Source: Candidatus Omnitrophota bacterium
GTDB taxonomy: Bacteria > Omnitrophota > Omnitrophia > Omnitrophales > Aquincolibacteriaceae
Length of the DNA: 64,000 nucleotides
Assembly: GCA_023247055.1 (NCBI GenBank)
Contig: JAHFHF010000007.1
Location: 2,186 to 66,185 of the forward strand
Direction of reading: 5' to 3'
In this document: in pieces, positions 1-64,000 of the stretch
Layout: the number at the start of each line of letters is the position of its first letter
Numbering within the stretch: the first letter of the stretch is position 1
Notes under the pieces: generated by a model
Told to the model about the DNA's origin: nothing
What the model saw: the letters and a program-made list of their open reading frames with translations, nothing else
Databases searched by the model: none
Made by a program: the position numbers and the translations under genes

Positions 1-147
1 CAAACGGCAGGTTTTTTTGCGGAAGAAACGCCCGCCACCGCCGCCAGGACGTCCGTCACGGTCTCTTTTCGGCCGGCCGCCGAATTTACCCCCGGCCCCA
101 CGCTGGGGAGGACGATCACCCATTGGACGACTGCTTTCAGTTCTCAT
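1..147 (-). CDS. rpsR: 30S ribosomal protein S18 (bS18), N-terminal part; gene runs off the window start
   Basis: Minus-strand translation from the ATG at 147..145 gives MRTESSRPMGDRPPQRGAGGKFGGRPKRDRDGRPGGGGGRFFRKKTCRL, matching the S18 arginine/glycine-rich N-terminus and the FRRRKFCRF motif. Sits in the conserved rpsF-ssb-rpsR order. Confidence 0.7.
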   Translation of the reverse strand, partial: MRTESSRPMGDRPPQRGAGGKFGGRPKRDRDGRPGGGGGRFFRKKTCRL

Positions 148-240
148 GTCTTACCTCACCTTTACAATAGTTAAATGCAGGGACAAGTCCATGCTTTTGG
201 ACCTGTCCCTAAAACGAGTCAGAATTTTACAGAACTCAAG

Positions 241-708
241 TTAAAAGGGAACTTCTTCATCCGGACGAAGCTCATCTTTCGAGATGGGAATCGAGGGGTT
301 GGACGAAGGTTCGTCAAATGCGGCCGGACTTTCATCCGGAAACGCCTCTGAGTCGCTGCGGGATTTTGCGCCGCCGGCAGTCCCCAAAAATTGCACGCTC
401 TGCGCCACGACTTCAATCGTGGAACGTTTCGTGCCGTCCTGGGCTTCCCAGCTGCGGCTTTGCAGGCGGCCTTCCACAAACACCGGACGTCCTTTTTTCA
501 GGTACTCATTGCAAATTTCCGCAAGCTTGCCCCAGACCACAATGCGGATAAAACTGACTTCTTCTTTTTTCTCGCCGGTTTGGCCCGTATAGCTGCGGTT
601 GACGGCCACCGTGAAAGAGGTGACCGGCTGACCGGAGGGGATATAACGCAATTCAGGATCACGCGTCAAATTACCCATCAACAAAACTTTATTGAAACTG
701 GCGGCCAT
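241..708 (-). CDS. ssb: single-stranded DNA-binding protein
   Basis: 155 aa with an OB-fold N-terminal region and the acidic C-terminal tail DEEVPF typical of SSB. Lies between rpsF and rpsR. Confidence 0.9.
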   Translation of the reverse strand: MAASFNKVLLMGNLTRDPELRYIPSGQPVTSFTVAVNRSYTGQTGEKKEEVSFIRIVVWGKLAEICNEYLKKGRPVFVEGRLQSRSWEAQDGTKRSTIEVVAQSVQFLGTAGGAKSRSDSEAFPDESPAAFDEPSSNPSIPISKDELRPDEEVPF

Positions 709-713
709 AAATT

Positions 714-1076
714 TTAGGAAGCAGCGGCGGGCTCAGGCTTGGCCGCAGCAGCGCTCTTTTTAATTTTCTTTTTCTTGGGTTTAATGGCTTTGACGATTTT
801 AAGGGTAATCATGAACTTGAGCACATCGGCTTCAAGCAAAAGTCCCCGTTCAATTTCACGGACAGCGGCTGGAGCCGCGTCAAAGTCATAAACCACAAAA
901 TAGCCATCGCGATTTTTCTTAATCGCATAGCCAATTTGCTTTTTACCCCACTCCGCCTTATTGCGGATGGCGCCCCCGTGCTTGGCCACGAGCCCTTCAA
1001 AAAACTCCAGGTGCTTCTTACGGGCTTCGACCGTGGCTTCGGGCACAAAAATAATCAAACCTTCATACAATCTCAT
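714..1076 (-). CDS. rpsF: 30S ribosomal protein S6
   Basis: MRLYEGLIIFVPEATVE... is the canonical bS6 N-terminus, with a lysine/alanine-rich tail. Start taken at the internal ATG (1076) rather than the ORF-track start at 1115. Confidence 0.85.
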   Translation of the reverse strand: MRLYEGLIIFVPEATVEARKKHLEFFEGLVAKHGGAIRNKAEWGKKQIGYAIKKNRDGYFVVYDFDAAPAAVREIERGLLLEADVLKFMITLKIVKAIKPKKKKIKKSAAAAKPEPAAAS

Positions 1077-1172
1077 GGAGGACTCCTTAATCGAACGATT
1101 TAAAAATGGGCACACACTTTAACATATCCCCAAGGCTGAGGCAAGTAAAGGATGCGGGGCTTTAAAAATACC

Positions 1173-1781
1173 CTAACTCTTTGGCACTCTTTGATTTACA
1201 GCATTCATAGCGCGCTCCATCGGCCCTTCGGCCCAAAGACGGCAAACGTCACCCGCGCGTTTTAAAAATTCCGGCATGACCGCTTCTTCTGCGGCGCTGA
1301 ACAGATCCAGTACATAATCGTGCAGGGCCTCAGAGACATCTTCGGAATCAGCGGGCATTTGGGTGCCCGGTTTCCCGATGCCCATGCGCAGGCGGGCATA
1401 TTTCTCGCTTCCCAGCGCCTGGGCCACCGATTTAAGCCCGTTATGCCCGCCCGAACTTCCCTGCCCGCGCAGCCGCAGCATGCCAAAAGGCAAAGCCGCG
1501 TCATCGACCACAATCAAAAAATCAGAGGCCGGATCCGCAGGATACTGCGCCTTGATTTTCCGGACCGCGTCGCCGGAGAGATTCATAAAAACTTCCGGAT
1601 AAATCAAGCACACCGTTTCCGCGCCCCAGGAAGTTTCGGCGCGCAGTGATGCGATTTTCTTCTCGCGTTTGAAAACGGCTTTTGCCTGCGCTGCCATAAA
1701 CTCGATCAGCGCGCGGCCGATATTGTGCCGCGTCCGTTGATAGCGCACGCCGGGATTTCCCAAGCCGATGATCAATTTCAT
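1173..1781 (-). CDS. pth: peptidyl-tRNA hydrolase
   Basis: MKLIIGLGNPGVRYQRTRHNIG... plus the GGHNGLKS motif. Conserved glmU-prs-rplY-pth cluster. Confidence 0.9.
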   Translation of the reverse strand: MKLIIGLGNPGVRYQRTRHNIGRALIEFMAAQAKAVFKREKKIASLRAETSWGAETVCLIYPEVFMNLSGDAVRKIKAQYPADPASDFLIVVDDAALPFGMLRLRGQGSSGGHNGLKSVAQALGSEKYARLRMGIGKPGTQMPADSEDVSEALHDYVLDLFSAAEEAVMPEFLKRAGDVCRLWAEGPMERAMNAVNQRVPKS

Positions 1782-1841
1782 AAAATACAGAGCGCTTTCC
1801 CAAACAGGAAAGCGCTCTGTCCTTCGTGTGCGATTCGCCGG

Positions 1842-2555
1842 TTATTTCTTGGCTTCAGGCTTTTTGGCTTCCGGTTTTTTACCGGCCTCGGGAGCGGCTT
1901 CTTCGCCTTCCGCCGGTTTCTTGCCCTTCTCAATGACTTCCGGTTCTGTTGCCGCGGTTTCATCCGTCACTTCCGCCGCTTTCTCTTCTTTGATGGCGTG
2001 AACGGCCACAACTACTTCATCCGCAGCCAGAAGACAGGTCACGCCTTCCGGCAGATTCAACTGGCTGGCATGCACCAGGTCATTGATTTTCATGCCCTTG
2101 GCATCGACGACAATGGCTTCAGGAATCTGGGTCGGCAAACACTCGACTTTAATCGTGTGATGGACCACATCCAGAACGCCGCCTTCTTTAATGCCGGGCG
2201 CTTCTTCCGTGTTAATCACTTCAAGACGCACATCGACCTGAATCTTTTCGGTCATGGAAATGACAGTAAAATCAACGTGATCAATTTCGTCGGTCACGGG
2301 ATTGTGCTGGATGTCCTTGACGAGGCAGGTGGATTCTTTCATCTTCGTGCCCTCAAGCTGCAAGTTTATGATGACGTTGATGCCGCTTTTGGTATGCAGC
2401 GTGCTGAGCAGGTTCTTTTTCAGCACCTCGAGTGAAAGCGGCTCCATGCCGTGGCCGTAAACGACCGCCGGTATTTTACCCGCGCGCCGCAGGGCCCTCG
2501 ATTTTTTGGACCCTTTCAGGTCGCGTTTGTTGACATTAAGATTGATAATCTGCAT
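1842..2555 (-). CDS. rplY: 50S ribosomal protein L25 / general stress protein Ctc
   Basis: 237 aa. MQIINLNVNKRDLKGSKKSRALRRAGKIPAVVYGHG is the bL25/Ctc N-terminus. C-terminal extension is rich in Ala, Glu, Pro and Lys. Confidence 0.85.
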   Translation of the reverse strand: MQIINLNVNKRDLKGSKKSRALRRAGKIPAVVYGHGMEPLSLEVLKKNLLSTLHTKSGINVIINLQLEGTKMKESTCLVKDIQHNPVTDEIDHVDFTVISMTEKIQVDVRLEVINTEEAPGIKEGGVLDVVHHTIKVECLPTQIPEAIVVDAKGMKINDLVHASQLNLPEGVTCLLAADEVVVAVHAIKEEKAAEVTDETAATEPEVIEKGKKPAEGEEAAPEAGKKPEAKKPEAKK

Positions 2556-2598
2556 TGAAGTATCCTCCGTTGAATTTTGAAATGATTGCTAAATTTAT

Positions 2599-2676
2599 AT
2601 TTGTCATTGCACGGCGGCGTTTTAGTAAGGCCGAAGCAATCTCGGAGATTGCTTCGCTTCGCTCGCAATGACAAAA
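2599..2676. repeat. palindromic repeat element, family A copy 1 (TTTGTCATTGC...GCAATGACAAA), between rplY and prs
   Basis: Terminal inverted repeats TTTGTCATTGC / GCAATGACAAA. Internal palindrome AAGGCCGAAGCAATCTCGGAGATTGCTTCG. Confidence 0.8.
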
Positions 2677-2679
2677 GCT

Positions 2680-3657
2680 TTAAGCTTCTACACCCACCTT
2701 GGAAAAAAGCGAACTGACCGACTCATTTTGATGAATGCGGCGGATCGCCTCTGAAAGCAGCGTCGCGACGGAAAGCTGCACGATCTTCGGGGTCTTTTTT
2801 TCCGGCCCCAGCGGAATCGAGTTCGAGACGATTAATTCTTTAATGTCTGAGTTTTTAATGCGTTCAATCGCCGGGCCGGCCAGCACAGGATGCACGATGG
2901 CCGCATAAATATCCAGCGCGCCCGCATCCTTCAGGGCCTTGGCCGCTTCGACCAGCGAACCCGCCGTGGAAACGAGGTCGTCGACCACAATCACGTTTTT
3001 GCCTTCCACGGAACCGATGATATTCATCACATGCGTGCGCGTGGCATCCTCGCGGCGTTTATCGACGATCGCGAGCGGACAATCCAGCAATTTGGAATAA
3101 GCGCGCGCCATGCGCACGCCGCCGATATCCGGTGAAACCACCACCGCATTCTGGATATTCTTTTTCGAAAGATACGTGCCTGTCACGTTGATGGAATACA
3201 GATGGTCCACCGGGATATCAAAGAACCCCTGAATCTGCCCTGAGTGCAGGTCCATCGTAAGCACACGGTTCGCGCCGGCGGTCGTGATTAAATTGGCCAC
3301 CAGCTTGGCCGTAATCGGAACACGCGGTTTGTCTTTACGGTCCTGGCGTGCATAGCCGAAAAATGGCAGCACGGCTGTGATGCGTTTGGCGGAGGCCCGG
3401 CGCGCGGCATCGATCAACACCAGCAGTTCCATCAGATAATCGTTGGGATGCGTGCAAGTCGATTGAATGATGAAAATATCTTTGCCGCGGATATTTTCAC
3501 AAATCTGAACGTGAATTTCGCCTTCCGGAAAACGGTCGCAGATGACATTGGCCGGATGCACCCCGAGTTGATCAGCGATTTCATGCGTAAGCCCGGGGTT
3601 GGAATTGCCCCCGAGAATAATCAAAGAATTGTTCGCCGCTGATGGAAACTTAAACAT
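2680..3657 (-). CDS. prs: ribose-phosphate pyrophosphokinase (PRPP synthetase)
   Basis: 325 aa with the PRPP-binding loop VVDDLVSTAGS and the typical Prs N-terminus. Confidence 0.9.
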   Translation of the reverse strand: MFKFPSAANNSLIILGGNSNPGLTHEIADQLGVHPANVICDRFPEGEIHVQICENIRGKDIFIIQSTCTHPNDYLMELLVLIDAARRASAKRITAVLPFFGYARQDRKDKPRVPITAKLVANLITTAGANRVLTMDLHSGQIQGFFDIPVDHLYSINVTGTYLSKKNIQNAVVVSPDIGGVRMARAYSKLLDCPLAIVDKRREDATRTHVMNIIGSVEGKNVIVVDDLVSTAGSLVEAAKALKDAGALDIYAAIVHPVLAGPAIERIKNSDIKELIVSNSIPLGPEKKTPKIVQLSVATLLSEAIRRIHQNESVSSLFSKVGVEA

Positions 3658-3669
3658 AGTATGGATTCC

Positions 3670-4935
3670 TTATTTTTTTCTTTTAACGGTTTTAGCCGGC
3701 ACGCCTACGGCGGTTTCACCGCGGCGCACATGGCTGCCGGCCGTCACAACGGCGCCGGCGCCGGTCTTGGCATGATCGCCGATCTGAACCGGAGCAATCA
3801 GTACCGTATTGGACCCGATAAACGCTTTCTTCCCGATGCGCGTCGCATGTTTATGGACGCCGTCGTAATTGGCCGTAATCGAACCGGCGCCGATATTGGC
3901 GCCATCCCCGATCACGGCATCCCCTAAATATGCAAGGTGTTTAACCAAGACGGCCTTGCCGAGTTTCGAACGGTTGACTTCCACAAACGAACCCACGACG
4001 GCGCCGTCACCGAGCACGCTGCCCGAACGGATTTTTGCAAACGGACCGATTTGGCAGCCGCGGCCAATCTTCACATTGCCTTCGATGTAGCACCAGGGAT
4101 AAATGACCGTATCCTGGCCGATTTTGACACCGGCCGCCACAAACGTCTGCTCGGGCGCTTCGAATGTCACGCCCTGCGCCATGTGGCGCTGAATTTCACG
4201 GTTTTTCATAACTTGAATGGCCTTGGCCAAATCTTCCCGCGAATTGATGCCCTGGCCTTCCTGCGGTGCGGCCAAAGGGAACGCCTGAACGTCCATGCCT
4301 TCAGCGGCCAGAATTTCAATCGTATCGGTTAAATAATATTCCGCTTTGCGATTCGCCGGTTTGAGTTTGCGCAAGGCCCGGAAAAGGGCCGGCGCCTTAA
4401 ACAGGTAAACCCCAGTATTCACTTCTTGAATCCGCCGTTCAGCTTCCGAAGCATCCAGTTCTTCACGGATGCCGATGAAACGCCCGCCTGCCCGTAAGAT
4501 GCGTCCATAGCCATGCGGGTCAGGAACAACACACGATAAGACGCTGACGCTGCTGCCGGTCTGACGGTGTTCGGCCATAAACCGCTTAAGCGTTTCGGTT
4601 TTAAGCAGCGGCATATCTCCCGGCCAGATCAGGACGTCGCCGCGGCTTTTGCGCAAGGACGGCACCGTCATCCGCACCGCATGCCCCGTGCCTTTTTGCT
4701 GCGCCTGCAGAACCGGAATACTCGATTGTCCAAAAAGCTTGCTGGCCTGTTTTAAAAACGACCGCACTTGATCCGCTTGATTGCCCACCACGACCCGCGG
4801 CCTTTTGACGCCAAGATCCGCCAACGTTTTCAGCGTATGCCCGAGTACCGGAAGACCCAGAATGGGATGCAAAACTTTGACAAGACCGGAACGCATCCGC
4901 GTTCCCTTGCCGGCCGCCAGCAAAACAGCGTCCAT
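3670..4935 (-). CDS. glmU: bifunctional UDP-N-acetylglucosamine pyrophosphorylase / glucosamine-1-phosphate N-acetyltransferase
   Basis: N-terminal nucleotidyltransferase signature LLAAGKGTRM. C-terminal left-handed beta-helix hexapeptide repeats. Start ATG overlaps the stop of the upstream permease (TAATG). Confidence 0.85.
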   Translation of the reverse strand: MDAVLLAAGKGTRMRSGLVKVLHPILGLPVLGHTLKTLADLGVKRPRVVVGNQADQVRSFLKQASKLFGQSSIPVLQAQQKGTGHAVRMTVPSLRKSRGDVLIWPGDMPLLKTETLKRFMAEHRQTGSSVSVLSCVVPDPHGYGRILRAGGRFIGIREELDASEAERRIQEVNTGVYLFKAPALFRALRKLKPANRKAEYYLTDTIEILAAEGMDVQAFPLAAPQEGQGINSREDLAKAIQVMKNREIQRHMAQGVTFEAPEQTFVAAGVKIGQDTVIYPWCYIEGNVKIGRGCQIGPFAKIRSGSVLGDGAVVGSFVEVNRSKLGKAVLVKHLAYLGDAVIGDGANIGAGSITANYDGVHKHATRIGKKAFIGSNTVLIAPVQIGDHAKTGAGAVVTAGSHVRRGETAVGVPAKTVKRKK

Positions 4936-5801
4936 TATCCCTTGATTCCCGAAAGCTTGATTCCTTCCACAAAAAAGCGCTGGTTAAACATAAAGACAAG
5001 CAGGATCGGCAGAATCATCATCAGCGATCCGGCCATCAACAGCGTCCAGTCCGTGCCGTGCAGGCTTTGAAAATAAGCCAAACCGATCGGCAGCGTAAAT
5101 TTCTCATGCGTATTCATCACGATCAACGGCCACATGAAACTCATCCAGGAGCCCATGAAAGTAAACGTCGTCAGAGTCGCCAGCGCCGGTTTGGAAAGCG
5201 GCAGAATAATCCGCCAAAAAATACCGGTGTAAGAACAGCCGTCGATTTTGGCCGCATCTTCCAGATCGCGCGGCAAGGTCATGAAAAATTGCCGCAGCAT
5301 GAACGTGCCGTAAGCCGTAAACATCGACGGCAGAATCATGGCCTTGAAGGTGTCCACCCAGCCCAGCTTTTCGAGCAAAATAAAAACCGGAATCATGGTC
5401 ACGGCGCCCGGCACCATCATGGTCGCCAAATAAGCAAAGAACAAACGGTCGCGGCCCGGAAAACGCAGGCGCGCAAAGGAGTAGGCGGCCATGGCGCTTG
5501 TCGCCACTTGCCCCAGCGTAATCGCAAACGAAACAAAAATCGAATTTAGATAAAATTTTGCAAAGGGCACCACATGCCAGGCCTGCACGTAGTTCTGCCA
5601 GACAAACTTCGTGGGAATCCATTCGGACCACCAGACCTTGGAATAAGAGAACACATCGCCCGGATTTTTAAGCGACGTGGAAACCATCCAAAGAAACGGG
5701 CCGACCATCGTCACGGCGCCGATCGTTAAAAAAATATACGCGCCGGTCTTTTTGACGAACTGCCGCTGGCGGTGTCTGCGCTTGAGTTGTTCAGCGTTCA
5801 T
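4935..5801 (-). CDS. carbohydrate ABC transporter permease (MalG/UgpE-like)
   Basis: Six-TM BPD_transp_1 architecture with an EAA-like loop (DAAKIDGCSYTGIFWRIILP). Start moved to the internal ATG at 5801, which abuts the upstream permease stop. Confidence 0.75.
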   Translation of the reverse strand: MNAEQLKRRHRQRQFVKKTGAYIFLTIGAVTMVGPFLWMVSTSLKNPGDVFSYSKVWWSEWIPTKFVWQNYVQAWHVVPFAKFYLNSIFVSFAITLGQVATSAMAAYSFARLRFPGRDRLFFAYLATMMVPGAVTMIPVFILLEKLGWVDTFKAMILPSMFTAYGTFMLRQFFMTLPRDLEDAAKIDGCSYTGIFWRIILPLSKPALATLTTFTFMGSWMSFMWPLIVMNTHEKFTLPIGLAYFQSLHGTDWTLLMAGSLMMILPILLVFMFNQRFFVEGIKLSGIKG

Positions 5802-5803
5802 GT

Positions 5804-6715
5804 TTAGTAGTGAACCGTGCGGCCGTAAAAACGCCACTGCAAAATCGTGAACATAAAAACAATGACAAAGAGCACCCAAGCGATCGCGGCCGCGTAACCC
5901 ATCTGGTTCCAGCTGAAGGCGCTGTTATAAAGGTAATAAATCAAAGTCGTGGTCGAGCCGTTGGGACCGCCGCCGGTCATCACGTACGCCGGGTCAAAAC
6001 CCGCTTGAAAACCGCCGATGACACTCATGATGGCGATAAAAAAAGTCGTCGGTGAAATCTGCGGCCAGGTCACGGCCCAAAATTTATGCCAGCTGTTGGC
6101 GCCGTCGACTTCGGCCGCATCATAAAAATCACGCGGCACACCCTGTAGTGCCGCCAGATAAAGCACCATGTTGTAACCGCCCACGGTCTGCCAAACGCCC
6201 ATGATGATCAACGCCGGCTTGGACCAGGCCTCATCGTGCAGCCAGTAAGGCCCCTTCAGCGTCAGCCCCACCATCTCCCCGGCCTTGGCGATCATCATAT
6301 TCAAAACGCCGAAGTCCGGATTATAGATCAGCTTCCACAGCATGTAGATGGCCACGCCGGAGCAGATCGTCGGCAGAAAATAAAGCGTGCGAAAAACCAC
6401 AATGCCTTTTAATTTCTGGTTCAACGCCAGCGCCAGAATCAGCGACCCCGCCATGCTGAGCGGAATGCTGAGCATCATAAAAACCGTGTTATAGGAATAC
6501 TTCCAAAACAATTCGTCTTGAAAAAGCTGGATGAAATTATCCACGCCGACAAAAACCGGCGGGCCTGAAAGCGCGTCCCACTTGCAAAAACTTAAAACCA
6601 AAGACGCCATCACGGGCAGTGACGTAAACAGCAGAAAGCCGAGTAAATTAGGCGTCAGAAAGCCGTAAGCCGCTATCGTCTCTTTGGTCTGCGCCTTCAT
6701 GAAAAACTTCTTCAT
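5804..6715 (-). CDS. carbohydrate ABC transporter permease (MalF/UgpA-like)
   Basis: 303 aa multi-TM protein with an EAA motif ([20 protein letters not shown]). Adjacent to the partner permease; no ATPase or substrate-binding protein gene nearby. Confidence 0.75.
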
Positions 6716-7956
6716 GCCGTTTTAACCATCTCACGCGGCTTGAAAATAGGCGCTCCTTTGCCTTCCACGACGTCACGCGTAATCACACAGCGCGCCACAT
6801 CCGCTTCGGAGGGAATCTCGTACATGATGTCGAGCATCAGGGTCTCAAGAATCGCCCGCAAGGCCCGCGCCCCCGTGCCTTTCTTCATGGCCCGCACGGC
6901 AATTTCACGCAGCGCGTCGGGCATAAATTCCAATTCGGAACCTTCCATTTCAAAGAGCCGCTGATATTGCTTAATCAAGGCGTTCTGCGGTTCGGTCAGG
7001 ACGCGCACAAGATCATCTTCGGAAAGGCCTTGCAGCGTCGACACCATCGGAAAACGGCCGATGAATTCAGGAATAAACCCAAACTCAAGCAGGTCTTCGG
7101 TTTCAACCAGCGAAAGCAAATTGCGTTCCGCGCGTATATCTTCGGCCTGCGGCTCAAAAGGCCGGAAGCCCATGGATTTATTGGAAATGCGGCGCTCCAC
7201 AATTTTTTCCAGATTCGCAAAAGTCCCGCCGCAGATAAAAAGAATGTTGCGCGTGTTAACCTGAATGTACTCCTGCTGCGGATGCTTGCGCCCGCCCTGC
7301 GGGGGCACATTGGCCGTCGTCCCTTCCAGAATTTTCAGCAGGGCCTGCTGCACGCCCTCGCCGGAGACATCGCGCGTAATCGAAACGTTCTGCGACGTGC
7401 GCGCAATTTTATCGATTTCATCGATGTAAATAATGCCGAGTTCAGCGCGTTTGACGTCAAAATTCGCGACCTGGAGCAGGCGCAGCAGGACGTTTTCAAC
7501 GTCTTCACCGACATAGCCCGCCTCCGTCAGGGACGTAGCATCGGCAATCGCAAACGGAACATCCAAAAGTTTGGCCAGTGTGCGCGCAAAAAGCGTTTTA
7601 CCAGAACCCGTGGGCCCGATGAGCAGCACATTGCTTTTTTCGAGTTCAACCGCCTGGTCTTTGGCGGGCGCATTAATCCGTTTGTAATGATTATGCACAC
7701 TGACGGCCAGCTGCCGCTTCGCGCGTTCCTGTCCGACCACATAGCGGTCGAGATAAGTTTTGATCTCGCGCGGTTTGAGTACATGCGGCGGACCTTCGAG
7801 GTCACGCGGCCGCGCCGTTTGAAAATTATCTTTATCGAGAATATCACTGCAAATGCGAATGCAGATGTCGCAAATGTAAACGCCGGGTCCGGAAAAAATC
7901 TTCCGCACTTCCTTGCGTTTATCGCGCCCGCAAAATGAACAACGTTCTGAAATCAT
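6712..7956 (-). CDS. clpX: ATP-dependent Clp protease ATP-binding subunit ClpX
   Basis: N-terminal C4 zinc finger (CSFCGR...CDIC), Walker A GPTGSGKT, and an AAA+ core with high similarity to ClpX. Confidence 0.95.
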
Positions 7957-8092
7957 AAAATCCTTAATTTAAAATAATCGAAGCTTTCGATTCCTGCGTA
8001 GCTGTGCCGTCAAGGACATAGCGGCGTAAAACTGCCCAACCTGTTTGCCCGCCGCGCTTTTTAGCAGGAGCTCGATGGCACCTATTGCAAAT

Positions 8093-8163
8093 CTGCCCGA
8101 CCTGGGCTCGAACCAGGAATCTTGCCTCCAAAGGGCAGTGTGATACCATTTCACCATCGGGCA
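8093..8163 (-). tRNA. tRNA-Gln (anticodon UUG)
   Basis: Minus-strand sequence TGCCCGATGGTGAAATGGTATCACACTGCCCTTTGGAGGCAAGATTCCTGGTTCGAGCCCAGGTCGGGCAG folds as a cloverleaf: 7-bp acceptor stem with U1-A72, D arm GTGA/TCAC, anticodon loop CTTTGGA, T arm CCTGG-TTCGAGC-CCAGG. CCA is not encoded. Confidence 0.75.
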
Positions 8164-8343
8164 ATGATTTAAAACGTCGGGTTTTAAATCGGTTATAGTC
8201 CCAATGCATCAGCAGTGGGGCAATAAAGCAAAACATCACGTTTTGATTTGCTTATAGTCCCAGCGCATCGGCGATGGGGCAATGATTTAAAACGTCGGGT
8301 TTTAAATCGGTCATCGTCTCAACGCATCTGCGTTGAGGCAATG
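8161..8343. repeat. three tandem structured repeats directly upstream of tRNA-Gln, each with two hairpins and compensatory substitutions
   Basis: Units of about 60 nt. Hairpin 1: ATTTAAAAC-GTCGG-GTTTTAAAT. Hairpin 2 differs by copy: CCCAATGC..GCAGTGGG, then CCCAGCGC..GGCGATGGG, then CTCAACGCA-TC-TGCGTTGAG. Each unit ends GGGGCAAT-like, resembling the tRNA 5' acceptor end. Confidence 0.7.
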
Positions 8344-8351
8344 CACACGGA

Positions 8352-9224
8352 TCAATAAGAATGACAGACGATGACTTTTTGTTTTAATGCGTGCTTGATC
8401 CGCCGGGCAAAGGCTCGGGCCTCTTTCAGGCTGGGAAATACTGCAAAAACTGTGGGCCCGCTCCCCGACATGCGCACAAGCGGCACCCCCAAATCCACTG
8501 CTTTTCTGACCGTATTTTGGATGGCTGGCTGAAGCTGAAAAGCCGGTTTTTCTAAATCATTTTTAAGAATTTTGTCCGCTTCGACGAGCATTCCAGAGTC
8601 TAGAAAATGGGTGGCGATTCTAACAGTGCGTTCTAGCTTTGTCAAGGAAACGGCCGGAAGGTGGCGGGACAGTTTCCGGTAAACGTCGCTTGTACTTAAT
8701 CCACGATCAGAAACGATCAAAACAAACCATTTTTTAGCATGGCATTGCAAAGACTTAATTTTATCACCTCGACAGGTACCCAAAGCCTGGGTTGTCTCCG
8801 TTAAAAAGAAAGGAACGTCGGCTCCCAACCGGCCGCCGAGTTTCATCAGTTCACTCCGGTTGATCTTCAACCGGAACAATTTTTTCATGCCCAGCAGAAA
8901 GGCGGCGGCATTACCGGACCCCCCGCCCAATCCTGCCGCCACCGGAATGACCTTCTTTAAATACACGTCCACACCCGGGAGTTCAGGAAAGCATTTTTTC
9001 AATAGCCGGTAAGCCTTGGCCATAATATTACGTTCATCGCAGGGCACGGCCGGATGGCGGCAATGAATGACAAGGGCCTCACGTCGCGCTACGAGCCGTA
9101 GCGAATCGCAGACGGAAATACGGTGAAAAAGCGTCAGAAGCCGGTGATAGCCGTCAGGGTACCGGCCAAGAATACGCAAATCGAGATTAACTTTGGCGGG
9201 ACTGCGAAGGGAGAGAGAATTCAT
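8352..9224 (-). CDS. ispE: 4-diphosphocytidyl-2-C-methyl-D-erythritol kinase
   Basis: N-terminus PAKVNLDLRILG and GHMP-kinase ATP-binding motif PVAAGLGGGSGNAAA. Confidence 0.85.
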   Translation of the reverse strand: MNSLSLRSPAKVNLDLRILGRYPDGYHRLLTLFHRISVCDSLRLVARREALVIHCRHPAVPCDERNIMAKAYRLLKKCFPELPGVDVYLKKVIPVAAGLGGGSGNAAAFLLGMKKLFRLKINRSELMKLGGRLGADVPFFLTETTQALGTCRGDKIKSLQCHAKKWFVLIVSDRGLSTSDVYRKLSRHLPAVSLTKLERTVRIATHFLDSGMLVEADKILKNDLEKPAFQLQPAIQNTVRKAVDLGVPLVRMSGSGPTVFAVFPSLKEARAFARRIKHALKQKVIVCHSY

Positions 9225-9248
9225 AATACTAACGCCAACGGATTTTTC

Positions 9249-9352
9249 CTGTTTGTCATTGCGAGACAGGATACCAGTAAGGCCGAAGCCATCTTTCTGA
9301 TCGAGATTGCTTCGGCCTTAGAGTGGTCGCTGCCTCGCAACGACAAACAGGA
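9249..9352. repeat. family A palindromic element, copy 2, upstream of ispE
   Basis: CCTGTTTGTCATTGCGAG ... AAGGCCGAAGC...GCTTCGGCCTT ... CTCGCAACGACAAACAGG. Outer stem 18 bp, inner stem 11 bp. Confidence 0.8.
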
Positions 9353-9388
9353 AATACACAACGCACACAGCACTAGACGCTGGTTTAC

Positions 9389-9568
9389 GACCAATCTTTC
9401 TTCTTGCCCCTCCGCGTCATGCGCAGGGACTTTGCCTCGGCGGCCAAGGAAGCCGCCGTAGGCAATCAGGACCAATCTTTCTTCTTGCCCCTCCGCGTCA
9501 TGCGCAGGGACTTTGCCTCGGCGGCCAAGGAAGCCGCCGTAGGCAATCAGGACCAATCTTTCTTCTTG
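9389..9568. repeat. 81-bp tandem direct repeat (2.2 copies) duplicating the 3' end of the bS22-like gene plus a GC hairpin
   Basis: Unit GACCAATCTTTCTTCTTGCCCCTCCGCGTCATGCGCAGGGACTTTGCCTCGGCGGCCAAGGAAGCCGCCGTAGGCAATCAG at 9389..9469 and 9470..9550 with a partial third copy. Each unit has the hairpin CGGCGGC-TTCCTTG-GCCGCCG. Confidence 0.85.
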
Positions 9569-9645
9569 TGCCGGTGCTTGCGCAATTTCTTCTTGCGCTT
9601 GTGCTTATTCATTTTTTTCTTGCGCTGCTTATGTGCCCAGGGCAT
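9547..9645 (-). CDS. small basic ribosomal protein, bS22-like (32 aa); absent from the ORF track
   Basis: Minus-strand ORF MPWAHKQRKKKMNKHKRKKKLRKHRHKKKDWS is preceded by a perfect Shine-Dalgarno AAGGAGA at 8-nt spacing. The pattern KRRKRMxKKKHRKLL resembles the bS22 family of tiny ribosomal proteins. Confidence 0.45.
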   Translation of the reverse strand: MPWAHKQRKKKMNKHKRKKKLRKHRHKKKDWS

Positions 9646-9665
9646 TAAGGTCTCCTTAAATGCTT

Positions 9666-9812
9666 AGTCGTGAGTCGTTAGTCTTGAGTTGTGAGACAAT
9701 AAAAAATTTAAAACCCACCGAACTGTTAATCGTGAATGATGAGTAAAACCGTAAAAAAATAAGGCCTCACGCTTTCAACGCTTTACTCAAGACCCATCCC
9801 TCAAGACTCACG
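9666..9812. repeat. intergenic cassette flanked by inverted arms of GTGAGTC-type tandem 6-7-mers
   Basis: Left arm AGTCGTGAGTCGTTAGTCTTGAGTTGTGAG (9666..9696). Right arm ACTCAAGACCCATCCCTCAAGACTCACGACT (9781..9812), its imperfect reverse complement. About 85 nt of unique sequence between them. Confidence 0.75.
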
Positions 9813-9818
9813 ACTGTT

Positions 9819-10691
9819 TTAAGGTATGACTTTATTAAGCGGATATTCCACGATGCCGGATGCGCCGGCTTTTTTCAATGCCGGAATGATTTCACGGACG
9901 ACAGCTTCATCGACGACCGTATCAATGTCATACCAGCCTTTTTGCGAAAGGCCGGAAATCGTAGGGGTTTTAAGCGCCGGGAGAATGGCCAAAACTTTTT
10001 TCAGATCTTTTTCAGCCACGTTCATTTTCAGGCCAACTTTTTCCTGGGCCCGGATAGCCCCTTCCAGCAGAAGGACAAGATTGTCCATTTTCCTTTTCTT
10101 CCATGCATCCTTATAGCTTTGTTTATTTGCGATGAATTTTGGAACCGAGGTGAGCAGAGTGTCCAGGATACGAAGATTATTCGCCCGTAAACTGGAGCCG
10201 GTCTCGGTCGCTTCGACAATGGCATCCGCCAGCTTCGGCGGTTTGACTTCCGTGGCGCCCCAGGAAAATTCGACTTCCGCCGTGACTTTGTGCTGCTTGA
10301 GGTAGCGCTTCGTGACTTCCATCAGTTCCGTAGAGATTTTCTTGCCGTTCAGGTCTTTGACACTCTTAAATGGCGAATCGTTGTGGACCGCCAGAACCCA
10401 GCGCACGGGATTGCTGGAGACTTTCGAGTATTTCAACTCGCAAAGTTCGACGACATCCGAGTCGTTCTCAACAATCCAGTCATGGCCGGTCAGGCCGCAG
10501 TCTACGACGCCATCTTCGATATAACGCGGCATTTCCTGGGGCCGAAAAAGGACGATTTCGAGTTCTTTATCATCAACGGTCGGAAAATAAGAACGCGAAC
10601 TGATGTTAATGTTGAAACCGGCACGCTTGAATAAGTTGCAGGTGGCTTCTTGCAGGCTGCCTTTGGGAAGAGCTATTTTGAGAGTCGCCAT
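9819..10691 (-). CDS. hisG: ATP phosphoribosyltransferase, long form with C-terminal regulatory domain
   Basis: [15 protein letters not shown]... HisG N-terminus plus a C-terminal HisG_C-like region. Start set at the internal ATG (10691). Confidence 0.85.
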
Positions 10692-10798
10692 AGGGTTCGG
10701 GATTCTATCTTTTTGCTTGTGGGGTGTCAATGGCGCCCTTTATACTTGCCTCTAAGGGACAGCATGTTTACCCGCCGCGTTCGCCATGACTGCTTCGG

Positions 10799-11584
10799 AT
10801 GGATCCGCTGACGCTTCAATGGCGGACTTTGTGGAGGGCCTGTCCCCTACTTATGACTGAAACCGGCCTCGAAAATTTCATGACTTTTCTCAGCGCCGCG
10901 GCAGGCGCCGGGCTGGCCATGCGTTTCCGCTTTACGCACCGCCAGCTTTGCGCCCTGATCAGCTTTGCCTCCGGCTCACTCTTTGGCGCGGCCGCCTTCC
11001 ATATTACACCGCATGCGCTGGAACATTTCAGCCTTTGGGCCACGGCCCTGACGCTTTTTTCCGGCTATGCCCTTTTTTACCTGATCAGCCGCTATGTCTC
11101 ACACATCTGTCCCGCCTGCTCGGCCAGCCACTTTGAAGAACATGAAAAAGAGCAGCACCGCGACACATCGCTCTTGCTCCTGGCTGGGGCCTTAACCTTA
11201 CACAGTATGCTCGACGGCCTGACGGTCGCCTTCGGCCACCACCATGGCGGCGGTTCTCAAATCTCGCTCACCATCCTGATCCATAAATTCCCGGAAGGTT
11301 TTGCGCTCTGCGCCCTTTTGATCAAAGCTGGATTTGCCGCGCCGCGCGCAGCCGCTCTGGCGGTTTTTCTGGAATCCTCCACATTGGCAGGCTGGGCGCT
11401 GGGAACTTTTTTACTGCAGCGCTTTGGCTGGACAAGCACGCTCGATTTGATCCTCATCCACACAGGCGGAGGATTTATCTTTTTGGCCCTGCATGCACTC
11501 CTCAATGAAGCGCGTAAACACTCGCCCGTCCTGCCGCTGATTTCATTTGCGGCGGGCGCTGCACTGATTCTTTTAGTCCACTAA
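10799..11584 (+). CDS. ZIP family metal (zinc) transporter
   Basis: Multi-TM protein with a His-rich loop (HFEEHEKEQH, GHHHGGGS) and a ZIP-type HxxxD/E motif. The true start may be the downstream ATG (MTETG...). Confidence 0.7.
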   Translation: MDPLTLQWRTLWRACPLLMTETGLENFMTFLSAAAGAGLAMRFRFTHRQLCALISFASGSLFGAAAFHITPHALEHFSLWATALTLFSGYALFYLISRYVSHICPACSASHFEEHEKEQHRDTSLLLLAGALTLHSMLDGLTVAFGHHHGGGSQISLTILIHKFPEGFALCALLIKAGFAAPRAAALAVFLESSTLAGWALGTFLLQRFGWTSTLDLILIHTGGGFIFLALHALLNEARKHSPVLPLISFAAGAALILLVH

Positions 11585-11593
11585 CGCGACACG

Positions 11594-11693
11594 CCCCCCC
11601 CTCTTAATCTCCCCCCGAAAAGCACGGGGGGAGAAATAAAATATTAAGACAACTTTATTGTTTCCTCCCCCGTGCTTTCCGAGGGAGGACTAA
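11594..11693. repeat. C-rich palindromic repeat, family B copy 1, between the convergent ZIP-transporter and tsaD genes
   Basis: CCCCTCTTAATCTCCCCCCGAAAAGCACGGGGGGAGAAATAAAA ... TTTCCTCCCCCGTGCTTTCCGAGGGAGGACTAA. Two hairpins (TCTCCCCCC/GGGGGGAGA and TCCTCCC/GGGAGGA) that are mutually inverse. Confidence 0.8.
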
Positions 11694-11720
11694 GGTGGGG
11701 GGGGATAAACTAGCCCGACG

Positions 11721-12749
11721 TTATGCACTAATTTTGAGATTCGGATTGGCCGCAAGGTTAAGGCTGGATTTTTTTCCGCTCTGAAAACATTCCCAGCCGC
11801 GGCAGGCAATCATGGCCGCATTGTCCCCTGAGAGCGGCAAGGGCGAAAGCCAAAGTTTGACCCCGGCTGCAGCGGTTTCTTGCGCCATACGCGCGCGCAA
11901 ATGCGAATTGGCGCTGACGCCTCCCCCGACGGCGACATGCCCCGCTTTTTTAAGCTGCACGGCATCCATAGTTTTTTCTACAAGCCAGCTAATGGCGTGA
12001 CGCTGGAAGCTTGCGGCCACATCGCGGCGTAATTGTTCTTCATCTTGTTCGTTCCAGCCTGCGCGGCTTCTGGCTTTTTGCACATGGTAAAGCACGGCGG
12101 TCTTGATGCCGCTGTAGCTGAAACCAAACCGGTTTTTTTGTTTGGGCTTGGTGAAAGCAACGGCGTCTGGATTGCCCTCTTTGGCCAGGCGGTCCAGCAC
12201 CGGCCCCCCGGGGAAACCCAGTCCGAGGATTTTGGCGACCTTGTCATAGGCTTCGCCCACCGCATCATCGACGGTTTCGCCCAGCACCTCGATTTTTTTT
12301 CGCCGGTGATGCGTAATCATCGTATGTCCGCCGGAAACCAGCAGACCGATAAATTCCGCCGCGCGTTTAGCGCCGCTCTCAGGCACCATGAAACAGGCTG
12401 AGAGATGCGCTTCAAGGTGATTGACCCCCATCAAGGGAATCTTCAGGCGATAGCTCAAGGCTTTGCCGAAACAGACGCCGACGAGCAGCGAGCCGATGAG
12501 TCCCGGGCCTGCGGTGACGGCCACTAAATCCAAGTCCGCCGGCTTTACTCCGGCTTGCTTGAGGGCCTGCTCAAAAACAAAATCAACCTGTTCCAGCGAA
12601 TGGCGCGAAGCAATCTCAGGCACGACGCCGCCGAAGGGCTGGTGTTTGAACAAGCTGGAGGAAATGATGTTAGAGCGGATTTTGAAACCATTTTCGACCA
12701 CGGCGGCCGAAGTTTCATCGCAGGAAGTTTCAAGACCGAGAGTGAGCAT
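11721..12749 (-). CDS. tsaD: tRNA N6-adenosine threonylcarbamoyltransferase
   Basis: MLTLGLETSCDETSAAVV... Kae1/TsaD N-terminus, metal-binding His pair (GVNHLEAH), and a conserved C-terminal region. Start at the internal ATG 12749. Confidence 0.9.
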   Translation of the reverse strand: MLTLGLETSCDETSAAVVENGFKIRSNIISSSLFKHQPFGGVVPEIASRHSLEQVDFVFEQALKQAGVKPADLDLVAVTAGPGLIGSLLVGVCFGKALSYRLKIPLMGVNHLEAHLSACFMVPESGAKRAAEFIGLLVSGGHTMITHHRRKKIEVLGETVDDAVGEAYDKVAKILGLGFPGGPVLDRLAKEGNPDAVAFTKPKQKNRFGFSYSGIKTAVLYHVQKARSRAGWNEQDEEQLRRDVAASFQRHAISWLVEKTMDAVQLKKAGHVAVGGGVSANSHLRARMAQETAAAGVKLWLSPLPLSGDNAAMIACRGWECFQSGKKSSLNLAANPNLKISA

Positions 12750-12775
12750 GAATAAGCACCGAGCACCGGGCACCG

Positions 12776-12873
12776 GGCACCGAGCTGTAAAAAAACTTAA
12801 ACGTCACAACAATAATTGACTCGATGACGCCGCGTATTTTTTCGGTGCTCGGTGCTTTGTGCTAGGTGCTAAT
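12776..12873. repeat. intergenic cassette flanked by inverted arms of GCACCG(A/G) tandem 6-mers
   Basis: AGCACCGAGCACCGGGCACCGGGCACCGAGC ... CGGTGCTCGGTGCTTTGTGCTAGGTGCT. Confidence 0.75.
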
Positions 12874-14337
12874 TTTTAATTTTTTCTCAAGAATTTCATT
12901 AACCATTTTGGGATTTGCCTTGCCCTTGGTTTCTTTCATGACTTGGCCGACTAAGAATCCAAGCGCCTGCTGTTTGCCGGCGCGAAAATCCTCAACCGAT
13001 TTGGGATTGGCGGCAAGGGCTTTGTCCACGGCTTCTTCGATCTGCTTTGTGTCCGTCACTTGCACCAGGCCTTTTTCTTTGACAATCGCCTCGGCGGACT
13101 TGCCAGTTTCAAACATTTCAGGCAGGACGTCTTTAGCGATTTTACCGCTGATGGTGTTGTTTTCGATTAAACGCACTAGGCCGGCAAGATCTGCGGGTTT
13201 GACCGGAGAATTTTCAATGGAGATTTTTTTAGAGTTCAAAAGAGCAAGCAGCTCCGATTGAATCCAATTGCTGGTCAGCTTTGCGCCAGCTTTTTCTTTG
13301 ATCGCGGCCTCAAAGTAATTGGCCAGTTTCCTATCCTGCACAAGCGTATAAGCGTCATAAGGAGACAGCCCGTGATCGCGGATCAAACGCTTGGCGCGGT
13401 CTGCAGGCAGTTCCGGTAGGGTCGCGCGGATTTTCTCCACCGATTCGCGTGAAAGCGTAAACGGCACAAGATCCGGTTCGGGAAAATAGCGGTAATCATG
13501 GGCTTCTTCCTTAGAACGCATCAGAAACGTCTGGCCTTTATCGTCGTTCCAGAGCCGTGTTTCCTGAGAAATTTTTTCGCCGCTTTCGAGGACTTTCGTA
13601 TGGCGTTCCACCTCGTATTGAATGGCTTTTTGCACGGCCTTAAAAGAATTGAGGTTTTTAATTTCCACGCGCGTGCCGAATTTCGCTTCACCCTTGGGAC
13701 GGATAGACACGTTGGCATCGCAGCGCAAGCTGCCCTCTTCCATATTGCAATCGCTGACTTCCAGGTATTCCAGCACGGCTTTCAGCGCTAAAAGATACGC
13801 ATAAGCTTCTTCGGGTGAGCGCAGATCGGGCTCGGAAACAATTTCGAGGAGTGGAATGCCGCCGCGGTTGTAGTCCACCAAACTGCCGTCTTTGACACCC
13901 TCATGTACCAGCTTGCCCGCATCCTCTTCAAGATGCGCGCGCGTAATGCCGATCCGTTTTTCTTCCAGGCTGCCGTCCGCACGTTTGAGGTCAATCAACA
14001 GATGCCCGCCTTTATTGACTGGCATGTCGAATTGGGAAATCTGATACGCCTTGGGCAAATCGGGATAAAAATAATTTTTCCGGTCAAACTTCAAACGCTC
14101 CGCAATTTCAGCATTCAGGGCAAGGCCCGTTTTAACAGCAAACTTCAGGGCCTGTTCGTTGAGCACAGGCAGCGAACCCGGCCACCCCAAACACACGGGG
14201 CATGTGTTGCGGTTGGGCTCGGAACCAAAAGTGGTCGGGCAAGCGCAGAACAATTTGGACTTGGTGTCCAATTGCACGTGCACTTCAAGACCGATAACCG
14301 TCTCGTAATTAGTCGTGAGTCGTGAGTTGTCAGTCAT
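12862..14337 (-). CDS. gatB: aspartyl/glutamyl-tRNA(Asn/Gln) amidotransferase subunit B
   Basis: YETVIGLEVHVQL GatB N-terminus and a C-terminal GatB/YqeY domain. The first 10 codons lie in a GTCGTGAGT tandem-repeat block. Confidence 0.9.
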   Translation of the reverse strand: MTDNSRLTTNYETVIGLEVHVQLDTKSKLFCACPTTFGSEPNRNTCPVCLGWPGSLPVLNEQALKFAVKTGLALNAEIAERLKFDRKNYFYPDLPKAYQISQFDMPVNKGGHLLIDLKRADGSLEEKRIGITRAHLEEDAGKLVHEGVKDGSLVDYNRGGIPLLEIVSEPDLRSPEEAYAYLLALKAVLEYLEVSDCNMEEGSLRCDANVSIRPKGEAKFGTRVEIKNLNSFKAVQKAIQYEVERHTKVLESGEKISQETRLWNDDKGQTFLMRSKEEAHDYRYFPEPDLVPFTLSRESVEKIRATLPELPADRAKRLIRDHGLSPYDAYTLVQDRKLANYFEAAIKEKAGAKLTSNWIQSELLALLNSKKISIENSPVKPADLAGLVRLIENNTISGKIAKDVLPEMFETGKSAEAIVKEKGLVQVTDTKQIEEAVDKALAANPKSVEDFRAGKQQALGFLVGQVMKETKGKANPKMVNEILEKKLKIST

Positions 14338-14809
14338 GAGTTTAATTATCAGTCTTCAGTTGTGAGTCGTGAGTCTCGAGTTTCGAGTTTTGTGATATCA
14401 ATTTTGAATTAGCAGCAATATTTATTTTTTTTAAAAGAGCCTGCGTCATCTTGCAAATTTCTTCATTCTTGAATAGCAGTTCGTTATAGCAAGCAGGCGC
14501 GATATAGCCTAACCGCCGTGCGACGTCCAACTGCGTTTCAATTTCCCCCAATGATCCCAAAGCGATAGATAAAAACTGACGGTACTCTTTAAAATGCTTT
14601 CTGCGGAATCCTTCCGCAATATTGCACGGAACTGAAACTGCAGCACGACGCATTTGAACTATCAGTCCGAATTGTTCATCCCGCGGAAACGCTTTTGTAA
14701 CCTGATAAATCTCCTCAACAAACGCGATCCCTTTTTGCCAGATCACCAAATCTCTAAAACTTTTTATCTTTTCACTCAAGACTCATCCCTCACGACTCAT
14801 GACAAAATA
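14311..14809. repeat. GTGAGTC-type inverted-arm cassette enclosing the four-helix-bundle protein gene between gatA and gatB
   Basis: Blocks TAGTCGTGAGTCGTGAGTTGTCAGTCATGAG (14311..14340) and GTCTTCAGTTGTGAGTCGTGAGTCTCGAGTTTCGAGT (14350..14395) oppose CACTCAAGACTCATCCCTCACGACTCATGAC (14771..14809). Confidence 0.75.
14342..14779 (-). CDS. four-helix-bundle protein (23S rRNA intervening-sequence protein family)
   Basis: KSFRDLVIWQKGIAFVEEIY...AAVSVPCNIAEGFRRKHFKEYRQFLSIALGSLGEIETQLDVARRLGY matches the TIGR02436/PF05635 family. TTG start at 14779 with SD GAGGGA. C-terminal 25 codons read through the flanking repeat block. Confidence 0.75.
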   Translation of the reverse strand: MSEKIKSFRDLVIWQKGIAFVEEIYQVTKAFPRDEQFGLIVQMRRAAVSVPCNIAEGFRRKHFKEYRQFLSIALGSLGEIETQLDVARRLGYIAPACYNELLFKNEEICKMTQALLKKINIAANSKLISQNSKLETHDSQLKTDN

Positions 14810-16224
14810 GGTTTTTGTTTAAATAATTGCAATTCCTGTTCCAACGCATAGCCGGCACGCAGCAGCGTGGTTTCTTCAAAAGGACGGCCCATAAGCTGCA
14901 GGCCGATGGGCAGTTTGCCGCCGGCAAAGCCGCAGGGCACTGACAGCGCGGGCACACCGGCTAAATTGGCCGGAATGGTGAAGATGTCTGAAAGGTACAT
15001 CGCAATGGGATCGGCTGTTTTCTCGCCGATTTTAAAGGCCGGGGTCGGGGTCGTCGGCCCGAGAATAAGGTCGACTTCTTTAAACGCTTTCTGAAAATCA
15101 TCGCGGATCAGGGTGCGCACTTTCTGGCCCTGCCGGTAATAGGCATCGTAGTAACCTGCGGACAACACAAACGTCCCGAGCAAAATGCGACGTTTGGCCT
15201 CGGCGCCAAAGCCTTCGCTGCGGGTATTGAAATAAAGCTCTTTCAAGTCTTTGCCCGGCATTCTGGCACCGTAACGTACGCCATCATAGCGGCCCAGGTT
15301 GGAACTGGCTTCAGCGACGGCCACAATGTAGTAAACCGCCACCGAGTGGGGCGTATGCGGCAGCGAGACGGTGCGGATTTCAGCGCCAAGCTTGCGGTAA
15401 ATTTCAGCCGCATCGCGTACGCTTTTCTCAATTTCAGGATCAAGGCCTTCAATAAAAAATTCTTTAGGCAAACCGATCTTAAGGCCGCGCATATCTTTTT
15501 GCAAAGCGCCTGTGTAATCCGGCACCGTCATTTTGGCTGAGGTGGAATCGCGTGCATCATGCCCGGCGAGAATGTTCATCATCAGCGCCGTATCTTCGAC
15601 GGTTTTTGTAATGGGTCCGATCTGATCAAAACTCGATCCGAAAGCAATCAGGCCGTAACGTGAAACCAGACCGTAAGTTGGCTTCAAACCCACCACGCCG
15701 CAAAAAGCCGCCGGTTGACGAATCGAACCGCCCGTGTCGCTGCCCAATGCGGCAAAAGCCATGTCTGCGGCCACAGCCGCGGCCGAACCGCCGCTGGAAC
15801 CGCCGGGAACCCGTTCCAAATCCCACGGGTTACGCACCGGTCCATGCGCGGAAGTCTCAGAAGAAGACCCAAAAGCAAACTCATCCATATTGGCTTGCGC
15901 AAAAATGACGCCGCCGGCCTGTTTAATTTTTTCAACCGCTGCTGCGTCATACGGCGGAATATGCCCTTTAAGGATTTTAGAAGCACACGTTGTTTCCCAG
16001 CCGTCGATGCAGATATTGTCTTTGATCGCAATAGGAATGCCGGACAGCAGCAGGCCTTGCGCGCCGGATTGACTGACTGCCTTGGCCGCATCAAAGCGCA
16101 CAAACGCATTGATCTTAGGATTGAGCGCCGCCGCACGGTTACGAACAGAGGCCAGGACGCCGGCGCTGTCTTCGCGCGCCGCCTTTTGGGCTTCCTTTAA
16201 AGTCAGGGAGAAATACTCGGACAT
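14797..16224 (-). CDS. gatA: glutamyl-tRNA(Gln) amidotransferase subunit A
   Basis: 475 aa amidase-signature protein ([13 protein letters not shown], Ser-cisSer-Lys triad context). Confidence 0.9.
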
Positions 16225-16227
16225 GCG

Positions 16228-16515
16228 TTAGGATTCTTTATCGACGGTCTTGGGGACCTTAAAAAACGAAGCTTCGGATTGAGGGGCTTGTTTAAGGGCT
16301 TTGTCGCGAACGGTACTGACAACGACTTCATCCGGGCGATAGACATTTTCAAGATTGAGTACGTGGCTGGTGGTTTCGACGCCGGTCGTGTCCAAGCCTT
16401 TGAGTTGCTCGACATACGAAAGAATAGCACCCAGGTCTTTTTCCAACTTGGTTTTTTCTTCCGGCTTCAGATGCAGGCGTGCCAATTCAGCGATTTTTTC
16501 AATATGGAACGACAT
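16228..16515 (-). CDS. gatC: aspartyl/glutamyl-tRNA amidotransferase subunit C
   Basis: About 95 aa, MSFHIEKIAELARLHLKPEEKTKLEKDL... is the GatC signature. Directly upstream of gatA. Start at the internal ATG. Confidence 0.8.
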   Translation of the reverse strand: MSFHIEKIAELARLHLKPEEKTKLEKDLGAILSYVEQLKGLDTTGVETTSHVLNLENVYRPDEVVVSTVRDKALKQAPQSEASFFKVPKTVDKES

Positions 16516-16520
16516 ACGGC

Positions 16521-16979
16521 TTAATGCCCTTCGTGATAAGGCAGGCGCTTGACGATGGTCCAGGCACGGTAGATTTGTTCTGAGGCAACGACAGCAGCAA
16601 GTTCGTGCGGAAGAGTCAGTGGACCGAAGCACCAGCGCAGGTCCGGCGCAAGCGCCAGCATGTCTTTGTCGGTGAACCCATTGGGTCCGCCAATGACAAT
16701 CACAAGCTGTTTGACGCCGCCATCGGCCATCTGGGTCAAACGCCGCGCCAAGTCTTCGGAAGAAAGCATACGGCTGCCGGTGCCGCGGTCACAGGCCCAG
16801 ACGGTCGGGCGTTTTTTGGCCGGCAATTCGCGCGAAAGCGCAGGCGCGATCTCGCAAGGCGCAAATGGATGGATGCGCCCGGTATAGTCTGAAAAAAGTT
16901 CGTAAGCAGGTTTATGCTTAAAACTCTTGGCGCCGGCCTGGCCGTTGCCGACCCAATCAAGGTGAAAGGTAATTTTCAT
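16521..16979 (-). CDS. rlmH: 23S rRNA (pseudouridine1915-N3)-methyltransferase RlmH
   Basis: MKITFHLDWVGNGQAG...VIVIGGPNGF...SLGPLTLPHELA is the SPOUT/YbeA pattern. Start at the internal ATG 16979. Confidence 0.8.
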   Translation of the reverse strand: MKITFHLDWVGNGQAGAKSFKHKPAYELFSDYTGRIHPFAPCEIAPALSRELPAKKRPTVWACDRGTGSRMLSSEDLARRLTQMADGGVKQLVIVIGGPNGFTDKDMLALAPDLRWCFGPLTLPHELAAVVASEQIYRAWTIVKRLPYHEGH

Positions 16980-17033
16980 AGGAAACGGTATTATACTCCT
17001 TATTTGGACGAATGTCACAGCCGCAAAGAAAAA

Positions 17034-17077
17034 GGTGCCAGGCCCCTGCTGGCACCTGGTGGTGGTGCCAGGCACCC
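17034..17077. promoter_or_regulatory. GGTGCCAGG palindromic motif in the rlmH / HDAC-like divergent intergenic region
   Basis: GGTGCCAGGCCCCTGCTGGCACC (8-bp inverted repeat) followed by GGTGCCAGGCACC. Confidence 0.5.
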
Positions 17078-17094
17078 TGTACAATTGTTGTACA

Positions 17095-18048
17095 ATGATC
17101 TCCATGACTACAGGCCTTGTTTATGACCCGCGGTTTCTCGATCATTGGGCCGGTGAAGGACATCCGGAGTGCCCCGAAAGACTATCGGCAGTCCTGAATC
17201 ATCTCGAAAAACTACCCTGGTTTGCGTCCTTGCCTCGCATAGTCCCCCGCATTGCGGAAGAAAACTGGCTGCGCCAAATTCATTCGAAAGAATATCTAAA
17301 ACGCGCGGCCGAAACCTGCCAAAGCGGGGCCCCGCTTTTGGATACGCCGGATGTCGGCATCAATGAAAAATCCTTTTCAACCGCCTTGCTGGCAGCGGGA
17401 AGCGTTCTGGAATTAGCAGACCGCCTGATGACAAAAAAAATTCAAAACGGCTTTGCGCTGCTGCGACCGCCGGGCCATCACGCAGAGCGCGACACGGCCA
17501 TGGGATTCTGCCTGTTAAACAACATGGCCATTCTCGCCCGCTACCTTCAGCAAAAGCACGGCCTTGAAAAAATCGTCATTCTTGATTGGGACGTGCACCA
17601 CGGCAACGGCACCCAGCATGCCTTTGAAAACGATCCCAGCGTTTTTTATATCAGCACGCACCAATTTCCTTTTTATCCCGGGACGGGCCGTTCCACAGAA
17701 ACCGGCACCGGCCGGGGCCAAGGGTTTACGCTCAACTGTCCCCTGCGCGCAGGCTCCGGCGATTTTGAATACGAACAAGCTTTCAACCTGCATATCCTGC
17801 CCGCGATCGAATCTTACAAACCGGACGCGATTTTAATTTCCGCGGGCTTTGATGCGCACCGCGCGGACCCGCTCGGCGGCATGAATCTCAGCACAGAATT
17901 TTTCGGCTGGATGACCGAGCGCATGATGGAAGCAGCCCACAAACACTGTTCCGGCCGGATTCTCGCCCTGTTGGAGGGCGGCTATAATTTACAAGCGCTG
18001 CCGCTGTGTGTGGAAAAGCACCTGCAAGTTTTAAATGGCAAGAGATAA
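17095..18048 (+). CDS. histone deacetylase-family protein (AcuC/AphA-like amidohydrolase)
   Basis: Class I/II HDAC motifs LRPPGHHAE, DWDVHHGNGTQ, and a glycine-rich loop (FYPGTG). Confidence 0.8.
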   Translation: MISMTTGLVYDPRFLDHWAGEGHPECPERLSAVLNHLEKLPWFASLPRIVPRIAEENWLRQIHSKEYLKRAAETCQSGAPLLDTPDVGINEKSFSTALLAAGSVLELADRLMTKKIQNGFALLRPPGHHAERDTAMGFCLLNNMAILARYLQQKHGLEKIVILDWDVHHGNGTQHAFENDPSVFYISTHQFPFYPGTGRSTETGTGRGQGFTLNCPLRAGSGDFEYEQAFNLHILPAIESYKPDAILISAGFDAHRADPLGGMNLSTEFFGWMTERMMEAAHKHCSGRILALLEGGYNLQALPLCVEKHLQVLNGKR

Positions 18049-18100
18049 GCGGTAAGGGAGAGAGAAAATCGCGCTCGATATTAAAGATTAACGTCGTGTG

Positions 18101-18231
18101 TCCCCCCTCTTAATCTCCCCCCGGAAAGCACGGAGGGAGAAATAAAAAAGATTCTAGAGTGGCCCCCCTATTTTTCGGGAGAAACGGTTTTGGTTCTATT
18201 TCCTCCCCCGTGCTCTCCGGGGGAGGACTAA
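18101..18231. repeat. family B repeat copy 2, between the convergent HDAC-like gene and giant-gene ends
   Basis: TCCCCCCTCTTAATCTCCCCCCGGAAAGCACGGAGGGAGAAATAAAAAAG ... TTTCCTCCCCCGTGCTCTCCGGGGGAGGACTAA. About 90 percent identical to copy 1. Confidence 0.8.
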
Positions 18232-18336
18232 CGCTTACGCAGGCTTCCTTGGCCTGCGAAGCGTTGTGCCTGAATAAAGATTTCAGGCTTAAGGTGGGGG
18301 AGAAAACAGCCATAAACCCGCACACGACATTCAAGA

Positions 18337-21300
18337 TTAAGCGGAGATCGCAACCGCGAACTGATTGAGGAAATCGGCGGCAAGACGCGCGAGTGATTCT
18401 GAAATCACATACAGGCCGTTCTCACGCCGGATGGCCCAGCGAATGCCCGGCGCATCCGGGTCGTAACTCAAGGCCGCAGCCAACGTACCGGCACGTTCAC
18501 GCAGCAAACGAAACATGCGGATATTTTTTTGGGCCGGCCTGCTAAACCCGCTTTCATCCGAATTGGAAGCCCGTGTAAAGGCCACCACACGTCCTTCTTT
18601 CAACCTTGGGCTTAAGGCTTGATAGGCTTCTTCAGCGCTGCTTGCCGTCCAACTTACATTCGTAAAACCCCGAAACAATCGTTTAAACCGCAGCAGGCTT
18701 GAGTGGCTGCTGCGTGCGTTAAAAATCACAAAGCGCACCGCGCTGCGCTGTTTCATCACAATGACAGCCTCACGAATTTGTTCATCCGACAGCGCAGCCA
18801 GATCATCTAAACTCAATAGTGCTGTCTTCGCGGCATGCACGGGCTGGTTCCAAAATGTCAATTGTTGGGGTTGTGTGCCACGCTGGCTGCCCGGCAACCG
18901 GGGATTTAACTCCGCAAGCGATGCACTCGCAGATTTTGAATGTTTCTGCGTTCTGCGCAATTCGGCGCGTACAACCCAAGACCGTTCAAAGCGATTCAAG
19001 AGTTGGGCACTTTGAAAATGGAGGCGCTCAAGATCTGTTTTAATTTGGCTTAATTTTTTAAGATCCTCCGCTGAAAATAGCGCCTGACGCGAGGCCGTTA
19101 AAGCCGCATCGGACAAAGGCCGTGCCACACTCGCAGACGAAAAGAAGGCCTGTTCGTGATACTGATTCAGCGGTGATTTTTCAATCGTCTCGATCACCTG
19201 AATCGTCGCCCATAATTCCATGACTGTGTTCCTCAGCTGATTCCAAGACATATCTCGCCCATGGTCATGCCACGGTTTAAAAATGGCTACCAGCCCTTGA
19301 GAAAGCGTCTTCCAAAACGCAAGATTTTTTTCCTTTTCAGCATACTGTCCCGGCAGCAGTTCTTCGGACATCGTGCGTCTTTCGCGGACAATCAATTCGG
19401 ATGCAGCCGCGAGAATATCGAGCAGGGTATTCTTGGCTTCTTCGGAGGAGAGACGCGGATTTTGCGATGCAAGGCTTTCTTTGACTGTGGTACTTAAAGC
19501 AAACTCATATGGACCGTCCGCACCGGCCGTAGTTTGAAATCCATACTGTTCTAAGAGTTCCTGCGCTTTGGCCGGTGTACCGCCACTGTACTCTGCCAAC
19601 GGACGGATAGAGACCTGCTCACGCACGGCCGCTGCTTGCAAAATACGGCCTTTCAAACGGCGTTCCCTTTCAAAGTCTTTTTTCCACGCGTCATCCGCCG
19701 CTCTTTCATCCTCAAAAAACGCTCTCTGAAGAACGCGCACTTCGGACCGCTGCGCAGGATCACTCTGACCACGCCGGGTTTCTGCATCCACAATGCGAAG
19801 TTGTATTTTTAATAAAGTTCTCGCTTTAAATACGCCGTAGAGGATGCCGGGAATAAGGCCCAGCAATCCCGAAAGATGAGAACCCAGTGGTGCAGGAATC
19901 AGTCCCGCTCGCGCAAGTAGGATGCCAGCCGTTTCAACAATACCCGACGGCATTATAATCAATAGTGCGACGCTAAGCAGAAACATGAACCACCAACGCG
20001 CCCCAAAGCTTTCTCTTAGAAGCTCCCGCTTGGCTTCAAAGGATTCGGCGCTGATCGTGGGTTTCTTCTTCGCAAGAGCAGCATTCCAATGCCCCATTTC
20101 GAACATCGCTTCAAATTCGGTCGCCATATTTAAACCTGAATTCTTAAACTTTGTGACCGATTTTTGAAACTCTTCAAGATAGGCCCAGAGAATCCTGTTA
20201 TATACACCTTCGAAATCGATCTTCTCCGGTTCGGGAGAGGCCGAAGAGGGAGAAACCGTGCGTACTTCGGAGCGCTGGTGACGATAATCCAAAGGTACGT
20301 CGCGGCCCAACTCCATCAGCTGGCCTTTGGCCTGGGCGCGCAATTCCTGAAGGAAGGACTTGGGCAGGCTGTGCTCAACACGCTTGTGACGATAGTAATG
20401 CGCCAAAGGGTAAAGCAGCGCCACGGCGATGAACATACCGCCCAAGGCAATCCCAATATTCGCGAGCCTGAAATTGACCATGGCTTTGCCTGCGATAAAA
20501 ACGGCCGCGGCCGTTATGCCTAGGGTGGGAAGCAGCATCCGTTTTTCAAAAGTTTTTTGCGCTTGGTTGATCCGGTCAAGATTCCGGTTGGCATTATCCA
20601 GCATATCCAGCAGTTCGCTCTCGCGCTTTTCCTGAACGAGCTGCAAGACCGTCCGGCGGATTTCGTCAAACTGGGCTTCCGGGTTCGCCAAGACAGGCAT
20701 GTGCTCCATGGCATCAAAAGCCGGGGGCAAATCCAGCCGGAGCATTTGCGGACTAGCCTGATCATCCTGATGATTCAGCCAATAAGCGTATCCCACAAGA
20801 ACCGCCAGCGCCGCATATCCCGCAACCTGCGCCATCATGGCATACTTAGCGTCAAGGAATTGCAGACATAACGCAATTAAATAAACGAACAAAGCCGCCA
20901 TCATGGCCAGAACAAGACCTGTGGGATAATACTCCTCAAAAAAATCCCAAAACCCAGCCCGGCCGGATTGAATTTTATCCAAGTCTTTCAAGGCTGCTTC
21001 CAAAGAGGCCTTCTGGGTTTTGTCCCGCTCAAGAAGATGTATCCTTTTCCGGCCAAACGCGCTTGTGTTGACGCTCAAACTTTGCTGCACAGCCTGAAGC
21101 GCCAATTCGATTTTATAACGGGCAGTCAAAAAATAACGGTGGTCAAGATCTTGAAGCGCGCTCTTCAGAAGGTCTTTATTACCGCGCTGGGCATAGCTGT
21201 CATAAAAAACGGAAAAAAGCCGGGCTTGGAGGCTGATAAAATAAGGATTCCATTTGAGCCAGCGCCGGCTCAGCGAAGGGTATTCTTTTTGCAAATCTTT

Positions 21301-24300
21301 CCAGGCCTGAAACTGGACAAGCCAGAAAATTTTAGGCACTGGAGCATCCGGCCCGGCCGAGGCGGGCTCGCCGGCCGCATTTTGCTGCTGATGTTCTTCG
21401 GCTTCAACCGCATTTTGAATGGTTTCCAGCAAGCGCGCTAAATCCATTTTCTTCGGATTGGAATTAACGTAAAAAAAATATTTTCTGGAATCTTCACGCG
21501 TCTCGATCTCATGCAGATAAAATCCCGTGCTCCGCCAGCCGGCGACACTCTTCTGCGCGATCCTATCGATAGTTTCTCGGGCCTCATCCGACGCAGCGTC
21601 AGTGTATTCTTCATGCCACATGGCCGTAAACTCGGCATCGTTGAGAGGCCCGAAACGCACCTCGTGCTTGAGCCCATCGTTTTGTTTTAAAGCTTTCAGC
21701 GTCTCGTTGACCCGCCTAAGCAAAATCGCCGTTGTGTCCTGCGTTTCTGTTTGAGACGTCTCTTTCAGCGGATAGCGCGCCTCAAGCCGGCGCCAGGATT
21801 CAAATTCCTCCAGCCAAGCATTGTCGATATTGCGATGCAAAACCGACTTCATATCCTGCAAAATGCCGTTCCAGGGTATCTGAGAATATCGCGCGTCAAC
21901 AAAATAAAGATGTTTAAACTTAGCGTCCCGGAAGCCTGTTGCAGCAGAGGACTCAATGCGTTCATAAAGAGGACTGCGCAGATACGTGGCATTCAGGAAA
22001 CCTTTTTCACGCAACTCCTGATTGAGATGCCTCCCGCTGCTAGCTTGCAAGGGGGCAATTATCTCCTGCCAACGGGGATCTTGCGTAGTCAGAACTGTCA
22101 ATTCATGGAGATAGGGCAGAAAATCCGATTTAATTCCCGCTAAAACACGGTTGACGTCCACCGTAAAGGTCTCGATCTCCGCATGGCTGACGCGAACTTC
22201 GGAACGTCCAGTTCCGAAGTCGTCTGCCTGCACTTCGGAGAGGCTTGGCATAATCCATTTATTTTGTGAAAAATAATAAATATATTGACTAATAAGCATT
22301 CCTACGATATCCTGCCCACTGATCAAACCTTGATGGAGCGCCGCTATGGAAAACAATTCTGATCTCTCAGCCAAATGGGCTTTTGCGGCCAAGAGCCTTA
22401 TGACCTTTGCCCAAATTTTGACAACCGGAGCATTGGCAACAAAGCTTTTTAGTGAGCTCCCAATACCCTGGAGAATGGCCGTCGCCATTGGAGTTTTTTT
22501 GTTGATTATCGTAGCTATCCTGATATATCCTGCCGGTACAAAGGAACCCAATTGATATGGAAATCCCCATTCTTCTTTCTGTGATGGCCATCGGTATTTA
22601 TATCTGGTACCTGATTGATCAACACCAGATGAAAAAACGAAAGCAGTCTCACTAATTCCAAATGTATCCAGAAATTTTAATCGCCGTGATGGTGCCCTTT
22701 TTAGGAGCTTTTGTCTGGTATCTGATTGATCAGAACCGAATGCGAAAACGGAAACAGCCGCATTAATTTTTTTCTTTTTTAGCCCTTCCCGCATTTCTGA
22801 ACGCATGGCTGGCATAGCCGCTTGCTCCTGTAACAACCGTTCTACGGCGGCGGCATAATCCTGCACGGCCTTGGGCACATCCGGATTTTCGATAGGCGAT
22901 TTACTCAGGCTGCCGGCCATGCCGCGTCCACCGGCCTCCTCATAGCCCTGCGCCCTCAAATCTTGCCAGAAAGGCTCCGATAAATTTAAAAAGCGGCCGT
23001 CAGCATCCATAAACGTACGGATTTTGAATAAACGCGCAGGTCTCCCCGATCTCGGCGCAGCCGCCTTGACGGGCGTCGATACCACGATGGCTGAAATGCC
23101 CCTGAGCAAATCGGGCCGTTCCGAGCTCAGATATTGATAGGCCGAGGAACTCCAAACTTCTTTGGCTTCGTCATCAGGCACATAAAAGAAAAGCACGGGT
23201 CCGGCTTTACGCACCGTGCCTTGAGGCAGTCCCGGCACATCGAAACCGCCGCGCTGAATCATTTTTGCAATTACTTCGCGGTTTGTAAAATCACGCTGCG
23301 CGCCCCGGGCAAATAAATCGGCCATTTCCGGATCATCCGCTTGCAGGCGTCCCCTCTGGATGGCTTCATAAAGCCCGGCGGCGGAATAGGTCTTTCCTAG
23401 TTGCAACCCAAAGAACAGCGCGGAGCGGACTTTACGAATACCCTCCTCATAGGCCCATTCACCGGCAACTACTTTTTCTTCGATGGCTAAGAGGGTATTG
23501 TAAAAAATGAGCATGGTGTTCTGAGACTCTGCGTCCTGCGGCATCATTAGGTAGTCATTGAAAAGGGCAGCATTCGATAAAATCGAATGATGCGTCCGGA
23601 GAAATGCCGCATCGCCGGCATGCTCCATCACGAAATGCGAAAGCAGGATATCGGCATCGGCGTGGTCCATCAGCGCAAAAGAACGTTCCTGCAGTTTCTG
23701 AATTAAGGCGGTTTCATGATGCGCATGCAGGTAAAGCAGAAAATCGATCAAAAGCACCGTAGTGCTGATGGAGGCAAGCACGGGAAAATCATAATGATGG
23801 TCGATATGAAAAAGCCCGGGGTTTACTTTTAATCTGCCTAAAAAATCGCGAAACAATGTTTCGCGTTCTGCGGGAGTCAAAACTTGATACGGTTTATCGC
23901 GTAATGAAGCCGGCGTCCGCAGATTCACAATGTTGGATTCTCCCATCAAGGGATTTTTTGGGTTAAAATCCTGGATCCGCAGAATGCGTTGTTGGCCAAT
24001 ATCTCTGTGCTGTTCAAAGTAATCAAAAAGCATTTTAAAAACCCGGTCAGCCTGCGGAATTTTTTTGCGGCTGGCATAGAAGTATTTTGGAGTCAACTCC
24101 ACGCGCGCTGCCGGCGGCAAAATCATACTCAAACGGGCCTGCAACTCATCCAGCGGCAGGTCCGGTTCAGCAGCAAGTTCCTCTAATTGAACAAACATCT
24201 CTCTGGCGAGCCGCCGGACACGCGCCCCTTCCAGCCGGTCCATGTCTCGATGGGCGTGGTCAGCCGCTTCACGAATGCCGGTCCGCAGCATTTCAATTTC

Positions 24301-27300
24301 TTCACGGCTCACGCCAAAAAGCGTTTCAAAGTGCCCCCATTGGACGATTTTTTGCAGCATCTGGGGCCAATAGATTTGGGCCATGCGAAAAATACGGTCG
24401 GCATAGGCCTGATTGACTTCATGCCCTGCGTGAAACGTGTCTTGCATATAACGGAGGCGCGCGACCACGGAACCGCCAAAGTAAGAAAGGATCACTCTCC
24501 GGCGCTGGGCAGGCGTCGTCAGATCATCCGCAATCCTGCGCACAAACCGGCTGACAAAATAATCATGATACGCATCGCTTTCATGCCCAGTGACGTTAAG
24601 CTGCTCGGTCCGCAGCATGCCTCTCCATGCCCCCAGCGAAATATCTCCGTTGGCTTCGGCGCTTAGGCGCCGGTTCGCTTGCTGCTGTGCATAAGCATCC
24701 CGGTAAGTGTCATGCTGCTGAATTTCGGCCATGGGCATCAGGTCGATCAAGACCTGCCAAATCGTCTTTGGCGGCTGTTTACTCCCCCTCAGCCGCGGCA
24801 GCCACTTACGGATCTTTTCGGCCCGCTGCCGGCGCAAACGCCAGCGTTCCACGTATTGGTAAACAATATCCGGGTTCTGGCTTAAAGCTTCACTTAAAAG
24901 CGCGCCCCAAACCACCGATTCATCGACAGCCAAACCCTCCTCCAGTAAAACGCGGCCCGCTTTGACAAAACGCACGTAACGCTGTTTTTCGCGGCCCGCT
25001 TCCAAAAGCACCGCCCGGATCTCCTTCAAAATAGTTTTTTCAAAATGGTCGCCGGCGGAAAGTTTTTCTTCGATAAATTTAAAATCATTTTCAAAGTTCC
25101 GGAGCGCCTGCTTGCGCACCCGCTCCGTAATTCCCAAAATATAATTGTCCAGAATCTGGCGATAGTATTTTTGCTCGTTCTGTTCGGCCATGGTCTGAAA
25201 CCGTTCCAGAAAAAATCGCAAGACTACCCGGACGATGATGACAGACAAAACGAGGTCTATAAGATCCACGCGTACTTTCCAAAATTCAAAAACCGTGAAT
25301 TGTCGAATGACGCTTAAGAAATTATCGAAATTGAGCACATAACGAAAGGCTGCCAAGAAACCGGCAAACATCAGAAACAAAATAGGTATCCCAACCGTGG
25401 ACGCTAAATTCTCGACCGCTTCGGTGCTCATCAGCGTATTGCTTCGAAGCCAGCGGCGCTGCCAAGAGTGTGGCAGGATGGCGTTGGCATAGCCATGTTT
25501 GACAAAGTCCGGCACATGCACGTCGCCGCGCAGGTATTTTTTAATGAGCGTCTCGGCCATGTCCTGGCCCAAGCGCAGCATCCGCTCATGTTCTTTGACC
25601 GTGAATGCGTTTTTTTGCGCCGGCAGATCAAAAGACGGCACTCTCCAGGCTTCGGTCGTTAAATTTTGTTCCAAAATATGCGGCCGGACAATGCCATCGA
25701 TAAAAAAGCGCCGCGAGACCACCGGATCATAAAATTTCATCTGCACCAGCGATCCCTGCGGACCGGTCAAATGCTCCTTAGAATCCACAAAATCACGGCG
25801 GATCTGGCCCCGCAGATTGACCCGGTAATACTTGCGCCATTCCCCGGATTCTTCATAGGCGCGCAGCGTATTGGCAATTTGCCGCATCATGGCGGTTTCA
25901 AACTCCAAGAGTTCTTTTGGCGTTAATTGGGCCACATAATCATCATAACGATCCGCATTGAAATTGAGACGCGATTGTCCGGCTTTCAGAGAAGGGTCCG
26001 GCTTTGCGGTTTTTTGCCGCAGCAGGCGCTGAAACCACGGCGTATTTTTCATCCTAGTTTTATAGGACTGCCGCGCGCCATAGCGCAAGACCAGCGGGCT
26101 GATCGGCACGTCTGTTTCCGCGGCGGCAGGGCTGCGCATTTCAGATCGCGCAGTCGTTTCCGGCACAAACTGACCTTCGGAAACGAAAACGGGGTGCGGA
26201 AAATGGCTCCCGATATAACCGCCGCCCGGAATTGTCTCTGCGGTAATTTCGAGGGTTCCGTCTTTAACTTTGAAAATATTTCTGGTGCCGATGAGCGTTT
26301 CGACTGCCACCCGGCTGTTTTTTGAAAGATCAAAAACTCTTGGTGTTCTGGACACCTGGTCCTGGTAAAACCGGCGCGCGCTGGTAATCGGCTGCAGATA
26401 AATTTCAGAAGGCTTGTCCGGATTTTGAAAAAAAACATCCGGTCCTCCGCCATTCCCCATGATGACGACTCCGCCGTTTTCAAACATGGCCGGCTTAATG
26501 ACGGCCTTGCCGCCCGTGCGTTTGGAATCAAGCCGCCGCGTGCGCCGAAAGACACCGGCGGGGAACGCCGTAATGCCAAGGCCCGGAATCACAGAAGCAG
26601 AGGCCGGCGGCTCTGGCTCTGCTTTGTTCGCGGAGCGGAAATCCGCATGATAAAGCCCTCCGAGCGCATCGATTCCGTCCGGATGGCTGATCTGAAAACG
26701 ACCGTCCGATAGCGCTTCGAAACGTATCTTTTGGAGAATAACCGGCTGGGGCGTCCATAAATCCATAACGGCCAGCGGTGCCCGCAAACCTTCCCATTTT
26801 TCGCCGGCTGTCATATGAAAGAAAAAAATGAAACGCGGATTGCTGGTAAAACGCCTAATCATATAATCCGTGCCTCCATTTTCAATGAAAAGCCCGCTGG
26901 GGAAACGCGCTGTCTCAAAAACCCCGCGCCCGAATATAATTTCTTTTTTATTTCCGGAAATTTGTACTGCTCCGGAAATTTGCACGGCGTCAGCGCCGAA
27001 TTCCGGCACAGGCGCCCGAAAATCACTCCAGTTCCTGCCTTTCACGTGCACCGCCACAGGCTGGAATAAAGCGGCCGCGCGATAATCCACATACCATTCG
27101 CCTTCCAAATTGCCGGGATAGAATTGATTGCCCAGCCGGGCAAGAATTCTGCCGGAGGGCAGGCGGATGACGACCTGGCGTGTCTGGTCACCAGGCGCCA
27201 GCGGCGGCTCTTCGCCTTTAAAAGCGGCGCCATAGTGTGCCAGCATCTTCCGGAGTTTGGCTACGGTGGCTGGGTCAACCTCGGATTCTTGCAGCAAGGT

Positions 27301-30300
27301 GTCGGCGCTTATCTGCGTCAGATCATAAGCGGTCTTTATACGGAGTTTCCTTCTAGCGGCAGAAAAACCCAAACTTATGAGGTGGTATCGCCCGATCAAA
27401 AGATCCATATCCAAATTCCGCAGAAACACCTCGACGGCCGATTCATTCTTCAGCGCCAAACGCAGTTCGGCCAATTTGTTTCGAACTTCCTCGAGACTTA
27501 TAAGGCCAAACCCACGAATGGTAAGCAGCTCATCGGCAGATTTTTGTGTCAGTTCACCCAGCGTCGTAATGCCAAAATGGTGCGTCATTTTTCGTGCGCG
27601 GACACTCAAATCTAGCGTTGAAACAGGCTGATCAAGCAGTTCTGAATTTTTAAAATTCCGGCCTTGATGTTGCGCTTCGACGATTTCGACGCGCAAGCCC
27701 AGATGGTTTTCATTCCCGCTTACAGCGTGCGGGATTGACAGGCTGGGCAGCCATTTTTGTGAGTTAAAAAAACTGTCCAGTAATTGGATTTTTTCTGGAG
27801 ACGACAGACTGAAGTTTGTATTTTCGCGCGAAAGAATGGCGGCGAGACGCTCGGCCTCGGGCGGTATCTGCTCCAAATCAAAACCGGCGGCCAGCCACTC
27901 GGGCCAGGACTGCCGGCTGTCTGCCGGCCTGTCGCGAATCATGGCCTGGATGCGGCTTTCTCTGAGCATATGACCGGCGAGTTTGCGCGCATGGATGGCT
28001 TGGCCAGCCATCAGATGTTTAAAATAACCCGGCGTAAGCGCCGCCAGCATTAGAAACGCCAGCTTGCGGGCTAACGCCGAATTAAATTCCTTAGACAGAG
28101 TTTCAAGCAAAACGGCCTGCGCTTCTTTGCGCAAATTTTCATAGGGCAGGATTTTTTCACGCATCTGGCGGCTCAAAAGCGGCAAGGCACCGGCTTCCTC
28201 TTCGAGAGTCAGCGGGTTTTCATCTTCCTGCAGAAGGCCCAGGCGTTTGAGAAAATTCTTAATCATGATGAAGTCCCAATCCTCATACTCGCCCTCAACA
28301 TCCTGAACCCCATCGGCTGCATATTGCGGATTCAGATACCACTGGCCTTGCAAATTACCGGCGTTATAGCCCGTGCCGAGCCGCCCCAGCACTTGCCTGT
28401 GATGGCTGTATTTTGATACGACGCTAACTTGGGCGGGTTGAAACCCTTGATAAATCCAGGGTTCCGGCCGGCCTGCTTTCCTGCTGCCGCCGTCAATCCG
28501 TACTTCAAAAGACTCGAAATCAAACCGTGCTTTTTGAGTCTTTTTCCACTCCTTGATAAAATCGTGCAAAAGTGCGTCTCGAGATAAAGACGCCTCAATG
28601 TACCTGCCAAGACCATACATGGCCCATCCCGCAGCCTGGCGCGTCTGGCTCAGTTGATCCCGCGCAGCCCGGTCCGTCAACTGACGGCTGTCGGTCATCC
28701 GCACCAAACCGTCGATTTGTTTTTCGCGCGCCAACTCAGCCATGAGTGTTTTCCGAGTTATTTTCGAGGGGTCATCCACAAATTGAGCGGCAAGCCGCGG
28801 TGTAACGGCAAAATAAATCCTCTGAATAACTTCCCAAGTATCCGCAAACTTCGAATCCTGCAAGATTTTCAAAAGCGGCGCGTGCACGCGCTCCCAGGCA
28901 GACTCGGCCCAAAATTCTTGATCCATGGCCCGGTCGAAAAAAGTATCCCTGACAAAATCCCCAAACATAGGTTGATCCATAAAAACGGGCGTATCGGGCA
29001 TTTGACTCAAATGCGAATGCGTCACCAGCCCAACCCCGCCGGTGCCCGTCACTTCAAAACGGTAATCCGGCCCTAAAATCTGGCTGACTTTAAAAAGATC
29101 AACGCGCAATTTTTCCAATTGGGCGCGTGTCTTGGCATCTTCGGGTTCTTCGCCGGCCGGCCGGACCTCCGGTTGATTGCCGGCCGCTTCAAAGGCGCTG
29201 TCCCAATGCCATTGGCCGATCAAATTATCCGGCCGGTACCCGGTACCCAGCACAGCCACCTTCACCTCGGCGCCCTTGGGCTTTTTGGCCATAATCGCAA
29301 CTTCAAGCGAATTTGACTTTTCTATCGGCGTAATCTGAATTCTCAAAGACGGATCAAAGCTATTGAGTTGGTCCCGGGCATTGCCGTCGCCCACAAAATT
29401 ATGAAAATCCAAAATCAGCCCGTCTTTGAGATTGGAACTGTCATCAAACGCCTGAAGGACTCCATGCTTGGCCAAAAGCCCGGCAATACGGGAAGTCTTG
29501 TAATCCCACATCCAGCGTTTCTCAGCTAAATCGTTTCGCTTATGGGCCCAGGCTTTGCCATCCATCCCTGCGTTGGCAGTCAAGTTTGTTTTAATTTCTT
29601 TTTCAAGGGCTTGATAATAACTTTCTTCGACAAGCCGCGCCCGTACATCGCGGCCGGCCTTCAAAGACGGTTCTGACTCGGCAAACAGAATGCGAAAAAT
29701 GTTTTCCATCCAGTCTTTTTTATCTGGATGTTTATCTTTCGAAAGTTTTCCATCCAGACCAAATAATTCGTGGATTCCTAAAACCACTTTTTGAATCGCC
29801 GCCTCCCTCGACGCTGATTGTTCCGAAGTCATAGCCACGGCTTCGTCAAATTGTGTTAGGACGGCATCGCGCAACTTTTCGGCATCTTCTTCAGGCGTAA
29901 GGCTGTTGGGCCCAGGAGGAAGACCAAAATCGTTTCTAAGAAAAATGACCAGGAGTTCTTGGATAAATGCTTCATATTTCTTGTTCTGTGATTTATCTTG
30001 CGCCGCCGGACTTGGAATAAATTGCAGACTCAGTTTGGCCGCGGCTTTCAAAAGTTGCGGCGCCTGGCCGGTTTCGGGCACAGCCGGCGGTAATTTGTCG
30101 GAGCTGCGGTGCTTGAGGAGGAAATTTAAAAAATGCGGGTAAGCCATAAAAAAGCCGTCATTGCGAGACACCTGCCGCTTTTTGACGGGTGTCGAAGCAA
30201 TCTCGGACGCTGATATGACTTCGTTCCCTGCGCCTCCTCGCAATGACAAAATAGCCGCGGCAGAAGGCAGCGCGGCGCTTTCGATAAAAAGATAAAACAG

Positions 30301-33300
30301 ATTGGTTTGGACCGGGTCCAAAGCTTCCAGGGCGCTTAAAATTTCAGGGGCCTCTAATTTTTCACGAAAATAACGCAGCCCGGCCAGCAAAGCGGCGGCG
30401 GGCTCCTTGGGATAAAGCGCATCCGCATGCAGTGAAACCAGAAGCTGCAGCAGAGCCTGTTGTTTTGGCGTGGAACGGGCTTTTTTCAGCAAATACGGAT
30501 CAACCCAAAAGGTTTTTCCTTTCAGGCTCACCCCCGATAAAAGAGGCTCGGGGCTGATGCGGAATTGAAAGCCGGCGACCGCGAATTTTTCAAGCAGGCT
30601 GCCATCCGTGATCAGCTTGGCGGATAGCGGACGGCCCAGGTTTTCGTTCTGCTCCGGCTCATTTTGAGACGGCCTCGTTTTAGGACGGCCCCGGTGTTTG
30701 GCTTGGGCAGGTTCAGCAGCTTCCTGGCCGAGATATTCGCGAAATTGGCGCAAAACAGCTTCGACATCGCGCTCGCGATGAGTCTGGAAATATTCGAGTT
30801 TCTGGATTAAAGGCGTAAGATATTTGTCTTCCGGCTGCCGGGTTAAAATTTCGCGGGCTTTTTGATGCAGGCTCTGAATCAGTTCATCCGAAGGTTCTTG
30901 GCGCAATAGCGCCAAAAATTCTCTCTTGAGACGGAGCAAAGCCTGATCCGCGGGTGTTTTTTGCTTTGGCCGCAAGACTCTGTCGGCCAACGGAATTTTC
31001 GTCTCCGACCAGGTCTTCAGAACATCGGAAACACGAACTCTCGGGCCGGTCATTTCCGCAGCCGGTGCCACAGGTTTCCGGCGCGCAAGCTGGTTCGTGG
31101 CCCGGAAATCCCGCTGGATTTCAAGCCCGTCGGGATCAAGTTTTTTCATATCTTGCAGCGAAAAGACCTTATGCTTTTTCTTGCGCGCCAAAAGAAAAGT
31201 CGCGTTTTCTACCATCTGCCGGGTCAAAGCATCCAGTTCGGGAATTTCCCCTAGCGAAACTTTGTCATTTAAAATTTCGAAATCAAATGTTTCACTGAGA
31301 AATTTCTTGGCCTTGTCCGTAAAAACGCCGTTATGGTCCCAAAGCAAAAGCAAGCCGCCTTCCGTCACCGATTGGGCAGCCTGAACCAAGGCCCAGTTTT
31401 TCATGCTCACGCCATGCTTGTTTCGGATTCTTCCGGGCGGTTTGGCAATTTCAGAGGACGAAACAAAGTCAAAATGATTTTGCGGCAGCGCATCCTGATA
31501 CAAATCGTAATCACTTTGGCCGGCTGGCTGTTGCGGAAAATGCTGCTCAAGCTGCCAGGCCCGGCCCAAACCGCGGGCCTGAGCGGAACTGTCGACTTCA
31601 AAGTAGCTGAAATTGCGGACGGGAATCTTTTGGCGTGCGAAAAGCGCTTCCATCTGCGCCAAAACACGCAGATCCACCGAAGGGCCGGAAGCTAAAAAGG
31701 CCCAGCGCGGCGCCGGCGCGCCCTGCGCAGTCCGGTTTAAATCGATCGTCCCCTTTTCGTGCAAATGTAAAAGATGGCCATAAAGCGCTTCGGTCGCGGG
31801 TGTTGCTGCCACATCGTTAATCGCGGAAGCGTAAAGCGCCATGCCCTGGTCCCACAAAGCCTGGGCTTGGTCATTTTTGCCTTCATACAACCGGCTGTAA
31901 ACTTGCGCAAGCCAATGACGCACTTCCTGAGCAATGGTTTTACGTTTGGCGCGGCGCTTTTCGCGATCCTCAAGCTGTTTGATATTGCGGCGCATGTGGT
32001 CCATGCGGAGTTTGCCGCGGATAATCTGATCAAACAGCGATTCTTTGTGTTTTAAAATATCTAAAATGTCATCATCGACCGTATCGGCCACGACAAACGC
32101 ATACACCCGCACTTCTTTATCCTGGCCAATGCGGTAGACGCGGCCGATGGCCTGGTCCAGCTTGGCATTGGTGTAGGGCAGGTCCGTCAGTAAAACATGG
32201 TTGGCCTTGAGCGTATGCCCTTCGCCGCTCAGATCAATCGTGCTGAGAAAAACTTTTTGATCGAGGTCCTTGTTAAACCGGGCAATCACTCCTTCGCGAA
32301 GTTTGGGATCTTTATGCGTCTTACTGTCCAGATAAGCGACGGCCTCCGCCCCCATTTCTTTGGCCAGCATGTCTTTCAGGCGCTGAACCACCTTGCGGTA
32401 ACGGCTAAAAATCACAGCCCTTTCTCCGGAAGCGGCAATGGCCTTTATTTTTTCAATTACCGCGCGGTACTTGGCCGGCGAATCATGCCGCACCGGTTCC
32501 GAAGCGCGCAACAGTTCCAGCACAGGCCCACGCAAAAGCTCAAGACTTTCATAATATTCACGTTCATCGCGGCCTGATTTGGATACTAACAAGGACTCAT
32601 CCATTGAGGCCCTGACCCGCTCAAGCAACTCTTCATGGGTCCGGTCCGCGTCAGGCATCAACGGTTTGAGGAGACGCAGATCGATCAACGTTTTGACTTT
32701 TCGCAGCAGTGCTTCAAACTTTTTAGTCTTGGCGGTTCGGAGATCTTTTTCAGAGACCGCCAAAAGCTCCAGATCAATCAGAATTTGTTTCTGCTTTTCA
32801 AAATGCGCAAACGTCTCCATCTGCCTTTGATTGCCGAGCGCGTATTGATGATCTTCTTCTTCCAAAACAGCCTTCTGGGCTGGGTCGATTGTCACAGGAA
32901 TTATTTCAAGCGGGTGTTTTTTGGGAAGGTATCCCATGACTTGCGTAATGGTGCGGCGCAGAAAATATTTCTGATTGAGTTCAATATTGAGCTGCGCCAG
33001 ATGCAGCGGATCTTCGGTCACTTCCGCGCTAAAGCTGTCAAAATCCGGAAAGCGGGCGGGGTCTGCGGCATTCAACGCCACAAACAAATCGCCCACGCCA
33101 TTGACCACCGTCGTGCCCGAAAGATAAATCGCCGCCGCCTTATCTTTTTTAAGCCGGATAAACTGCTTGGATCTTTGGGTCTCGGGATTGCGCAGCCAGT
33201 GGATTTCATCGCCGATGATAAAATCCGGCGCCCAGGTATTGAGGGCATCCACCAAGGCTCCGCCGGTCTTGGCCGCGCCCAGGGCCTGGTAGCTCATGAG

Positions 33301-36300
33301 AATAAAACGCACACCTTCGTTTTGGACCTGTTTTAATTTTGCGAGGCGGCCGCTGCTGGGTCCGTCAATCACAGCCACTTTTTGATCTTGCCCGAGCCAC
33401 TTCGTAATTTCATTCTGCCAATTGGCCAAAAGATGATTCGGCGCCATGATCAAAACTTGTTTGGCGCCCGCATCCTGCGCTGCGATCAGCGCCTGAATCG
33501 TTTTACCCACGCCCATATCGTCGGCCAGAATGACACGGCCCGCATTTTCATGCCTGGCGAAATAAACTCCGGCGATCTGATGCAGCATCAATTCCGACGG
33601 ACTGATCGGGCCGCCGTTTCCGTTGCCATTGGTGTAATGCACATACTGCTGATAATTTTTCTGCTGCAGCGCCGCATAATAATTTTTAATCTGCTGATAA
33701 ATGGCCTGTAACTCTGCCGCCGCACCGGGGGGAGCCGTCTTAAACCAGGCTGCCGCTATTTGAAGGGCCTTTTGTGCTGTGGTTTTTTCAGGATCTTTGG
33801 GCAGCTTGAGCGCCGCCTCCAGCAGGGCATTGTAAATGCGCGTGATGATTTGGCGTTTGATCACTTCCCGGATCTCCTGCTGCACTTCGCTTGAAAATGA
33901 AGCTGCGGCAGGAGTATGCCAATATTGGCTAAGGGCCTTTTGCATTTTTTCGCCCATCAGTGTTTCGTGGCTAAAGGGCTGGATGTGATTATTGCTTTCG
34001 TAATCGAGAAACTTTTCGCTGATTAGGGCCAGCAGCGATTTCACCGGAAAATCCGGGTGCCGTTTCGCAAAAAGATAAAAGAGCGCGGCCTGGCCCTGAT
34101 CGGTATTGAAAAGATGCATCCAGGAATCCATGTCCATCTCTTCGGCGATTTGATTAAAAGACTGCCGCTGGCCGGCATTGATATGTTTCTCTAAATCGAG
34201 GCGCTGAGCGGCTTCTTCCTGGCCTTTGTAGGCAATTTTGTTTTTACTGAGTAAAAATTCGAGCGTCGAAACCGCAGAACCCTGCTTCTGACGCAGTTCG
34301 TCGTAATAACGATAAAGCGTATCAAGCCCGTAAGGCTTGGCCGCTTGGCTTAGCCGCAAGAGCGGCGTTTGCCTGAAAATCCGCTCCGCCTCGGCGCGGT
34401 CCAGCCGCATCCACTGATCGAGTGTCAATCCGGCGGATTGAAGTAAAAGCTGTACCAAAAAGCGGATCTGTGAAGGACTGCGCTTAGCCCAATCCACTTT
34501 TTGCGGATCCGTCAGCCAGGGGTCTGCGGCCCCTGCGGCCTCTTGGTGGCGCATCTCAGAGCGCGCAAATTTCGGAGTTAGAAGTTTGAAGTTGGAGGTT
34601 GGAAGATTCGAGCGGTCGGAAAATTCGGGATGAAATCTATTTTCTTTTTTACTTCCAACTTCCAACGTCCAACTTCCAACTTTTTGGCGCATCTCAGAGC
34701 GCTGCAGGGGCCGGGCCCCTTTTGCTTTTCTCTTGGGGGCGGGCTTGAAAATGATTTCTAATTCCCATCGCTGCAGATCAGGCACACCGGATAAAACGGC
34801 CAGCCGTTCCTGCGCACTCGCCCGGGCGTATTCTTCCTTGAGTAAAAATTCAGCCAGCTTGAGCGCATTCTCACGCGAAATGGTTGGCCGCACTTTATGG
34901 GTCTTGGTTGTCTTCCCTGTAAACCACCAGAAGACTGTCCAGACATTCACGCCGACAGCATCCACGATGGGTCTATAAGAAACAGGCGATTTGCCTCGGC
35001 TGGGATATTTGGCTGCCGCCACACGAGCGGCATTTTGCAGAAAATGTTTCTTAAACTGACGCACCTGTTTGCGCCGCGCCTGGGTCCCCGCACGATCATC
35101 CAGATGACCGCGAATAAACCATTTCCCGGGAACTTTGATTAAAGTCTGACGCTGTGTTTCCGAAAGAACGACTTCGTCATTGCGAGGCTCCCGCTGCTTT
35201 TTGGCGGGCGGCGAAGCAATCTTCAGCCCGGAATTTGCCGCAGTCTTTGCGGCGCCTTGTAAGGCATTTCCCCTTTGGGGCGGCGCGCGGTCTTTGCTAG
35301 CCGTTTTAGGCGATGCCGTTTTTTTCTTTTTCCCCGCCTCATAAGGAAAAAACACTTCAAGCTGTGCCGGCGTTAAATCAGGATTGCCGGCCATCCGCGC
35401 CAAAAGCTTATGACTTGAATCGTGCGGATAAGTACTCTTCAGTAAAAATTCAGAGGCCAACAAGGCATTTTCCCTGGAAATGATCCGTCGCTTGATCCAG
35501 TGCGTGATCATGCCCGCATGCCCGCGCCCTCGCGTTTTTACCAGATGCGGCGAGACATAGTCTGCCAGATTTTGGAGTATGACTTTATTTGTCCTTTTTT
35601 GCAGCAAAAGCATTGTTTCCAAATTATCAAAAAAGCTATCTCGAAGTTTGGCCGTGTCCGAAAATCCTCGGACTTGCCGCAATGTTTTCCACACTTCAAG
35701 CCCTTCAAGCGCCGGCGCTACAGAGCGCATCTCAGACCTAGCCCGAGCATCATCCGAAGCTGGCCTTCGGCGTATTTCGCTTCGCATGGGGTTCACGATT
35801 CGGGCAGTATCGAACACTTTATTTTTTAAATTAAAATTAAATAAATATTGATTTAAAATAAATACTCGGATATTATGTTTTATCCAAATAAAAATACGGG
35901 CGATCGCATGAAGATAGGGACTCTTCGAGATGAAAGACAAGACACGCCGGTATGAAACCGGTAAAATGCTGATTGATTTATCAAAATATTTTGCGACGGC
36001 AATTGCCGCCGGTACTATTGCCAGCGGCCGATTTGATTGGGGAGTCGTCATTACCGGGCTAGTGCTGGCATTTCTAAGCTGGGCTATCGGATTTGTAACC
36101 ATCCCGGAGGATAAGGAGAGCAAATGAGTAATTTTGAAGTCTTTGCCATTGGCTTCGTTGTTTTCGTCTCGATGGTCGGATTGATTGTGGCGATTAATCA
36201 CCGCTTGAGTGAGCGGCAGCGTCCCCATCCGCCCCACGGCACTTAAGCTGGGGATGCGACGAATTTCTGAGCGCTGCGCTTGAAGAATTTGGCCGTAACG

Positions 36301-39300
36301 CATCAGAGCCGCCCGCATCACAGGCTCAGCCGTTGTACGGATAAGCTCGAGATACTCCAGACGCGCTTGAAAAAGCCGCTCCAAAATTTCAATTTTGCTT
36401 TCCTCAGACTGCCGGCCAAATGAACTCCAAAGATTATCCCAATCCCGAAGCCGGTGCTCCACTTGAGCGGGGGCTTGATGAATAACCTCACTGCCGCCCT
36501 CGCCCCATAAAATCATTTCAGGGCGCGAGAGCTCCGAATGTAAAATGATTTCAAAAAACTCTTTTGACAGCACCTCCAATTTCGCAGACAGAAACCGTGC
36601 TTGGCCATCCCGCCGGATATCCTCGAGAAAAAGACCAGCACCTTCAATTTCATGATCCAAACCGCCAAGAAACCACGCCGCGCCCCGCAGGCTTGCCTGC
36701 TGTAAAGTTTCGTCGTCGTTTTCTTTAAAAAAAACATCGGCTCCGAGCGCCCAAAGCCGGCCCCCGCTATTGGACGTATTCAGTTCTGAAAGTACTGTCA
36801 TCGGATCTTGAACCAATTCCGGAAACATCCCGCTCCAAGGCGCGGGCAGATCGAACAGTTGTGAAAATTTTTGATAAAAATTCAACGCCTCCGGCCGCGT
36901 ATGAGGCCAAAATCTTTCCGCCCAGATTTTAGCCCAGCTGCTGAAACCATCCAGATACACGCCGGCCAAATTAACCGGCTCTGAACCCGGCAGCCATTCT
37001 TGTTTCATGCCCGGCCGCGGATCTCGAATAAAAACGCCCGTGGTCTTTAACGCCTCGACTTCATTCGTTTGGCGATAGCGGGCATATACTTCTATCGCCA
37101 ACGCGTTGAAAGGATAAGTCATGAAATCAGAAACGTATTGACCATAGGCCGCATTCAATCGTTCTGCCTGATGATCCCAAACTTCAGAACCTGTGCGATT
37201 GATAAATTCCAAAGCAGAATCAGAAAAAAGCGAGAACTGCCGGAAGTCCTTGGCGTGCGTCAAATCAAGCTGTCTCATTTTGGCCGTCGCTGCTGCGATC
37301 GGCGGTGTATGGAATAAAATTCCAACAAACCAACTTAAAATCTCGTTTATAATGGTCGTTATAGCGTTGTTTATTCTCGGTATTATCTTAGCCGACAAAC
37401 TAGACAACAAAGGACGGTAACTCCATGTTTGGTCTTGTAACCATCTTTCTCCTATTTTCCACGGTCGCTCTATGGATTGCATTGGAGAGGTATTTTTTAA
37501 ATCGCCGAAAGCATTAAGCCTGCTCGGCTGAATTTGCCTCAATTCTGACCGAGCCTCTCCCCCAATCTGATCCCATGTTTCAGTCACAGTAATCAAACGC
37601 ATAAAAAAATCTTCGAGTGCTTGGGGAGTGCGTCCAAAACTTGCCGGCGTGAAAATAAGCTTTTTCGGAGCCGTCGCTTCATGCCAGAGTTGTTGAAGTG
37701 TCATAGCGCTATCATCTGATTTTTTTTCTGCGGCTTGGATGAGATAACTGGCAAGCGGATACTGGGTAAGCAAAAAGTCGTACGCATGGTGAGAATCCCA
37801 CATCCCATCATCCAAATGCGCAATGCGGTTCTTAAATTCTTCAGGTGTCATCTTGTGGCCAAACATTAAAAACGAGTAAAGCCGGATAAACATCTCAAAA
37901 TTCGCAAAAGGCCCATAGTTTTCAGGTTCTGGAATCGCCCGTTCATCAAGCTCCCATTTCAAAGTTTCCATAATACGTTCAGGTGCGGTCTTCTTAGCAA
38001 GTTCCGCATAAAGCATCTGGCTCAAACTCAACGCATGCGCCATTTGTTTTACAAACTTCGGGCTCTGAAAATTCCATGTACGTTCTCCATCTGCAAGTTT
38101 CCACACTGCGGGATTCTGCCCCCGAACCTCCGATCGCCCAACAGCATCCCGATTCTTTGGTTCAACACCCTTGGCTCTTGTCTCAAGCAGCTGTGCTTTG
38201 AGGCTGCCTTGACCAGCCATGGTTCTTAGGCTAGTCTTCGAAAAGGGAGAAATATTCCATGCAAAAAGTTGCCGTAACACTACTACCCAAGCAAGCTGAG
38301 ATTTTGATTGAACAGCTTGTTCAAAATCTGGATTTTGAAGCCAAATACCGTTTGGTCCAGAAACTACAGCGTGAAATGCGCCGCGCCCGCTGGGAACCCC
38401 TGGTTCTGAAAATGCGGCGGCGTTTTGCCTCAAAACCCCTTTCTTCCCGTCAAATCCGGCGGCTCTGTGAACAGGTCCGCCAAGAACGGTTTGAGCGTGC
38501 GGGTCGTCGTTGACACCAACGTTTTTATTGCCGCCCTTCTGCAAGGGAATACTCCCCGAAAAGTCTACGATTTCCCCCCCCCTCACTTCCGAGCGATAAG
38601 ATTCCGCGTTTCCAAGAAGAGATTTGAGTGTTTTGAATTTCCACGGGCCAAGACGCGCCTGATTGATCGTGAGCGTTGCTTCCACATCCAGCCATTCGGG
38701 CGGAATATGCATCAAGAAGCCGGCGTCGTCGCCTTTGAAAAGAACCTGCTGTTTCATTTCAAGCCAGGGAATGTCTTTGAGCGATTGATAATGACTGCGG
38801 ACTTCTTCAGGCAGTTTTGCACCCAGGCCCAGCGAAGGATCAAGCGCCCAGGTTTTCTTTTCGTCTATCGAATCCGATTCGATCAAATGTGTGCTAGGCA
38901 CACGAAAGATCAGAACAATATCATTTTTTTCAGGCCCTCGTTTTTCAACGCTTTCCTGATCCCGGTAAAAAACAGTCCTCCAGGGCAATTGGTAAAGGCC
39001 GTACCAGGCAATCAAATCGATGGTTTTAAGGCCTTTGCTCGAGTCATGTATAACGTGATAGACAAGGCTGTCTCCGGTCTCTGCTGCTTTTTTGTAATTC
39101 GATCCTTCAGCATGGACCTCATAGGCTGTGGTTTTACCACCGCTGCGCACGATCGAAGCCGCGGCCGGAATCGAGCGATATAAATGCAAAGAAGCTTCGG
39201 GAAGCGTGCGTTCCAAGCCGCCGGGCTGCCAATCATGGGTTTTGATGACTCTCAGCTTATCGCCCGTGTTAAATCCATTGGGCAGCTCGTACAGCTCGAG

Positions 39301-42201
39301 CGCATCATCGGCCTGGATCCTCTCAAAAACCCAGTCTCTCACGCTATCGAGAGTCCCGATAAAAGGGCCTTCTCTTTGCAACGACGTCTGCGGATTCAAA
39401 CGTTCCAGCAGAGTTTCGAGCAGGCGGACACGCATCCGCAAATAATCAGCCAGCGCCGGATTGTCCTCTTCAAAAAGATACGCATAATCCGCAAGCTCAT
39501 GCGTTTCTGCGATATAATCATGCACAAACTCGTCTTCATCTTCAGCTACTTCCAAACGCTGCTCGTCGTCTAAAAGAACCCGGTCGAATTTTTGAACGGC
39601 GGGAACTATTTTCCGGATTCTCTGAATCTGCTGTTCGTAGGTCAGCGCTTCCCATTCCTCACCCGTAACGCCGCCTATCTTCAGAAGACGCTCACTTAAT
39701 TTTGCAAACTTGTTTCGATTGTTCAAAACACGTTGAATCATACCCAGCTTATCCGCAAGTTCTCGATCCTGACGCTCGCTTGCGGGCAGCCGGATTAAAT
39801 AAACAGTTCCCATAATCGCCAACCCGCCAAACAAGGCTGACATAAGCCATAAAATGGGTTGACCTGCAATGGCTGCACCGGCCAAACCTGCAGTCATCAC
39901 CCAGGCCAGCACCGTGCCGGCATAAAACTCTCTTATTTTTTTCCGGTGCTCTCTGGCCTTTGCACTTAGTGCTTCTTCACTGGCATTCTGGCCGCGCATC
40001 TCGGATCGAGGCTCCGCCGAGTTCACAGAAGTGCCGGACCTCCGCGTCCGGCGCATCTCAGAACGCAAAGACATGCCCGTCACAACGGCGGCTTCATGCG
40101 CCGCTGCGCTGGATTTGTTGACAGCAGGTTTCCCGATAACGATCGCGTCAAACCCGTTTTCAGGAACGCGGCCGTAAAGACGCGTAGATTCCCAAAAGCT
40201 GCTCCAATAGCGCTCCGGCCTCTTCACTTGTTCACGCGCAATCAGTTCATCCAGCACAGTTCTGTCGTCCAGCCGGGTTAAAGGGCTCATCTCCGGCATG
40301 CGTTTGAACATTTTCTGCAAATCATCGCTCGCCATCGCCAGCACGTGATAGCTGTGATAGGGCTTGAGGATTTGCCGCAGTAAAGCCTGGCCTCTTCCAC
40401 GGATGGGCTCTGCTGTATCCGGAAATCGCGGATAGAACGCCGTGATCCGGATCAGCTTGGCCTCATCATAAACACGCGCGCTGATTTTCCGGTCTTGATT
40501 GAGTTGATGGCCGGACCTATCGAAAACATCCGCCAAAACTTCTGTGTACAGAAATTTATTTTCACTTTCAGACGACCCTGCCGCATAAACCGGAGTTCTT
40601 TGAATGCGGACCGTAAAACCTTCCAGCCCCGGCATGTCCTGCACTGTTTCGATCTGGGGTAAACTGCCTTTCGCCTCCATTCGCATTTCAGACATGGCGA
40701 GGGCCCGCGAACGCGCAGACGGTTCTTTAAGTTTTAGGGCTGCTTCGCGCGCCGAGCGCACAAGCGTCATGCCCGGCGGCAAGGTTTGCATGACTTCACC
40801 GAGAGTCCTGATTTCATGCGCGATTGATAAATCGCCCGCCTGTTGGAGTTCTACGACACTGATGGGGCGCGATAGACGCGGCAGCTTTCCAGCCTCGAAC
40901 GGATTGATGCCGCCGGCCATGATCTGGCGGTAATAGTCTTTGTGTTTCTTCTCAATTCTCGAGATGACCGGCGAAATGACCGCGTAACTGACTCCGGCTT
41001 CATTCAGCATTTCGCGGATACGGCCGGCATGAAAACCGCCGTAGACCAGCACCGCTGTTTTTTCATCCGCAGATTCTAAAAAATCCGCGAGAGCCAGTTT
41101 CACTTGGTCGTCCCGTTTAAGGGCTGTCTCATAAAACTCAAAAGCGCTGCGGATACTTTTTTCCCAGCGCCTAGAAAGTACCACGGTCCGGCGGCCATGG
41201 CGCGCCACAAATTCCGCGAGGGCCTGCATTCGCAGTCCGGCCAGTGTGGTTTTAATGTGCGCGTATTCTTCGGCCGTCATCTCGATCTTGTTCAGGCGCT
41301 TGAGCATCTGCAGGTCGTTGTAGAACTTGAAAAGATTGCGGCTGTCGTCTGTTTTCAAAAAATGAACCGCAAGGTCTTTTTCCAGCTGATCCATTTCTTG
41401 CCACAGGCTGCTTGCATTGTGCTTTTTAACTTCTTCAATCGCCGCGGCCTGTTTACTGTCGAGCGCGCGCAAAACCCCGGCCAACCCCGGGTAGCTGACG
41501 GCAAAAGCCGGCGCGCCCATGACGGGAATGGCTAGACGCGCGGTCTCGCGCGCATAAAACGCAAAGTCGGTACGCTGGTTTTCAAAATCTTGTTTGAGGC
41601 GCAGGAACTGCTGCAGGGGTTTGGGCAAAAGCTGCGGCACAAGGGTCTTGAGTTCTTTTTCGGCGCTGCGAAGTTCAGCGTCAATCATGGCCTGGACGGA
41701 TGCGGCTTGGCGGTACCAGGCCGCGCTTTCAAAATGTTCTCGGATATTGTCGGCGCCGATCAGATGGAAGTCTTTTTGACGGTTGATGTGCGCATATTCG
41801 GCCGCGCCGATTTTCAGCTTATCGAGCAGAAAATACGAAACACGCCGTTTGACTTGGGCATCTTGAATCGTTCCGAAAAGTTTATCGGTAGGCACAGGCC
41901 CTTCATAGCCTTCTTCAAAAACCGTGCGCACGCCGTGGTTTTCCACCAAATGCGTAATGAGAGCGGCAATGTTTTCCTGGGCCTCGAGCGAGTCGTGGGC
42001 ATCCTGGATGAAGAGGACGGTCTTGGCAGAAAGGCCGCGCTGAAAAGTTTCAACGGAGGCTAGGCGGGGCGGAATGGAAAACGGCGTTTCGATTTTAACC
42101 GGTGCTGCGCCCGCAGAGGCAGGCACACTGAGACACACACTTAAAAACAATGCTATAAGTTTAAAGAAAGCACGCAAAAAACGGCTGTTCGTTTTAAACA
42201 C
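18337..42201 (-). CDS. giant multidomain membrane-anchored protein (7954 aa) with an SNF2-family ATPase core and RNAP alpha-CTD-like HhH domains
   Basis: Uninterrupted 23,865-nt ORF. GTG start at 42201..42199 with AAAGGA ten nt upstream. N-terminal signal anchor, at least six internal TM segments, SNF2 motifs (GVGKT, DEIH, RVYRIGQ), the recurring RSEMR pentapeptide, and internal tandem repeats. TAA stop at 18337. Confidence 0.85.
   Translation of the reverse strand: [7954 protein letters not shown]
27240..27640 (-). other. two helix-hairpin-helix segments resembling the RNA polymerase alpha C-terminal domain, within the giant protein
   Basis: [51 protein letters not shown] follows the alpha-CTD pattern (LxLSVRxxNxL ... 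G.L...S..ELL...FG.KSL.E). A second, weaker copy ([34 protein letters not shown]) follows. Confidence 0.5.
30157..30250. repeat. family A palindromic element, copy 3, in-frame inside the giant ORF
   Basis: GTCATTGCGAGACACC...GTCGAAGCAATCTCGGACGC...CCTCGCAATGACAAAA. Translated in the giant frame as [35 protein letters not shown]. Confidence 0.75.
32000..33570 (-). other. SNF2-family helicase/ATPase core (DEXDc plus HELICc) within the giant protein
   Basis: Motif I [11 protein letters not shown] at about 33498..33521. Motif [11 protein letters not shown] at about 33188..33217. Helicase C-terminal motif [17 protein letters not shown] at about 32100..32160. Confidence 0.85.
34549..34702. repeat. 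in-frame inverted-repeat element inside the giant ORF, bounded by 16-nt direct repeats GCGCATCTCAGAGCGC
   Basis: DR at 34549..34564 and 34687..34702. Between them GTTAGAAGTTTGAAGTTGGAGGTTGGAAG ... CTTCCAACTTCCAACGTCCAACTTCCAAC (inverted arms of TTGGAAG 7-mers). One DR plus insert is 138 nt, which is 46 codons. Confidence 0.7.
35848..35876 (+). promoter_or_regulatory. consensus-like sigma70 promoter on the plus strand inside an AT-rich island of the giant ORF
   Basis: TTGATT (35848..35853), 17 nt, TATTAT (35871..35876). Local GC is about 20 percent over about 90 nt, against about 57 percent in the surroundings. Confidence 0.4.
40790..42080 (-). other. N-terminal extracytoplasmic domain of the giant protein, possibly TraB/GumN (TIKI)-like
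   Basis: After the signal anchor: [21 protein letters not shown]...[11 protein letters not shown]...[11 protein letters not shown]. This loosely resembles the GxxH ... E ... VVVGxxH arrangement of the TraB/PrgY/GumN family. Weak, pattern-level only. Confidence 0.25.
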
Positions 42202-42405
42202 GAAACGGGTGTCCTTTCTCTTCGCTCAGGGGGGATGTTGCAGAAGTTTACACGGCAATAAGCTAAAGCGCAAAAGACGCTAAAAGTGCATGATGGCAGA
42301 ATCCTTCTGTTGCGGTGCAGTGCTAAGAAATGTTAGAAATTGCTAAGGAAGAAATTTTGCTGTTTTGAGCGCTGTAGTGGCAATTCACGAATTGCCCCTA
42401 CAAGA

Positions 42406-43695
42406 CTAGTTCGACAGAGGCAATTCGGCAGGCTTGGCGGGAGGAATCTCAGAGGCCAGCAAGGTGACCTGGCTGTTTTTGATGGCGACGAGTTTATCGT
42501 CAAGGCGCTTGCGGACACTGGCGAGTTCAAGTTTGGTGTTACGCAATTCGCGCGAGAACTGATCGCGCAGTTTTTCGATACGTTCGCGCTCCGCTTCGTT
42601 GAAATCAAAGAAGGTCAAACAAAGTTGAAAGCGCTGGCCTTCACGTTCAAAACTGCGCTGTAAACTATCGGCCTTTTTATAGCGTCCCTCCACCTGCACA
42701 AGATCAATTTCCGTGGGTTTATCGCGATCCACATATTTGACCGCTTCATGCGTATAACCGGCAATCTCATGCGCGCGCGCCGCGACCATATGCGACAGCC
42801 GGTTGATCCAGAAAGAAAGACGGCGGCGGATCAAGACATCGCGGAAGCGTGCCAGAATATCCTCATGCCGCTCTAGTTTACCGGCCGTCACTTCAAACTC
42901 AAGCGTTGCCAACGGCGGCACTTGCGATTCGCCAAGCAGGCGCGCGATAAAAAAGACGGAAGCCAGAATGAAGATCCAGAATTCCGCGGCAATCAGAAAA
43001 TGCTCGAAAAAACGCGGGCTGCCAATGGGCGCAACTTCGCCGTAAGCGGCACCGGTCAGGAAGAAGAGCGCGGCATGCACTGAAAAAAGCACATGCGGCA
43101 GTTTGCCGGTCTTGTCCGCCGCTTTGATTAAAAGCGCGGGGACAAAAAGAAATCCAAACGCCAAAAAGACGCAGAGCCCGAGATAAAAAACCGAAACCCC
43201 GAAATTGGCGGCGGCAATAAACGCAAAATAACCTGAGATTTTCAGTTCACCGGCCTGGGCCGCTGCTTGCTGGCTGACCATGAACATCACTAATGCATAA
43301 AAACTCAGCGTCAAACCGATCAAAGTCAAACTGGTCTTATCGCGCACACCCAGCAAACGCGCCTGGATCTTCTCCCCTTTTTGCAAAAAGGCCGGCAGGT
43401 AAAAGCCAAAAATCATGACGGCATGGAAAAGGGCGACAAATTGAACTTTTACGGCAAAAATCGGCGGCAGACCACTCAGTTCCGCAATCCCTTTAAGCGC
43501 CAGGCCCAAGGCGGTCATCCCCACCAAAGCCATAGCCCAGGTTTGGGCCCTTTCAGCATTTTCGATGGAAATCTGGGACTTGAGGCGTGAAGAAAGAAAA
43601 CTCACCCATTGATCAGGCAGTAAGGATTTCATAAGTGGCGTATTATAGGCGGATGCCCCAGCCGCTTGCAAATTAAAAAAATCATAGCGACTCAC
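42406..43695 (-). CDS. polytopic membrane protein of unknown function with a C-terminal charged/coiled-coil region; directly upstream of the giant gene
   Basis: 429 aa with about 8 predicted TM helices in the first 250 aa, then a charged helical tail. Same strand as the giant gene, 204 nt upstream of it. Confidence 0.6.
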   Translation of the reverse strand: MSRYDFFNLQAAGASAYNTPLMKSLLPDQWVSFLSSRLKSQISIENAERAQTWAMALVGMTALGLALKGIAELSGLPPIFAVKVQFVALFHAVMIFGFYLPAFLQKGEKIQARLLGVRDKTSLTLIGLTLSFYALVMFMVSQQAAAQAGELKISGYFAFIAAANFGVSVFYLGLCVFLAFGFLFVPALLIKAADKTGKLPHVLFSVHAALFFLTGAAYGEVAPIGSPRFFEHFLIAAEFWIFILASVFFIARLLGESQVPPLATLEFEVTAGKLERHEDILARFRDVLIRRRLSFWINRLSHMVAARAHEIAGYTHEAVKYVDRDKPTEIDLVQVEGRYKKADSLQRSFEREGQRFQLCLTFFDFNEAERERIEKLRDQFSRELRNTKLELASVRKRLDDKLVAIKNSQVTLLASEIPPAKPAELPLSN

Positions 43696-43745
43696 GGAGA
43701 GACAAAGTCATCCGGGTTGAATTTCAACCTGGATGAAACCTTCCC

Positions 43746-43802
43746 CGGTGCCTTCCCTGGTGCCTGGCACCCTCCGCAGGTGCCAGCAGGGGCCTGGCAC
43801 CA
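43746..43802. promoter_or_regulatory. second instance of the GGTGCCAGG palindromic motif, in the divergent region between the giant-gene operon and tsaB
   Basis: GGTGCCTTCCCTGGTGCCTGGCACC...CAGGTGCCAGCAGGGGCCTGGCACC. The latter is the exact reverse complement of the 17034 motif. Confidence 0.5.
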
Positions 43803-43851
43803 GATGGGCATTGCAATCTGGGCGGTTCGGCATAAAATAGCCATCTCACCT

Positions 43852-44559
43852 ATGAATATCCTTGCATTCGATACATCCAGTTCTGTGCTCAGCGTGGCTT
43901 TAAAAACCGGCCGGCGCGAAGTTTCTGAAGCTAAATTGACGGGGTTTCTCCAGCATGCCGAGAATTTACTGCCCCTGATCGACCGGCTGCTTAAAAAACA
44001 GAAAATTTCTCTTAATAAAATCGACCGCTTTCTGATCGGCCGCGGTCCCGGCTCTTTTACCGGCCTGCGGGTCGGCTTTGCCACCCTGAAAGGTTTTTTG
44101 GCCGGCAGTTCCCGGCCCTGCCACGGCGCTGCAAGTCTGGATATGATTGTCGAAAATGCCAATCTGCCGGAAAAGTCTTTTTTGGCCGTCTGTCTGGATG
44201 CCGGCCGTCAGCGCATTTTTTTCCGGCTCTATCAGCGCAGCCGCGGAACCTGGCGTCCACGCGCTAAAGTCAAGGTGCTGAGCGTCGAAGAAACCGCCGC
44301 GCAGCTTCCCGAAAACACTTTCGTCACGGGCGATGCTCTGCGCCGTTACGCCGAGGCGCTGCTTCAGGCAGGTTCGGGAAAAAAATTTACGCTTCTCAAA
44401 GAATCATTCTGGTATCCGCGTGCGGCCACCTTGATCCACTGGACCGTGGAAAAACCTGAGGCTCTTGAACCGCTTGAAACATCACGGGATTTTGTTCCGC
44501 GTTACTTCCGGCTTTCTGAGGCTGAGGAAAGGAAAAAATATGCGTCCGCCGGCCGCTGA
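43852..44559 (+). CDS. tsaB: tRNA threonylcarbamoyladenosine biosynthesis protein TsaB (YeaZ)
   Basis: MNILAFDTSSSVLSVAL...IGRGPGSFTGLRVGFATLKG is the TsaB signature. Start at the internal ATG 43852. Confidence 0.8.
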   Translation: MNILAFDTSSSVLSVALKTGRREVSEAKLTGFLQHAENLLPLIDRLLKKQKISLNKIDRFLIGRGPGSFTGLRVGFATLKGFLAGSSRPCHGAASLDMIVENANLPEKSFLAVCLDAGRQRIFFRLYQRSRGTWRPRAKVKVLSVEETAAQLPENTFVTGDALRRYAEALLQAGSGKKFTLLKESFWYPRAATLIHWTVEKPEALEPLETSRDFVPRYFRLSEAEERKKYASAGR

Positions 44560-45676
44560 ATCAGGTCTCCAGATTCCTCACGCTGCCTGGCTTGAAATTC
44601 GTCTAGGCCGCATGGGTTCTAATCTCGACGCTCTGCGGGCGCATTGTTCTAAAGAGACAGATGTTCTCGCCGTCGTCAAAGCCAACGCCTACGGGCATGG
44701 GTTGTTAGAAAGCGCCCGCGCCCTGCAAGGCCGCGTCCGTTACTTGGGTGTTTCGTCCCTGCGCGAACTACTGACGCTGAAAGAAAATCACATTGAGGCC
44801 GCTATCTTTGTCTTCGGCCGTCTGGCAGGACCGGAAATCCGCGCCGCCTTGCTGGACGGCGTGACTTTAAGCGTTTCCAGCCTGGAAGAAGCGCAGGAGA
44901 TCGCCGTGGTTTCAGCCGGGCTGGGCCGCAAAACGCCTGTGCACATCAAAGTCGATACAGGCATGGGCCGTTTCGGCATTCCGTTCCGCGAAGCCGTCAA
45001 GGTCATTGAAAAAATTGTCCTCTTGCCCGCGCTTGAAATCGAAGGGTTGTATACTCACTTTCCCACCGCCGAGCTCGATGACGGCTTTGCCGATCAACAG
45101 TTGTCCGACTTCGCGCTGCTCATTCAGGCGCTAGCGCAAAAAGGCATTAAGTTCCGTTACCGCCATGCGGCGAACAGTGCCGGCATTCTGAGACACAGTC
45201 ATCCCCTGCTCAACATGGTGAGGCCGGGTCTTTTGCTTTATGGAATTTATCCCGACACAACCTTGAAATCCATAATACAAGTACAACCGGTGCTGGCGCT
45301 GAAAAGCCGGATTATGCTGGTTAAAACCCTGACAGCCGGAGCAACCGCCGGTTATGGCCGCCAATTCTCCGCCAAAAAACCAACGCGTATCGCGGTTTTA
45401 GCCGTAGGTTACAGCCATGGATATCCTTTCAACGCTTGGCGCGATGCTGAAGTCTTAATTCAGGGCAAGCGCTATAAACTGGCCGGCCGCATTTCCATGG
45501 ACTACATGGCCGTACACCTCAACGACGACACCTTGCCGCGCGATGAGGAAGTCACACTGATTGGCGAAAACCAGGGCGACCGTATTGGCGCCGAAGACAT
45601 CGCTGATTGGGCCGGTACCATTCCCTACGAAGTCGTCACGCGATTGTTGGGGCAGTTGCCGAGGATTTATTTATAA
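44540..45676 (+). CDS. alr: alanine racemase
   Basis: PLP-binding motif VVKANAYGHG and a C-terminal beta domain. Start at ATG 44540 with SD GGAAAGGA. Overlaps the tsaB end. Confidence 0.85.
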   Translation: MRPPAAESGLQIPHAAWLEIRLGRMGSNLDALRAHCSKETDVLAVVKANAYGHGLLESARALQGRVRYLGVSSLRELLTLKENHIEAAIFVFGRLAGPEIRAALLDGVTLSVSSLEEAQEIAVVSAGLGRKTPVHIKVDTGMGRFGIPFREAVKVIEKIVLLPALEIEGLYTHFPTAELDDGFADQQLSDFALLIQALAQKGIKFRYRHAANSAGILRHSHPLLNMVRPGLLLYGIYPDTTLKSIIQVQPVLALKSRIMLVKTLTAGATAGYGRQFSAKKPTRIAVLAVGYSHGYPFNAWRDAEVLIQGKRYKLAGRISMDYMAVHLNDDTLPRDEEVTLIGENQGDRIGAEDIADWAGTIPYEVVTRLLGQLPRIYL

Positions 45677-45682
45677 AAATAG

Positions 45683-45868
45683 CAATGAGCAACGAGTGGC
45701 GAGCAATGAGTCAGTAAGCAGCAAACTCTGAGTATGCATAAAACTGGAAGAGATTCATGCCACAATTTTTACTAGTACCTACTGGAATTATAAAATCACC
45801 GGAACACGTTTCTTTGGTGCGGGCTGGGTTTCTCCCCTCATTACTCATTGCTCATTGCTCGTTGCTGT
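45683..45868. repeat. intergenic cassette flanked by inverted arms of GCAATGA-type tandem 7-mers, upstream of birA
   Basis: AGCAATGAGCAACGAGTGGCGAGCAATGAGTCAGTAAGC ... CATTACTCATTGCTCATTGCTCGTTGCT. The centre contains TTACTA ... TATAAAAT, promoter-like. Confidence 0.7.
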
Positions 45869-45872
45869 GTCT

Positions 45873-46433
45873 ATGAAATTCCACATCGAACACTTCACAG
45901 AACTCGCCTCTACAAGTTCCATGATTCTCCAGCAAGCGAGCCACGGGGCCGAGGAAGGTCTGGTCATTTGGACCGATTATCAAAGCGAAGGGCGCGGCAA
46001 ACCCGGCCAAAAATGGCAGTCGCCCAAGGGCAAGGACCTGCTTTTTTCGATTCTGCTGCGGCCGCCGATCAGTCCGTCTAAGGCGCCTTTCCTGACCCAA
46101 ATCGCCTGCCGCTCCGTCGCGGTTGTTTTAAAAAATAAATACGGCATTGATTCGGTTTTCAAACGCCCCAACGACATTATGATCGGCACGAAAAAAATCT
46201 GCGGCGTCCTGGTGGAATCCTCTTCCAAAACTCAAGATCGCATTGAAAACGCCGTCATCGGCATCGGACTGAATGTCAACGCCGCGGCCGATGAAATTTT
46301 CCCAACAGGCGTCTCCATGAAAATGCTGACCGGCTCAGACTATTCTCGCGAAGAAATTTTAGCTGCGCTCTTAGAGCAGTTATCCAAGGATTTGGCCGGA
46401 CTTTACGGGACTGAGGCCAAATTTCATGGCTAA
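45873..46433 (+). CDS. birA: biotin--[acetyl-CoA-carboxylase] ligase, catalytic-domain-only (group I) BirA
   Basis: GRGKPGQKWQSPKGKDLLFS biotin-binding motif plus KICGVLVE. No N-terminal HTH domain. Confidence 0.8.
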   Translation: MKFHIEHFTELASTSSMILQQASHGAEEGLVIWTDYQSEGRGKPGQKWQSPKGKDLLFSILLRPPISPSKAPFLTQIACRSVAVVLKNKYGIDSVFKRPNDIMIGTKKICGVLVESSSKTQDRIENAVIGIGLNVNAAADEIFPTGVSMKMLTGSDYSREEILAALLEQLSKDLAGLYGTEAKFHG

Positions 46434-47214
46434 ACAGGCCATCCGGACGGCACAATCTGAAAAATGGCTCTTCATGGATGTGGGAAATACCGCTTTAACC
46501 TTCCAAGCCTTGCATGGCAGCGGCCTTTCTGCTCATTTTAGTATTCCGAATAACGATATCCCAAAATTAATCTACAAATTGAGCAAAAAGGGTTTGATTG
46601 ATTCTGATACATTGATAGCCATAGCATCCGTTGTCCCACAAATATCCCGTTTTTTAACAAATGAGTTTCGTAAAACTGCCGTCAAAACGGTCCTTTTGGC
46701 CGGCGAGAATTTTCCCGTAAAAATACGTCATAAGTATAATAATTACAGTAAGTTAGGAATTGACCGTAAAATCAATGCCGCAGGCGCGATTTTTCTTTAC
46801 GGCGGGCCGTGTGCGGTTTTTGATTTTGGAACTGCTTTGACGGTTGACTGCATTTCAGCGCAGAATGTTTTTGAGGGCGGCTTCATCATTCCGGGGCCGC
46901 AAATCGCTTTTCAGGCTCTCGCGAATAAAACAGCCTTACTCCCTATTGGCCTTAAAATACCCGATAAAACACGTGGTTTTTTGGGTAGAAATACATCAGA
47001 TTGCATGAAAAATGGCATTTTAGTGGGATATGGCGCAATGGCCACTGATTTGATCCGGCAGCTGCGCCAGCGATACGGGAAAAAACTAAAAACCATCGCC
47101 ACGGGGGGCTTTGCTTCCAAAATCCGGCCCTATGCCCCAGGCTTTGACCTGATTGATCCTCAGCACACCCTCCGCTCCCTAGCACTACTCGCCCTTCAGC
47201 ATACAAATAAATAG
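46426..47214 (+). CDS. coaX: type III pantothenate kinase
   Basis: LFMDVGNTALTF and GIDR motifs of CoaX. Classic birA-coaX pairing. Confidence 0.85.
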   Translation: MAKQAIRTAQSEKWLFMDVGNTALTFQALHGSGLSAHFSIPNNDIPKLIYKLSKKGLIDSDTLIAIASVVPQISRFLTNEFRKTAVKTVLLAGENFPVKIRHKYNNYSKLGIDRKINAAGAIFLYGGPCAVFDFGTALTVDCISAQNVFEGGFIIPGPQIAFQALANKTALLPIGLKIPDKTRGFLGRNTSDCMKNGILVGYGAMATDLIRQLRQRYGKKLKTIATGGFASKIRPYAPGFDLIDPQHTLRSLALLALQHTNK

Positions 47215-47438
47215 CTAGTTTCAACTGGATTTCTCCCTCTCCCTTTGGGAGAGGGCTGGGGTGAGGGGAAGACCTGTTCTCCCCTCATCCTAACCTTCTT
47301 CCGAACGGAGAAGGAATAATGAGAGCAACCTTGGTTTTAAATCGATAGCGCGCCATTATGTTACATTTGCGCCCATTTTAGGCCGGCCTGATCTTTCGCA
47401 GAAATACTCTGTCCCGTACCCTCCCTCCGTAAAACCCC

Positions 47439-47466
47439 TTGATTTATAAGGGCTTCTGGCTAGAAT
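47439..47466 (+). promoter_or_regulatory. sigma70-type promoter of groEL1
   Basis: TTGATT (47439..47444), 16-nt spacer, TAGAAT (47461..47466), immediately upstream of the CIRCE element. Confidence 0.55.
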
Positions 47467-47476
47467 GAAAGCCCTT

Positions 47477-47503
47477 TTGGCACTCTGATCCGATGAGTGC
47501 TAA
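47477..47503 (+). promoter_or_regulatory. CIRCE element (HrcA operator)
   Basis: TTGGCACTC-N9-GAGTGCTAA, a near-perfect match to the consensus TTAGCACTC-N9-GAGTGCTAA. About 150 nt upstream of groEL1. Confidence 0.85.
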
Positions 47504-47623
47504 GTGGCATACCGCTTGCACTGATACGTATGCATTTTTGTACCTGCCGCAATTTAAGGTCTGCTTTTGATACCTCGGGGCAAGGCAAAATTTTGGAACG
47601 GTTTATCCGCTTTTAATCTTTAA

Positions 47624-49309
<1,686 letters not shown>

Positions 49310-49338
49310 GATCACTCAAACATTTAAATTTTTAATTC

Positions 49339-49425
49339 CGTCATTCTGAGCGCAGCGAAGAATCTCAGAGCAAAAAAAGATTCTTCGCGGTCCTGCGCAA
49401 ATCGCAGGCAGTTCAGAATGACAAA
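49339..49425. repeat. family A-prime palindromic element (GTCATTCTGAGCG...TTCAGAATGAC), upstream of groES
   Basis: CGTCATTCTGAGCGCAGCGAAGAATCTCAGAGC...AGATTCTTCGCGG...GTTCAGAATGACAAA. Same design as family A with diverged arms. Confidence 0.75.
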
Positions 49426-49446
49426 CCAAAAAGGGAGATTCAAATC

Positions 49447-49737
49447 ATGAAAGTAAAACCATTGGGCGACAAAATTCTTGTTCAGGTTCTTGAAGCTGAA
49501 GAAAAAACCAAGGGCGGCATCATTCTTCCCGACACGGCCAAGGAAGAAAAAACAGAAGGCAAAGTCGTTGCCACCGGCGCGGGCAAGACGCTCGAATCCG
49601 GCAAAGTCCAGGCGCTTGAAGTCAAAAAGGGCGACAAAGTGATTTTCGGCAAATATGCCGGAGACGAGCTTGTCATTGACGGCAAGAAGCACAAAATCAT
49701 CAAAGAAAGCGAAGTTCTCGCTGTTTACGAGGAGTAA
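49447..49737 (+). CDS. groS: co-chaperonin GroES
   Basis: 96 aa, [34 protein letters not shown]... Confidence 0.95.
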   Translation: [96 protein letters not shown]

Positions 49738-49747
49738 CCCTTTTTTC

Positions 49748-49863
49748 TTTGTCATTGCGAGCCCATCAAAGTTTGAAGGGCGAAGCAATCTTGGTTTTTT
49801 AGATTGCCGCGTCGTCCGCTAATAAAGAAGCGGACCCTGCTGCTGCAGGTCGCAATGACAAAA
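49748..49863. repeat. family A palindromic element, copy 4, between groES and groEL2
   Basis: TTTGTCATTGCGAGCCC...GGCGAAGCAATCTTGG...GGTCGCAATGACAAAA. Confidence 0.8.
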
Positions 49864-49891
49864 TGAAAAAAAGAATTTAAATTTAACGTAA

Positions 49892-51535
<1,644 letters not shown>

Positions 51536-51584
51536 TTAGTCGTGAGTCATGAGTCGTGGGTCTTGAGTAAAAAGCAGTAAGTAC

Positions 51585-51627
51585 AAAAAGCCCTGATATC
51601 CTTTGTTGGATGTCAGGGCTTTTTTAT
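51585..51627. terminator. bidirectional rho-independent terminator between groEL2 and the convergent rRNA methyltransferase gene
   Basis: AAAAAGCCCTGATATC - loop CTTTGTTG - GATGTCAGGGCTTTTT gives a 16-bp stem with one mismatch, an A-run before and a T-run after. Confidence 0.7.
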
Positions 51628-51631
51628 TCAC

Positions 51632-51720
51632 TTTGTCATTCTGAACGGACAGAGAACAATTTAAATGTCGCGAAGAATCTCCGAACAATCTGAGATCCTT
51701 CGCTGCGCTCAGGATGACCC
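51632..51720. repeat. family A-prime palindromic element, downstream of groEL2
   Basis: TTTGTCATTCTGAACGG...CGCGAAGAATCTCCGAACAATCTGAGATCCTTCGC...CTCAGGATGAC. Confidence 0.7.
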
Positions 51721-51773
51721 TAAAAAAACGTCATTCGGGACAGGCTATTTTTTTCCTGCCTTAAACTCATGGC

Positions 51774-52724
51774 TCACGACTCAAGACTCACGACTTTTTT
51801 AATCTTCGCTGCAAAGAAACCTTCCATCAGACCGTCGGGTAAAATACGCAGGGATTTCTGGACGGCGGGATGAAAGGTTTTCTTGCCCCATGCGGCAAGG
51901 CCATCCATGCGGTTCGCGAAAGTCACTTCCGCAGGCAGGATTTCAAGGTCGCTGAATTTTTCAAGCGCCCATTCCAGAATGCCTTCGTTTTCTTCCGGAG
52001 CAAAGGTGCAGGTTGAATAAACCAACGTGCCGCCTGGCTTTAAAGCCTGCCAGGCCGAATAAAAAAGCATCTTTTGGCGCGGCACTAGACTTTTGATTTT
52101 GGCAGTTTTCCAGCCTGCGAAACTTTCCGGATCCGATAAATGAAACCGTCCCTCGCCGCCGCAGGGCGCATCCAACAGCACCCGGTCAAACTCGCCGGCC
52201 CTTTTGCGGCCTAGGTTTTCTCCTTTGGCCACCGAGTAATCCACATTCCGAACGCCTAGGGCTTCGAGATTGGCTTTCATTTTGAAAAACCGCGCACGGC
52301 TGACATCATTGGCCACAATGCGCCCCTGGTTCTGCATGCAGCCTGCTATTTGCCCGGTTTTACTGCCCGGCGCAGCAGTCAAGTCGAGAACGGCCTCCCC
52401 TGCCTGGGGTGCAAGCAATAGCACGGGCACCATGCTGGACAGTTCCTGCACGTAAATCAATCCTTCACGGTAGGCGGCGGTATTCTGCAGTTCCCGTAAT
52501 GTTCCCCGTGTCAGGATGAAAGCCTGGTCATACCAGGGCACTGGACGCAGTTCAAAGGTCTGAGCCGGAAGCGCCTTGCAGACAGTTTGAATGCTCCCTT
52601 TAATCCGGTTAACGCGAAAGGTGACGGGCCGGGCGGTCTGAAAAGACTGCAGGGCCGTTTCCAAAAATGCGGCAGGCAGGATTTTCTGCAGCCGCTCGAG
52701 AAAGGGCTCAGGGAGAGTTGGCAT
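51774..52724 (-). CDS. RsmB/RsmF-like (NOP2/Sun family) rRNA cytosine-C5 methyltransferase
   Basis: SAM-binding DLTAAPGSKT, catalytic DAPCGGEG (motif IV ProCys) and TCT (motif VI). Start probably at the internal ATG 52724. Confidence 0.75.
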   Translation of the reverse strand: MPTLPEPFLERLQKILPAAFLETALQSFQTARPVTFRVNRIKGSIQTVCKALPAQTFELRPVPWYDQAFILTRGTLRELQNTAAYREGLIYVQELSSMVPVLLLAPQAGEAVLDLTAAPGSKTGQIAGCMQNQGRIVANDVSRARFFKMKANLEALGVRNVDYSVAKGENLGRKRAGEFDRVLLDAPCGGEGRFHLSDPESFAGWKTAKIKSLVPRQKMLFYSAWQALKPGGTLVYSTCTFAPEENEGILEWALEKFSDLEILPAEVTFANRMDGLAAWGKKTFHPAVQKSLRILPDGLMEGFFAAKIKKVVSLES

Positions 52725-52983
52725 GCCGGAAAATATACCATAAAGTGATAAAAACTGCATGGGACCGGGCCCCTTTTGGGGCGTGGTTTTTATTGTGGCA
52801 CGGAGGTTGCAAACTTGACAGAAAAAGCGTTCTTATCAATTGCCTCAGGGGTGCCGCGCCTCCCTTAGATTGACGTCCGCACCAGGATGTCAATGGCCGG
52901 CACCCCTCCCCCCTTCCAATTTTTGGGCACATTCCCCTTGAAAACCTACGATTTTGTGAAAAAATGTATTCTTAAATTCAGGG

Positions 52984-53012
52984 TTGTTGTGAATTCCGTT
53001 TCTCTCTATAAT
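52984..53012 (+). promoter_or_regulatory. candidate sigma70 promoter of the SWIB-domain gene
   Basis: TTGTTG - 17 nt - TATAAT (53007..53012). Strong SD AAAGGAGA before the ATG at 53063. Confidence 0.45.
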
Positions 53013-53062
53013 GTCCCCAATTCGCACTACCTTCAAAACCCATAGCCTTAAAGGAGAAATCC

Positions 53063-53320
53063 ATGGTTAGAAAAGCAAACCCAGCCCTGTTGAAACCTCT
53101 CGCCCTTACCCCTACTCTCGAAGCTGTTGTCGGCAAAGGTCCCTTAGCTCGCGGTCAGGTGGTCAAAAAACTCTGGGAATACATCAAAAAGAACAATCTG
53201 CAGGATCAGAAGAACAAGCGCAATATCAATAGCGATGACAAGCTGAAGCCTCTTTTTGGCGGTAAAGCCCAGGTCAATATGTTTGAGATGACGAAGCTCG
53301 TCTCCAAGCATCTTTCCTAA
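53063..53320 (+). CDS. SWIB/MDM2-domain protein
   Basis: 85 aa. VVKKLWEYIKKNNLQDQKNKRNINSDDKLKPLFG...MFEMTKLVSKHL aligns closely with the about 86-aa chlamydial SWIB proteins and the eukaryotic BAF60b SWIB domain. Confidence 0.8.
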   Translation: MVRKANPALLKPLALTPTLEAVVGKGPLARGQVVKKLWEYIKKNNLQDQKNKRNINSDDKLKPLFGGKAQVNMFEMTKLVSKHLS

Positions 53321-53341
53321 TCTCGACCCTTTTTAAAAAAG

Positions 53342-53380
53342 AAAAAACCCCCGCGGCCGGAACGCCGCGGGGGTTTTTTC
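53342..53380. terminator. bidirectional rho-independent terminator (SWIB gene and convergent SulP gene)
   Basis: A-run, then CCCCCGCGGC - CGGAAC - GCCGCGGGGG (perfect 10-bp GC stem), then TTTTTT. Confidence 0.85.
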
Positions 53381-53398
53381 TTGTCTCTCGTTAATTTT

Positions 53399-55057
53399 TT
53401 AAGATCCGGCCAACGCCTTCGCGCGCACCAGCGCCTCATCAATATCACCCAGGACATTTTCTTTTCCGATCAAATCCACAAGCCCGGCGTTTTCGAGCAA
53501 TTCATAAAGATGCGGCTGGATACCTGAGAGCAGAAAAGCCGCACCGCTTTTACGGGCATTTTTATACTCTGTCTTGAGCACATGCAGTCCCGTGGCATCA
53601 ATAATGGGAACGCGGCGCATACGCACGAGAATCACTTTGGGCTTTTCTTTGGTGACCGTTTTCATGGCTTCGATAAAATTGGCGGAAGCTCCGAAGAAAA
53701 AAGGGCCGTTGACTTCATAAACCAAAACGCCTTTGGGCACTTGTTTTTTCTGGATCGCCCCGGGGTCGTCGCTCTCATCGGGCCGGTCGGCCAATTCCTG
53801 GCTGATGATTTCCGTATTAGCGACCTGCGCCATTTCTTTCATAAAAAGAAAAGCGGCCAGCACCATGCCGACCTCAATGGCTACTGTCAGATCAATAACC
53901 ACGGTCAGGACAAAAGTCAAAACAAGTACGATCACATCGCTGCGGGGACTGCGCAAAACCATCAGAAAAGAACGCCATTCGCTCATGTGATAAGCGACGA
54001 CCAGGAGAATTCCCGCAAGGCATGCAAGCGGGATGAGCCCGGCCCACTTGCCAAAAAATAGCATGATTAAGAGCAACGTCACGGCGTGGACAATGCCTGC
54101 CACCGGCGTGCGGCCGCCGTTATGGACATTCGTGGTCGTGCGGGCAATCGCGCCTGTGGCCGGCATGCCTCCAAAAAACGCGGAGGCGATATTGGCAGCC
54201 CCCTGCGCCACCAGTTCCATATTGGAACGGTGCCGGCCGCCGATCATGCCGTCGGCCACGACTGCGGAAAGCAGCGACTCAATGCTGGCCAAAAGCGCAA
54301 TGGTAACGGCTGAAGGGAAAAGCTCCCGTACCAGCGCGAGCGAAATCTGGGGCATGGCCGGTGCCGGAAGGGTATGCGGAATCTCGCCAAAGCGGCTGGC
54401 AATTGTCTCCACCGGCAGATGAAAAAAATGCACCGCCGCCGTCGCGGCCACAAGCGCAACCAGCGGCCCTGGAATTTTTACCGCCACTTTTTTCCACAGC
54501 TGAATGAGGGCCACCGTCCCTATTCCGATCACGAAGGCATAGGGATTAAACGTGTGGAAATTCTGGAAATAAACTTCCCATTTTCCGAAAAACTCAGCGG
54601 GAAGCTGCTTGATCGACAGCCCGAACAAATCTTTCATTTGGGAGGAGAAAATAATCAGCGCGATTCCGCTTGTAAACCCGATCGTCACCGGGTAGGGAAT
54701 AAATTTGATCACGCCTCCCAAACGCGCGGCCCCCATTAAAATCATCATAGCACCGCCCATCCAAGTCGCGATCAAGAGTCCGTTCAAGCCATGTTTCTGC
54801 ACAATGGCATAGACAATGACGATAAAAGCGCCGGTCGGGCCCCCGATCTGCACGCGGCTGCCTCCCAAAAGCGACACCAGCAAACCGGCAATGATCGCCG
54901 TGACCAGGCCGCGGTCAGGAGAAACTCCGGAGGCTATGGCAAAAGCAATCGCCAGGGGCAAAGCCACAATGCCGACAATGATGCCGGCGTTTAGGTCCGC
55001 AAAAAATTGCGCCCGCGTATAGGTTTTAAGCGTCGTAAAAAGTTTGGGGTAAAGCAT
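53399..55057 (-). CDS. SulP-family anion transporter with C-terminal STAS domain
   Basis: 552 aa. N-terminal sulfate-transporter motif and about 11 TM helices. C-terminal STAS fold ending in the anti-sigma-antagonist-like VILVRMRRVPIIDATGLHVLK. Confidence 0.85.
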   Translation of the reverse strand: MLYPKLFTTLKTYTRAQFFADLNAGIIVGIVALPLAIAFAIASGVSPDRGLVTAIIAGLLVSLLGGSRVQIGGPTGAFIVIVYAIVQKHGLNGLLIATWMGGAMMILMGAARLGGVIKFIPYPVTIGFTSGIALIIFSSQMKDLFGLSIKQLPAEFFGKWEVYFQNFHTFNPYAFVIGIGTVALIQLWKKVAVKIPGPLVALVAATAAVHFFHLPVETIASRFGEIPHTLPAPAMPQISLALVRELFPSAVTIALLASIESLLSAVVADGMIGGRHRSNMELVAQGAANIASAFFGGMPATGAIARTTTNVHNGGRTPVAGIVHAVTLLLIMLFFGKWAGLIPLACLAGILLVVAYHMSEWRSFLMVLRSPRSDVIVLVLTFVLTVVIDLTVAIEVGMVLAAFLFMKEMAQVANTEIISQELADRPDESDDPGAIQKKQVPKGVLVYEVNGPFFFGASANFIEAMKTVTKEKPKVILVRMRRVPIIDATGLHVLKTEYKNARKSGAAFLLSGIQPHLYELLENAGLVDLIGKENVLGDIDEALVRAKALAGS

Positions 55058-55108
55058 GGTGATTCCTAGGAATTGATCCGGAAAATACGTGTTTTCGAAG
55101 AAGTAATC

Positions 55109-55438
55109 TTACCACTTTTTGAAAATAAAAAATACAGCGCCGATCATCAAGGCAAATCCCACGAAATAATTCCATTTCAGAGACTCCTTTAAATACACCA
55201 CGGAAAAAACGCAAAAAACTGCGAGCGTGATGACTTCCTGCATGACTTTAAGCTGGGCTGTCGTGAAGTGGTAAGAGCCGATGCGGTTGGCAGGGACCTG
55301 AAAACAGTATTCGGCAAAAGCAATCAGCCAGCTGATTAAAATGACTTTCCAAAGCGCCGATTCACGGAAGCGGAGATGGCCGTACCAGGCGATCGTCATA
55401 AAAACATTTGACAAGGTCAGCAGCAGGACGGTTGTCAC
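55109..55438 (-). CDS. small DMT-superfamily membrane protein (DUF486-like)
   Basis: 109 aa, three to four TM helices. Pattern AWYGHLRF...W resembles the DMT/DUF486 family. Confidence 0.55.
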   Translation of the reverse strand: MTTVLLLTLSNVFMTIAWYGHLRFRESALWKVILISWLIAFAEYCFQVPANRIGSYHFTTAQLKVMQEVITLAVFCVFSVVYLKESLKWNYFVGFALMIGAVFFIFKKW

Positions 55439-55603
55439 AATGCAACTCCTTTAGGTTAAGAGCATTAGAACGTTGTTTAAGGTCCATGTATGAGGCTTGA
55501 TTTTTTAGAGCCCTGACTATAGTATCGTACGAATTTCGAACGCCTTAACACTGCGAAGGGACAAGGCTTACCCGCCCCGGCCTCGCGATCATAATTTTTA
55601 CCC

Positions 55604-57172
55604 ATGAATAAAAAAGTTTACCTCTTGTCAGCCGTTCTGGCTTTGTCTGCAGGGCTCTGTTTTTATCTGCGCCTTTCCTTCGGCGGTCAGACTATCCGGC
55701 CCGAATTTGACCGCAAACTTTGGCGCATCGAGATCGGCATGAATGTCTCCGGCAAAGGCGAGCGCGCCAAAGTTCGCCTGACCCTGCCTAAAGATACCGA
55801 ACGCCAGACGGTCTATAATGAAAACTTTGAAAACGACGCCATGTCGTTTACGATCACCGAAAACGAGCGCACCAAAAACCGTATCGGCGTCTGGCAGATC
55901 GAAATCCTCGACGGCACTAAGAACCTCAAGTACACGCTTTCGGCCCAGCTTAAAAGCCAGACCTTTATCATTCCCCCGGATCTGACCCTGTCTCCTTTTC
56001 CAAGGGACAACGCGCCCCCCGAATTCCGTGTCTGGCTGGATCCGTCAGCCTATATTCAATCGGACAACAAAACCATCCGGCGCTACTTGAAAAAGGCCCT
56101 TGGCCGCGAGAAAAATGTGGACCGCGTCATGCACAGGCTCTTTGATTTCGTACGCGGCCAGGTCAATTATAAGACCACCAAGAAAAGCAAGGATGCTATT
56201 GAAACCCTAAAATCTTTAACAGCCGCTTGCGGCGGTCAAGCGCGGGCCTTAGCGGCTTTAAGCCGGGCCGCGGGCATTCCCTCGCGCGTAGTCGGAGGGT
56301 TGATTCTGGAGCCGGGTGTTAAGCAAATCACCCATGTCTGGGTTGAAAATTACATCGACGGCAAGTGGATCCCGTTTGATACGGTCAACAACCATTTCGC
56401 TTTTATTCCTGAGCACTATCTCGAACTTTATTGGGGCGATGTGGCTTTACTGCGCCACGTGGGGCTTTCCAAAATCGACTATTACTTCAACGTGGGTTAT
56501 GAAACCATGCCGCCGGTGGACCAGCCTTGGTCGCTTTATGTCATTCCGGTGCACTTTCACAATCTGACGAAGACCACCTTGCTGATCCCTATCGGCGCCC
56601 TGCTCGTGGCTATTTCACGCCTGATCATCGGCATCCCCACGTTCGGAACCTTCGGCCCCGTGCTGCTGGCCATTGCCTTTCAGGAAGTCTCGCTTGGGCC
56701 CGGCTTACTTTTTGTGTTCATAGTACTCAGCCTCAACTTGATGGTGCGCCGCCTGCTGGATTCTTTAAAAATCCTGATTATTCCCAAATTGGCAATCTTG
56801 GTCACCATGGTCGTCATTATTCTCATCAGCATTATGATGATCAGCGTCCAACTCGGCGAGAGGCGCATGCTCTATGTCTCAGTTTTTCCCATCATCATCA
56901 TGACCTGGATGACCGAGCGTTTCGCCGTGCTCCAAATCGAAGACGGCACCTTGGCCGCCCTCAAATCGTCTTTAGGCACAGTTTTTGTAGCCTGCTTGAC
57001 GTATTACACCATGGAACTTTCATTCCTGAAGGTTTACCTTTTTGCTTTTCCGGAATTGCTCCTGCTCAATATTGCGCTGCTGCTTCTACTCGGGCGCTAT
57101 ACCGGCATCCGCATCACCGAATTGCAGCGCTTCCGCGATTTACACAAAATCCACACCGCCAAGAAGCCATGA
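55604..57172 (+). CDS. transglutaminase-like domain protein fused to a C-terminal seven-TM module
   Basis: Signal anchor, then a transglutaminase core with Cys (TAACGGQARALAALSRAAGIPSRVV), His (THVWVENYIDGKW) and Asp (IPFD). At least seven hydrophobic helices occupy the last about 220 aa. Stop overlaps the next gene start (ATGA). Confidence 0.75.
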   Translation: MNKKVYLLSAVLALSAGLCFYLRLSFGGQTIRPEFDRKLWRIEIGMNVSGKGERAKVRLTLPKDTERQTVYNENFENDAMSFTITENERTKNRIGVWQIEILDGTKNLKYTLSAQLKSQTFIIPPDLTLSPFPRDNAPPEFRVWLDPSAYIQSDNKTIRRYLKKALGREKNVDRVMHRLFDFVRGQVNYKTTKKSKDAIETLKSLTAACGGQARALAALSRAAGIPSRVVGGLILEPGVKQITHVWVENYIDGKWIPFDTVNNHFAFIPEHYLELYWGDVALLRHVGLSKIDYYFNVGYETMPPVDQPWSLYVIPVHFHNLTKTTLLIPIGALLVAISRLIIGIPTFGTFGPVLLAIAFQEVSLGPGLLFVFIVLSLNLMVRRLLDSLKILIIPKLAILVTMVVIILISIMMISVQLGERRMLYVSVFPIIIMTWMTERFAVLQIEDGTLAALKSSLGTVFVACLTYYTMELSFLKVYLFAFPELLLLNIALLLLLGRYTGIRITELQRFRDLHKIHTAKKP

Positions 57173-58113
57173 GTTTTTTTCATCCTTTCCGCGACAACGG
57201 CATCCTCGGCATGAACCGCAGGAATGCCGATTACATCTTGAATTACAACCGCCGAAAATTTTATCCGCTGGTCGACGACAAACTCAAAACCAAGCAGCTG
57301 CTTGAAGAAAATGGCCTGCCCACGCCGGTGCTCTATTTTGAATTCCGCTATGAATTTGAATTGCGTTATATCCGCGAAATCAGACATCTAAAAAAATTCG
57401 CTATCAAACCCGCGCGCGGCGCTGAAGGCCGCGGCATTCTGGTCATCGCCGATAAATCGGACAAGGGCTGGCTAACGACAAGCGGCGAACTTTTGACGGC
57501 CGATGATATCGAATACCACGTTTCAAATATTCTGGCAGGACTTTATTCCCTCTCCGGCGTCGACGACCATGCTTTTATCGAATATTTCGTGCAGAGCCAT
57601 CCGGTCTTTCAGCCGTTTACTAAAAAAGGCGTGCCGGACATCCGTGTCATTCTCTACCGCGGCATACCGGTCATGTCGATGCTGCGCCTGCCCACGATCC
57701 AATCCAAAGGCAAGGCGAATCTGCATCAGGGAGCGGTGGGGGCGGGTGTCGATATGCTCAAAGGCATTACACTCGGCGGCGTGCATAAAAACCAACTTGT
57801 TGAAAAACATCCGGACACGCAAGCTGCGATTGCCGGGCATCAGATTCCCTTTTGGAATTACATCTTGGAAACTGCGGCAAAAACGCATGAGATTTTCAAA
57901 CTCGGCTATTTTGGCATCGACTTTGTCATCGACCGCCAGCTTGGCCCGCTCATTCTCGAACTCAATGCCCGTCCCGGCTTGAGCATTCAACTCGCCAACC
58001 GCCATGGCCTGCTGCCCCGACTCGCTGCTGTGGATCAACACAAGAACGTCGAATCCCTGCCCTACACTGACCGCCTGCAAATCGCAAAAGATATCCTGCG
58101 CCACGACCGCTAG
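57169..58113 (+). CDS. alpha-L-glutamate ligase-like (RimK-related) ATP-grasp amidoligase
   Basis: 314 aa from ATG 57169 (MSFFHPFRDNGILGMNRRN...). ATP-grasp motifs: KPARGAEGRGI, FIEYFV, and ILELNARPGLSIQ (Mg/ATP-binding E-x-N). The ORF-track N-terminal extension from 56527 overlaps the previous gene in another frame. Confidence 0.75.
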   Translation: MSFFHPFRDNGILGMNRRNADYILNYNRRKFYPLVDDKLKTKQLLEENGLPTPVLYFEFRYEFELRYIREIRHLKKFAIKPARGAEGRGILVIADKSDKGWLTTSGELLTADDIEYHVSNILAGLYSLSGVDDHAFIEYFVQSHPVFQPFTKKGVPDIRVILYRGIPVMSMLRLPTIQSKGKANLHQGAVGAGVDMLKGITLGGVHKNQLVEKHPDTQAAIAGHQIPFWNYILETAAKTHEIFKLGYFGIDFVIDRQLGPLILELNARPGLSIQLANRHGLLPRLAAVDQHKNVESLPYTDRLQIAKDILRHDR

Positions 58114-58117
58114 AAGA

Positions 58118-58246
58118 AACTCGTGATGAGCGGTGATGAGTGATTGGTGACTGGTGATTAGTGGCTGATAAAAGGAGCCGCTACGCGGCATTAAATGTCA
58201 CGCAGTGACACATCCACCAATCACTAATCACCAGTCACTAATCACT
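58118..58246. repeat. intergenic cassette flanked by inverted arms of GTGATGA/TGATTAG tandem 7-mers, between convergent genes
   Basis: GTGATGAGCGGTGATGAGTGATTGGTGACTGGTGATTAGTG ... CACCAATCACTAATCACCAGTCACTAATCAC. Centre contains GTCACGCAGTGAC. Confidence 0.75.
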
Positions 58247-58251
58247 TTCTT

Positions 58252-59004
58252 TTAGCGCTGTTTCAAGCGCGCCAGGACGCTGTCAAGATCGTCGGGCAGG
58301 AGATCGGTGATTTCGATATTTTTACCGGTGATGGGGTGCTTGAAAGCCAGGCGGAAGGCGTGCAGGAAAAGGCGTTTCAGGCCGGCCTCTTTTTTCAAAC
58401 GGCGGTTAAGCGTAAAGCGGCCGTAAATTTCATCGCCGGCGACCGGCAGATCACGGTAAGACGACTGCACGCGGATCTGGTGCGTGCGGCCGCTAACCAG
58501 CCTGACTTGGGCCAGTGTCAAAGGCTCGCCGGCATGCACGTAGGTTTCCTTGGCTTCATAATGCAGTTCGGCATTGGGTTTTCCCGACCGCAGCACGAAA
58601 GCGCGCACCTTGCCTTCAGCGCGTTTCTCATCCAGCGCATCACGCCATGTGCCTTTGGACGGCCGCAAAATGCCTGCGAATAAAACCACATAATCTTTCT
58701 CGATTTGGTGCTCTTCGAAAATCTTGCGTAATTTCTGCATCGTTACGGCATCCTTAGCGGCAAGTAAAATACCTGAGGCATCCTGATCCAGCCGGTGGAT
58801 CAGCCATAAAGGCCCGGCGGGTGTCTCAAACCGCCGCTCCGACAGATCATAGGGCCCTTCAAAAGCACTGTTCTGCCCGGGGACACCACGCGGGGTATTG
58901 GGATGCGAGAGAACTCCGGCGGGTTTGTGCACGGCCAAAATCTGGGCATCCTGGTAAAGGACGGGACAAGCGGTCAGCTTGGAAGACGGCGGGAGTACGC
59001 TCAT
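58252..59004 (-). CDS. RluA-family pseudouridine synthase
   Basis: Catalytic HRLDQDASGILLAAKD, plus LAVHKPAGVLSHP. No N-terminal S4 domain. Start ATG overlaps the cstA stop (ATGA). Confidence 0.8.
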   Translation of the reverse strand: MSVLPPSSKLTACPVLYQDAQILAVHKPAGVLSHPNTPRGVPGQNSAFEGPYDLSERRFETPAGPLWLIHRLDQDASGILLAAKDAVTMQKLRKIFEEHQIEKDYVVLFAGILRPSKGTWRDALDEKRAEGKVRAFVLRSGKPNAELHYEAKETYVHAGEPLTLAQVRLVSGRTHQIRVQSSYRDLPVAGDEIYGRFTLNRRLKKEAGLKRLFLHAFRLAFKHPITGKNIEITDLLPDDLDSVLARLKQR

Positions 59005-60671
59005 ACGCGCGAAACGGCCCGGCCGCCGCGTACCGCGATCATGGCTTCTTGGATCAAAAGCAGCGCCAACGCGCAAAGTAAAAGGGCCGTGACAGAAACA
59101 GCGTCAAAAATCACACGCCCGTGCACAAGCTGCACGATAAAGGGCTGAACCATGAGGCCCAAAGACCAAAGAGTCATCATCATCATAAATCCCATGGGAA
59201 TGGCGCTGATCAGCCAAGGTTTTCCGGATTTGGCCAGCCAGACCGAAAGCATCATCAGCGTGAGCGCCGCTAAAAGCTGGTTGGACGTGCCGAAAAGCGT
59301 CCAAAAAACTTTCCAGGCCGGAATCACTTGGCCGGCCGTATCCGTCACTTTCAACGAGACACACAAAAATGGAATCAGCAGGCTGGCCAGCGTGGCCAGC
59401 ACAATGCCACGGCGGCCTTTCCACCCTGTGAGTTCCTGAAAAATATGGCGGGCCAGGCGCGTGGCAACATCCAGCGTATCGTAAATAAACGTCGTAAACG
59501 CGAGCAGCGCAAAAGAGCGCGCAAAGTCGCGCGGAATACCAAGATGCTGCACAAACTGACTCAGTCCCTCGGCATAAATGCGGTCGGGCCCCAGGCCCGT
59601 TAGAGGACTCCCTTTGGCTAAGATCATGACCGTCGAAAGAGCCAGCACCGCCACAAGACCTTCGAGCAGCATACCGCCATATCCCACCGCACGGCAGTCT
59701 GTTTCTTTGGCGATTTGCTTCGACGTCGTGCCCGAACACACAATGCCGTGAAATCCTGAACATGCGCCGCAGGCCACGGTCACAAAAAGCAGCGGAAAAA
59801 GCGGCAGGCCTTTAGGATTGGTCCATCCGGTGAACGCCGGATAAATAATTTTTTCACCACCGAGAAATAATCCAGCAAGTCCCGCAGCAAGCACGGCGTA
59901 AAGAAAAAATCCGCCCAGATAGCCGCGCGGCTGCAGCAGCAGCCAAACGGGTATGACGGAAGCCGCGAAACAATAAAACAGGAGCAGGTAATTCCAGAGC
60001 TGCCCCTCGGACAGGCCGGCGAGGGCAGGTAAATGAAACGGAATCGATTGTCCGTACCAGATTCCAAGACCTACCAGCGGCAGGAAAATCAAAGTCGCCC
60101 ACAGCACTGGCATTTTAAAAAAACGCAGGCAAATGCCCATAGCGAGCCCTAAAAACAAATACAGCATGGACGACGTTGCCACGCCTCCGCCCAATTCCGG
60201 CGACGTGAAAGAACTGCTCGTCAGGTCCGCAAAAGCAATGATGACATAGATGAGCGAAATCCAGACGAAGAAAAGAAAAAGAAGGTACCCGCGGCGGCCG
60301 AAGAAAATATGCACCATTTCAACCACGGATTTTGCGCGATGGCGCACGGAACCCACCATGCTCGAAAAATCGTGCACGGCCCCGAAAAAAATCGCCCCTA
60401 GAATCACCCACAAAAGCACGGGGCCCCAGCCAAACCAAACACCGGCCAGAACCGGACCGACGATAGGACCGGCCGCGGCAATGGCCGAAAAATGCTGCCC
60501 TAAAAGAAAACCTTTTGGCGTAGGGACATAATCGACGCCGTCATTGATTTCACAAGCCGGCGTCTTGGAATCGGAAGATAAATTCATGAAACGGCCTAAA
60601 AAACGGCCGTAAGTCAGGTAGGCGGTCAGGAAACAGCTGCCGGCAATCAGGACGATCCAATAGGCGCTCAT
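59001..60671 (-). CDS. cstA: carbon starvation protein A
   Basis: About 556 aa polytopic protein with the CstA N-terminal signature (FLLGQHFSAIAAAGPIVGPVLA). Start at the internal ATG 60671. Confidence 0.9.
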   Translation of the reverse strand: MSAYWIVLIAGSCFLTAYLTYGRFLGRFMNLSSDSKTPACEINDGVDYVPTPKGFLLGQHFSAIAAAGPIVGPVLAGVWFGWGPVLLWVILGAIFFGAVHDFSSMVGSVRHRAKSVVEMVHIFFGRRGYLLFLFFVWISLIYVIIAFADLTSSSFTSPELGGGVATSSMLYLFLGLAMGICLRFFKMPVLWATLIFLPLVGLGIWYGQSIPFHLPALAGLSEGQLWNYLLLFYCFAASVIPVWLLLQPRGYLGGFFLYAVLAAGLAGLFLGGEKIIYPAFTGWTNPKGLPLFPLLFVTVACGACSGFHGIVCSGTTSKQIAKETDCRAVGYGGMLLEGLVAVLALSTVMILAKGSPLTGLGPDRIYAEGLSQFVQHLGIPRDFARSFALLAFTTFIYDTLDVATRLARHIFQELTGWKGRRGIVLATLASLLIPFLCVSLKVTDTAGQVIPAWKVFWTLFGTSNQLLAALTLMMLSVWLAKSGKPWLISAIPMGFMMMMTLWSLGLMVQPFIVQLVHGRVIFDAVSVTALLLCALALLLIQEAMIAVRGGRAVSRV

Positions 60672-60733
60672 GGGGAGAATAATATCGTAGATAGTGGATC
60701 GTGAACAACGATCCACTATCTACGATCCACGTT

Positions 60734-62965
<2,232 letters not shown>

Positions 62966-63073
62966 AACCCTCCTTTATATCGTTCTGATAGTTCCGGCCG
63001 CTCCTTAGAAAGCCGCCGAAAATGAATAATGGCTTAAACTGCGGTAAGCCGCAGGGACAGTCTCCCCCAAGGC

Positions 63074-64000
63074 TCAGATTTCGTGCTTCTGCTTGCCTAT
63101 GATTATCGAAATAATCACGGAAAACATGAGGATGCTTCCAATAATACTCAAAGAGACCCCGATCGGGATATGGACATAGTGGCTGATGCCCATCTTAACC
63201 CCCACAAAAATCAAAATAGCGCCCAGGCCATAATGCAGGTAGTGAAAAAGCTGCATCACGCTGTTAAGCGCGAAGAACAGCGAGCGCAGCCCTAGAATGG
63301 CAAAGATGTTGGAAGTATAAATAATAAACGGATCGGAAGAAATGGATAATACGGCAGGAATGGAGTCGATGGCAAAAATAATGTCCGTTGTTTCAATAAC
63401 GATCAGGACGATAAAAAGCGGCGTGGCCCACACGCGGGCATCCCGCTTTACAAAAAAACTCTCGCCTTCATAGCCGGAAGTCACGGGCATGAGCCGCCGG
63501 AAGAATTTAACCACCGGGTTGTGGTCCGGATGCACGTCTTTTTCGTCGTCCAAAAAAAGCTTGGCCCCGGTATAAATCAGAAAAGCCCCAAAAAGGTAAG
63601 TGATCCATTCGAAGCGGTGGATGAGCGCCACGCCCGCAAAGATAAAGATCGCGCGCAGAACAAGCGCGCCCAAAATGCCCCAGAAAAGGACCTTATGCTG
63701 GGCGTGAGCGGGAACTTTGAAGTAAGAAAAAACCAACAAAAAAACGAAAAGATTGTCAACGCTGAGCGATTCTTCCAGCACGTAGCCCGCCAAAAATTGC
63801 ATGCCGTGGTTGGCGCCCTGAACTTTCCAAACTCCGGCACAAAAGGCCATCGCCAGGCCGACCCAGAAAGCGGTCCACCCCAATGCCTCGCTCAGGCGCA
63901 TTGGACGGTTTTCTTTGTGCAGCCACTTCAGGTCCACCCAAAGCATTAAAATAACAAATGCGTTAAATAAACCCCAGGCTATCCATTCCGTCTGTGTCAT
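63074..64000 (-). CDS. TerC-family integral membrane protein
   Basis: 308 aa. The ATG sits exactly at the last three bases of the window (64000..63998). TerC motifs LSVDNLFVF and FAIDSIPAV. Confidence 0.8.
   Translation of the reverse strand: MTQTEWIAWGLFNAFVILMLWVDLKWLHKENRPMRLSEALGWTAFWVGLAMAFCAGVWKVQGANHGMQFLAGYVLEESLSVDNLFVFLLVFSYFKVPAHAQHKVLFWGILGALVLRAIFIFAGVALIHRFEWITYLFGAFLIYTGAKLFLDDEKDVHPDHNPVVKFFRRLMPVTSGYEGESFFVKRDARVWATPLFIVLIVIETTDIIFAIDSIPAVLSISSDPFIIYTSNIFAILGLRSLFFALNSVMQLFHYLHYGLGAILIFVGVKMGISHYVHIPIGVSLSIIGSILMFSVIISIIIGKQKHEI

Follow-up and report, generated by a model that had tools for sequence, protein, structure and literature searches.

Among the described systems that come closest to the repeat studied here are the REP, BIME and REPIN hairpins, which are mobilised by RAYT (Y1/HUH) transposases (PMC2817692, PMC3116915). 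The classical REP head is GT[AG]G, and REPIN-RAYT systems pass on vertically and are confined to particular lineages (PMC2817692, PMC3116915). Their genomes have one RAYT (Y1_Tnp) gene, usually with REPs on its flanks, and more than 100 repeat copies. Enterobacterial REPs have GCGNAGC as their apex (PMC2817692, Table 1), and d(GCGNAGC) is known as an ultra-stable DNA mini-hairpin (PMC13037366). Rickettsia palindromic elements (RPEs; Ogata et al. 2000), about 150 bp in length, have been described in Rickettsia (reviewed in PMC10969869). Bacterial MITEs comprise Correia, ERIC, Nezha and others (PMC10969869).

The window, by which we mean the whole 64-kb stretch of a Candidatus Omnitrophota contig that was analysed, contains seven family A units and two A-prime doublets, together with a giant ORF (Table 1). 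The initial annotation placed a family A palindrome in frame within this ORF, and this is borne out: the termini are perfect, the core is present and the frame is intact. Its bounds, drawn there as 30157-30250, do not stand, as the natural limits [C]GTC...GAC[A] give 30156-30248. The terminal inverted repeats and internal core described for it were both located, with GTCATTGCGAG at 30157-30167 (+), the exact complement CTCGCAATGAC at 30237-30247, and the core GTCGAAGCAATCTCGGACGC at 30192-30211. Allowing one mismatch at most, the terminal 11-mer occurs eight times in the window vs 1.24 expected, and none of 100 shuffles reaches 8. In the left half (30157-30202) both conserved boxes match at all 21 of 21 positions, and the inner stem is compensated; likeness to the family holds as significant, both by the shuffles and by the E-value of this half (0.023). 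Translation through the element gives ILSLRGGAGNEVISASEIASTPVKKRQVSRNDGFF, aa 3984-4018 of the minus-strand ORF, and three of the six frames of the doublet are open, the gene reading one of these. As had been claimed, the frame runs uninterrupted: the codon-usage score identifies frame 0 as coding on both flanks, with no low-scoring window across aa 2175-4550.

Table 1. Family A and A-prime elements of the 64-kb window and their host ORF. Bit scores and E-values are from a covariance model built on 54 units, all foreign to the window.
Feature	Position	Strand	Description	Basis
Family A inverted doublet	30156..30248	.	93 nt, 31 codons, in-frame in giant ORF, aa 3984-4015	perfect 11-nt termini, alignment
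Left half-unit hairpin	30157..30202	+	GTC-ATTGC-GAG-[ACACC..GGTGT stem-loop]-CGAA-GCAAT-C; antisense to gene	19.9 bits, E 0.023
Right half-unit, degenerate	30212..30247	-	tail CGAAGTCATATC instead of CGAAGCAATCTC	10.2 bits, E 3.4; alignment
Solo half-unit	35175..35222	+	48 nt, 16 codons, in-frame, aa 2327-2343 (KIASPPAKKQREPRND); repeat family D16	16.7 bits, E 0.12
Host ORF, 7,954 aa	18337..42201	-	SNF2 helicase domain, RNA polymerase alpha CTD-like domain, 15 RSE[MVLI]R motifs	
Family A doublet	2599..2676	.	intergenic (L25 gene / prs)	34.5 and 17.7 bits
Family A doublet	9249..9348	.	intergenic (GHMP kinase gene / hisG)	fold -64.5 kcal/mol, z -11; covariance model
Family A doublet	49748..49863	.	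intergenic (groES / second groEL)	34.7 bits
A-prime doublet	49339..49425	.	lower stem ATTCT/AGAAT; repeat family I11	covariance model
A-prime doublet	51632..51720	.	lower stems ATTCT/AGAAT + ATCCT/AGGAT; repeat family I11	

The basic unit of the family is 26-60 nt long. It opens with GTC and a lower stem of 5 bp, which in family A is ATTGC/GCAAT, followed by a GA-rich internal loop, continues into a variable stem-loop, often a GCGNAGC mini-hairpin, and ends with CGAA, the complement of the stem and a closing C. The head is [C/T]GTCA in 228 units. The internal loop, GAG opposite CGAA, is readable as tandem sheared G.A pairs. GCGAAGC, GCGTAGC, GCGCAGC and GCGGAGC are the commonest apices, with further GA steps alongside. 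This is exactly the d(GCGNAGC) motif, although it is a structural motif there and belongs to a genetic element here, and the window's two intragenic copies lack it, their inner stems being longer and their loops rich in T.

Both stems of the unit covary, which shows it to be a hairpin. The lower-stem search returns 240 complementary units vs six in a non-complementary control, including the compensatory variants ACTGC/GCAGT, ATTCT/AGAAT, ATCCT/AGGAT and ACCGC/GCGGT. Stems of at least 4 bp are present in 37% of inner segments vs 9% in shuffles. Among 54 distinct 32-nt units, both sides change in 7/10 pairs, and their covariation score is 0.162 vs 0.060 when shuffled (0/500 reach it), slid partners giving at most 0.074. 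Folding at the RNA level fits this covariation as well as folding of the DNA. The A-prime copies, set apart in the initial annotation as a related type, are indeed related but not separate, being the same hairpin with a lower stem changed compensatorily (ATTCT/AGAAT, ATCCT/AGGAT).

Like REP/REPIN sequences, the family is a short imperfect-palindrome hairpin with a conserved unpaired 5' head, compensated stem variation and the GCGNAGC apex common to enterobacterial REPs. As in those systems, it occurs as single units, in arrays and, above all, in inverted doublets with a spacer, mostly in intergenic positions between co-directional genes and with no target-site duplication. Head-out inverted doublets of about 90 nt account for 49 of the 81 close neighbour pairs; arrays of units (L004, L038, L054), same-strand arrays and solo units also occur. 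Target-site duplication is absent in 67 of 72 doublets, which is the null level. The family differs from REP/REPIN in its GTCA head, which is not GT[AG]G, in boxes that are identical across phyla, phage contigs and plasmids rather than lineage-specific, in the roughly 9% of its units that lie within long ORFs, and in that no RAYT was seen in the window or beside units elsewhere. No transposase of any kind, including RAYT (Y1_Tnp), was found within the 64-kb window, no IS element was seen in the window or among unit neighbours, and the 229 ORFs that flank units in other genomes show no enrichment of any Pfam or transposase family.

In common with MITEs, the family is small, non-coding and non-autonomous, with terminal inverted repeats (TTTGTCATTGCGAG / CTCGCAATGACAAA) and occasional in-frame fusions. 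The early proposal of a tolerated, MITE-like insert agrees with the evidence as regards a small, palindromic, tolerated insert, given the intergenic kin, the in-frame copies elsewhere and a peptide that is missing in the homologues P0001-P0004. The MITE label itself is not strictly right, because the 72 doublets show no excess of target-site duplications and the unit is REP-like; moreover, no parent IS with the same termini was seen, and the functional unit is one half of the 'MITE', a half that is found alone as well as in arrays on one strand.

The 22 specified bases are matched exactly in at least 119 genome stretches, which span many phyla, and in at least 120 viral contigs. Cultured carriers among the listed matches are Chloroflexus, Chryseobacterium, Pedobacter and Bosea; family units are also carried by Methylosinus and Calothrix plasmids, and a Tisiphia (Rickettsiaceae) genome (L048) bears family A units. 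Among complete genomes, Chloroflexus islandicus and a member of the Chitinophagaceae (CP197396.1) are examples with many units. In-frame copies recur in other genes, where they are spanned by the Pfam domains of GMP synthase (L023), ATP-dependent DNA ligase (L037), PfkB kinase of an Omnitrophica MAG (L043) and Wzy_C (L119). Such units lie in either orientation within unrelated enzymes, and one ORF common to several viral contigs has the same in-frame doublet at one position. Like RPEs, then, these are palindromic repeats in frame in unrelated protein genes, where they lengthen the protein by a peptide at sites that tolerate it and leave it otherwise intact. Unlike RPEs, they measure 26-120 nt and span many phyla, and they are set beside RPEs by description, not by sequence.

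Rfam returned no match for any element, either at the gathering score or at E-values up to 10, a literature search with the DNA boxes, typical peptides and RSEMR gave irrelevant matches only and did not find the family, and the matching plasmid records have no annotated feature at family units. A hammerhead ribozyme was considered, as the GA-[stem]-GAA core is reminiscent of one, but was rejected because the CUGA box is missing. The R''/R' boxes of integron attC sites, RYYYAAC / GTTRRRY, are absent by inspection.

Kinship of the in-frame doublet with the copies at 2599, 9249 and 49748, as initially proposed, is confirmed by an alignment that reveals a common architecture. The initial inventory of family A was correct in the copies that it listed and overlooked the half-unit at 35175-35222, which lies about 5 kb away in the same ORF and shares 85% identity with the left half (30156-30203) across 48 nt. 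A decayed right half beside this copy was rejected, as the alignment score (14 vs a null of 14.7) is not above null, and the copy is therefore a solo unit. Taking the canonical GTC...C unit as reference, both giant-gene copies are antisense to the mRNA.

An exhaustive search of 1.84 billion representatives identified only six homologues of the giant protein, at 27-31% identity. The element's peptide is missing from the four best, P0001-P0004, and the segment is not conserved at the protein level in these distant homologues. The four best alignments end at query 501-534, with the element beginning at query 535; the HMM alignment stops at LPSA(A), and detectable homology ends 1-3 residues ahead of the element. 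With the element deleted, the HMM score goes from 43.3 to 44.2, and because this gain is below 1 bit, resumed homology past the element is not demonstrated. The linker, judged by eye, is 47 aa here vs 18-22 aa in P0002-P0004; the MAFFT alignment mis-paired RND with HRN at this point. The P0001 locus has one family A unit, which is intergenic, and none in its giant gene, and neither the 93-nt nor the 48-nt intragenic copy was found in the homologous giant genes. A word-indexed protein search with aa 3701-4400 gave no matches, a metagenome scan for close relatives found none, and no empty site came to light. Because the homologues are only 27-31% identical, they do not distinguish insertion here from loss elsewhere; we infer insertion here. 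At the protein level, the RSE[MVLI]R motif recurs at module boundaries in the giant-protein family. The giant gene also holds another palindromic element, with duplicated RSEMR codons on either side, as well as low-coding islands with possible antisense mini-genes.

The element at 30156-30248 is probably a REP/REPIN-like, non-autonomous hairpin repeat that inserted into a tolerant inter-module linker. Two head-out inverted units form its doublet of about 90 nt, and copies spread without target-site duplication. Movement may proceed as a folded single strand, with the enzyme supplied in trans and not encoded nearby, for which a Y1/HUH transposase such as RAYT would be the model; template switching at hairpins may offer an alternative route. 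The mobilising enzyme is a conjecture, because no transposase lies in the window and none is enriched near units. The GTCA head and the identical boxes across phyla and phages could point to a conserved host function and not to selfish spread. A copy of a length divisible by three could survive in genes where the added residues are harmless, and such survival is possible because the units are without stop codons in most frames (198 of 234 are open in four to five of the six). The 93-nt doublet and the 48-nt solo unit would each have landed in a variable linker at a module boundary of the modular 7,954-aa protein and would simply be translated, adding 31 and 16 residues in what is presumably a neutral manner.

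There is a small chance that the peptide of about 31 residues has instead become a needed flexible inter-module linker under protein-level selection, an exaptation of the kind proposed for Rickettsia palindromic elements (PMC10969869). Linker length varies among the homologues, as such a role would allow, and the viral contigs that have a common ORF with an in-frame doublet at the same site suggest long retention in a protein. The DNA termini of the present copy are still perfect (11/11), however, which suggests a fairly recent copy and not long protein-level drift.

Somewhat less probable again is that the hairpin has a function in cis within the giant mRNA, be it in pausing, in segmentation or in processing by RNase, and is kept in frame by need. 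The mRNA-sense strand folds at -39 kcal/mol (z -3.2), the element is located exactly at the end of a conserved module, intergenic copies lie between co-transcribed genes (groES-groEL) like mRNA-stabilising REPs, and viral contigs show strong co-orientation of their units. Solo intergenic units in genomes are balanced at 17 sense and 15 antisense, whereas in viral contigs the strands are biased (43:25 when intergenic, 62:22 within ORFs). A sense-strand bias as a sign of RNA function was rejected, the viral bias being confounded by the spurious ORFs that stop-free units create. With the right half-unit decayed, the other intragenic copy merely a solo half-unit, both copies missing from the homologous giant genes, and RSE[MVLI]R serving as the family's recurrent boundary mark, the role in the 24-kb transcript raised by the initial annotation finds no support; the antisense placement of both copies and the presence of like units in unrelated enzymes in either orientation also argue against it. 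The element probably marks a tolerant junction of the giant gene, not a functional segmentation signal.

It is very unlikely that the insertion fused two ORFs. The 9-nt imperfect direct repeat (8/9) at the element's edges, AAAAAAGCC / AAAATAGCC, would then be a target duplication, making a frame-shifting insert of 100 nt with an ATG (MAYPHF...) directly after it. This repeat is the sole case among the 72 doublets, with a null expectation of about 0.0 for a 9-nt match, and is unexplained by a model without duplication; the ATG is immediately downstream, and detectable homology to relatives stops at the element. On the other hand, P0002-P0004 run on as one protein across this point, an FLxxHRN-like likeness past the element is discernible by eye (FLNFLLKHRSS vs FQKFLEEHRNS, FIEDWRNT and FISYHRNN), no Shine-Dalgarno sequence precedes the ATG, and duplications are not a trait of the repeat family overall. 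Hardly credible is a family A likeness by chance or through convergent coding sequence, with no insertion at all, as the degenerate right half is the only point in its favour as against the fully matched boxes and compensated inner stem, the perfect 11-nt termini, the E-value under a model of foreign units only, and the 85% identity with the copy 5 kb away.

In-frame 'selfish' palindromes are, to our knowledge, textbook material only for Rickettsia. The in-frame copies described here widen this precedent to a hairpin of many phyla and phage contigs, with GMP synthase, DNA ligase and PfkB kinase as core enzymes that carry one, and with a pair in a single giant gene. Lacking an Rfam entry and any annotation in the matching plasmid records, the family gives rise to spurious or chimeric protein predictions that contain SLRG..RSNL, VIAS..KQS, EIAS..RND or LLAMT peptides. 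The cross-phylum conservation, the compensated stems and the lack of target duplication raise the question of which enzyme or host factor reads the hairpin. We offer one broader reading tentatively, as it is more doubtful than not by a wide measure: the GTC-stem-GA...GAA-stem-C hairpin may be a structure-selected module common to phages and their bacterial hosts in many phyla, recognised by putative, widely conserved machinery acting on ssDNA or RNA, and the giant Omnitrophota-type gene may encode a polyprotein punctuated by RSE[MVLI]R, with junctions that are cleavable or flexible and so a sink for in-frame foreign DNA. If so, giant genes would regularly gain new linker sequence through repeat insertion.

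The 93-nt doublet at 30156-30248, two inverted family A hairpin units, lies within the giant ORF, which runs on the minus strand from 42201 to 18337 as a single frame of 7,954 aa. Its termini are as first described, GTCATTGCGAG at 30157-30167 and the exact reverse complement at 30237-30247, with the core GTCGAAGCAATCTCGGACGC between them. With up to one mismatch allowed, this 11-mer occurs eight times in the window versus 1.24 expected, a count reached in 0 of 100 shuffles. The doublet has a length divisible by three, is open in three of six frames, and is translated by the giant ORF as ILSLRGGAGNEVISASEIASTPVKKRQVSRNDGFF (aa 3984-4018). In a log-odds profile of codon usage, with the window's remaining genes as training set, the giant ORF has a mean score of 0.20 in frame 0, as against -0.32 and -0.44 in the other two frames. 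Since frame 0 is the coding frame on either side of the element and the profile shows no weak windows from aa 2175 to 4550, the element is truly in-frame in coding sequence, as the initial annotation had it. This copy is directly flanked by an imperfect direct repeat of 9 nt, AAAAAAGCC / AAAATAGCC, at 30148-30156 and 30248-30256; a repeat of this type adjoins 0 of the 71 other doublets. Read as a target duplication, it would make the insert 100 nt long, which is not divisible by three.

When aligned, the four doublets of the window read TTTGTCATTGCGAG - variable - CGAAGCAATCT - loop - AGATTGCTTCG - variable - CTCGCAATGACAAA. A scan for GTCATTGCGAG-N10-40-CGAAGCAATCT, with one genome per species, returned at least 119 stretches, and 234 half-units were extracted from those listed and from the window. 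Their conserved part is [C/T]GTCATTGCGAG ... CGAAGCAATC[T/C]C, outside of which the flanks are not conserved. In the lower stem, ATTGC is paired with GCAAT; the inner segment forms a stem-loop whose sequence is free (e.g. CCGCC-AAC-GGCGG, GTCCC-GGA-GGGAC or CTCGCC-GTA-GGCGAG), often GA-GCGNAGC-GA, and inner stems of at least 4 bp are seen in 37% of units versus 9% of shuffles. Among 54 distinct 32-nt units, 82% of cells are paired and seven of ten pairs vary on both sides, with a covariation score of 0.162 versus 0.060 for shuffles (reached by 0 of 500) and at most 0.074 for slid partners. Lower-stem variants are compensated (ACTGC/GCAGT, ATTCT/AGAAT, ATCCT/AGGAT, ACCGC/GCGGT, ATTCC/GGAAT), and a search for them returned 240 complementary units versus 6 in the non-complementary control. 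The copies termed A-prime are family members of this kind, differing by compensatory changes in the lower stem. From the pairing, the covariation and the compensated stems, the unit is a hairpin whose internal loop is GA-rich, with GAG facing CGAA. Two such units make up the full 'palindrome'; they are placed head-out, the arrangement of 49 of 81 close neighbour pairs; same-strand arrays also occur (genome stretches L004, L038 and L054). GCGNAGC is an extraordinarily stable DNA mini-hairpin (PMC13037366), and several enterobacterial REPs have it as their apex (PMC2817692, Table 1). The fold under selection may be that of either single-stranded DNA or RNA.

The giant protein matches Pfam only in an SNF2 helicase and an RNA polymerase alpha CTD-like domain. 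For the N-terminal module there are 39 relatives, the named ones all from Candidatus Omnitrophota. In another metagenomic genome this module (aa 1-480) occurs by itself, as a protein of 431 aa (L120, 10001-11296) with unrelated neighbours, so the giant protein is a fusion of modules able to exist apart. An exhaustive phmmer search of 1.84 billion representatives with aa 3450-4640 found six proteins. The four best are themselves giant proteins of 1,460-3,751 aa with 27-31% identity, whose aligned stretches end at query positions 501-534, the element beginning at 535; an HMM of three homologues likewise aligns as far as LPSA(A), 1-3 residues short of the element. By eye, the residues following the element, YPHFLNFLLKHRSS, resemble KAFQKFLEEHRNS, ALYQNFIEDWRNT and PALERFISYHRNN of the homologues, and the spacer is 47 aa in the giant protein versus 18-22 aa in theirs. 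Because the HMM score gains less than 1 bit when the element is deleted, continuation of homology past it is suggestive rather than proven. At the DNA locus of homologue P0001 there is one family A unit, intergenic, and none inside its giant gene, and units are absent from the P0003 and P0005 loci.

A second in-frame copy, overlooked in the initial annotation, occupies 35175-35222 of the giant ORF and is 85% identical to 30156-30203 over 48 nt. Its right half is undetectable, with an alignment score of 14 against a null mean of 14.7. This 48-nt unit is open in five of six frames, its length is divisible by three, and it too falls in a linker, here one between two HTH-like repeats (53 aa versus 16 aa in P0001, by eye). 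The giant gene, 37% of the window, carries two of the seven confident units; the remaining ~33 kb of coding sequence carries none.

In-frame copies are a general property of family A. Four or five of the six frames are stop-free in 198 of 234 units, and 21 of 234 lie within ORFs extending at least 80 codons on each side. Real genes are confirmed by Pfam domains that run across the inserted unit: a GMP synthase (L023, in the GATase domain), an ATP-dependent DNA ligase (L037, adenylation domain split), a PfkB kinase (L043, an Omnitrophica MAG), an O-antigen ligase-like protein (L119) and a PD-(D/E)XK nuclease (L019). A family of ~500-aa viral ORFs (IMG/VR contigs L133, L160, L181, L199 and L205) has, at a single position, the same head-in doublet in frame (..EIATPSARNDSPFVSLRGA.HRSNLVKVTE..), which implies that the element is stably inherited inside a phage gene. 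Units of viral contigs are mostly solo and co-oriented.

Exact matches, with one genome per species, occur in both MAGs and isolates of many phyla, including, among the matches listed, Chloroflexota, Patescibacteria, Planctomycetota, Desulfobacterota, Bacteroidota, Alpha- and Gammaproteobacteria, Atribacterota, Omnitrophica and Elusimicrobiota. Among IMG/VR viral contigs, at least 120 have matches, as do plasmids of Methylosinus, Methylocystis, Calothrix and Halomonas, with no annotated feature beneath any plasmid match. Family A is unmatched in Rfam at the gathering score and at E up to 10, and full-text literature searches with the DNA boxes or typical peptides found nothing relevant. Target-site duplications are absent in 67 of 72 doublets, the same as null. 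In other genomes, the 229 ORFs adjoining units are housekeeping genes of ordinary kinds, with no enriched family and no transposase standing out. Within the window there are no transposase genes; its genes include ssb, pth, the L25 gene, prs, clpX, hisG, gatA, gatB, tsaD, tsaB, alr, birA, coaX, groES and two groEL copies, among others.

The giant protein also contains 15 RSE[MVLI]R motifs versus an estimated ~0.2 by chance. Their codons differ synonymously, so selection on the motif acts on the protein. All long homologues have it (five each in P0001 and P0005, two or three in P0003 and P0004), one in P0001 lying ~30 aa past the module that ends at the element in the giant protein. These motifs may be polyprotein cleavage or junction sites. 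Four islands of poor coding score, bracketed by RSExR and open in frame, bear plausible small ORFs on the opposite strand, with sub-threshold Pfam matches only (DUF6722, E 2e-4; DUF3784, 1e-4; PIN_3, 0.016). Another in-frame palindromic element, GTTGGAAGTTGGACGTTGGAAGTTGGAAG ... CTTCCAACCTCCAACTTCAAACTTC, lies between the two copies of an 18-nt direct repeat, GCGCTCTGAGATGCGCCA, each of which encodes RSEMR.

Features of the giant ORF and other repeats of the window
Feature	Position	Strand	Remark
RSE[MVLI]R motifs	aa 713, 732, 1203, 1356, 1551, 1977, 2140, 2155, 2501, 2547, 5352, 6467, 6666, 7310, 7485	-	giant ORF
Low-coding islands	38136-38595, 37300-37550, 35740-36270, 22210-22800		giant ORF; codon score
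Small ORF	35930-36127	+	65 aa
Small ORF	36124-36246	+	40 aa
Small ORF	38259-38513	+	84 aa; then PIN-like N-terminus VVVDTNVFIAALL
Small ORF	37193-37420	+	75 aa
Small ORF	22346-22555	+	69 aa
Palindromic element	34565-34680		region 34542-34702
43-nt inverted pair	17034-17076, 43759-43801		26.7 kb apart
Heptamer-like repeats	9660-9702, 14305-14395, 14761-14811, 51532-51582, 51753-51802, 58123-58246
Heptamer inverted pairs	14305-14345 with 14774-14809; 51538-51580 with 51753-51795
C-rich palindromic repeat	11594-11703, 18102-18231		intergenic
tRNA gene	8093-8163		sole tRNA gene of window
59-nt tandem repeats	8156-8342		three repeats
81-nt tandem duplication	9389-9550		perfect
groEL	47651-49309
groES	49447-49737
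groEL	49913-51535

Several other repeats were observed. Between the 43-nt sequence GGTGCCAGGCCCCTGCTGGCACCTGGTGGTGGTGCCAGGCACC and a second copy, 91% identical as its reverse complement, lie a deacetylase gene, the giant gene and an ORF of 429 aa; the 13-mer core occurs six times versus 0.03 expected, and the pair may mark the two ends of a large island or represent a shared operator. A separate family of heptamer-like units (AGTCGTG / ACTCAAG) forms inverted pairs flanking genes or gene groups. The C-rich palindrome CCCCCCTCTTAATCTCCCCCCGRAAAGCACGGRGGGAGAAATAAAA, with four arms at two sites, one directly downstream of the giant gene, gives only weak miRNA-like noise in Rfam. The 59-nt repeats adjoin the tRNA gene, and the 81-nt duplication lies beside the doublet at 9249. 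The two groEL copies, in the order groEL - groES - groEL, have 70-78% DNA identity, and both spacers are filled by hairpin repeats.

The simplest account is that family A is a REP/REPIN-like non-autonomous hairpin repeat, inserted twice in tolerant linkers of a gene that is both very large and modular. Two filters apply to every copy within a gene, that its length be divisible by three and that the used frame be stop-free, and the element passes both. Its spread would be by a process of the RAYT/IS200 type, acting on single strands and specific for structure, given the lack of duplications, the hairpin with its unpaired GTC head and the mini-hairpin apex; no enzyme of this type was found in the window, nor did one stand out among the 229 unit-adjoining ORFs. 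The conservation of family A across phyla is unlike that of classical REPINs. The alternative that the hairpin acts within the 24-kb mRNA is unsupported, because the first copy has a decayed right half-unit (10.2 bits), the second consists of half an element, and the homologues are without both. Together, the RSE[MVLI]R motifs, the low-coding islands and the RSEMR-flanked palindrome suggest that the architecture of the giant protein resembles that of a polyprotein and accommodates foreign DNA in frame.

What the first reader, a model, noticed from the sequence alone, without database searches (positions are those of the whole stretch)
34549..34702. Inverted-repeat element inserted in-frame in the giant ORF, bounded by 16-nt direct repeats
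Between two identical copies of GCGCATCTCAGAGCGC (34549..34564 and 34687..34702) lies a 122-nt segment. Its two arms are tandem TTGGAAG-type 7-mers in inverted orientation (GTTAGAAGTTTGAAGTTGGAGGTTGGAAG ... CTTCCAACTTCCAACGTCCAACTTCCAAC). The centre is unique sequence.

One direct repeat plus the insert is 138 nt, exactly 46 codons, so the giant frame is preserved. The encoded peptide is low complexity (KVGSWTLEVGSKKENRFHPEFSDRSNLPTSNFKLLTPKFA).

The arm-centre-arm design matches the intergenic cassettes elsewhere in the window (GTGAGTC, GCACCGG, GCAATGA, GTGATGA arms). Here it sits inside coding sequence with what looks like a target-site duplication. This parallels Rickettsia palindromic elements, which insert into ORFs without breaking them.
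Basis: seen in the sequence. Interest (0 to 1): 0.65.

Follow-up and report, generated by a model that had tools for sequence, protein, structure and literature searches.

The report
In-frame hairpin insertion in giant gene
A 138-base hairpin-forming piece of DNA has been inserted, in frame, into a 7,954-residue gene of an Omnitrophota bacterium exactly at the codons of a conserved linker motif (R-S-E-M-R), duplicating them; the same kind of insertion recurs at the same motif in giant genes from other metagenomes, so this is a new family of Rickettsia-palindromic-element-like DNA that lives inside coding sequence.

Summary
The direct repeat is 18 nt perfect (34547-34564 / 34685-34702). Between the copies lie two 30-nt inverted arms of tandem TTGGAAG-type heptamers around a 46-nt centre. 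The unit is 138 nt (46 codons) and is stop-free only in the frame of the minus-strand ORF 18337..42201.

The repeat encodes R-S-E-M-R. This motif occurs 15 times in the giant protein (0.1 expected), with varied codons. Five homologues have one RSExR at this junction and lack the about 46 residues, so the segment is a lineage-specific insertion with duplication of the motif codons.

Heptamer-armed hairpins bracketed by two RSExR codon sets occur in four other metagenome contigs. That gives seven independent cassettes, all multiples of three and all stop-free. One contig carries the same cassette, 100% identical, at three sites with different flanks, which indicates copy-and-paste.

Six intergenic cassettes in the window share the arm-centre-arm design but have no flanking repeats. 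One carries a 23S-rRNA-IVS-protein gene.

Verdict: an RPE/MITE-like palindromic element that is site-specific for a linker motif. The integration mechanism is unproven, and no enzyme was found. It is a new variant of a known kind.

The parts
18337..42201 (-). Giant ORF (7954 aa) that hosts the insertion. It has a signal peptide and a conserved Omnitrophota N-terminal domain, HTH-like repeat modules, an SNF2 helicase (aa 2874-3359) and an RNA polymerase alpha CTD-like domain (about aa 4852-4912). It contains 15 [RK]SE[MILVF]R linker motifs.
   Evidence: (called as a 7954-residue product on ENA contig k141_3112298).
34685..34702 (-). Upstream copy (in gene orientation) of the 18-nt direct repeat. 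It encodes R-S-E-M-R, aa 2501-2505, with codons at 34701..34687.
34682..34684 (-). Short A-rich adaptor (AAA on the coding strand, continuing into the repeat's ...CCAAAAAG) between the repeat and the 5' arm.
34652..34681 (-). 5' arm in gene orientation: about 4 tandem GTTGGAA-type heptamers (written CTTCCAA on the + strand).
   Evidence: period 7, 4.6 copies, 92% matches.
34606..34651 (-). 46-nt unique, AT-rich centre (the loop). No other copy exists in the window or in any fetched locus.
34576..34605 (-). 3' arm in gene orientation: about 4 degenerate heptamers complementary to the 5' arm (87% over 30 nt).
34565..34575 (-). 3' adaptor. On the coding strand it reads CCGAAATTTGC, ending just before the second motif copy. 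A CCGAA[AG]N6-7 adaptor at the same position is shared by the cassettes in L004 and L035; L046 has the variant CCAAAG.
   Evidence: comparison by eye of the printed sequences.
34547..34564 (-). Downstream copy of the 18-nt direct repeat. It encodes R-S-E-M-R, aa 2547-2551, the copy from which homology to all relatives starts.
9666..9817 (.). Intergenic cassette A: (GTGAGTC)n arm, centre, (GACTCAC)n arm. It lies between the GHMP-kinase gene and hisG and has no flanking direct repeat.
12755..12870 (.). Intergenic cassette B with GCACCGG-type arms. It fills the gatB-tsaD spacer, and its arms overlap the gene ends.
14311..14803 (.). Cassette C: GTGAGTC arms flanking a 145-aa gene (14342..14779, minus) for a 23S rRNA intervening-sequence protein (PF05635). 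It lies between gatA and gatB.
   Evidence: (E = 1e-38).
45680..45866 (.). Intergenic cassette D with GCAATGA-type arms. The left arm is degenerate.
51533..51795 (.). Intergenic cassette E with GTGAGTC arms, between the convergent groEL and rsmB/F-like genes. The centre contains a canonical terminator hairpin. The right arm supplies the last codons and the stop codon of the methyltransferase gene.
58122..58246 (.). Intergenic cassette F with GTGATGA/GTGATTA arms, between convergent genes. The palindrome extends into both stop codons (GCTAGAAGAAA / TTTCTTTTAGC).

Best explanation
The 138-nt unit (a 120-nt hairpin cassette plus one 18-nt repeat copy) is a lineage-specific insertion of a small, non-autonomous palindromic element. 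The host is a chromosomal giant gene of an Omnitrophota bacterium.

The element belongs to a family with this layout: short adaptor, about 4 tandem heptamers, an A-rich loop, about 4 complementary heptamers, and an adaptor containing CCGAA[AG]. Inside genes the family sits at the codons of the inter-module linker motif R-S-E-[MVLI]-R of 'RSExR-modular' giant proteins. Integration leaves the motif codons (15-18 nt, themselves a small GCGC...GCGC quasi-palindrome) on both sides.

Because the bracketing repeat is always in the same frame, the unit stays a multiple of three. It is read through as 35-46 extra low-complexity residues between two copies of the linker motif, at a domain boundary where they do little harm.

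What is shown:
- The segment is an insertion relative to homologues.
- The motif codons are duplicated.
- The arrangement recurs at the same motif in other genes and organisms.
- There is strict selection for frame and for absence of stop codons.
- One related gene carries identical copies at different sites.

What is inferred: how the element integrates. One option is a staggered cut across the 16-18-bp quasi-palindromic target followed by fill-in, which would give a true target-site duplication. The other is template switching or gene conversion primed by the shared motif sequence. I favour element-type site-specific integration, roughly 55:45. Any benefit of the RNA hairpin to the host is also inferred.
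For: Insertion relative to homologues:
- Alignment A2 shows one invariant R-S-E-x-R in all five homologues and a gap of about 46 residues opposite window aa 2506-2551. P0121-P0124 also share the HTH-like module upstream and the W[LF]T[DN]P..DW module downstream.
- Every homologue's alignment starts at the second RSEMR.

The motif is a peptide-level feature:
- It occurs 15 times in the giant protein against 0.1 in shuffles.
- The 15 copies use varied codons. Only the two that flank the cassette are identical.

Recurrence elsewhere:
- L004: GGGGATC arms, 105-nt unit, repeat CCCGCTCTGAAGTGCG[G/C]GC.
- L035: cassettes at 5214, 8289, 9957 and 10695, plus 7646, inside a 4179-aa ORF.
- L046.
- L057.
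- L004 and L057 were found through their heptamer arrays, not through the motif.

Copy-and-paste: the L035 cassettes at 9957 and 10695 are 100% identical over 134 nt with unrelated flanks, and a third copy is 100% identical over 97 nt.

Translation: 7 of 7 independent cassettes are multiples of 3 and stop-free in the gene frame. The joint chance is about 5e-9.

Same design elsewhere in the same genome: six intergenic cassettes.

Stable hairpin: z = -6.

Host and taxon: the neighbours are housekeeping genes. The closest relatives are labelled Candidatus Omnitrophota or Omnitrophica.
Against: - No empty site at DNA level was found in a close strain. The exact junction searches gave 0 hits.
- The homologues that show the gap are only 26-57% identical.
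- This particular cassette is single-copy in all DNA I hold.
- No transposase, integrase or reverse transcriptase is encoded in the 64-kb window.
- The heptamer differs in every cassette type, which simple transposition of a master copy does not explain.
- The intergenic cassettes have no flanking direct repeats.
- In L057 and in the third L035 copy the two bracketing motifs are only 10/15 identical. That fits old insertions or gene conversion better than a fresh duplication.
- L035 and L046 were retrieved with a pattern that required two motif copies, so they cannot be used to argue site-specificity.
Confidence: 0.72

Rival explanations
1. Homology-driven spread without any element-encoded or dedicated enzyme. 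A hairpin spacer arose once between two adjacent RSExR motifs; natural doublets with short spacers are common in these proteins. It is then copied to other RSExR sites by template switching or gene conversion that uses the shared 15-18-nt motif-coding sequence as microhomology. The 'direct repeat' is then the recombination substrate, not a target-site duplication.
For: - Natural RSExR doublets without heptamer arms exist: giant aa 713/732 and 2140/2155, P0122 and P0126, and L026, L057 and L061 with other small hairpins.
- The third L035 copy has a sharp boundary between a diverged left motif (RSETR) and a 97-nt stretch 100% identical to the other copies. This is the signature of a conversion tract.
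- Frame preservation follows automatically from this mechanism.
- No transposase lies nearby.
- The intergenic cassettes lack direct repeats.
Against: - At this junction five homologues have a single motif, so a second motif had to be created here.
- The flanking pair is identical over 18 nt, including 3 nt beyond the motif codons. In L035 the repeat includes the site-specific 16th base: A at 5214, G at the other sites. A duplication of the local target predicts exactly this.
- This model explains neither the differing heptamers of cassettes within one gene nor the intergenic cassettes.
Confidence: 0.3
2. The hairpin is kept because it works as an RNA or DNA structural signal at a domain boundary of a 24-kb message. 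Possible roles are an RNase III-type processing or mRNA-stabilising stem (like REP elements or rRNA intervening sequences), a terminator for antisense transcription, or a translational pause. Mobility would then be secondary.
For: - The structure is conserved while the sequence is not: seven cassette types with different heptamers each form 25-36 pairs.
- A T-run follows the hairpin only on the antisense (+) strand, for the ORF cassette and for cassettes A and B, which lie in minus-strand transcription units.
- Cassette C brackets a 23S-rRNA-IVS-protein gene. rRNA intervening sequences are excised at such stems; that point rests on established knowledge and was not tested here.
- The intergenic cassettes sit exactly at gene ends.
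Against: - Folding energies are about equal on both strands, so no transcript-specific G-U signature is seen.
- Cleavage of the stem would cut the ORF's own message.
- Homologous giant genes manage without a cassette at this junction, and L003 and L005 have none in 61 kb.
- There is no Rfam match.
Confidence: 0.25
3. Translational bypass element, like T4 gene 60 or the mitochondrial 'byps'. The two identical RSEMR codon sets would act as take-off and landing sites, and the ribosome would hop over the hairpin, so the insert is never translated.
For: Identical codons flank a stable hairpin, which is the formal layout of bypass elements.
Against: All seven independent cassettes are multiples of three and free of stop codons in the gene frame, with a joint chance of about 5e-9. 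If the insert were skipped there would be no selection for either property. Known bypass gaps carry a stop codon after the take-off codon; that point is from established knowledge.
Confidence: 0.04
4. Local origin without mobility, or an artefact. Either the RSEMR linker was tandemly duplicated and heptamer slippage then built the palindrome in place, or the metagenome assembler created the hairpin.
For: - This sequence is single-copy in the data I hold.
- Heptamer arrays are slippage-prone; that point is general knowledge, discussed in PMC4679880.
Against: - The same architecture with a shared 3' adaptor occurs in four other contigs. These come from JGI metagenome records and a Logan assembly, so they are independent of this MEGAHIT-style ENA contig.
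- Identical copies occur at three sites in L035.
- Two matching inverted arrays arising independently by slippage seven times is not credible.
- An 18-nt repeat is far below the assembler's k-mer size, as judged from the contig name k141.
Confidence: 0.04

Closest known systems
Rickettsia palindromic elements (RPEs; Ogata et al. 2000, as summarised in PMC10969869)
   Same: Palindromic DNA of about 100-150 bp, inserted in frame into protein-coding genes and translated as extra peptide. No coding capacity for its own mobility. Also found in intergenic DNA of the same genome.
   Different: - RPE families are defined by conserved sequence and a conserved encoded peptide. Here only the architecture and a short adaptor are conserved, and the heptamer differs in every cassette type.
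- RPEs insert into many unrelated metabolic genes. These cassettes sit at one specific linker motif of one protein class and duplicate it.
- The phylum differs (Omnitrophota, not Rickettsia).
- Arms are built of tandem heptamers.
[quoted passage not shown]
   Same: Small and non-coding, with inverted-repeat ends and flanking direct repeats. Multiple copies are present (three identical copies in L035). They can fuse in frame with host ORFs (PMC10969869).
   Different: - The direct repeat is 15-18 bp and always the same sequence class. To my knowledge typical target-site duplications are 2-10 bp (not checked here).
- No parent insertion sequence with matching ends is known.
- The inverted repeats are internally tandem-repetitive and differ between copies.
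- The intergenic relatives show no duplication.
Tandem heptanucleotide repeats of cyanobacteria (STRR) and the TAACTGA repeats of Beggiatoaceae (PMC4679880)
   Same: Short arrays (2-6 copies) of a 7-nt unit, mostly at gene boundaries, some overlapping ORF ends or lying inside ORFs.
   Different: - Those systems use one heptamer genome-wide, as direct repeats. Only one inverted pair was reported among 170 sets.
- Here each locus has its own heptamer and always a matching inverted array, which forms a long hairpin.
rRNA intervening sequences carrying PF05635 proteins
   Same: Cassette C in this window is a PF05635 gene bracketed by long inverted repeats inside a transcription unit. This is the layout of a 23S rRNA intervening sequence.
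   Different: - It lies in an mRNA operon (gatA-gatB), not in rRNA.
- The ORF cassette at 34565-34686 has no gene.
- RNase III excision was not tested.
Repeat duplication by Cas1-type integrases (CRISPR spacer acquisition; casposon 14-15-bp target duplications)
   Same: A staggered attack on both sides of a short, partly palindromic target gives a long duplication (14 bp or more) that brackets the inserted DNA. This comparison rests on my own knowledge.
   Different: No Cas1 or casposase gene was seen in the window. The inserts are hairpins, not spacers. This is a mechanistic analogy only.

Membership tests
MITE | Small (under about 500 bp) and without coding capacity for a transposase | tested here: met
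   The insert is 120-122 nt and holds no ORF other than the host frame.
MITE | Terminal inverted repeats | tested here: met
   30-nt arms, 87% complementary. They are subterminal, with 3-11-nt adaptors outside them.
MITE | Target-site duplication of fixed short length | tested here: inconclusive
   There is an 18-nt perfect repeat here and 15-19 nt in L004, L035 and L046. However, the two motifs are only 10/15 identical in L057 and in one L035 copy, and the intergenic cassettes have none. The repeat could also be a recombination substrate.
MITE | Many similar copies in one genome | tested here: inconclusive
   This cassette is single-copy in 64 kb and in all fetched loci. L035 has three identical copies of one type. 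The whole genome was not available.
MITE | A related autonomous insertion sequence with the same ends | not testable with these tools
   No transposase lies in the window. The rest of the genome could not be reached.
Rickettsia palindromic elements | Palindromic element of about 100-150 bp inserted in frame in ORFs and translated | tested here: met
Rickettsia palindromic elements | Sequence and encoded-peptide similarity to one of the RPE families; Rickettsia host | tested here: not met
   The host is Omnitrophota. The peptides of the seven cassette types share no sequence with one another. No RPE reference sequences were compared directly.
REP / REPIN | Extragenic short palindromes associated with a RAYT transposase | tested here: not met
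   The element lies inside a coding sequence. No Y1-transposase domain was found among the window genes.
Single-heptamer direct-repeat systems (STRR, TAACTGA) | One conserved heptamer used genome-wide as direct repeats | tested here: not met
   At least five different heptamers occur in the window, always as inverted pairs.
Translational bypass elements | Matching take-off and landing codons that flank an untranslatable gap (out of frame or with a stop codon) | tested here: not met
   Matching codons are present. The gap, however, is in frame and stop-free in 7 of 7 cassettes.
Any curated RNA family (Rfam 15) | Score at or above the family's gathering threshold | tested here: not met
   Only sub-threshold matches to generic hairpins: the MIR1507 miRNA-precursor model at 26 bits against a threshold of 73. 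The only hit in the whole window is a tRNA.

The most novel reading that the evidence does not exclude
RSE[MVLI]R may be the processing (cleavage) site of self-processing, secreted Omnitrophota polyproteins. Their conserved N-terminal domain weakly resembles the erythromycin-esterase/ChaN hydrolase fold.

On this reading, the heptamer-armed hairpins are a new class of mobile DNA that homes to the coding sequence of that site and duplicates it. The inserted peptide is then bracketed by two processing sites and removed from the mature products. The element would achieve neutrality at the protein level, a proteolytic counterpart of an intein or intron. It could also shuffle modules between giant genes.
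Probability: 0.12. Interest if true: 0.85.

Novelty: new variant of a known kind. Interest (0 to 1): 0.62.

Why it matters
Palindromic selfish DNA that survives inside coding sequence has so far been documented at scale mainly in Rickettsia. This finding shows the same strategy in an unrelated, uncultured phylum, with two new features.

- Strict association with one conserved linker motif. That motif is duplicated by the insertion.
- Arms built from tandem heptamers whose sequence turns over while the hairpin is kept.

The finding also gives a handle on how Omnitrophota giant genes are built. The RSExR motif marks module boundaries in a family of secreted modular proteins that has no Pfam annotation outside a few known cargo domains (SNF2 helicase, kinase, HEAT repeats), and homology between relatives breaks exactly at it.

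Whether the motif is a cleavage site, and whether the hairpins move modules or merely ride along, can be tested with proteomics and strain-resolved metagenomes. The same strain is present in at least three public datasets.

Tried and rejected
1. A word-indexed protein search with the 751 aa around the insert found nothing. The exhaustive HMMER search was needed to find homologues.

2. Exact 26-nt junction searches for filled or empty alleles gave 0 hits in both GTDB genomes and JGI metagenomes.

With three sequences it returned only the genome already known from P0121. No closer orthologue was obtained.

4. The motif-pair DNA pattern returned mostly unrelated tandem repeats: 57 of 59 loci. It found nothing in viral contigs.

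5. I tried to expose the second contig that carries the same neighbouring genes, to see whether its giant gene has a different length. Both attempts failed.

6. Strand asymmetry of folding, as a test for RNA-level selection, showed no difference.

7. I looked for flanking direct repeats at the six intergenic cassettes and found none longer than 7 nt.

8. Rfam gave nothing.

10. Ideas considered and dropped:
- Integron attC, because the core GTTRRRY does not fit the heptamers.
- CRISPR array, because the repeat and spacer sizes and the coding context do not fit.
- The M/V/L/I position of the motif as an internal start codon, because there is no usable Shine-Dalgarno spacing.
- Intein or intron, because the insert is too small and is translated.
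Full report
**1. The observation**

- GCGCATCTCAGAGCGC occurs at 34549-34564 and 34687-34702.
- The perfect repeat is two bases longer: TGGCGCATCTCAGAGCGC at 34547-34564 and 34685-34702. With two mismatches it extends to 23 nt.
- Between the copies are two 30-nt arms, 34576-34605 and 34652-34681. They are 87% complementary and separated by 46 nt.
- Tandem Repeats Finder reports both arms as period-7 arrays, with 4.3 copies of AGTTGGA and 4.6 copies of ACTTCCA.
- Start-to-start spacing is 138 nt.

The region lies in a minus-strand ORF, 18337..42201, of 7954 aa. In that frame it reads ...ARPLQ-RSEMR-QKVGSWTLEVGSKKENRFHPEFSDRSNLPTSNFKLLTPKFA-RSEMR-HQEAAGAADPWLTDP....

This is not a chance feature.

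- As RNA, the sense strand folds at -58.8 kcal/mol. Shuffles average -35.5 (z = -6.0, 0 of 200 as good).
- It is by far the strongest inverted repeat in the 23.9-kb ORF.
- Only three exact direct repeats of at least 16 nt within 300 nt exist in the 64-kb window. The other two are ordinary tandem arrays.
- The insert is stop-free in only one of six frames, the gene's own. Shuffles of its sequence are stop-free with P = 0.07.

**2. Context**

The window is part of ENA metagenome contig ERZ27280021:k141_3112298 (74 kb). The gene caller there also called the 7954-residue product.

The neighbours are housekeeping genes: ssb, pth, prs, glmU, clpX, hisG, tsaD, gatCAB, alr, coaX, groES/EL, an H+-pyrophosphatase and others. 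This is chromosome, not an obvious mobile island, and no transposase or integrase is present.

The closest relatives of the giant protein and of its N-terminal domain are labelled Candidatus Omnitrophota or Omnitrophica.

Pfam recognises only three domains in the giant protein:
- an SNF2 helicase (aa 2874-3122), with its Helicase_C domain (aa 3248-3359);
- an RNA polymerase alpha CTD-like domain (about aa 4852-4912).

**3. The repeat encodes a conserved linker motif**

R-S-E-M-R is not a one-off.

- [RK]SE[MILVF]R occurs 15 times in the giant protein. Composition-preserving shuffles give 0.1 on average and 3 at most.
- It occurs once in all other reading frames of the window.
- The 15 copies use varied codons, for example CGATCGGAGGTTCGG, AGGTCTGAGATGCGC and CGGTCAGAATTGAGG. 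Only the two that bracket the hairpin are identical. The motif is therefore conserved as a peptide.

An exhaustive HMMER search with the 751 residues around the insert found five significant relatives, plus a sixth marginal hit.

- In all five, the alignment to the downstream module begins at the second RSEMR copy.
- Four of them (P0121 to P0124, 26-36% identical, 959-4552 aa) also share the upstream HTH-like repeat module.
- In the junction alignment, all five have one invariant R-S-E-x-R. It is followed after 4-20 residues by W[LF]T[DN]P..DW. All five show a gap of about 46 residues opposite window aa 2506-2551.
- The closest relative is P0001, from Omnitrophica MAG GCA_018063085.1, 57% identical downstream. 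It too has a single RSEVR there and no heptamer array in its DNA. Its upstream module is unrelated, so homology between the two proteins breaks exactly at the motif.

The segment is not an ancient conserved region. It is an insertion that carries a second copy of the motif.

**4. The same arrangement recurs elsewhere**

*Found through heptamer arrays, not through the motif:*

- **L004**, a Logan contig fetched because it encodes P0122. In the preceding gene, which is another RSExR protein, the repeat CCCGCTCTGAAGTGCG[G/C]GC occurs twice, 105 nt apart. It brackets (GGGGATC)n and its inverted complement. The region reads ...A-RSEVR-AGRESGIGDRGSLKTEVTKPDTRIPSPEVS-RSEVR-A....
- **L057**, whose giant gene has the same N-terminal domain. 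(GTCCACG)n arms lie between RSEAR and RSELR, 108 nt apart.

*Found with a DNA pattern for two motif-coding copies 95-155 nt apart (59 JGI loci, most of them irrelevant tandem repeats):*

- **L035** has a 4179-aa open frame with cassettes at 5214 (AGTACGG arms), 8289 (TCGGAGT arms), and 9957 and 10695 (GGGACTC arms).
- **L046** has one cassette (GACAGTC/CACAGAC-type arms).
- All are bracketed by CGCTCCGAGGTGCGG[G/A], which encodes RSEVR.

Because that pattern demanded two motif copies, L035 and L046 cannot themselves prove site preference. L004, L057 and the window can.

*Copy-and-paste:*

- The L035 cassettes at 9957 and 10695 are 100% identical over 134 nt, while their flanks are unrelated.
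- A third copy at 7646-7742 is 100% identical over 97 nt. It has a diverged left motif (RSETR) and a 3-nt slip at the right end.
- One of the filled sites has a paralogous empty counterpart in the same gene. RSEMR-ANPEEGQPQFVL at aa 2256 corresponds to cassette-RSEVR-ANPEEGQPQPVL at aa 3603.

*Shared features:*

- All seven independent cassette types have unit lengths divisible by three: 105, 108, 111, 111, 114, 117 and 138 nt.
- All are stop-free in the gene frame. Treating them as independent, the joint chance is about 5e-9. The inserts are therefore translated.
- The heptamer differs in every type.
- A short adaptor, CCGAA[AG] followed by 6-7 nt, precedes the second motif copy in the window, in L004 and in the L035 cassettes; L046 has the variant CCAAAG. 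This points to common descent rather than repeated invention.

**5. Relation to the intergenic cassettes**

The window holds six intergenic arm-centre-arm cassettes.

- They fill spacers between genes, and their arms often overlap gene ends.
  - The stop codon of the rsmB/F-like gene lies in an arm of cassette E.
  - The palindrome of cassette F includes both convergent stop codons.
- None has a flanking direct repeat longer than 7 nt.
- Cassette C (14311-14803, GTGAGTC arms) contains a 145-aa gene for a 23S-rRNA-intervening-sequence protein (PF05635, E = 1e-38). The design therefore resembles that of rRNA intervening sequences.
- The gatA-IVSp-gatB locus is 100% identical in two other public assemblies.
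- More distant homologue loci have no such cassettes: L003 (28 kb) and L005 (33 kb).

For the ORF cassette and for cassettes A and B, all of which lie in minus-strand transcription units, the T-run that would make the hairpin an intrinsic terminator is on the antisense strand.

**6. How it most likely works**

*Shown:*
- insertion relative to homologues;
- duplication of the motif codons;
- recurrence at the same motif;
- identical copies at different sites;
- strict frame and stop-codon selection.

*Inferred:* a small non-autonomous palindromic element integrates at the coding sequence of the linker motif, which is itself a GCGC-N8-GCGC quasi-palindrome. Two mechanisms fit the data.

- **A staggered cut across about 16-18 bp, followed by fill-in.** In favour:
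  - The repeat extends 3 nt beyond the motif codons here.
  - It includes the site-specific 16th base in L035.
  - The homologues have a single motif.
- **Template switching or gene conversion through the shared 15-18 nt.** In favour:
  - the conversion-like boundary in the third L035 copy;
  - the non-identical motif pairs in L057;
  - the natural RSExR doublets;
  - the absence of any transposase in the window.

Neither mechanism explains why each cassette type has its own heptamer. Concerted turnover of slippage-prone arrays, with the two arms kept complementary, is my guess only.

Because the bracketing motif is always in the same frame, any copy made through it stays in frame. The extra 35-46 low-complexity residues sit in a linker between modules.

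*Rejected alternatives:*
- Translational bypass, because of the 7-of-7 frame and stop-codon result.
- An assembly artefact, because of the independent assemblies.
- An ancient protein segment, because of the homologue alignment.
- A known RNA family, because Rfam gives nothing.

**7. Comparison with what is known**

- **Rickettsia palindromic elements** are the closest functional parallel: palindromes of about 100-150 bp inserted in frame and translated (PMC10969869, citing Ogata et al. 2000). The present cassettes fail membership on two counts: a different phylum, and no conserved sequence or peptide. They also differ in being tied to one motif.
- **MITEs**: size, inverted ends and copy number (in L035) fit. 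The 15-18-bp duplication of constant sequence, the internally repetitive and variable arms, and the lack of a parent insertion sequence do not fit.
- **TAACTGA and STRR heptamer repeats** use a single heptamer in direct orientation (PMC4679880).

I found no paper that describes the RSExR motif in this context or heptamer-armed hairpins in Omnitrophota.

**8. Verdict**

The thing found is a new variant of a known kind: selfish or structural palindromic DNA living in frame inside genes.

- Confidence in 'lineage-specific insertion of a copy-and-paste palindromic cassette at a conserved linker motif': about 0.7.
- Confidence in any particular integration mechanism: well below that.
- Interest: 0.62.

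The more exciting reading is that RSExR is a proteolytic processing site and the element neutralises itself by duplicating it. It rests only on the modular architecture, on homology breaking at the motif, and on a weak fold match of the N-terminal domain to erythromycin-esterase/ChaN hydrolases. I give it about 0.12.

Noticed in passing
window 40702-42201 (minus), aa 1-500 of the giant protein: A signal peptide is followed by a conserved domain of about 450 aa (YIQDAHDSLEAQENIA ... EEGYEG ... GGAEYAHINR ... GGFH) with no Pfam match. It has 39 homologues, and those that carry a source name are labelled Omnitrophota/Omnitrophica. In the longer homologues read, the domain is followed by RSE[MV]R and then a variable cargo module (apparent methyltransferase, cytidylate kinase PF02224, HEAT repeats). 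The AlphaFold model has pLDDT 86. The best PDB fold matches are erythromycin esterase EreC, BcR135 and ChaN, but only at E = 0.03-0.8. The family's C-termini end in ...A[RWI]SA or ...ARMA. This looks like an undescribed family of modular, possibly self-processing, secreted proteins.
   Followed up: partly
window 14342-14779 (minus), inside cassette 14311-14803: A PF05635 '23S rRNA intervening sequence protein' gene (E = 1e-38, also matching bAvd) sits between gatA and gatB. It is bracketed by (GTGAGTC)n / (GACTCAC)n arms. The locus is 100% identical in assemblies ERZ27276474 and SRR14366783.
   Followed up: partly
window 33652-34548 against P0001 (L002): Homology between the giant protein and its closest relative (57% identity) starts at the RSExR motif. 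The 795 residues upstream in P0001, which include a HATPase_c domain, are unrelated to the window protein. Modules seem to be exchanged at the motif.
   Followed up: partly
L057 2107-2240 (minus), L061 2290-2423 (plus), L026 2609-2724: RSExR doublets whose spacers of 33-39 aa consist of two or three small hairpins without heptamer arrays. The L057 and L061 versions are orthologous and differ in the hairpin stems (for example GGTTCACAAGAACC against GGAATCATTGGATTCC). Spacers between motif pairs may generally be structured.
   Followed up: no
window 8165-8343, next to tRNA-Gln (8092-8164, minus): Three 59-nt tandem units (73% matches) lie directly upstream of the tRNA gene. Each contains a hairpin (GATTTAAAAC...GTTTTAAATC), and the middle unit shows what look like compensatory changes.
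   Followed up: no
window 9389-9568: An 81-nt unit is repeated 2.2 times at 100% identity in the spacer before cassette A.
   Followed up: no
window 9245-9355 and 51640-51720: Two copies of a different palindromic repeat type (TGTCATTGCGAG...CTCGCAACGACA and GTCATTCTGAACG...CTCAGGATGAC). They resemble a repeat I recall from memory (not checked here) as widespread in uncultured bacteria. The second copy lies inside cassette E.
   Followed up: no
window 47651-49309 and 49913-51535: Two GroEL-type (Cpn60) genes lie about 600 nt apart, with groES between them. A SWIB-domain protein lies nearby (L001 13151-13408), which I believe is unusual outside the PVC group.
   Followed up: no
window 51774-51795 and 58111-58254: Cassette arms supply coding sequence or stop codons of neighbouring genes. 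The last codons and the TGA stop of the rsmB/F-like gene lie in an arm of cassette E. The extended palindrome of cassette F contains the stop codons of both convergent genes.
   Followed up: partly

Follow-up and report, generated by a model that had tools for sequence, protein, structure and literature searches.

The closest described relative of the locus analysed here is the rloABC operon of Pseudomonas aeruginosa, which encodes a secreted retropepsin (RloA), a seven-transmembrane (7TM) protein whose transglutaminase domain is inactive (RloB), and an ATP-grasp enzyme (RloC) (Lormand et al., mBio 2025, PMC12239564). Genetics has tied the rlo genes to tolerance of hypo-osmotic conditions, to the formation of biofilms, and to antibiotic tolerance, phenotypes known from P. 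aeruginosa only, and rlo mutants show altered cell shape and beta-lactam sensitivity (PMC12239564). The hypo-osmotic lethality of a triple RloA protease mutant is suppressed by deletion of rloB or rloC, and RloA itself cleaves glutamate runs of at least eight residues in vitro and requires its polyE-binding residues in vivo (PMC12239564). Of the RloB matches, 96% are proteobacterial (PMC12239564). An earlier sequence-only reading of the present locus had called this kind of gene pairing essentially uncharacterised experimentally, which does not hold for the homologous rloABC operon, with its genetics and RloA biochemistry (PMC12239564), but does hold for the biochemistry of RloB and RloC. Equivalent operons occur in Legionella, Aeromonas, and Vibrio, and P. 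aeruginosa encodes two RloA paralogues that lie outside rloABC. Systems predicted by comparative genomics that combine an ATP-grasp enzyme, a 7TM protein whose transglutaminase domain is inactive, and an aspartyl protease were reportedly described in 2009 by Iyer, Abhiman, Burroughs, and Aravind in Mol Biosyst, and their study is said to be the source of the families PF14397, PF14400, and PF14402.

The locus lies in a 64-kb window, the whole stretch of DNA that was analysed, from an Omnitrophota bacterium. Its two genes match the systems of Iyer et al. in their Pfam families and in their pairing; however, while the Pfam descriptions call the fused transglutaminase 'usually' 'inactive', gene 1 of the Omnitrophota pair scores on the active-type Transglut_core model and keeps its catalytic triad, and the protease gene is absent. 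Judged from its sequence, the pair is a variant of the known RloB/RloC kind in two respects, the triad being intact and an RloA gene being absent from the window. The features of the locus are as follows.

55604..57172, + strand: gene 1, a transglutaminase-like 7TM (TG-7TM) protein of 522 aa, RloB-family homologue (open reading frame, Pfam, NCBIfam, AF2)
55613..55681, + strand: N-terminal membrane anchor helix of gene 1, aa 4-26 (Kyte-Doolittle, AF2)
55700..56380, + strand: ectodomain of gene 1, an N-terminal beta-sandwich (aa 33-116) and a transglutaminase-like core (aa 168-259) (Pfam, 3ISR profile, Foldseek)
56228..56230, + strand: Cys209 codon TGC, predicted nucleophile, at least 90% conserved in 90 homologues
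56333..56335, + strand: His244 codon CAT, invariant in 90 homologues
56378..56380, + strand: Asp259 codon GAT, at least 90% conserved in 90 homologues
56528..57142, + strand: 7TM_transglut membrane module of gene 1, aa 309-513 (Pfam, conservation, AF2)
57169..57172, + strand: ATGA start/stop overlap of gene 1 and gene 2 (sequence)
57169..58113, + strand: gene 2, a predicted cytoplasmic ATP-grasp amidoligase of 314 aa, RloC family (TIGR02291) (Pfam, NCBIfam, identity, motifs)
58133..58245, no strand assigned: heptamer-periodic inverted repeat, with 35-nt arms at 58133-58167 and 58211-58245 that are 83% complementary

The ATG of gene 2 and the TGA of gene 1 overlap by 4 nt (GCC ATG A GT, 57169-57172), the gene 2 frame being open already from 56527 and the homology-supported start being the ATG at 57169. 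Of 69 related loci, at least 24 were scored as having a 4-bp overlap, and all gene 2 starts lie between -17 and +49 nt from the gene 1 stop. In every one of the 75 testable loci, which come from at least six phyla, the ATP-grasp gene directly follows the TG-7TM gene and has the same orientation. This conserved linkage, together with the module E-values given below, is far beyond chance. The two genes are a genuine operon of the Omnitrophota bacterium and can be regarded as a self-contained RloB/RloC-type pair, and both the ATGA-coupled two-gene module and the pairing of a TG-7TM protein with an ATP-grasp enzyme proposed in the sequence-only reading are borne out. The same reading had suggested a search for a small peptide substrate gene nearby, which yielded no candidate: neither the 165-nt spacer upstream nor the 138-nt one downstream holds a convincing open reading frame, those present being short, and across the loci no conserved open reading frame of 18-69 aa was found within 600 nt of the module, barring antisense shadows in close relatives. 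The GC content of the module region (0.51-0.52) resembles that of the remaining window, and a horizontal-transfer island is therefore unsupported.

Downstream of the pair, the heptamer inverted repeat occupies the 138-nt spacer between gene 2 and a convergent pseudouridine synthase gene, has a periodicity of 7 nt, and folds as RNA at -72.4 kcal/mol (z = -9.0). It is present as a single copy in the 64-kb window and elsewhere only on contigs of the same organism (L001 and L002), is absent after the ATP-grasp gene in loci L004 and L006, and gave no match in an Rfam search. The inverted-arm cassette noted earlier as flanking the module is therefore real and does flank gene 2, but it does not belong to the module as a conserved part, nor is it a mobile element in repeated copies. 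Most probably it forms a local hairpin at the transcript end, between convergent genes.

Gene 1 begins with a membrane anchor, its hydropathy peaking at 1.76 over aa 4-26 (Kyte-Doolittle) and residues 3-26 being helical in the AF2 model (mean pLDDT 86.8 for the protein). The MNKK preceding this helix would, by the positive-inside rule, put the following domain outside the cytoplasmic membrane. This ectodomain matches the N-terminal part of PF14400 (Transglut_i_TM, aa 33-116, E 6e-9) and passes PF01841 (Transglut_core, aa 168-259, E 3.8e-19) with 69.4 bits against a gathering threshold of 23. Its closest structural counterpart is PDB 3ISR, a putative cysteine protease of Cytophaga hutchinsonii, which it matches by profile (E 6.2e-14) and on which the whole ectodomain superposes in Foldseek (E 6.5e-16, TM(target) 0.75, 279 columns), with weaker matches to LapG, PeiW/PeiP, and TG2/TG3. 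3ISR, LapG, and PeiW/PeiP share with gene 1 the two-domain fold and the positions of the Cys, His, and Asp residues, but are stand-alone soluble or periplasmic enzymes with neither a 7TM fusion nor an ATP-grasp partner, and are about 19% identical to it. C209, H244, and D259 of gene 1 align with the catalytic C, H, and D of 3ISR and occupy the canonical Transglut_core positions, and the domain is predicted to be catalytically competent. All three residues are present in 79 of 79 TG-7TM open reading frames from 77 genome loci, a set biased towards retention of Asp, though not of Cys or His, in that one of the two collecting patterns contained WxPFD. These loci span Omnitrophota, Planctomycetia, Nitrospirota, Gamma-, Beta-, and Zetaproteobacteria, and Campylobacterota, with identities of no more than 33-37%, and the retention of the triad at such divergence points to purifying selection on the catalytic residues. 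In the wider family, however, an intact triad is exceptional, being found in 3 of the 122 nearest cluster representatives.

The C-terminal part of gene 1 passes PF14402 (7TM_transglut, aa 309-513, E 1.4e-55) with 188.9 bits against a gathering threshold of 25. Invariant charged or polar residues of the module include R339, the GxPTFGTFxP loop, R382/D386, E438/R439, E446, and P483-E484, and the C-terminal tail contains the invariant E506/R509/F510. The AF2 model of the isolated module reaches a pLDDT of 90.1, and a PDB fold search with it gave no significant match (best E 1.5). Translocation by the module is a conjecture, as no solved transporter is detectably related to it in structure.

Gene 2 matches PF14397 (ATPgrasp_ST) over the entire profile (1-278 of 278, E 1e-81; 274.6 bits, gathering threshold 31.4) and passes NCBIfam TIGR02291 (rimK_rel_E_lig, aa 4-291, E 3e-113) with 378 bits against a cut-off of 314.2. 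It carries the ATP-grasp motifs IKPARG at aa 79 and GIDFVID...ELNARPG at aa 249-270, and a sequence search against the PDB returned no match at E <= 0.01. It falls below the cut-offs for RimK (TIGR00768, 48.5 versus 143.4 bits, E 7e-13) and cyanophycin synthetase (TIGR02068, 17.6 versus 850 bits), and scores negligibly on Ddl-type models (16.7 bits, cut-off 243). RimK, a poly-alpha-L-glutamate ligase acting on ribosomal protein S6, nonetheless shares with gene 2 the ATP-grasp fold and a weak family similarity, and is likewise paired with a hydrolase that removes the product of the ligase, the retropepsin-like RimB. The partner of gene 2, in contrast, is a membrane protein rather than a cytosolic protease, gene 2 has no match to the RimK N-domain, and its presumed site of action is the envelope. 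The domain assignments of the sequence-only reading, namely a transglutaminase-like domain with intact Cys, His, and Asp, a C-terminal 7TM module, and an alpha-L-glutamate-ligase-like ATP-grasp enzyme as the second protein, thus all hold, and its concern that gene 2 might be an ordinary RimK or cyanophycin synthetase unlinked to the TG-7TM partner elsewhere is answered by the two failed cut-offs and the unbroken linkage.

The Omnitrophota locus shares both core proteins with rloABC, along with their gene order and common strand, the RloC-type gene following right after the 7TM gene as it does across the ATGA overlap here, and the predicted topology is alike, with the ectodomain outside and the ligase inside. 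Gene 2 is 46-48% identical to RloC-type proteins of Legionella, Aeromonas, and three metagenomic loci, all encoded beside inactive RloB-type genes, and gene 1 is 26-32% identical to the RloB-type proteins of Aeromonas and Legionella, with which it shares the 7TM motifs GxxTFGTFxP and FPELL and the tail GxYxGxRLxELxRF. Gene 1 scores 164.2 bits over aa 192-514 on the NCBIfam RloB model NF052267, the cut-off of which is 900, and is therefore best classed as an RloB homologue and not as an RloB equivalog. The two systems also differ in the host, rloABC being mostly proteobacterial, and in the ectodomain, as the RloB triad is dead whereas C209/H244/D259 of gene 1 is intact; at the triad columns, the Legionella and Aeromonas RloB proteins have Glu or His for Cys, Thr or Val for His, and Asn for Asp.

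The third difference concerns the protease. In rloABC, the secreted RloA (PF05618) is encoded just upstream of RloB, but no such gene adjoins gene 1, and tblastn and a profile built from four RloA sequences found nothing in the 64-kb window. The same profile found nothing within about 6 kb of any of the 77 triad-intact relatives, while an RloA gene lies immediately upstream in six of the seven loci making up the small triad-degenerate sample, locus L087 being the one with no RloA directly upstream. As the search in the Omnitrophota genome covered the 64-kb window only, an RloA-type protease could be encoded outside it. Triad state and RloA are thus complementary: where the triad is intact, RloA is absent from the locus, and where the triad is dead, RloA is usually there. 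The sequence-only reading had recorded the intact triad but missed both that it is exceptional in the family and that it coincides with the absence of the RloA protease. The complementary pattern argues for periplasmic processing of what the ligase makes as a built-in step that the system cannot do without, and for the 'inactive' domain of RloB being left over from the enzyme that originally did this processing.

Further context comes from a four-gene variant in Proteobacteria, Nitrospirota, Campylobacterota, and Zetaproteobacteria, of which we know of no earlier description. Like the Omnitrophota pair, it has a triad-intact TG-7TM gene directly followed by an ATP-grasp gene, without RloA, the proteins being 33-37% (TG-7TM) and 37-44% (ATP-grasp) identical to those of the pair. 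It differs in two to three added envelope genes without a homologue in the 64-kb window, the pair preceding genes for a TPR protein with a membrane anchor and for a protein that has a signal peptide and an aromatic, OMP-like C-terminus, the latter, fourth gene encoding roughly 400 aa in the proteobacterial clade. This context is as expected for the export of a polymer through a diderm envelope and suggests that other lineages can send the product out through the outer membrane. The 'sfz' twisted-stalk cluster, which encodes BcsB-like, GT2, and GH10 proteins, is unrelated to the four-gene relatives in Gallionella and Zetaproteobacteria.

We tentatively propose, at a little below an even chance, that the product of the cytoplasmic ligase is handed to the 7TM partner and processed by the periplasmic Cys-His-Asp domain, which would act in RloA's stead. 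Gene 2 would act at the cytoplasmic face of gene 1 and spend ATP on an amide-linked acidic product, most likely oligo- or polyglutamate with alpha linkages, either free or carrier-bound. This product would be taken up by the 7TM module of gene 1 and moved through the cytoplasmic membrane, and the outward-facing TG-like domain (Cys209-His244-Asp259) would trim or release it. In the gammaproteobacterial rloABC, processing would be handed to the separate secreted RloA because the transglutaminase domain of RloB is dead. We infer the chemical product, 7TM translocation, and hydrolytic processing by the TG domain, and the polyglutamate-like character of the product in particular from RimK homology and the in vitro specificity of RloA alone; the published rlo genetics fit RloB and RloC making something in need of periplasmic processing. 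Transglutaminase chemistry normally takes place on Gln side chains, not on Glu or peptide bonds, and that the gene 1 domain would act as a protease or isopeptidase is an assumption modelled on LapG, PeiW, and other TG-like enzymes of bacteria.

Synthesis and hand-over would be unchanged if the live TG domain were instead a transamidase or transpeptidase that links the ATP-grasp product covalently to some acceptor in the envelope, for instance an amine of peptidoglycan, a lipoprotein, or a surface protein, and so builds an anchored anionic layer. The ectodomain fold is common to transglutaminases and TG-like proteases, an amine can resolve the acyl-enzyme of Cys-His-Asp chemistry, the TPR and OMP-like genes of the four-gene clade point to a surface destination, and rlo mutants are altered in cell shape and beta-lactam sensitivity (PMC12239564). 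We nevertheless consider attachment improbable, though with a real chance of being right, as a candidate acceptor is lacking, the majority of Transglut_core-like domains characterised in bacteria act as proteases or isopeptidases (LapG, PeiW/PeiP), and the inverse pattern involves RloA, a pure hydrolase, and therefore argues that the missing function is hydrolysis. Somewhat less probable again is that the ATP-grasp enzyme glutamylates a protein as RimK does S6, perhaps the cytoplasmic C-terminal tail or loops of gene 1, while the 7TM-TG protein would have a sensory or regulatory role, its periplasmic domain binding or cleaving a ligand in the envelope. This has a precedent in the RimK family (PMC12239564), and would agree with the invariant E506/R509/F510 in the cytoplasmic tail, with a 7TM module unlike any known transporter, and with the lack of a conserved substrate peptide gene nearby; however, the tail of gene 1 ends in HTAKKP and not in Glu, the TPR and OMP-like genes of the sister clade suggest export, and RloA is secreted and needs its polyE-binding residues in vivo, placing the relevant substrate outside the cytoplasm.

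Peptidoglycan remodelling, in which the ATP-grasp enzyme would add amino acids to a wall precursor and the periplasmic TG-like domain would cut stem peptides or cross-links as an endopeptidase or isopeptidase, appears distinctly unlikely. Although the TG-like cell-wall isopeptidases PeiW/PeiP are among the structural matches, many ATP-grasp enzymes (Ddl, MurT-like partners) function in wall synthesis, and rlo mutants have shape defects and cell-wall antibiotic sensitivity (PMC12239564), the Ddl-type score of gene 2 is negligible (16.7 bits versus 243), its nearest characterised relatives are alpha-L-glutamate ligases, and the runs of at least eight glutamates that RloA prefers are absent from peptidoglycan. 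That the two genes are merely adjacent, a membrane protease (gene 1) with no relation to a common enzyme of the RimK or cyanophycin type (gene 2), is scarcely credible: weak, sub-threshold matches to the RimK, LysX, and cyanophycin synthetase models are all that speaks for it. It is refuted by the linkage in 75 of 75 testable loci from at least six phyla, and also goes against the start/stop overlap and a gene 2 score above the TIGR02291 cut-off and below those for RimK and cyanophycin synthetase.

In P. aeruginosa, RloB and RloC affect how the cells tolerate antibiotics, form biofilms, and survive osmotic stress, and the Omnitrophota variant offers a comparative clue to their function. With a ligase and a membrane partner but without redundant proteases, it is also a minimal two-protein system suited to reconstitution. 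A more speculative view, unlikely but deserving consideration, is that the triad-intact pair represents a widespread ancestral, minimal non-ribosomal machine for poly-amino-acid synthesis, export, and processing, in which one membrane protein would both conduct a polyglutamate-like chain made by the ATP-grasp enzyme through the inner membrane and, by means of its Cys-His-Asp domain, cut it or graft it covalently to the envelope, the gammaproteobacterial Rlo system being derived, with catalysis outsourced to RloA. If this were true, the pair would give Omnitrophota a route, not recognised before, to an anionic polymer at the surface or in the periplasm, and the route would also be present, extended by the TPR and OMP-like genes, in iron- and sulfur-oxidising Proteobacteria.

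Gene 1 and gene 2 form a stand-alone two-gene unit, since the neighbour upstream is divergent and the one downstream convergent. The sequence-only reading had proposed two same-strand genes with an ATGA stop-start overlap, and this overlap can be read directly; the gene 2 frame is already open from 56527, the ATG listed here being the start chosen.

55109..55438, minus strand: gene for a small DMT_6/DUF486 membrane protein, upstream of gene 1 and divergent
55604..57172, plus strand: gene 1 (522-aa ORF), encoding the TG-7TM protein (transglutaminase-like ectodomain plus 7TM module)
Gene 1 aa 33-116: N-terminal part of Transglut_i_TM (Pfam)
Gene 1 aa 168-259: Transglut_core (Pfam, E 3.8e-19)
Gene 1 aa 309-513: 7TM_transglut (Pfam, E 1.4e-55)
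57169-57172, plus strand: 4-nt overlap (GCC-ATG-A-GT), gene 2 ATG over gene 1 TGA
57169..58113, plus strand: gene 2, ATP-grasp protein (314 aa), its ATG start backed by homologues and also called independently on the source contig
58133-58167 and 58211-58245: 35-nt arms of an inverted repeat with GTGATTR-type heptamers, in the 138-nt spacer after gene 2
Downstream of gene 2, convergent with the pair: pseudouridine synthase gene

The nearest named homologues of the pair are all Omnitrophota MAG proteins, and a 74-kb ENA metagenome contig carries both genes in identical form. The heptamer cassette noted earlier downstream of the pair is indeed there, as a single copy in the window with a predicted fold of -72.4 kcal/mol (z -9.0) and no matching Rfam family, but does not belong to the module, being confined among 82 loci to two contigs of the same organism and not found after the ATP-grasp gene in relatives. 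As it sits between convergent genes, it is most simply read as a transcript-end hairpin. Elsewhere in the window, one unbroken ORF of 7954 aa (18337..42201, minus strand; 23.9 kb) takes up more than a third of the stretch, giant genes having been reported as a feature of the Omnitrophota, and two opposite-strand ORFs of about 550-570 aa each share one stretch (47603..49315, minus; 47651..49309, plus), the plus-strand one being a called 552-aa gene on the source contig (L001 2048-3706) without a Pfam match.

The Pfam matches in gene 1 bear out the proposed fusion of a transglutaminase-like domain to a C-terminal 7TM module. Hydropathy gives a single N-terminal helix (aa 4-26), about 295 hydrophilic residues and then a multi-helix block, and a confident AlphaFold2 model (90 homologues as input; mean pLDDT 86.8) has the same layout. 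Both ends of the protein, MNKK at the N-terminus and the tail at the C-terminus, are basic, which predicts an orientation of N-in, ectodomain out and C-in. The ectodomain in its entirety can be superposed on a putative cysteine protease, PDB 3ISR (Foldseek E 6.5e-16, TM 0.75, 279 columns), with weaker structural matches to LapG, the pseudomurein isopeptidases PeiW/PeiP and animal transglutaminases; for the 7TM fold, Foldseek returned no solved structural relative (best match E 1.5). Gene 2 encodes a full-length ATPgrasp_ST protein (Pfam, E 1e-81) which keeps the nucleotide- and Mg-binding motifs (IKPARG; GIDFVID…ELNARPG) and, in agreement with its earlier description as alpha-L-glutamate-ligase-like, clears NCBIfam TIGR02291 'alpha-L-glutamate ligase-like protein' (378 bits, curated cut-off 314.2) and stays below the cut-offs of the RimK, LysX and cyanophycin synthetase models.

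Coupling of the two genes is strict, as the sequence-only reading expected for other genomes: in 75 of 79 triad-intact loci the TG-7TM gene has an ATP-grasp gene of the gene 2 family directly after it on the same strand, and in all four others the contig ends within or just past the TG-7TM gene. By a start-choice heuristic, the ATP-grasp gene begins -17 to +49 nt from the upstream stop, at least 24 loci having the 4-bp overlap. An ordinary RimK- or cyanophycin-type enzyme adjacent by accident is excluded by this linkage together with the model cut-offs.

The pair had been called essentially uncharacterised by experiment, but a homologous system, whose RloB and RloC received their names in 2025, now has genetics in Pseudomonas aeruginosa (PMC12239564). 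There, RloA is a secreted retropepsin-like protease, RloB a 7TM protein with an inactive transglutaminase and the same predicted topology as gene 1, and RloC a cytoplasmic ATP-grasp protein; hypo-osmotic medium kills a triple RloA protease mutant, deletion of rloB or rloC rescues it, and RloA cleaves runs of at least eight glutamates in vitro (PMC12239564). A plasmid of Legionella adelaidensis and a replicon of Aeromonas caviae each yielded a canonical operon in the order RloA (PF05618), RloB, RloC, their RloC being 48% and 46% identical to gene 2 and their RloB 32% and 26% identical to gene 1, with 7TM motifs in common. The RloB triad columns, however, read E/H, T/V and N where gene 1 has C, H and D, and gene 1, related to the NCBIfam model 'osmotic stress tolerance membrane protein RloB', scores only 164 bits against it, far under its 900-bit cut-off. 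The Legionella RloA homologue (L081 2934-3392, plasmid 5; PF05618, E 2e-21) bears the annotation 'RimK/LysX family protein', and the Aeromonas 'plasmid' pKAM479_3 (L082) is a 4.9-Mb record in a plasmid collection, evidently a chromosome, with no listed features for its rlo-like operon.

The earlier report of an intact triad is correct: Cys209 (TGC), His244 (CAT) and Asp259 (GAT) fall on a Cys, a His and an Asp in the transglutaminase-like core of 3ISR. Across 90 aligned sequences His244 never varies, and conservation of Cys209 and Asp259 is 90% or higher. All three residues occur in 79 of 79 TG-7TM ORFs from 77 genome loci, gathered with two patterns of which one held WxPFD, so that Asp was partly selected for and Cys and His were not. 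These loci span Omnitrophota, Planctomycetia, Nitrospirota, Thermodesulfobacteriota, Gamma-, Beta- and Zetaproteobacteria and Campylobacterota, their proteins being only 33-37% identical to that of the window. When the 7TM region alone was searched against 1.84 billion cluster representatives, 1673 family members were found at E <= 1e-3 (1004 at E <= 1e-10), and among the best 150 matches only 3 of 122 full-length representatives had C-H-D, the rest being degenerate in diverse ways. For the 7TM region, a rough NJ tree with midpoint rooting, without support values and only suggestive, puts the C-H-D forms in two separate groups at the same end (Omnitrophota/Planctomycetia and proteobacterial-type), followed by His-only and then fully degenerate forms, and the window ATP-grasp is 46-48% identical to RloC partners of dead-triad proteins vs 37-44% to ATP-grasps of the other live-triad clade. 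Tree placement and identities suggest retention of an ancestral live triad and not a single derived clade.

Triad state and RloA presence show a clean inverse pattern. A four-sequence RloA profile found no RloA in the 64-kb window nor within about ±6 kb of the 77 triad-intact loci (best stray match E 0.077), whereas RloA lies immediately upstream in six of seven triad-degenerate loci (L081-L086, with two copies in L086), a small set within a phylogenetically non-independent sample; the seventh, short contig L087, has none in the 338 nt present upstream. The pattern matches the operons published for P. aeruginosa and V. cholerae. L086 (469-6495) carries in a row RimK (with Rimk_N), a MATCAP-like carboxypeptidase, two RimB/RloA-like PF05618 proteins, a dead-triad RloB and RloC, and so joins the Rim and Rlo systems physically. 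About 12 cluster representatives (P0251, P0268, P0299, P0318, P0377, P0389, P0094 and others) share S/A-H-C in the triad columns, with loss of the nucleophile Cys, retention of His and replacement of Asp by Cys, which may reflect either a relocated nucleophile or decay; P0251 (L083 75-2179) has RloA upstream and no adjoining ATP-grasp on its short contig.

Around the pair nothing further is conserved in the Omnitrophota/Planctomycetia clade. In the other triad-intact clade, two further genes follow the pair. One encodes a TPR protein (about 635 aa) anchored in the membrane at its N-terminus; the product of the other (about 400 aa) has a signal peptide, matches no Pfam family and usually ends in an aromatic residue within an alternating pattern like that of outer-membrane barrels. 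Upstream there is often a gene for a BamD/YfiO-like TPR lipoprotein. The window has no homologue of any of these three.

Extended-operon loci (Proteobacteria, Nitrospirota, Zetaproteobacteria, Campylobacterota): L003, L021 (e.g. 5878-11600), L023, L025, L027, L028, L031-L036, L039-L052, L054-L056, L058, L066, L069-L076

The arrangement has the look of a so far undescribed envelope operon of four to five genes, which by analogy may be likened to synthase-dependent polymer export systems, where a membrane machine, a TPR scaffold and an outer-membrane protein form the layout. Three Sulfurimonadaceae loci (L043, L062, L063; ~1300-10700) have tandem modules, the first with TG-7TM, ATP-grasp and TPR genes, the second with a triad-intact TG-7TM gene lacking its own ATP-grasp, then TPR and OMP-like genes.

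On the best-supported overall reading, the cytoplasmic ligase (gene 2) would make an acidic amide-linked product that would cross the membrane via its 7TM partner and be processed outside the cytoplasm by the live Cys-His-Asp domain, a job that would be RloA's where the domain has decayed. RimK-family homology and the in vitro specificity of RloA point to a glutamate-type acidic chain, most likely oligo- or poly-alpha-glutamate; the 7TM module is the putative translocator, and the transglutaminase-like domain would hydrolyse rather than transfer. Transamidation may operate instead, the gene 2 product being joined to an envelope acceptor, or the pair may serve protein glutamylation with the 7TM protein as sensor, or peptidoglycan remodelling.

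The observation is confirmed and the sequence-only interpretation supported, updated by the homologous system that now has a name. New here are the live-triad, RloA-less, minimal two-gene variant in Omnitrophota and the comparative pattern tying triad state to RloA presence. The value of the variant lies mainly in the handle that it offers on the biochemistry of RloB and RloC.
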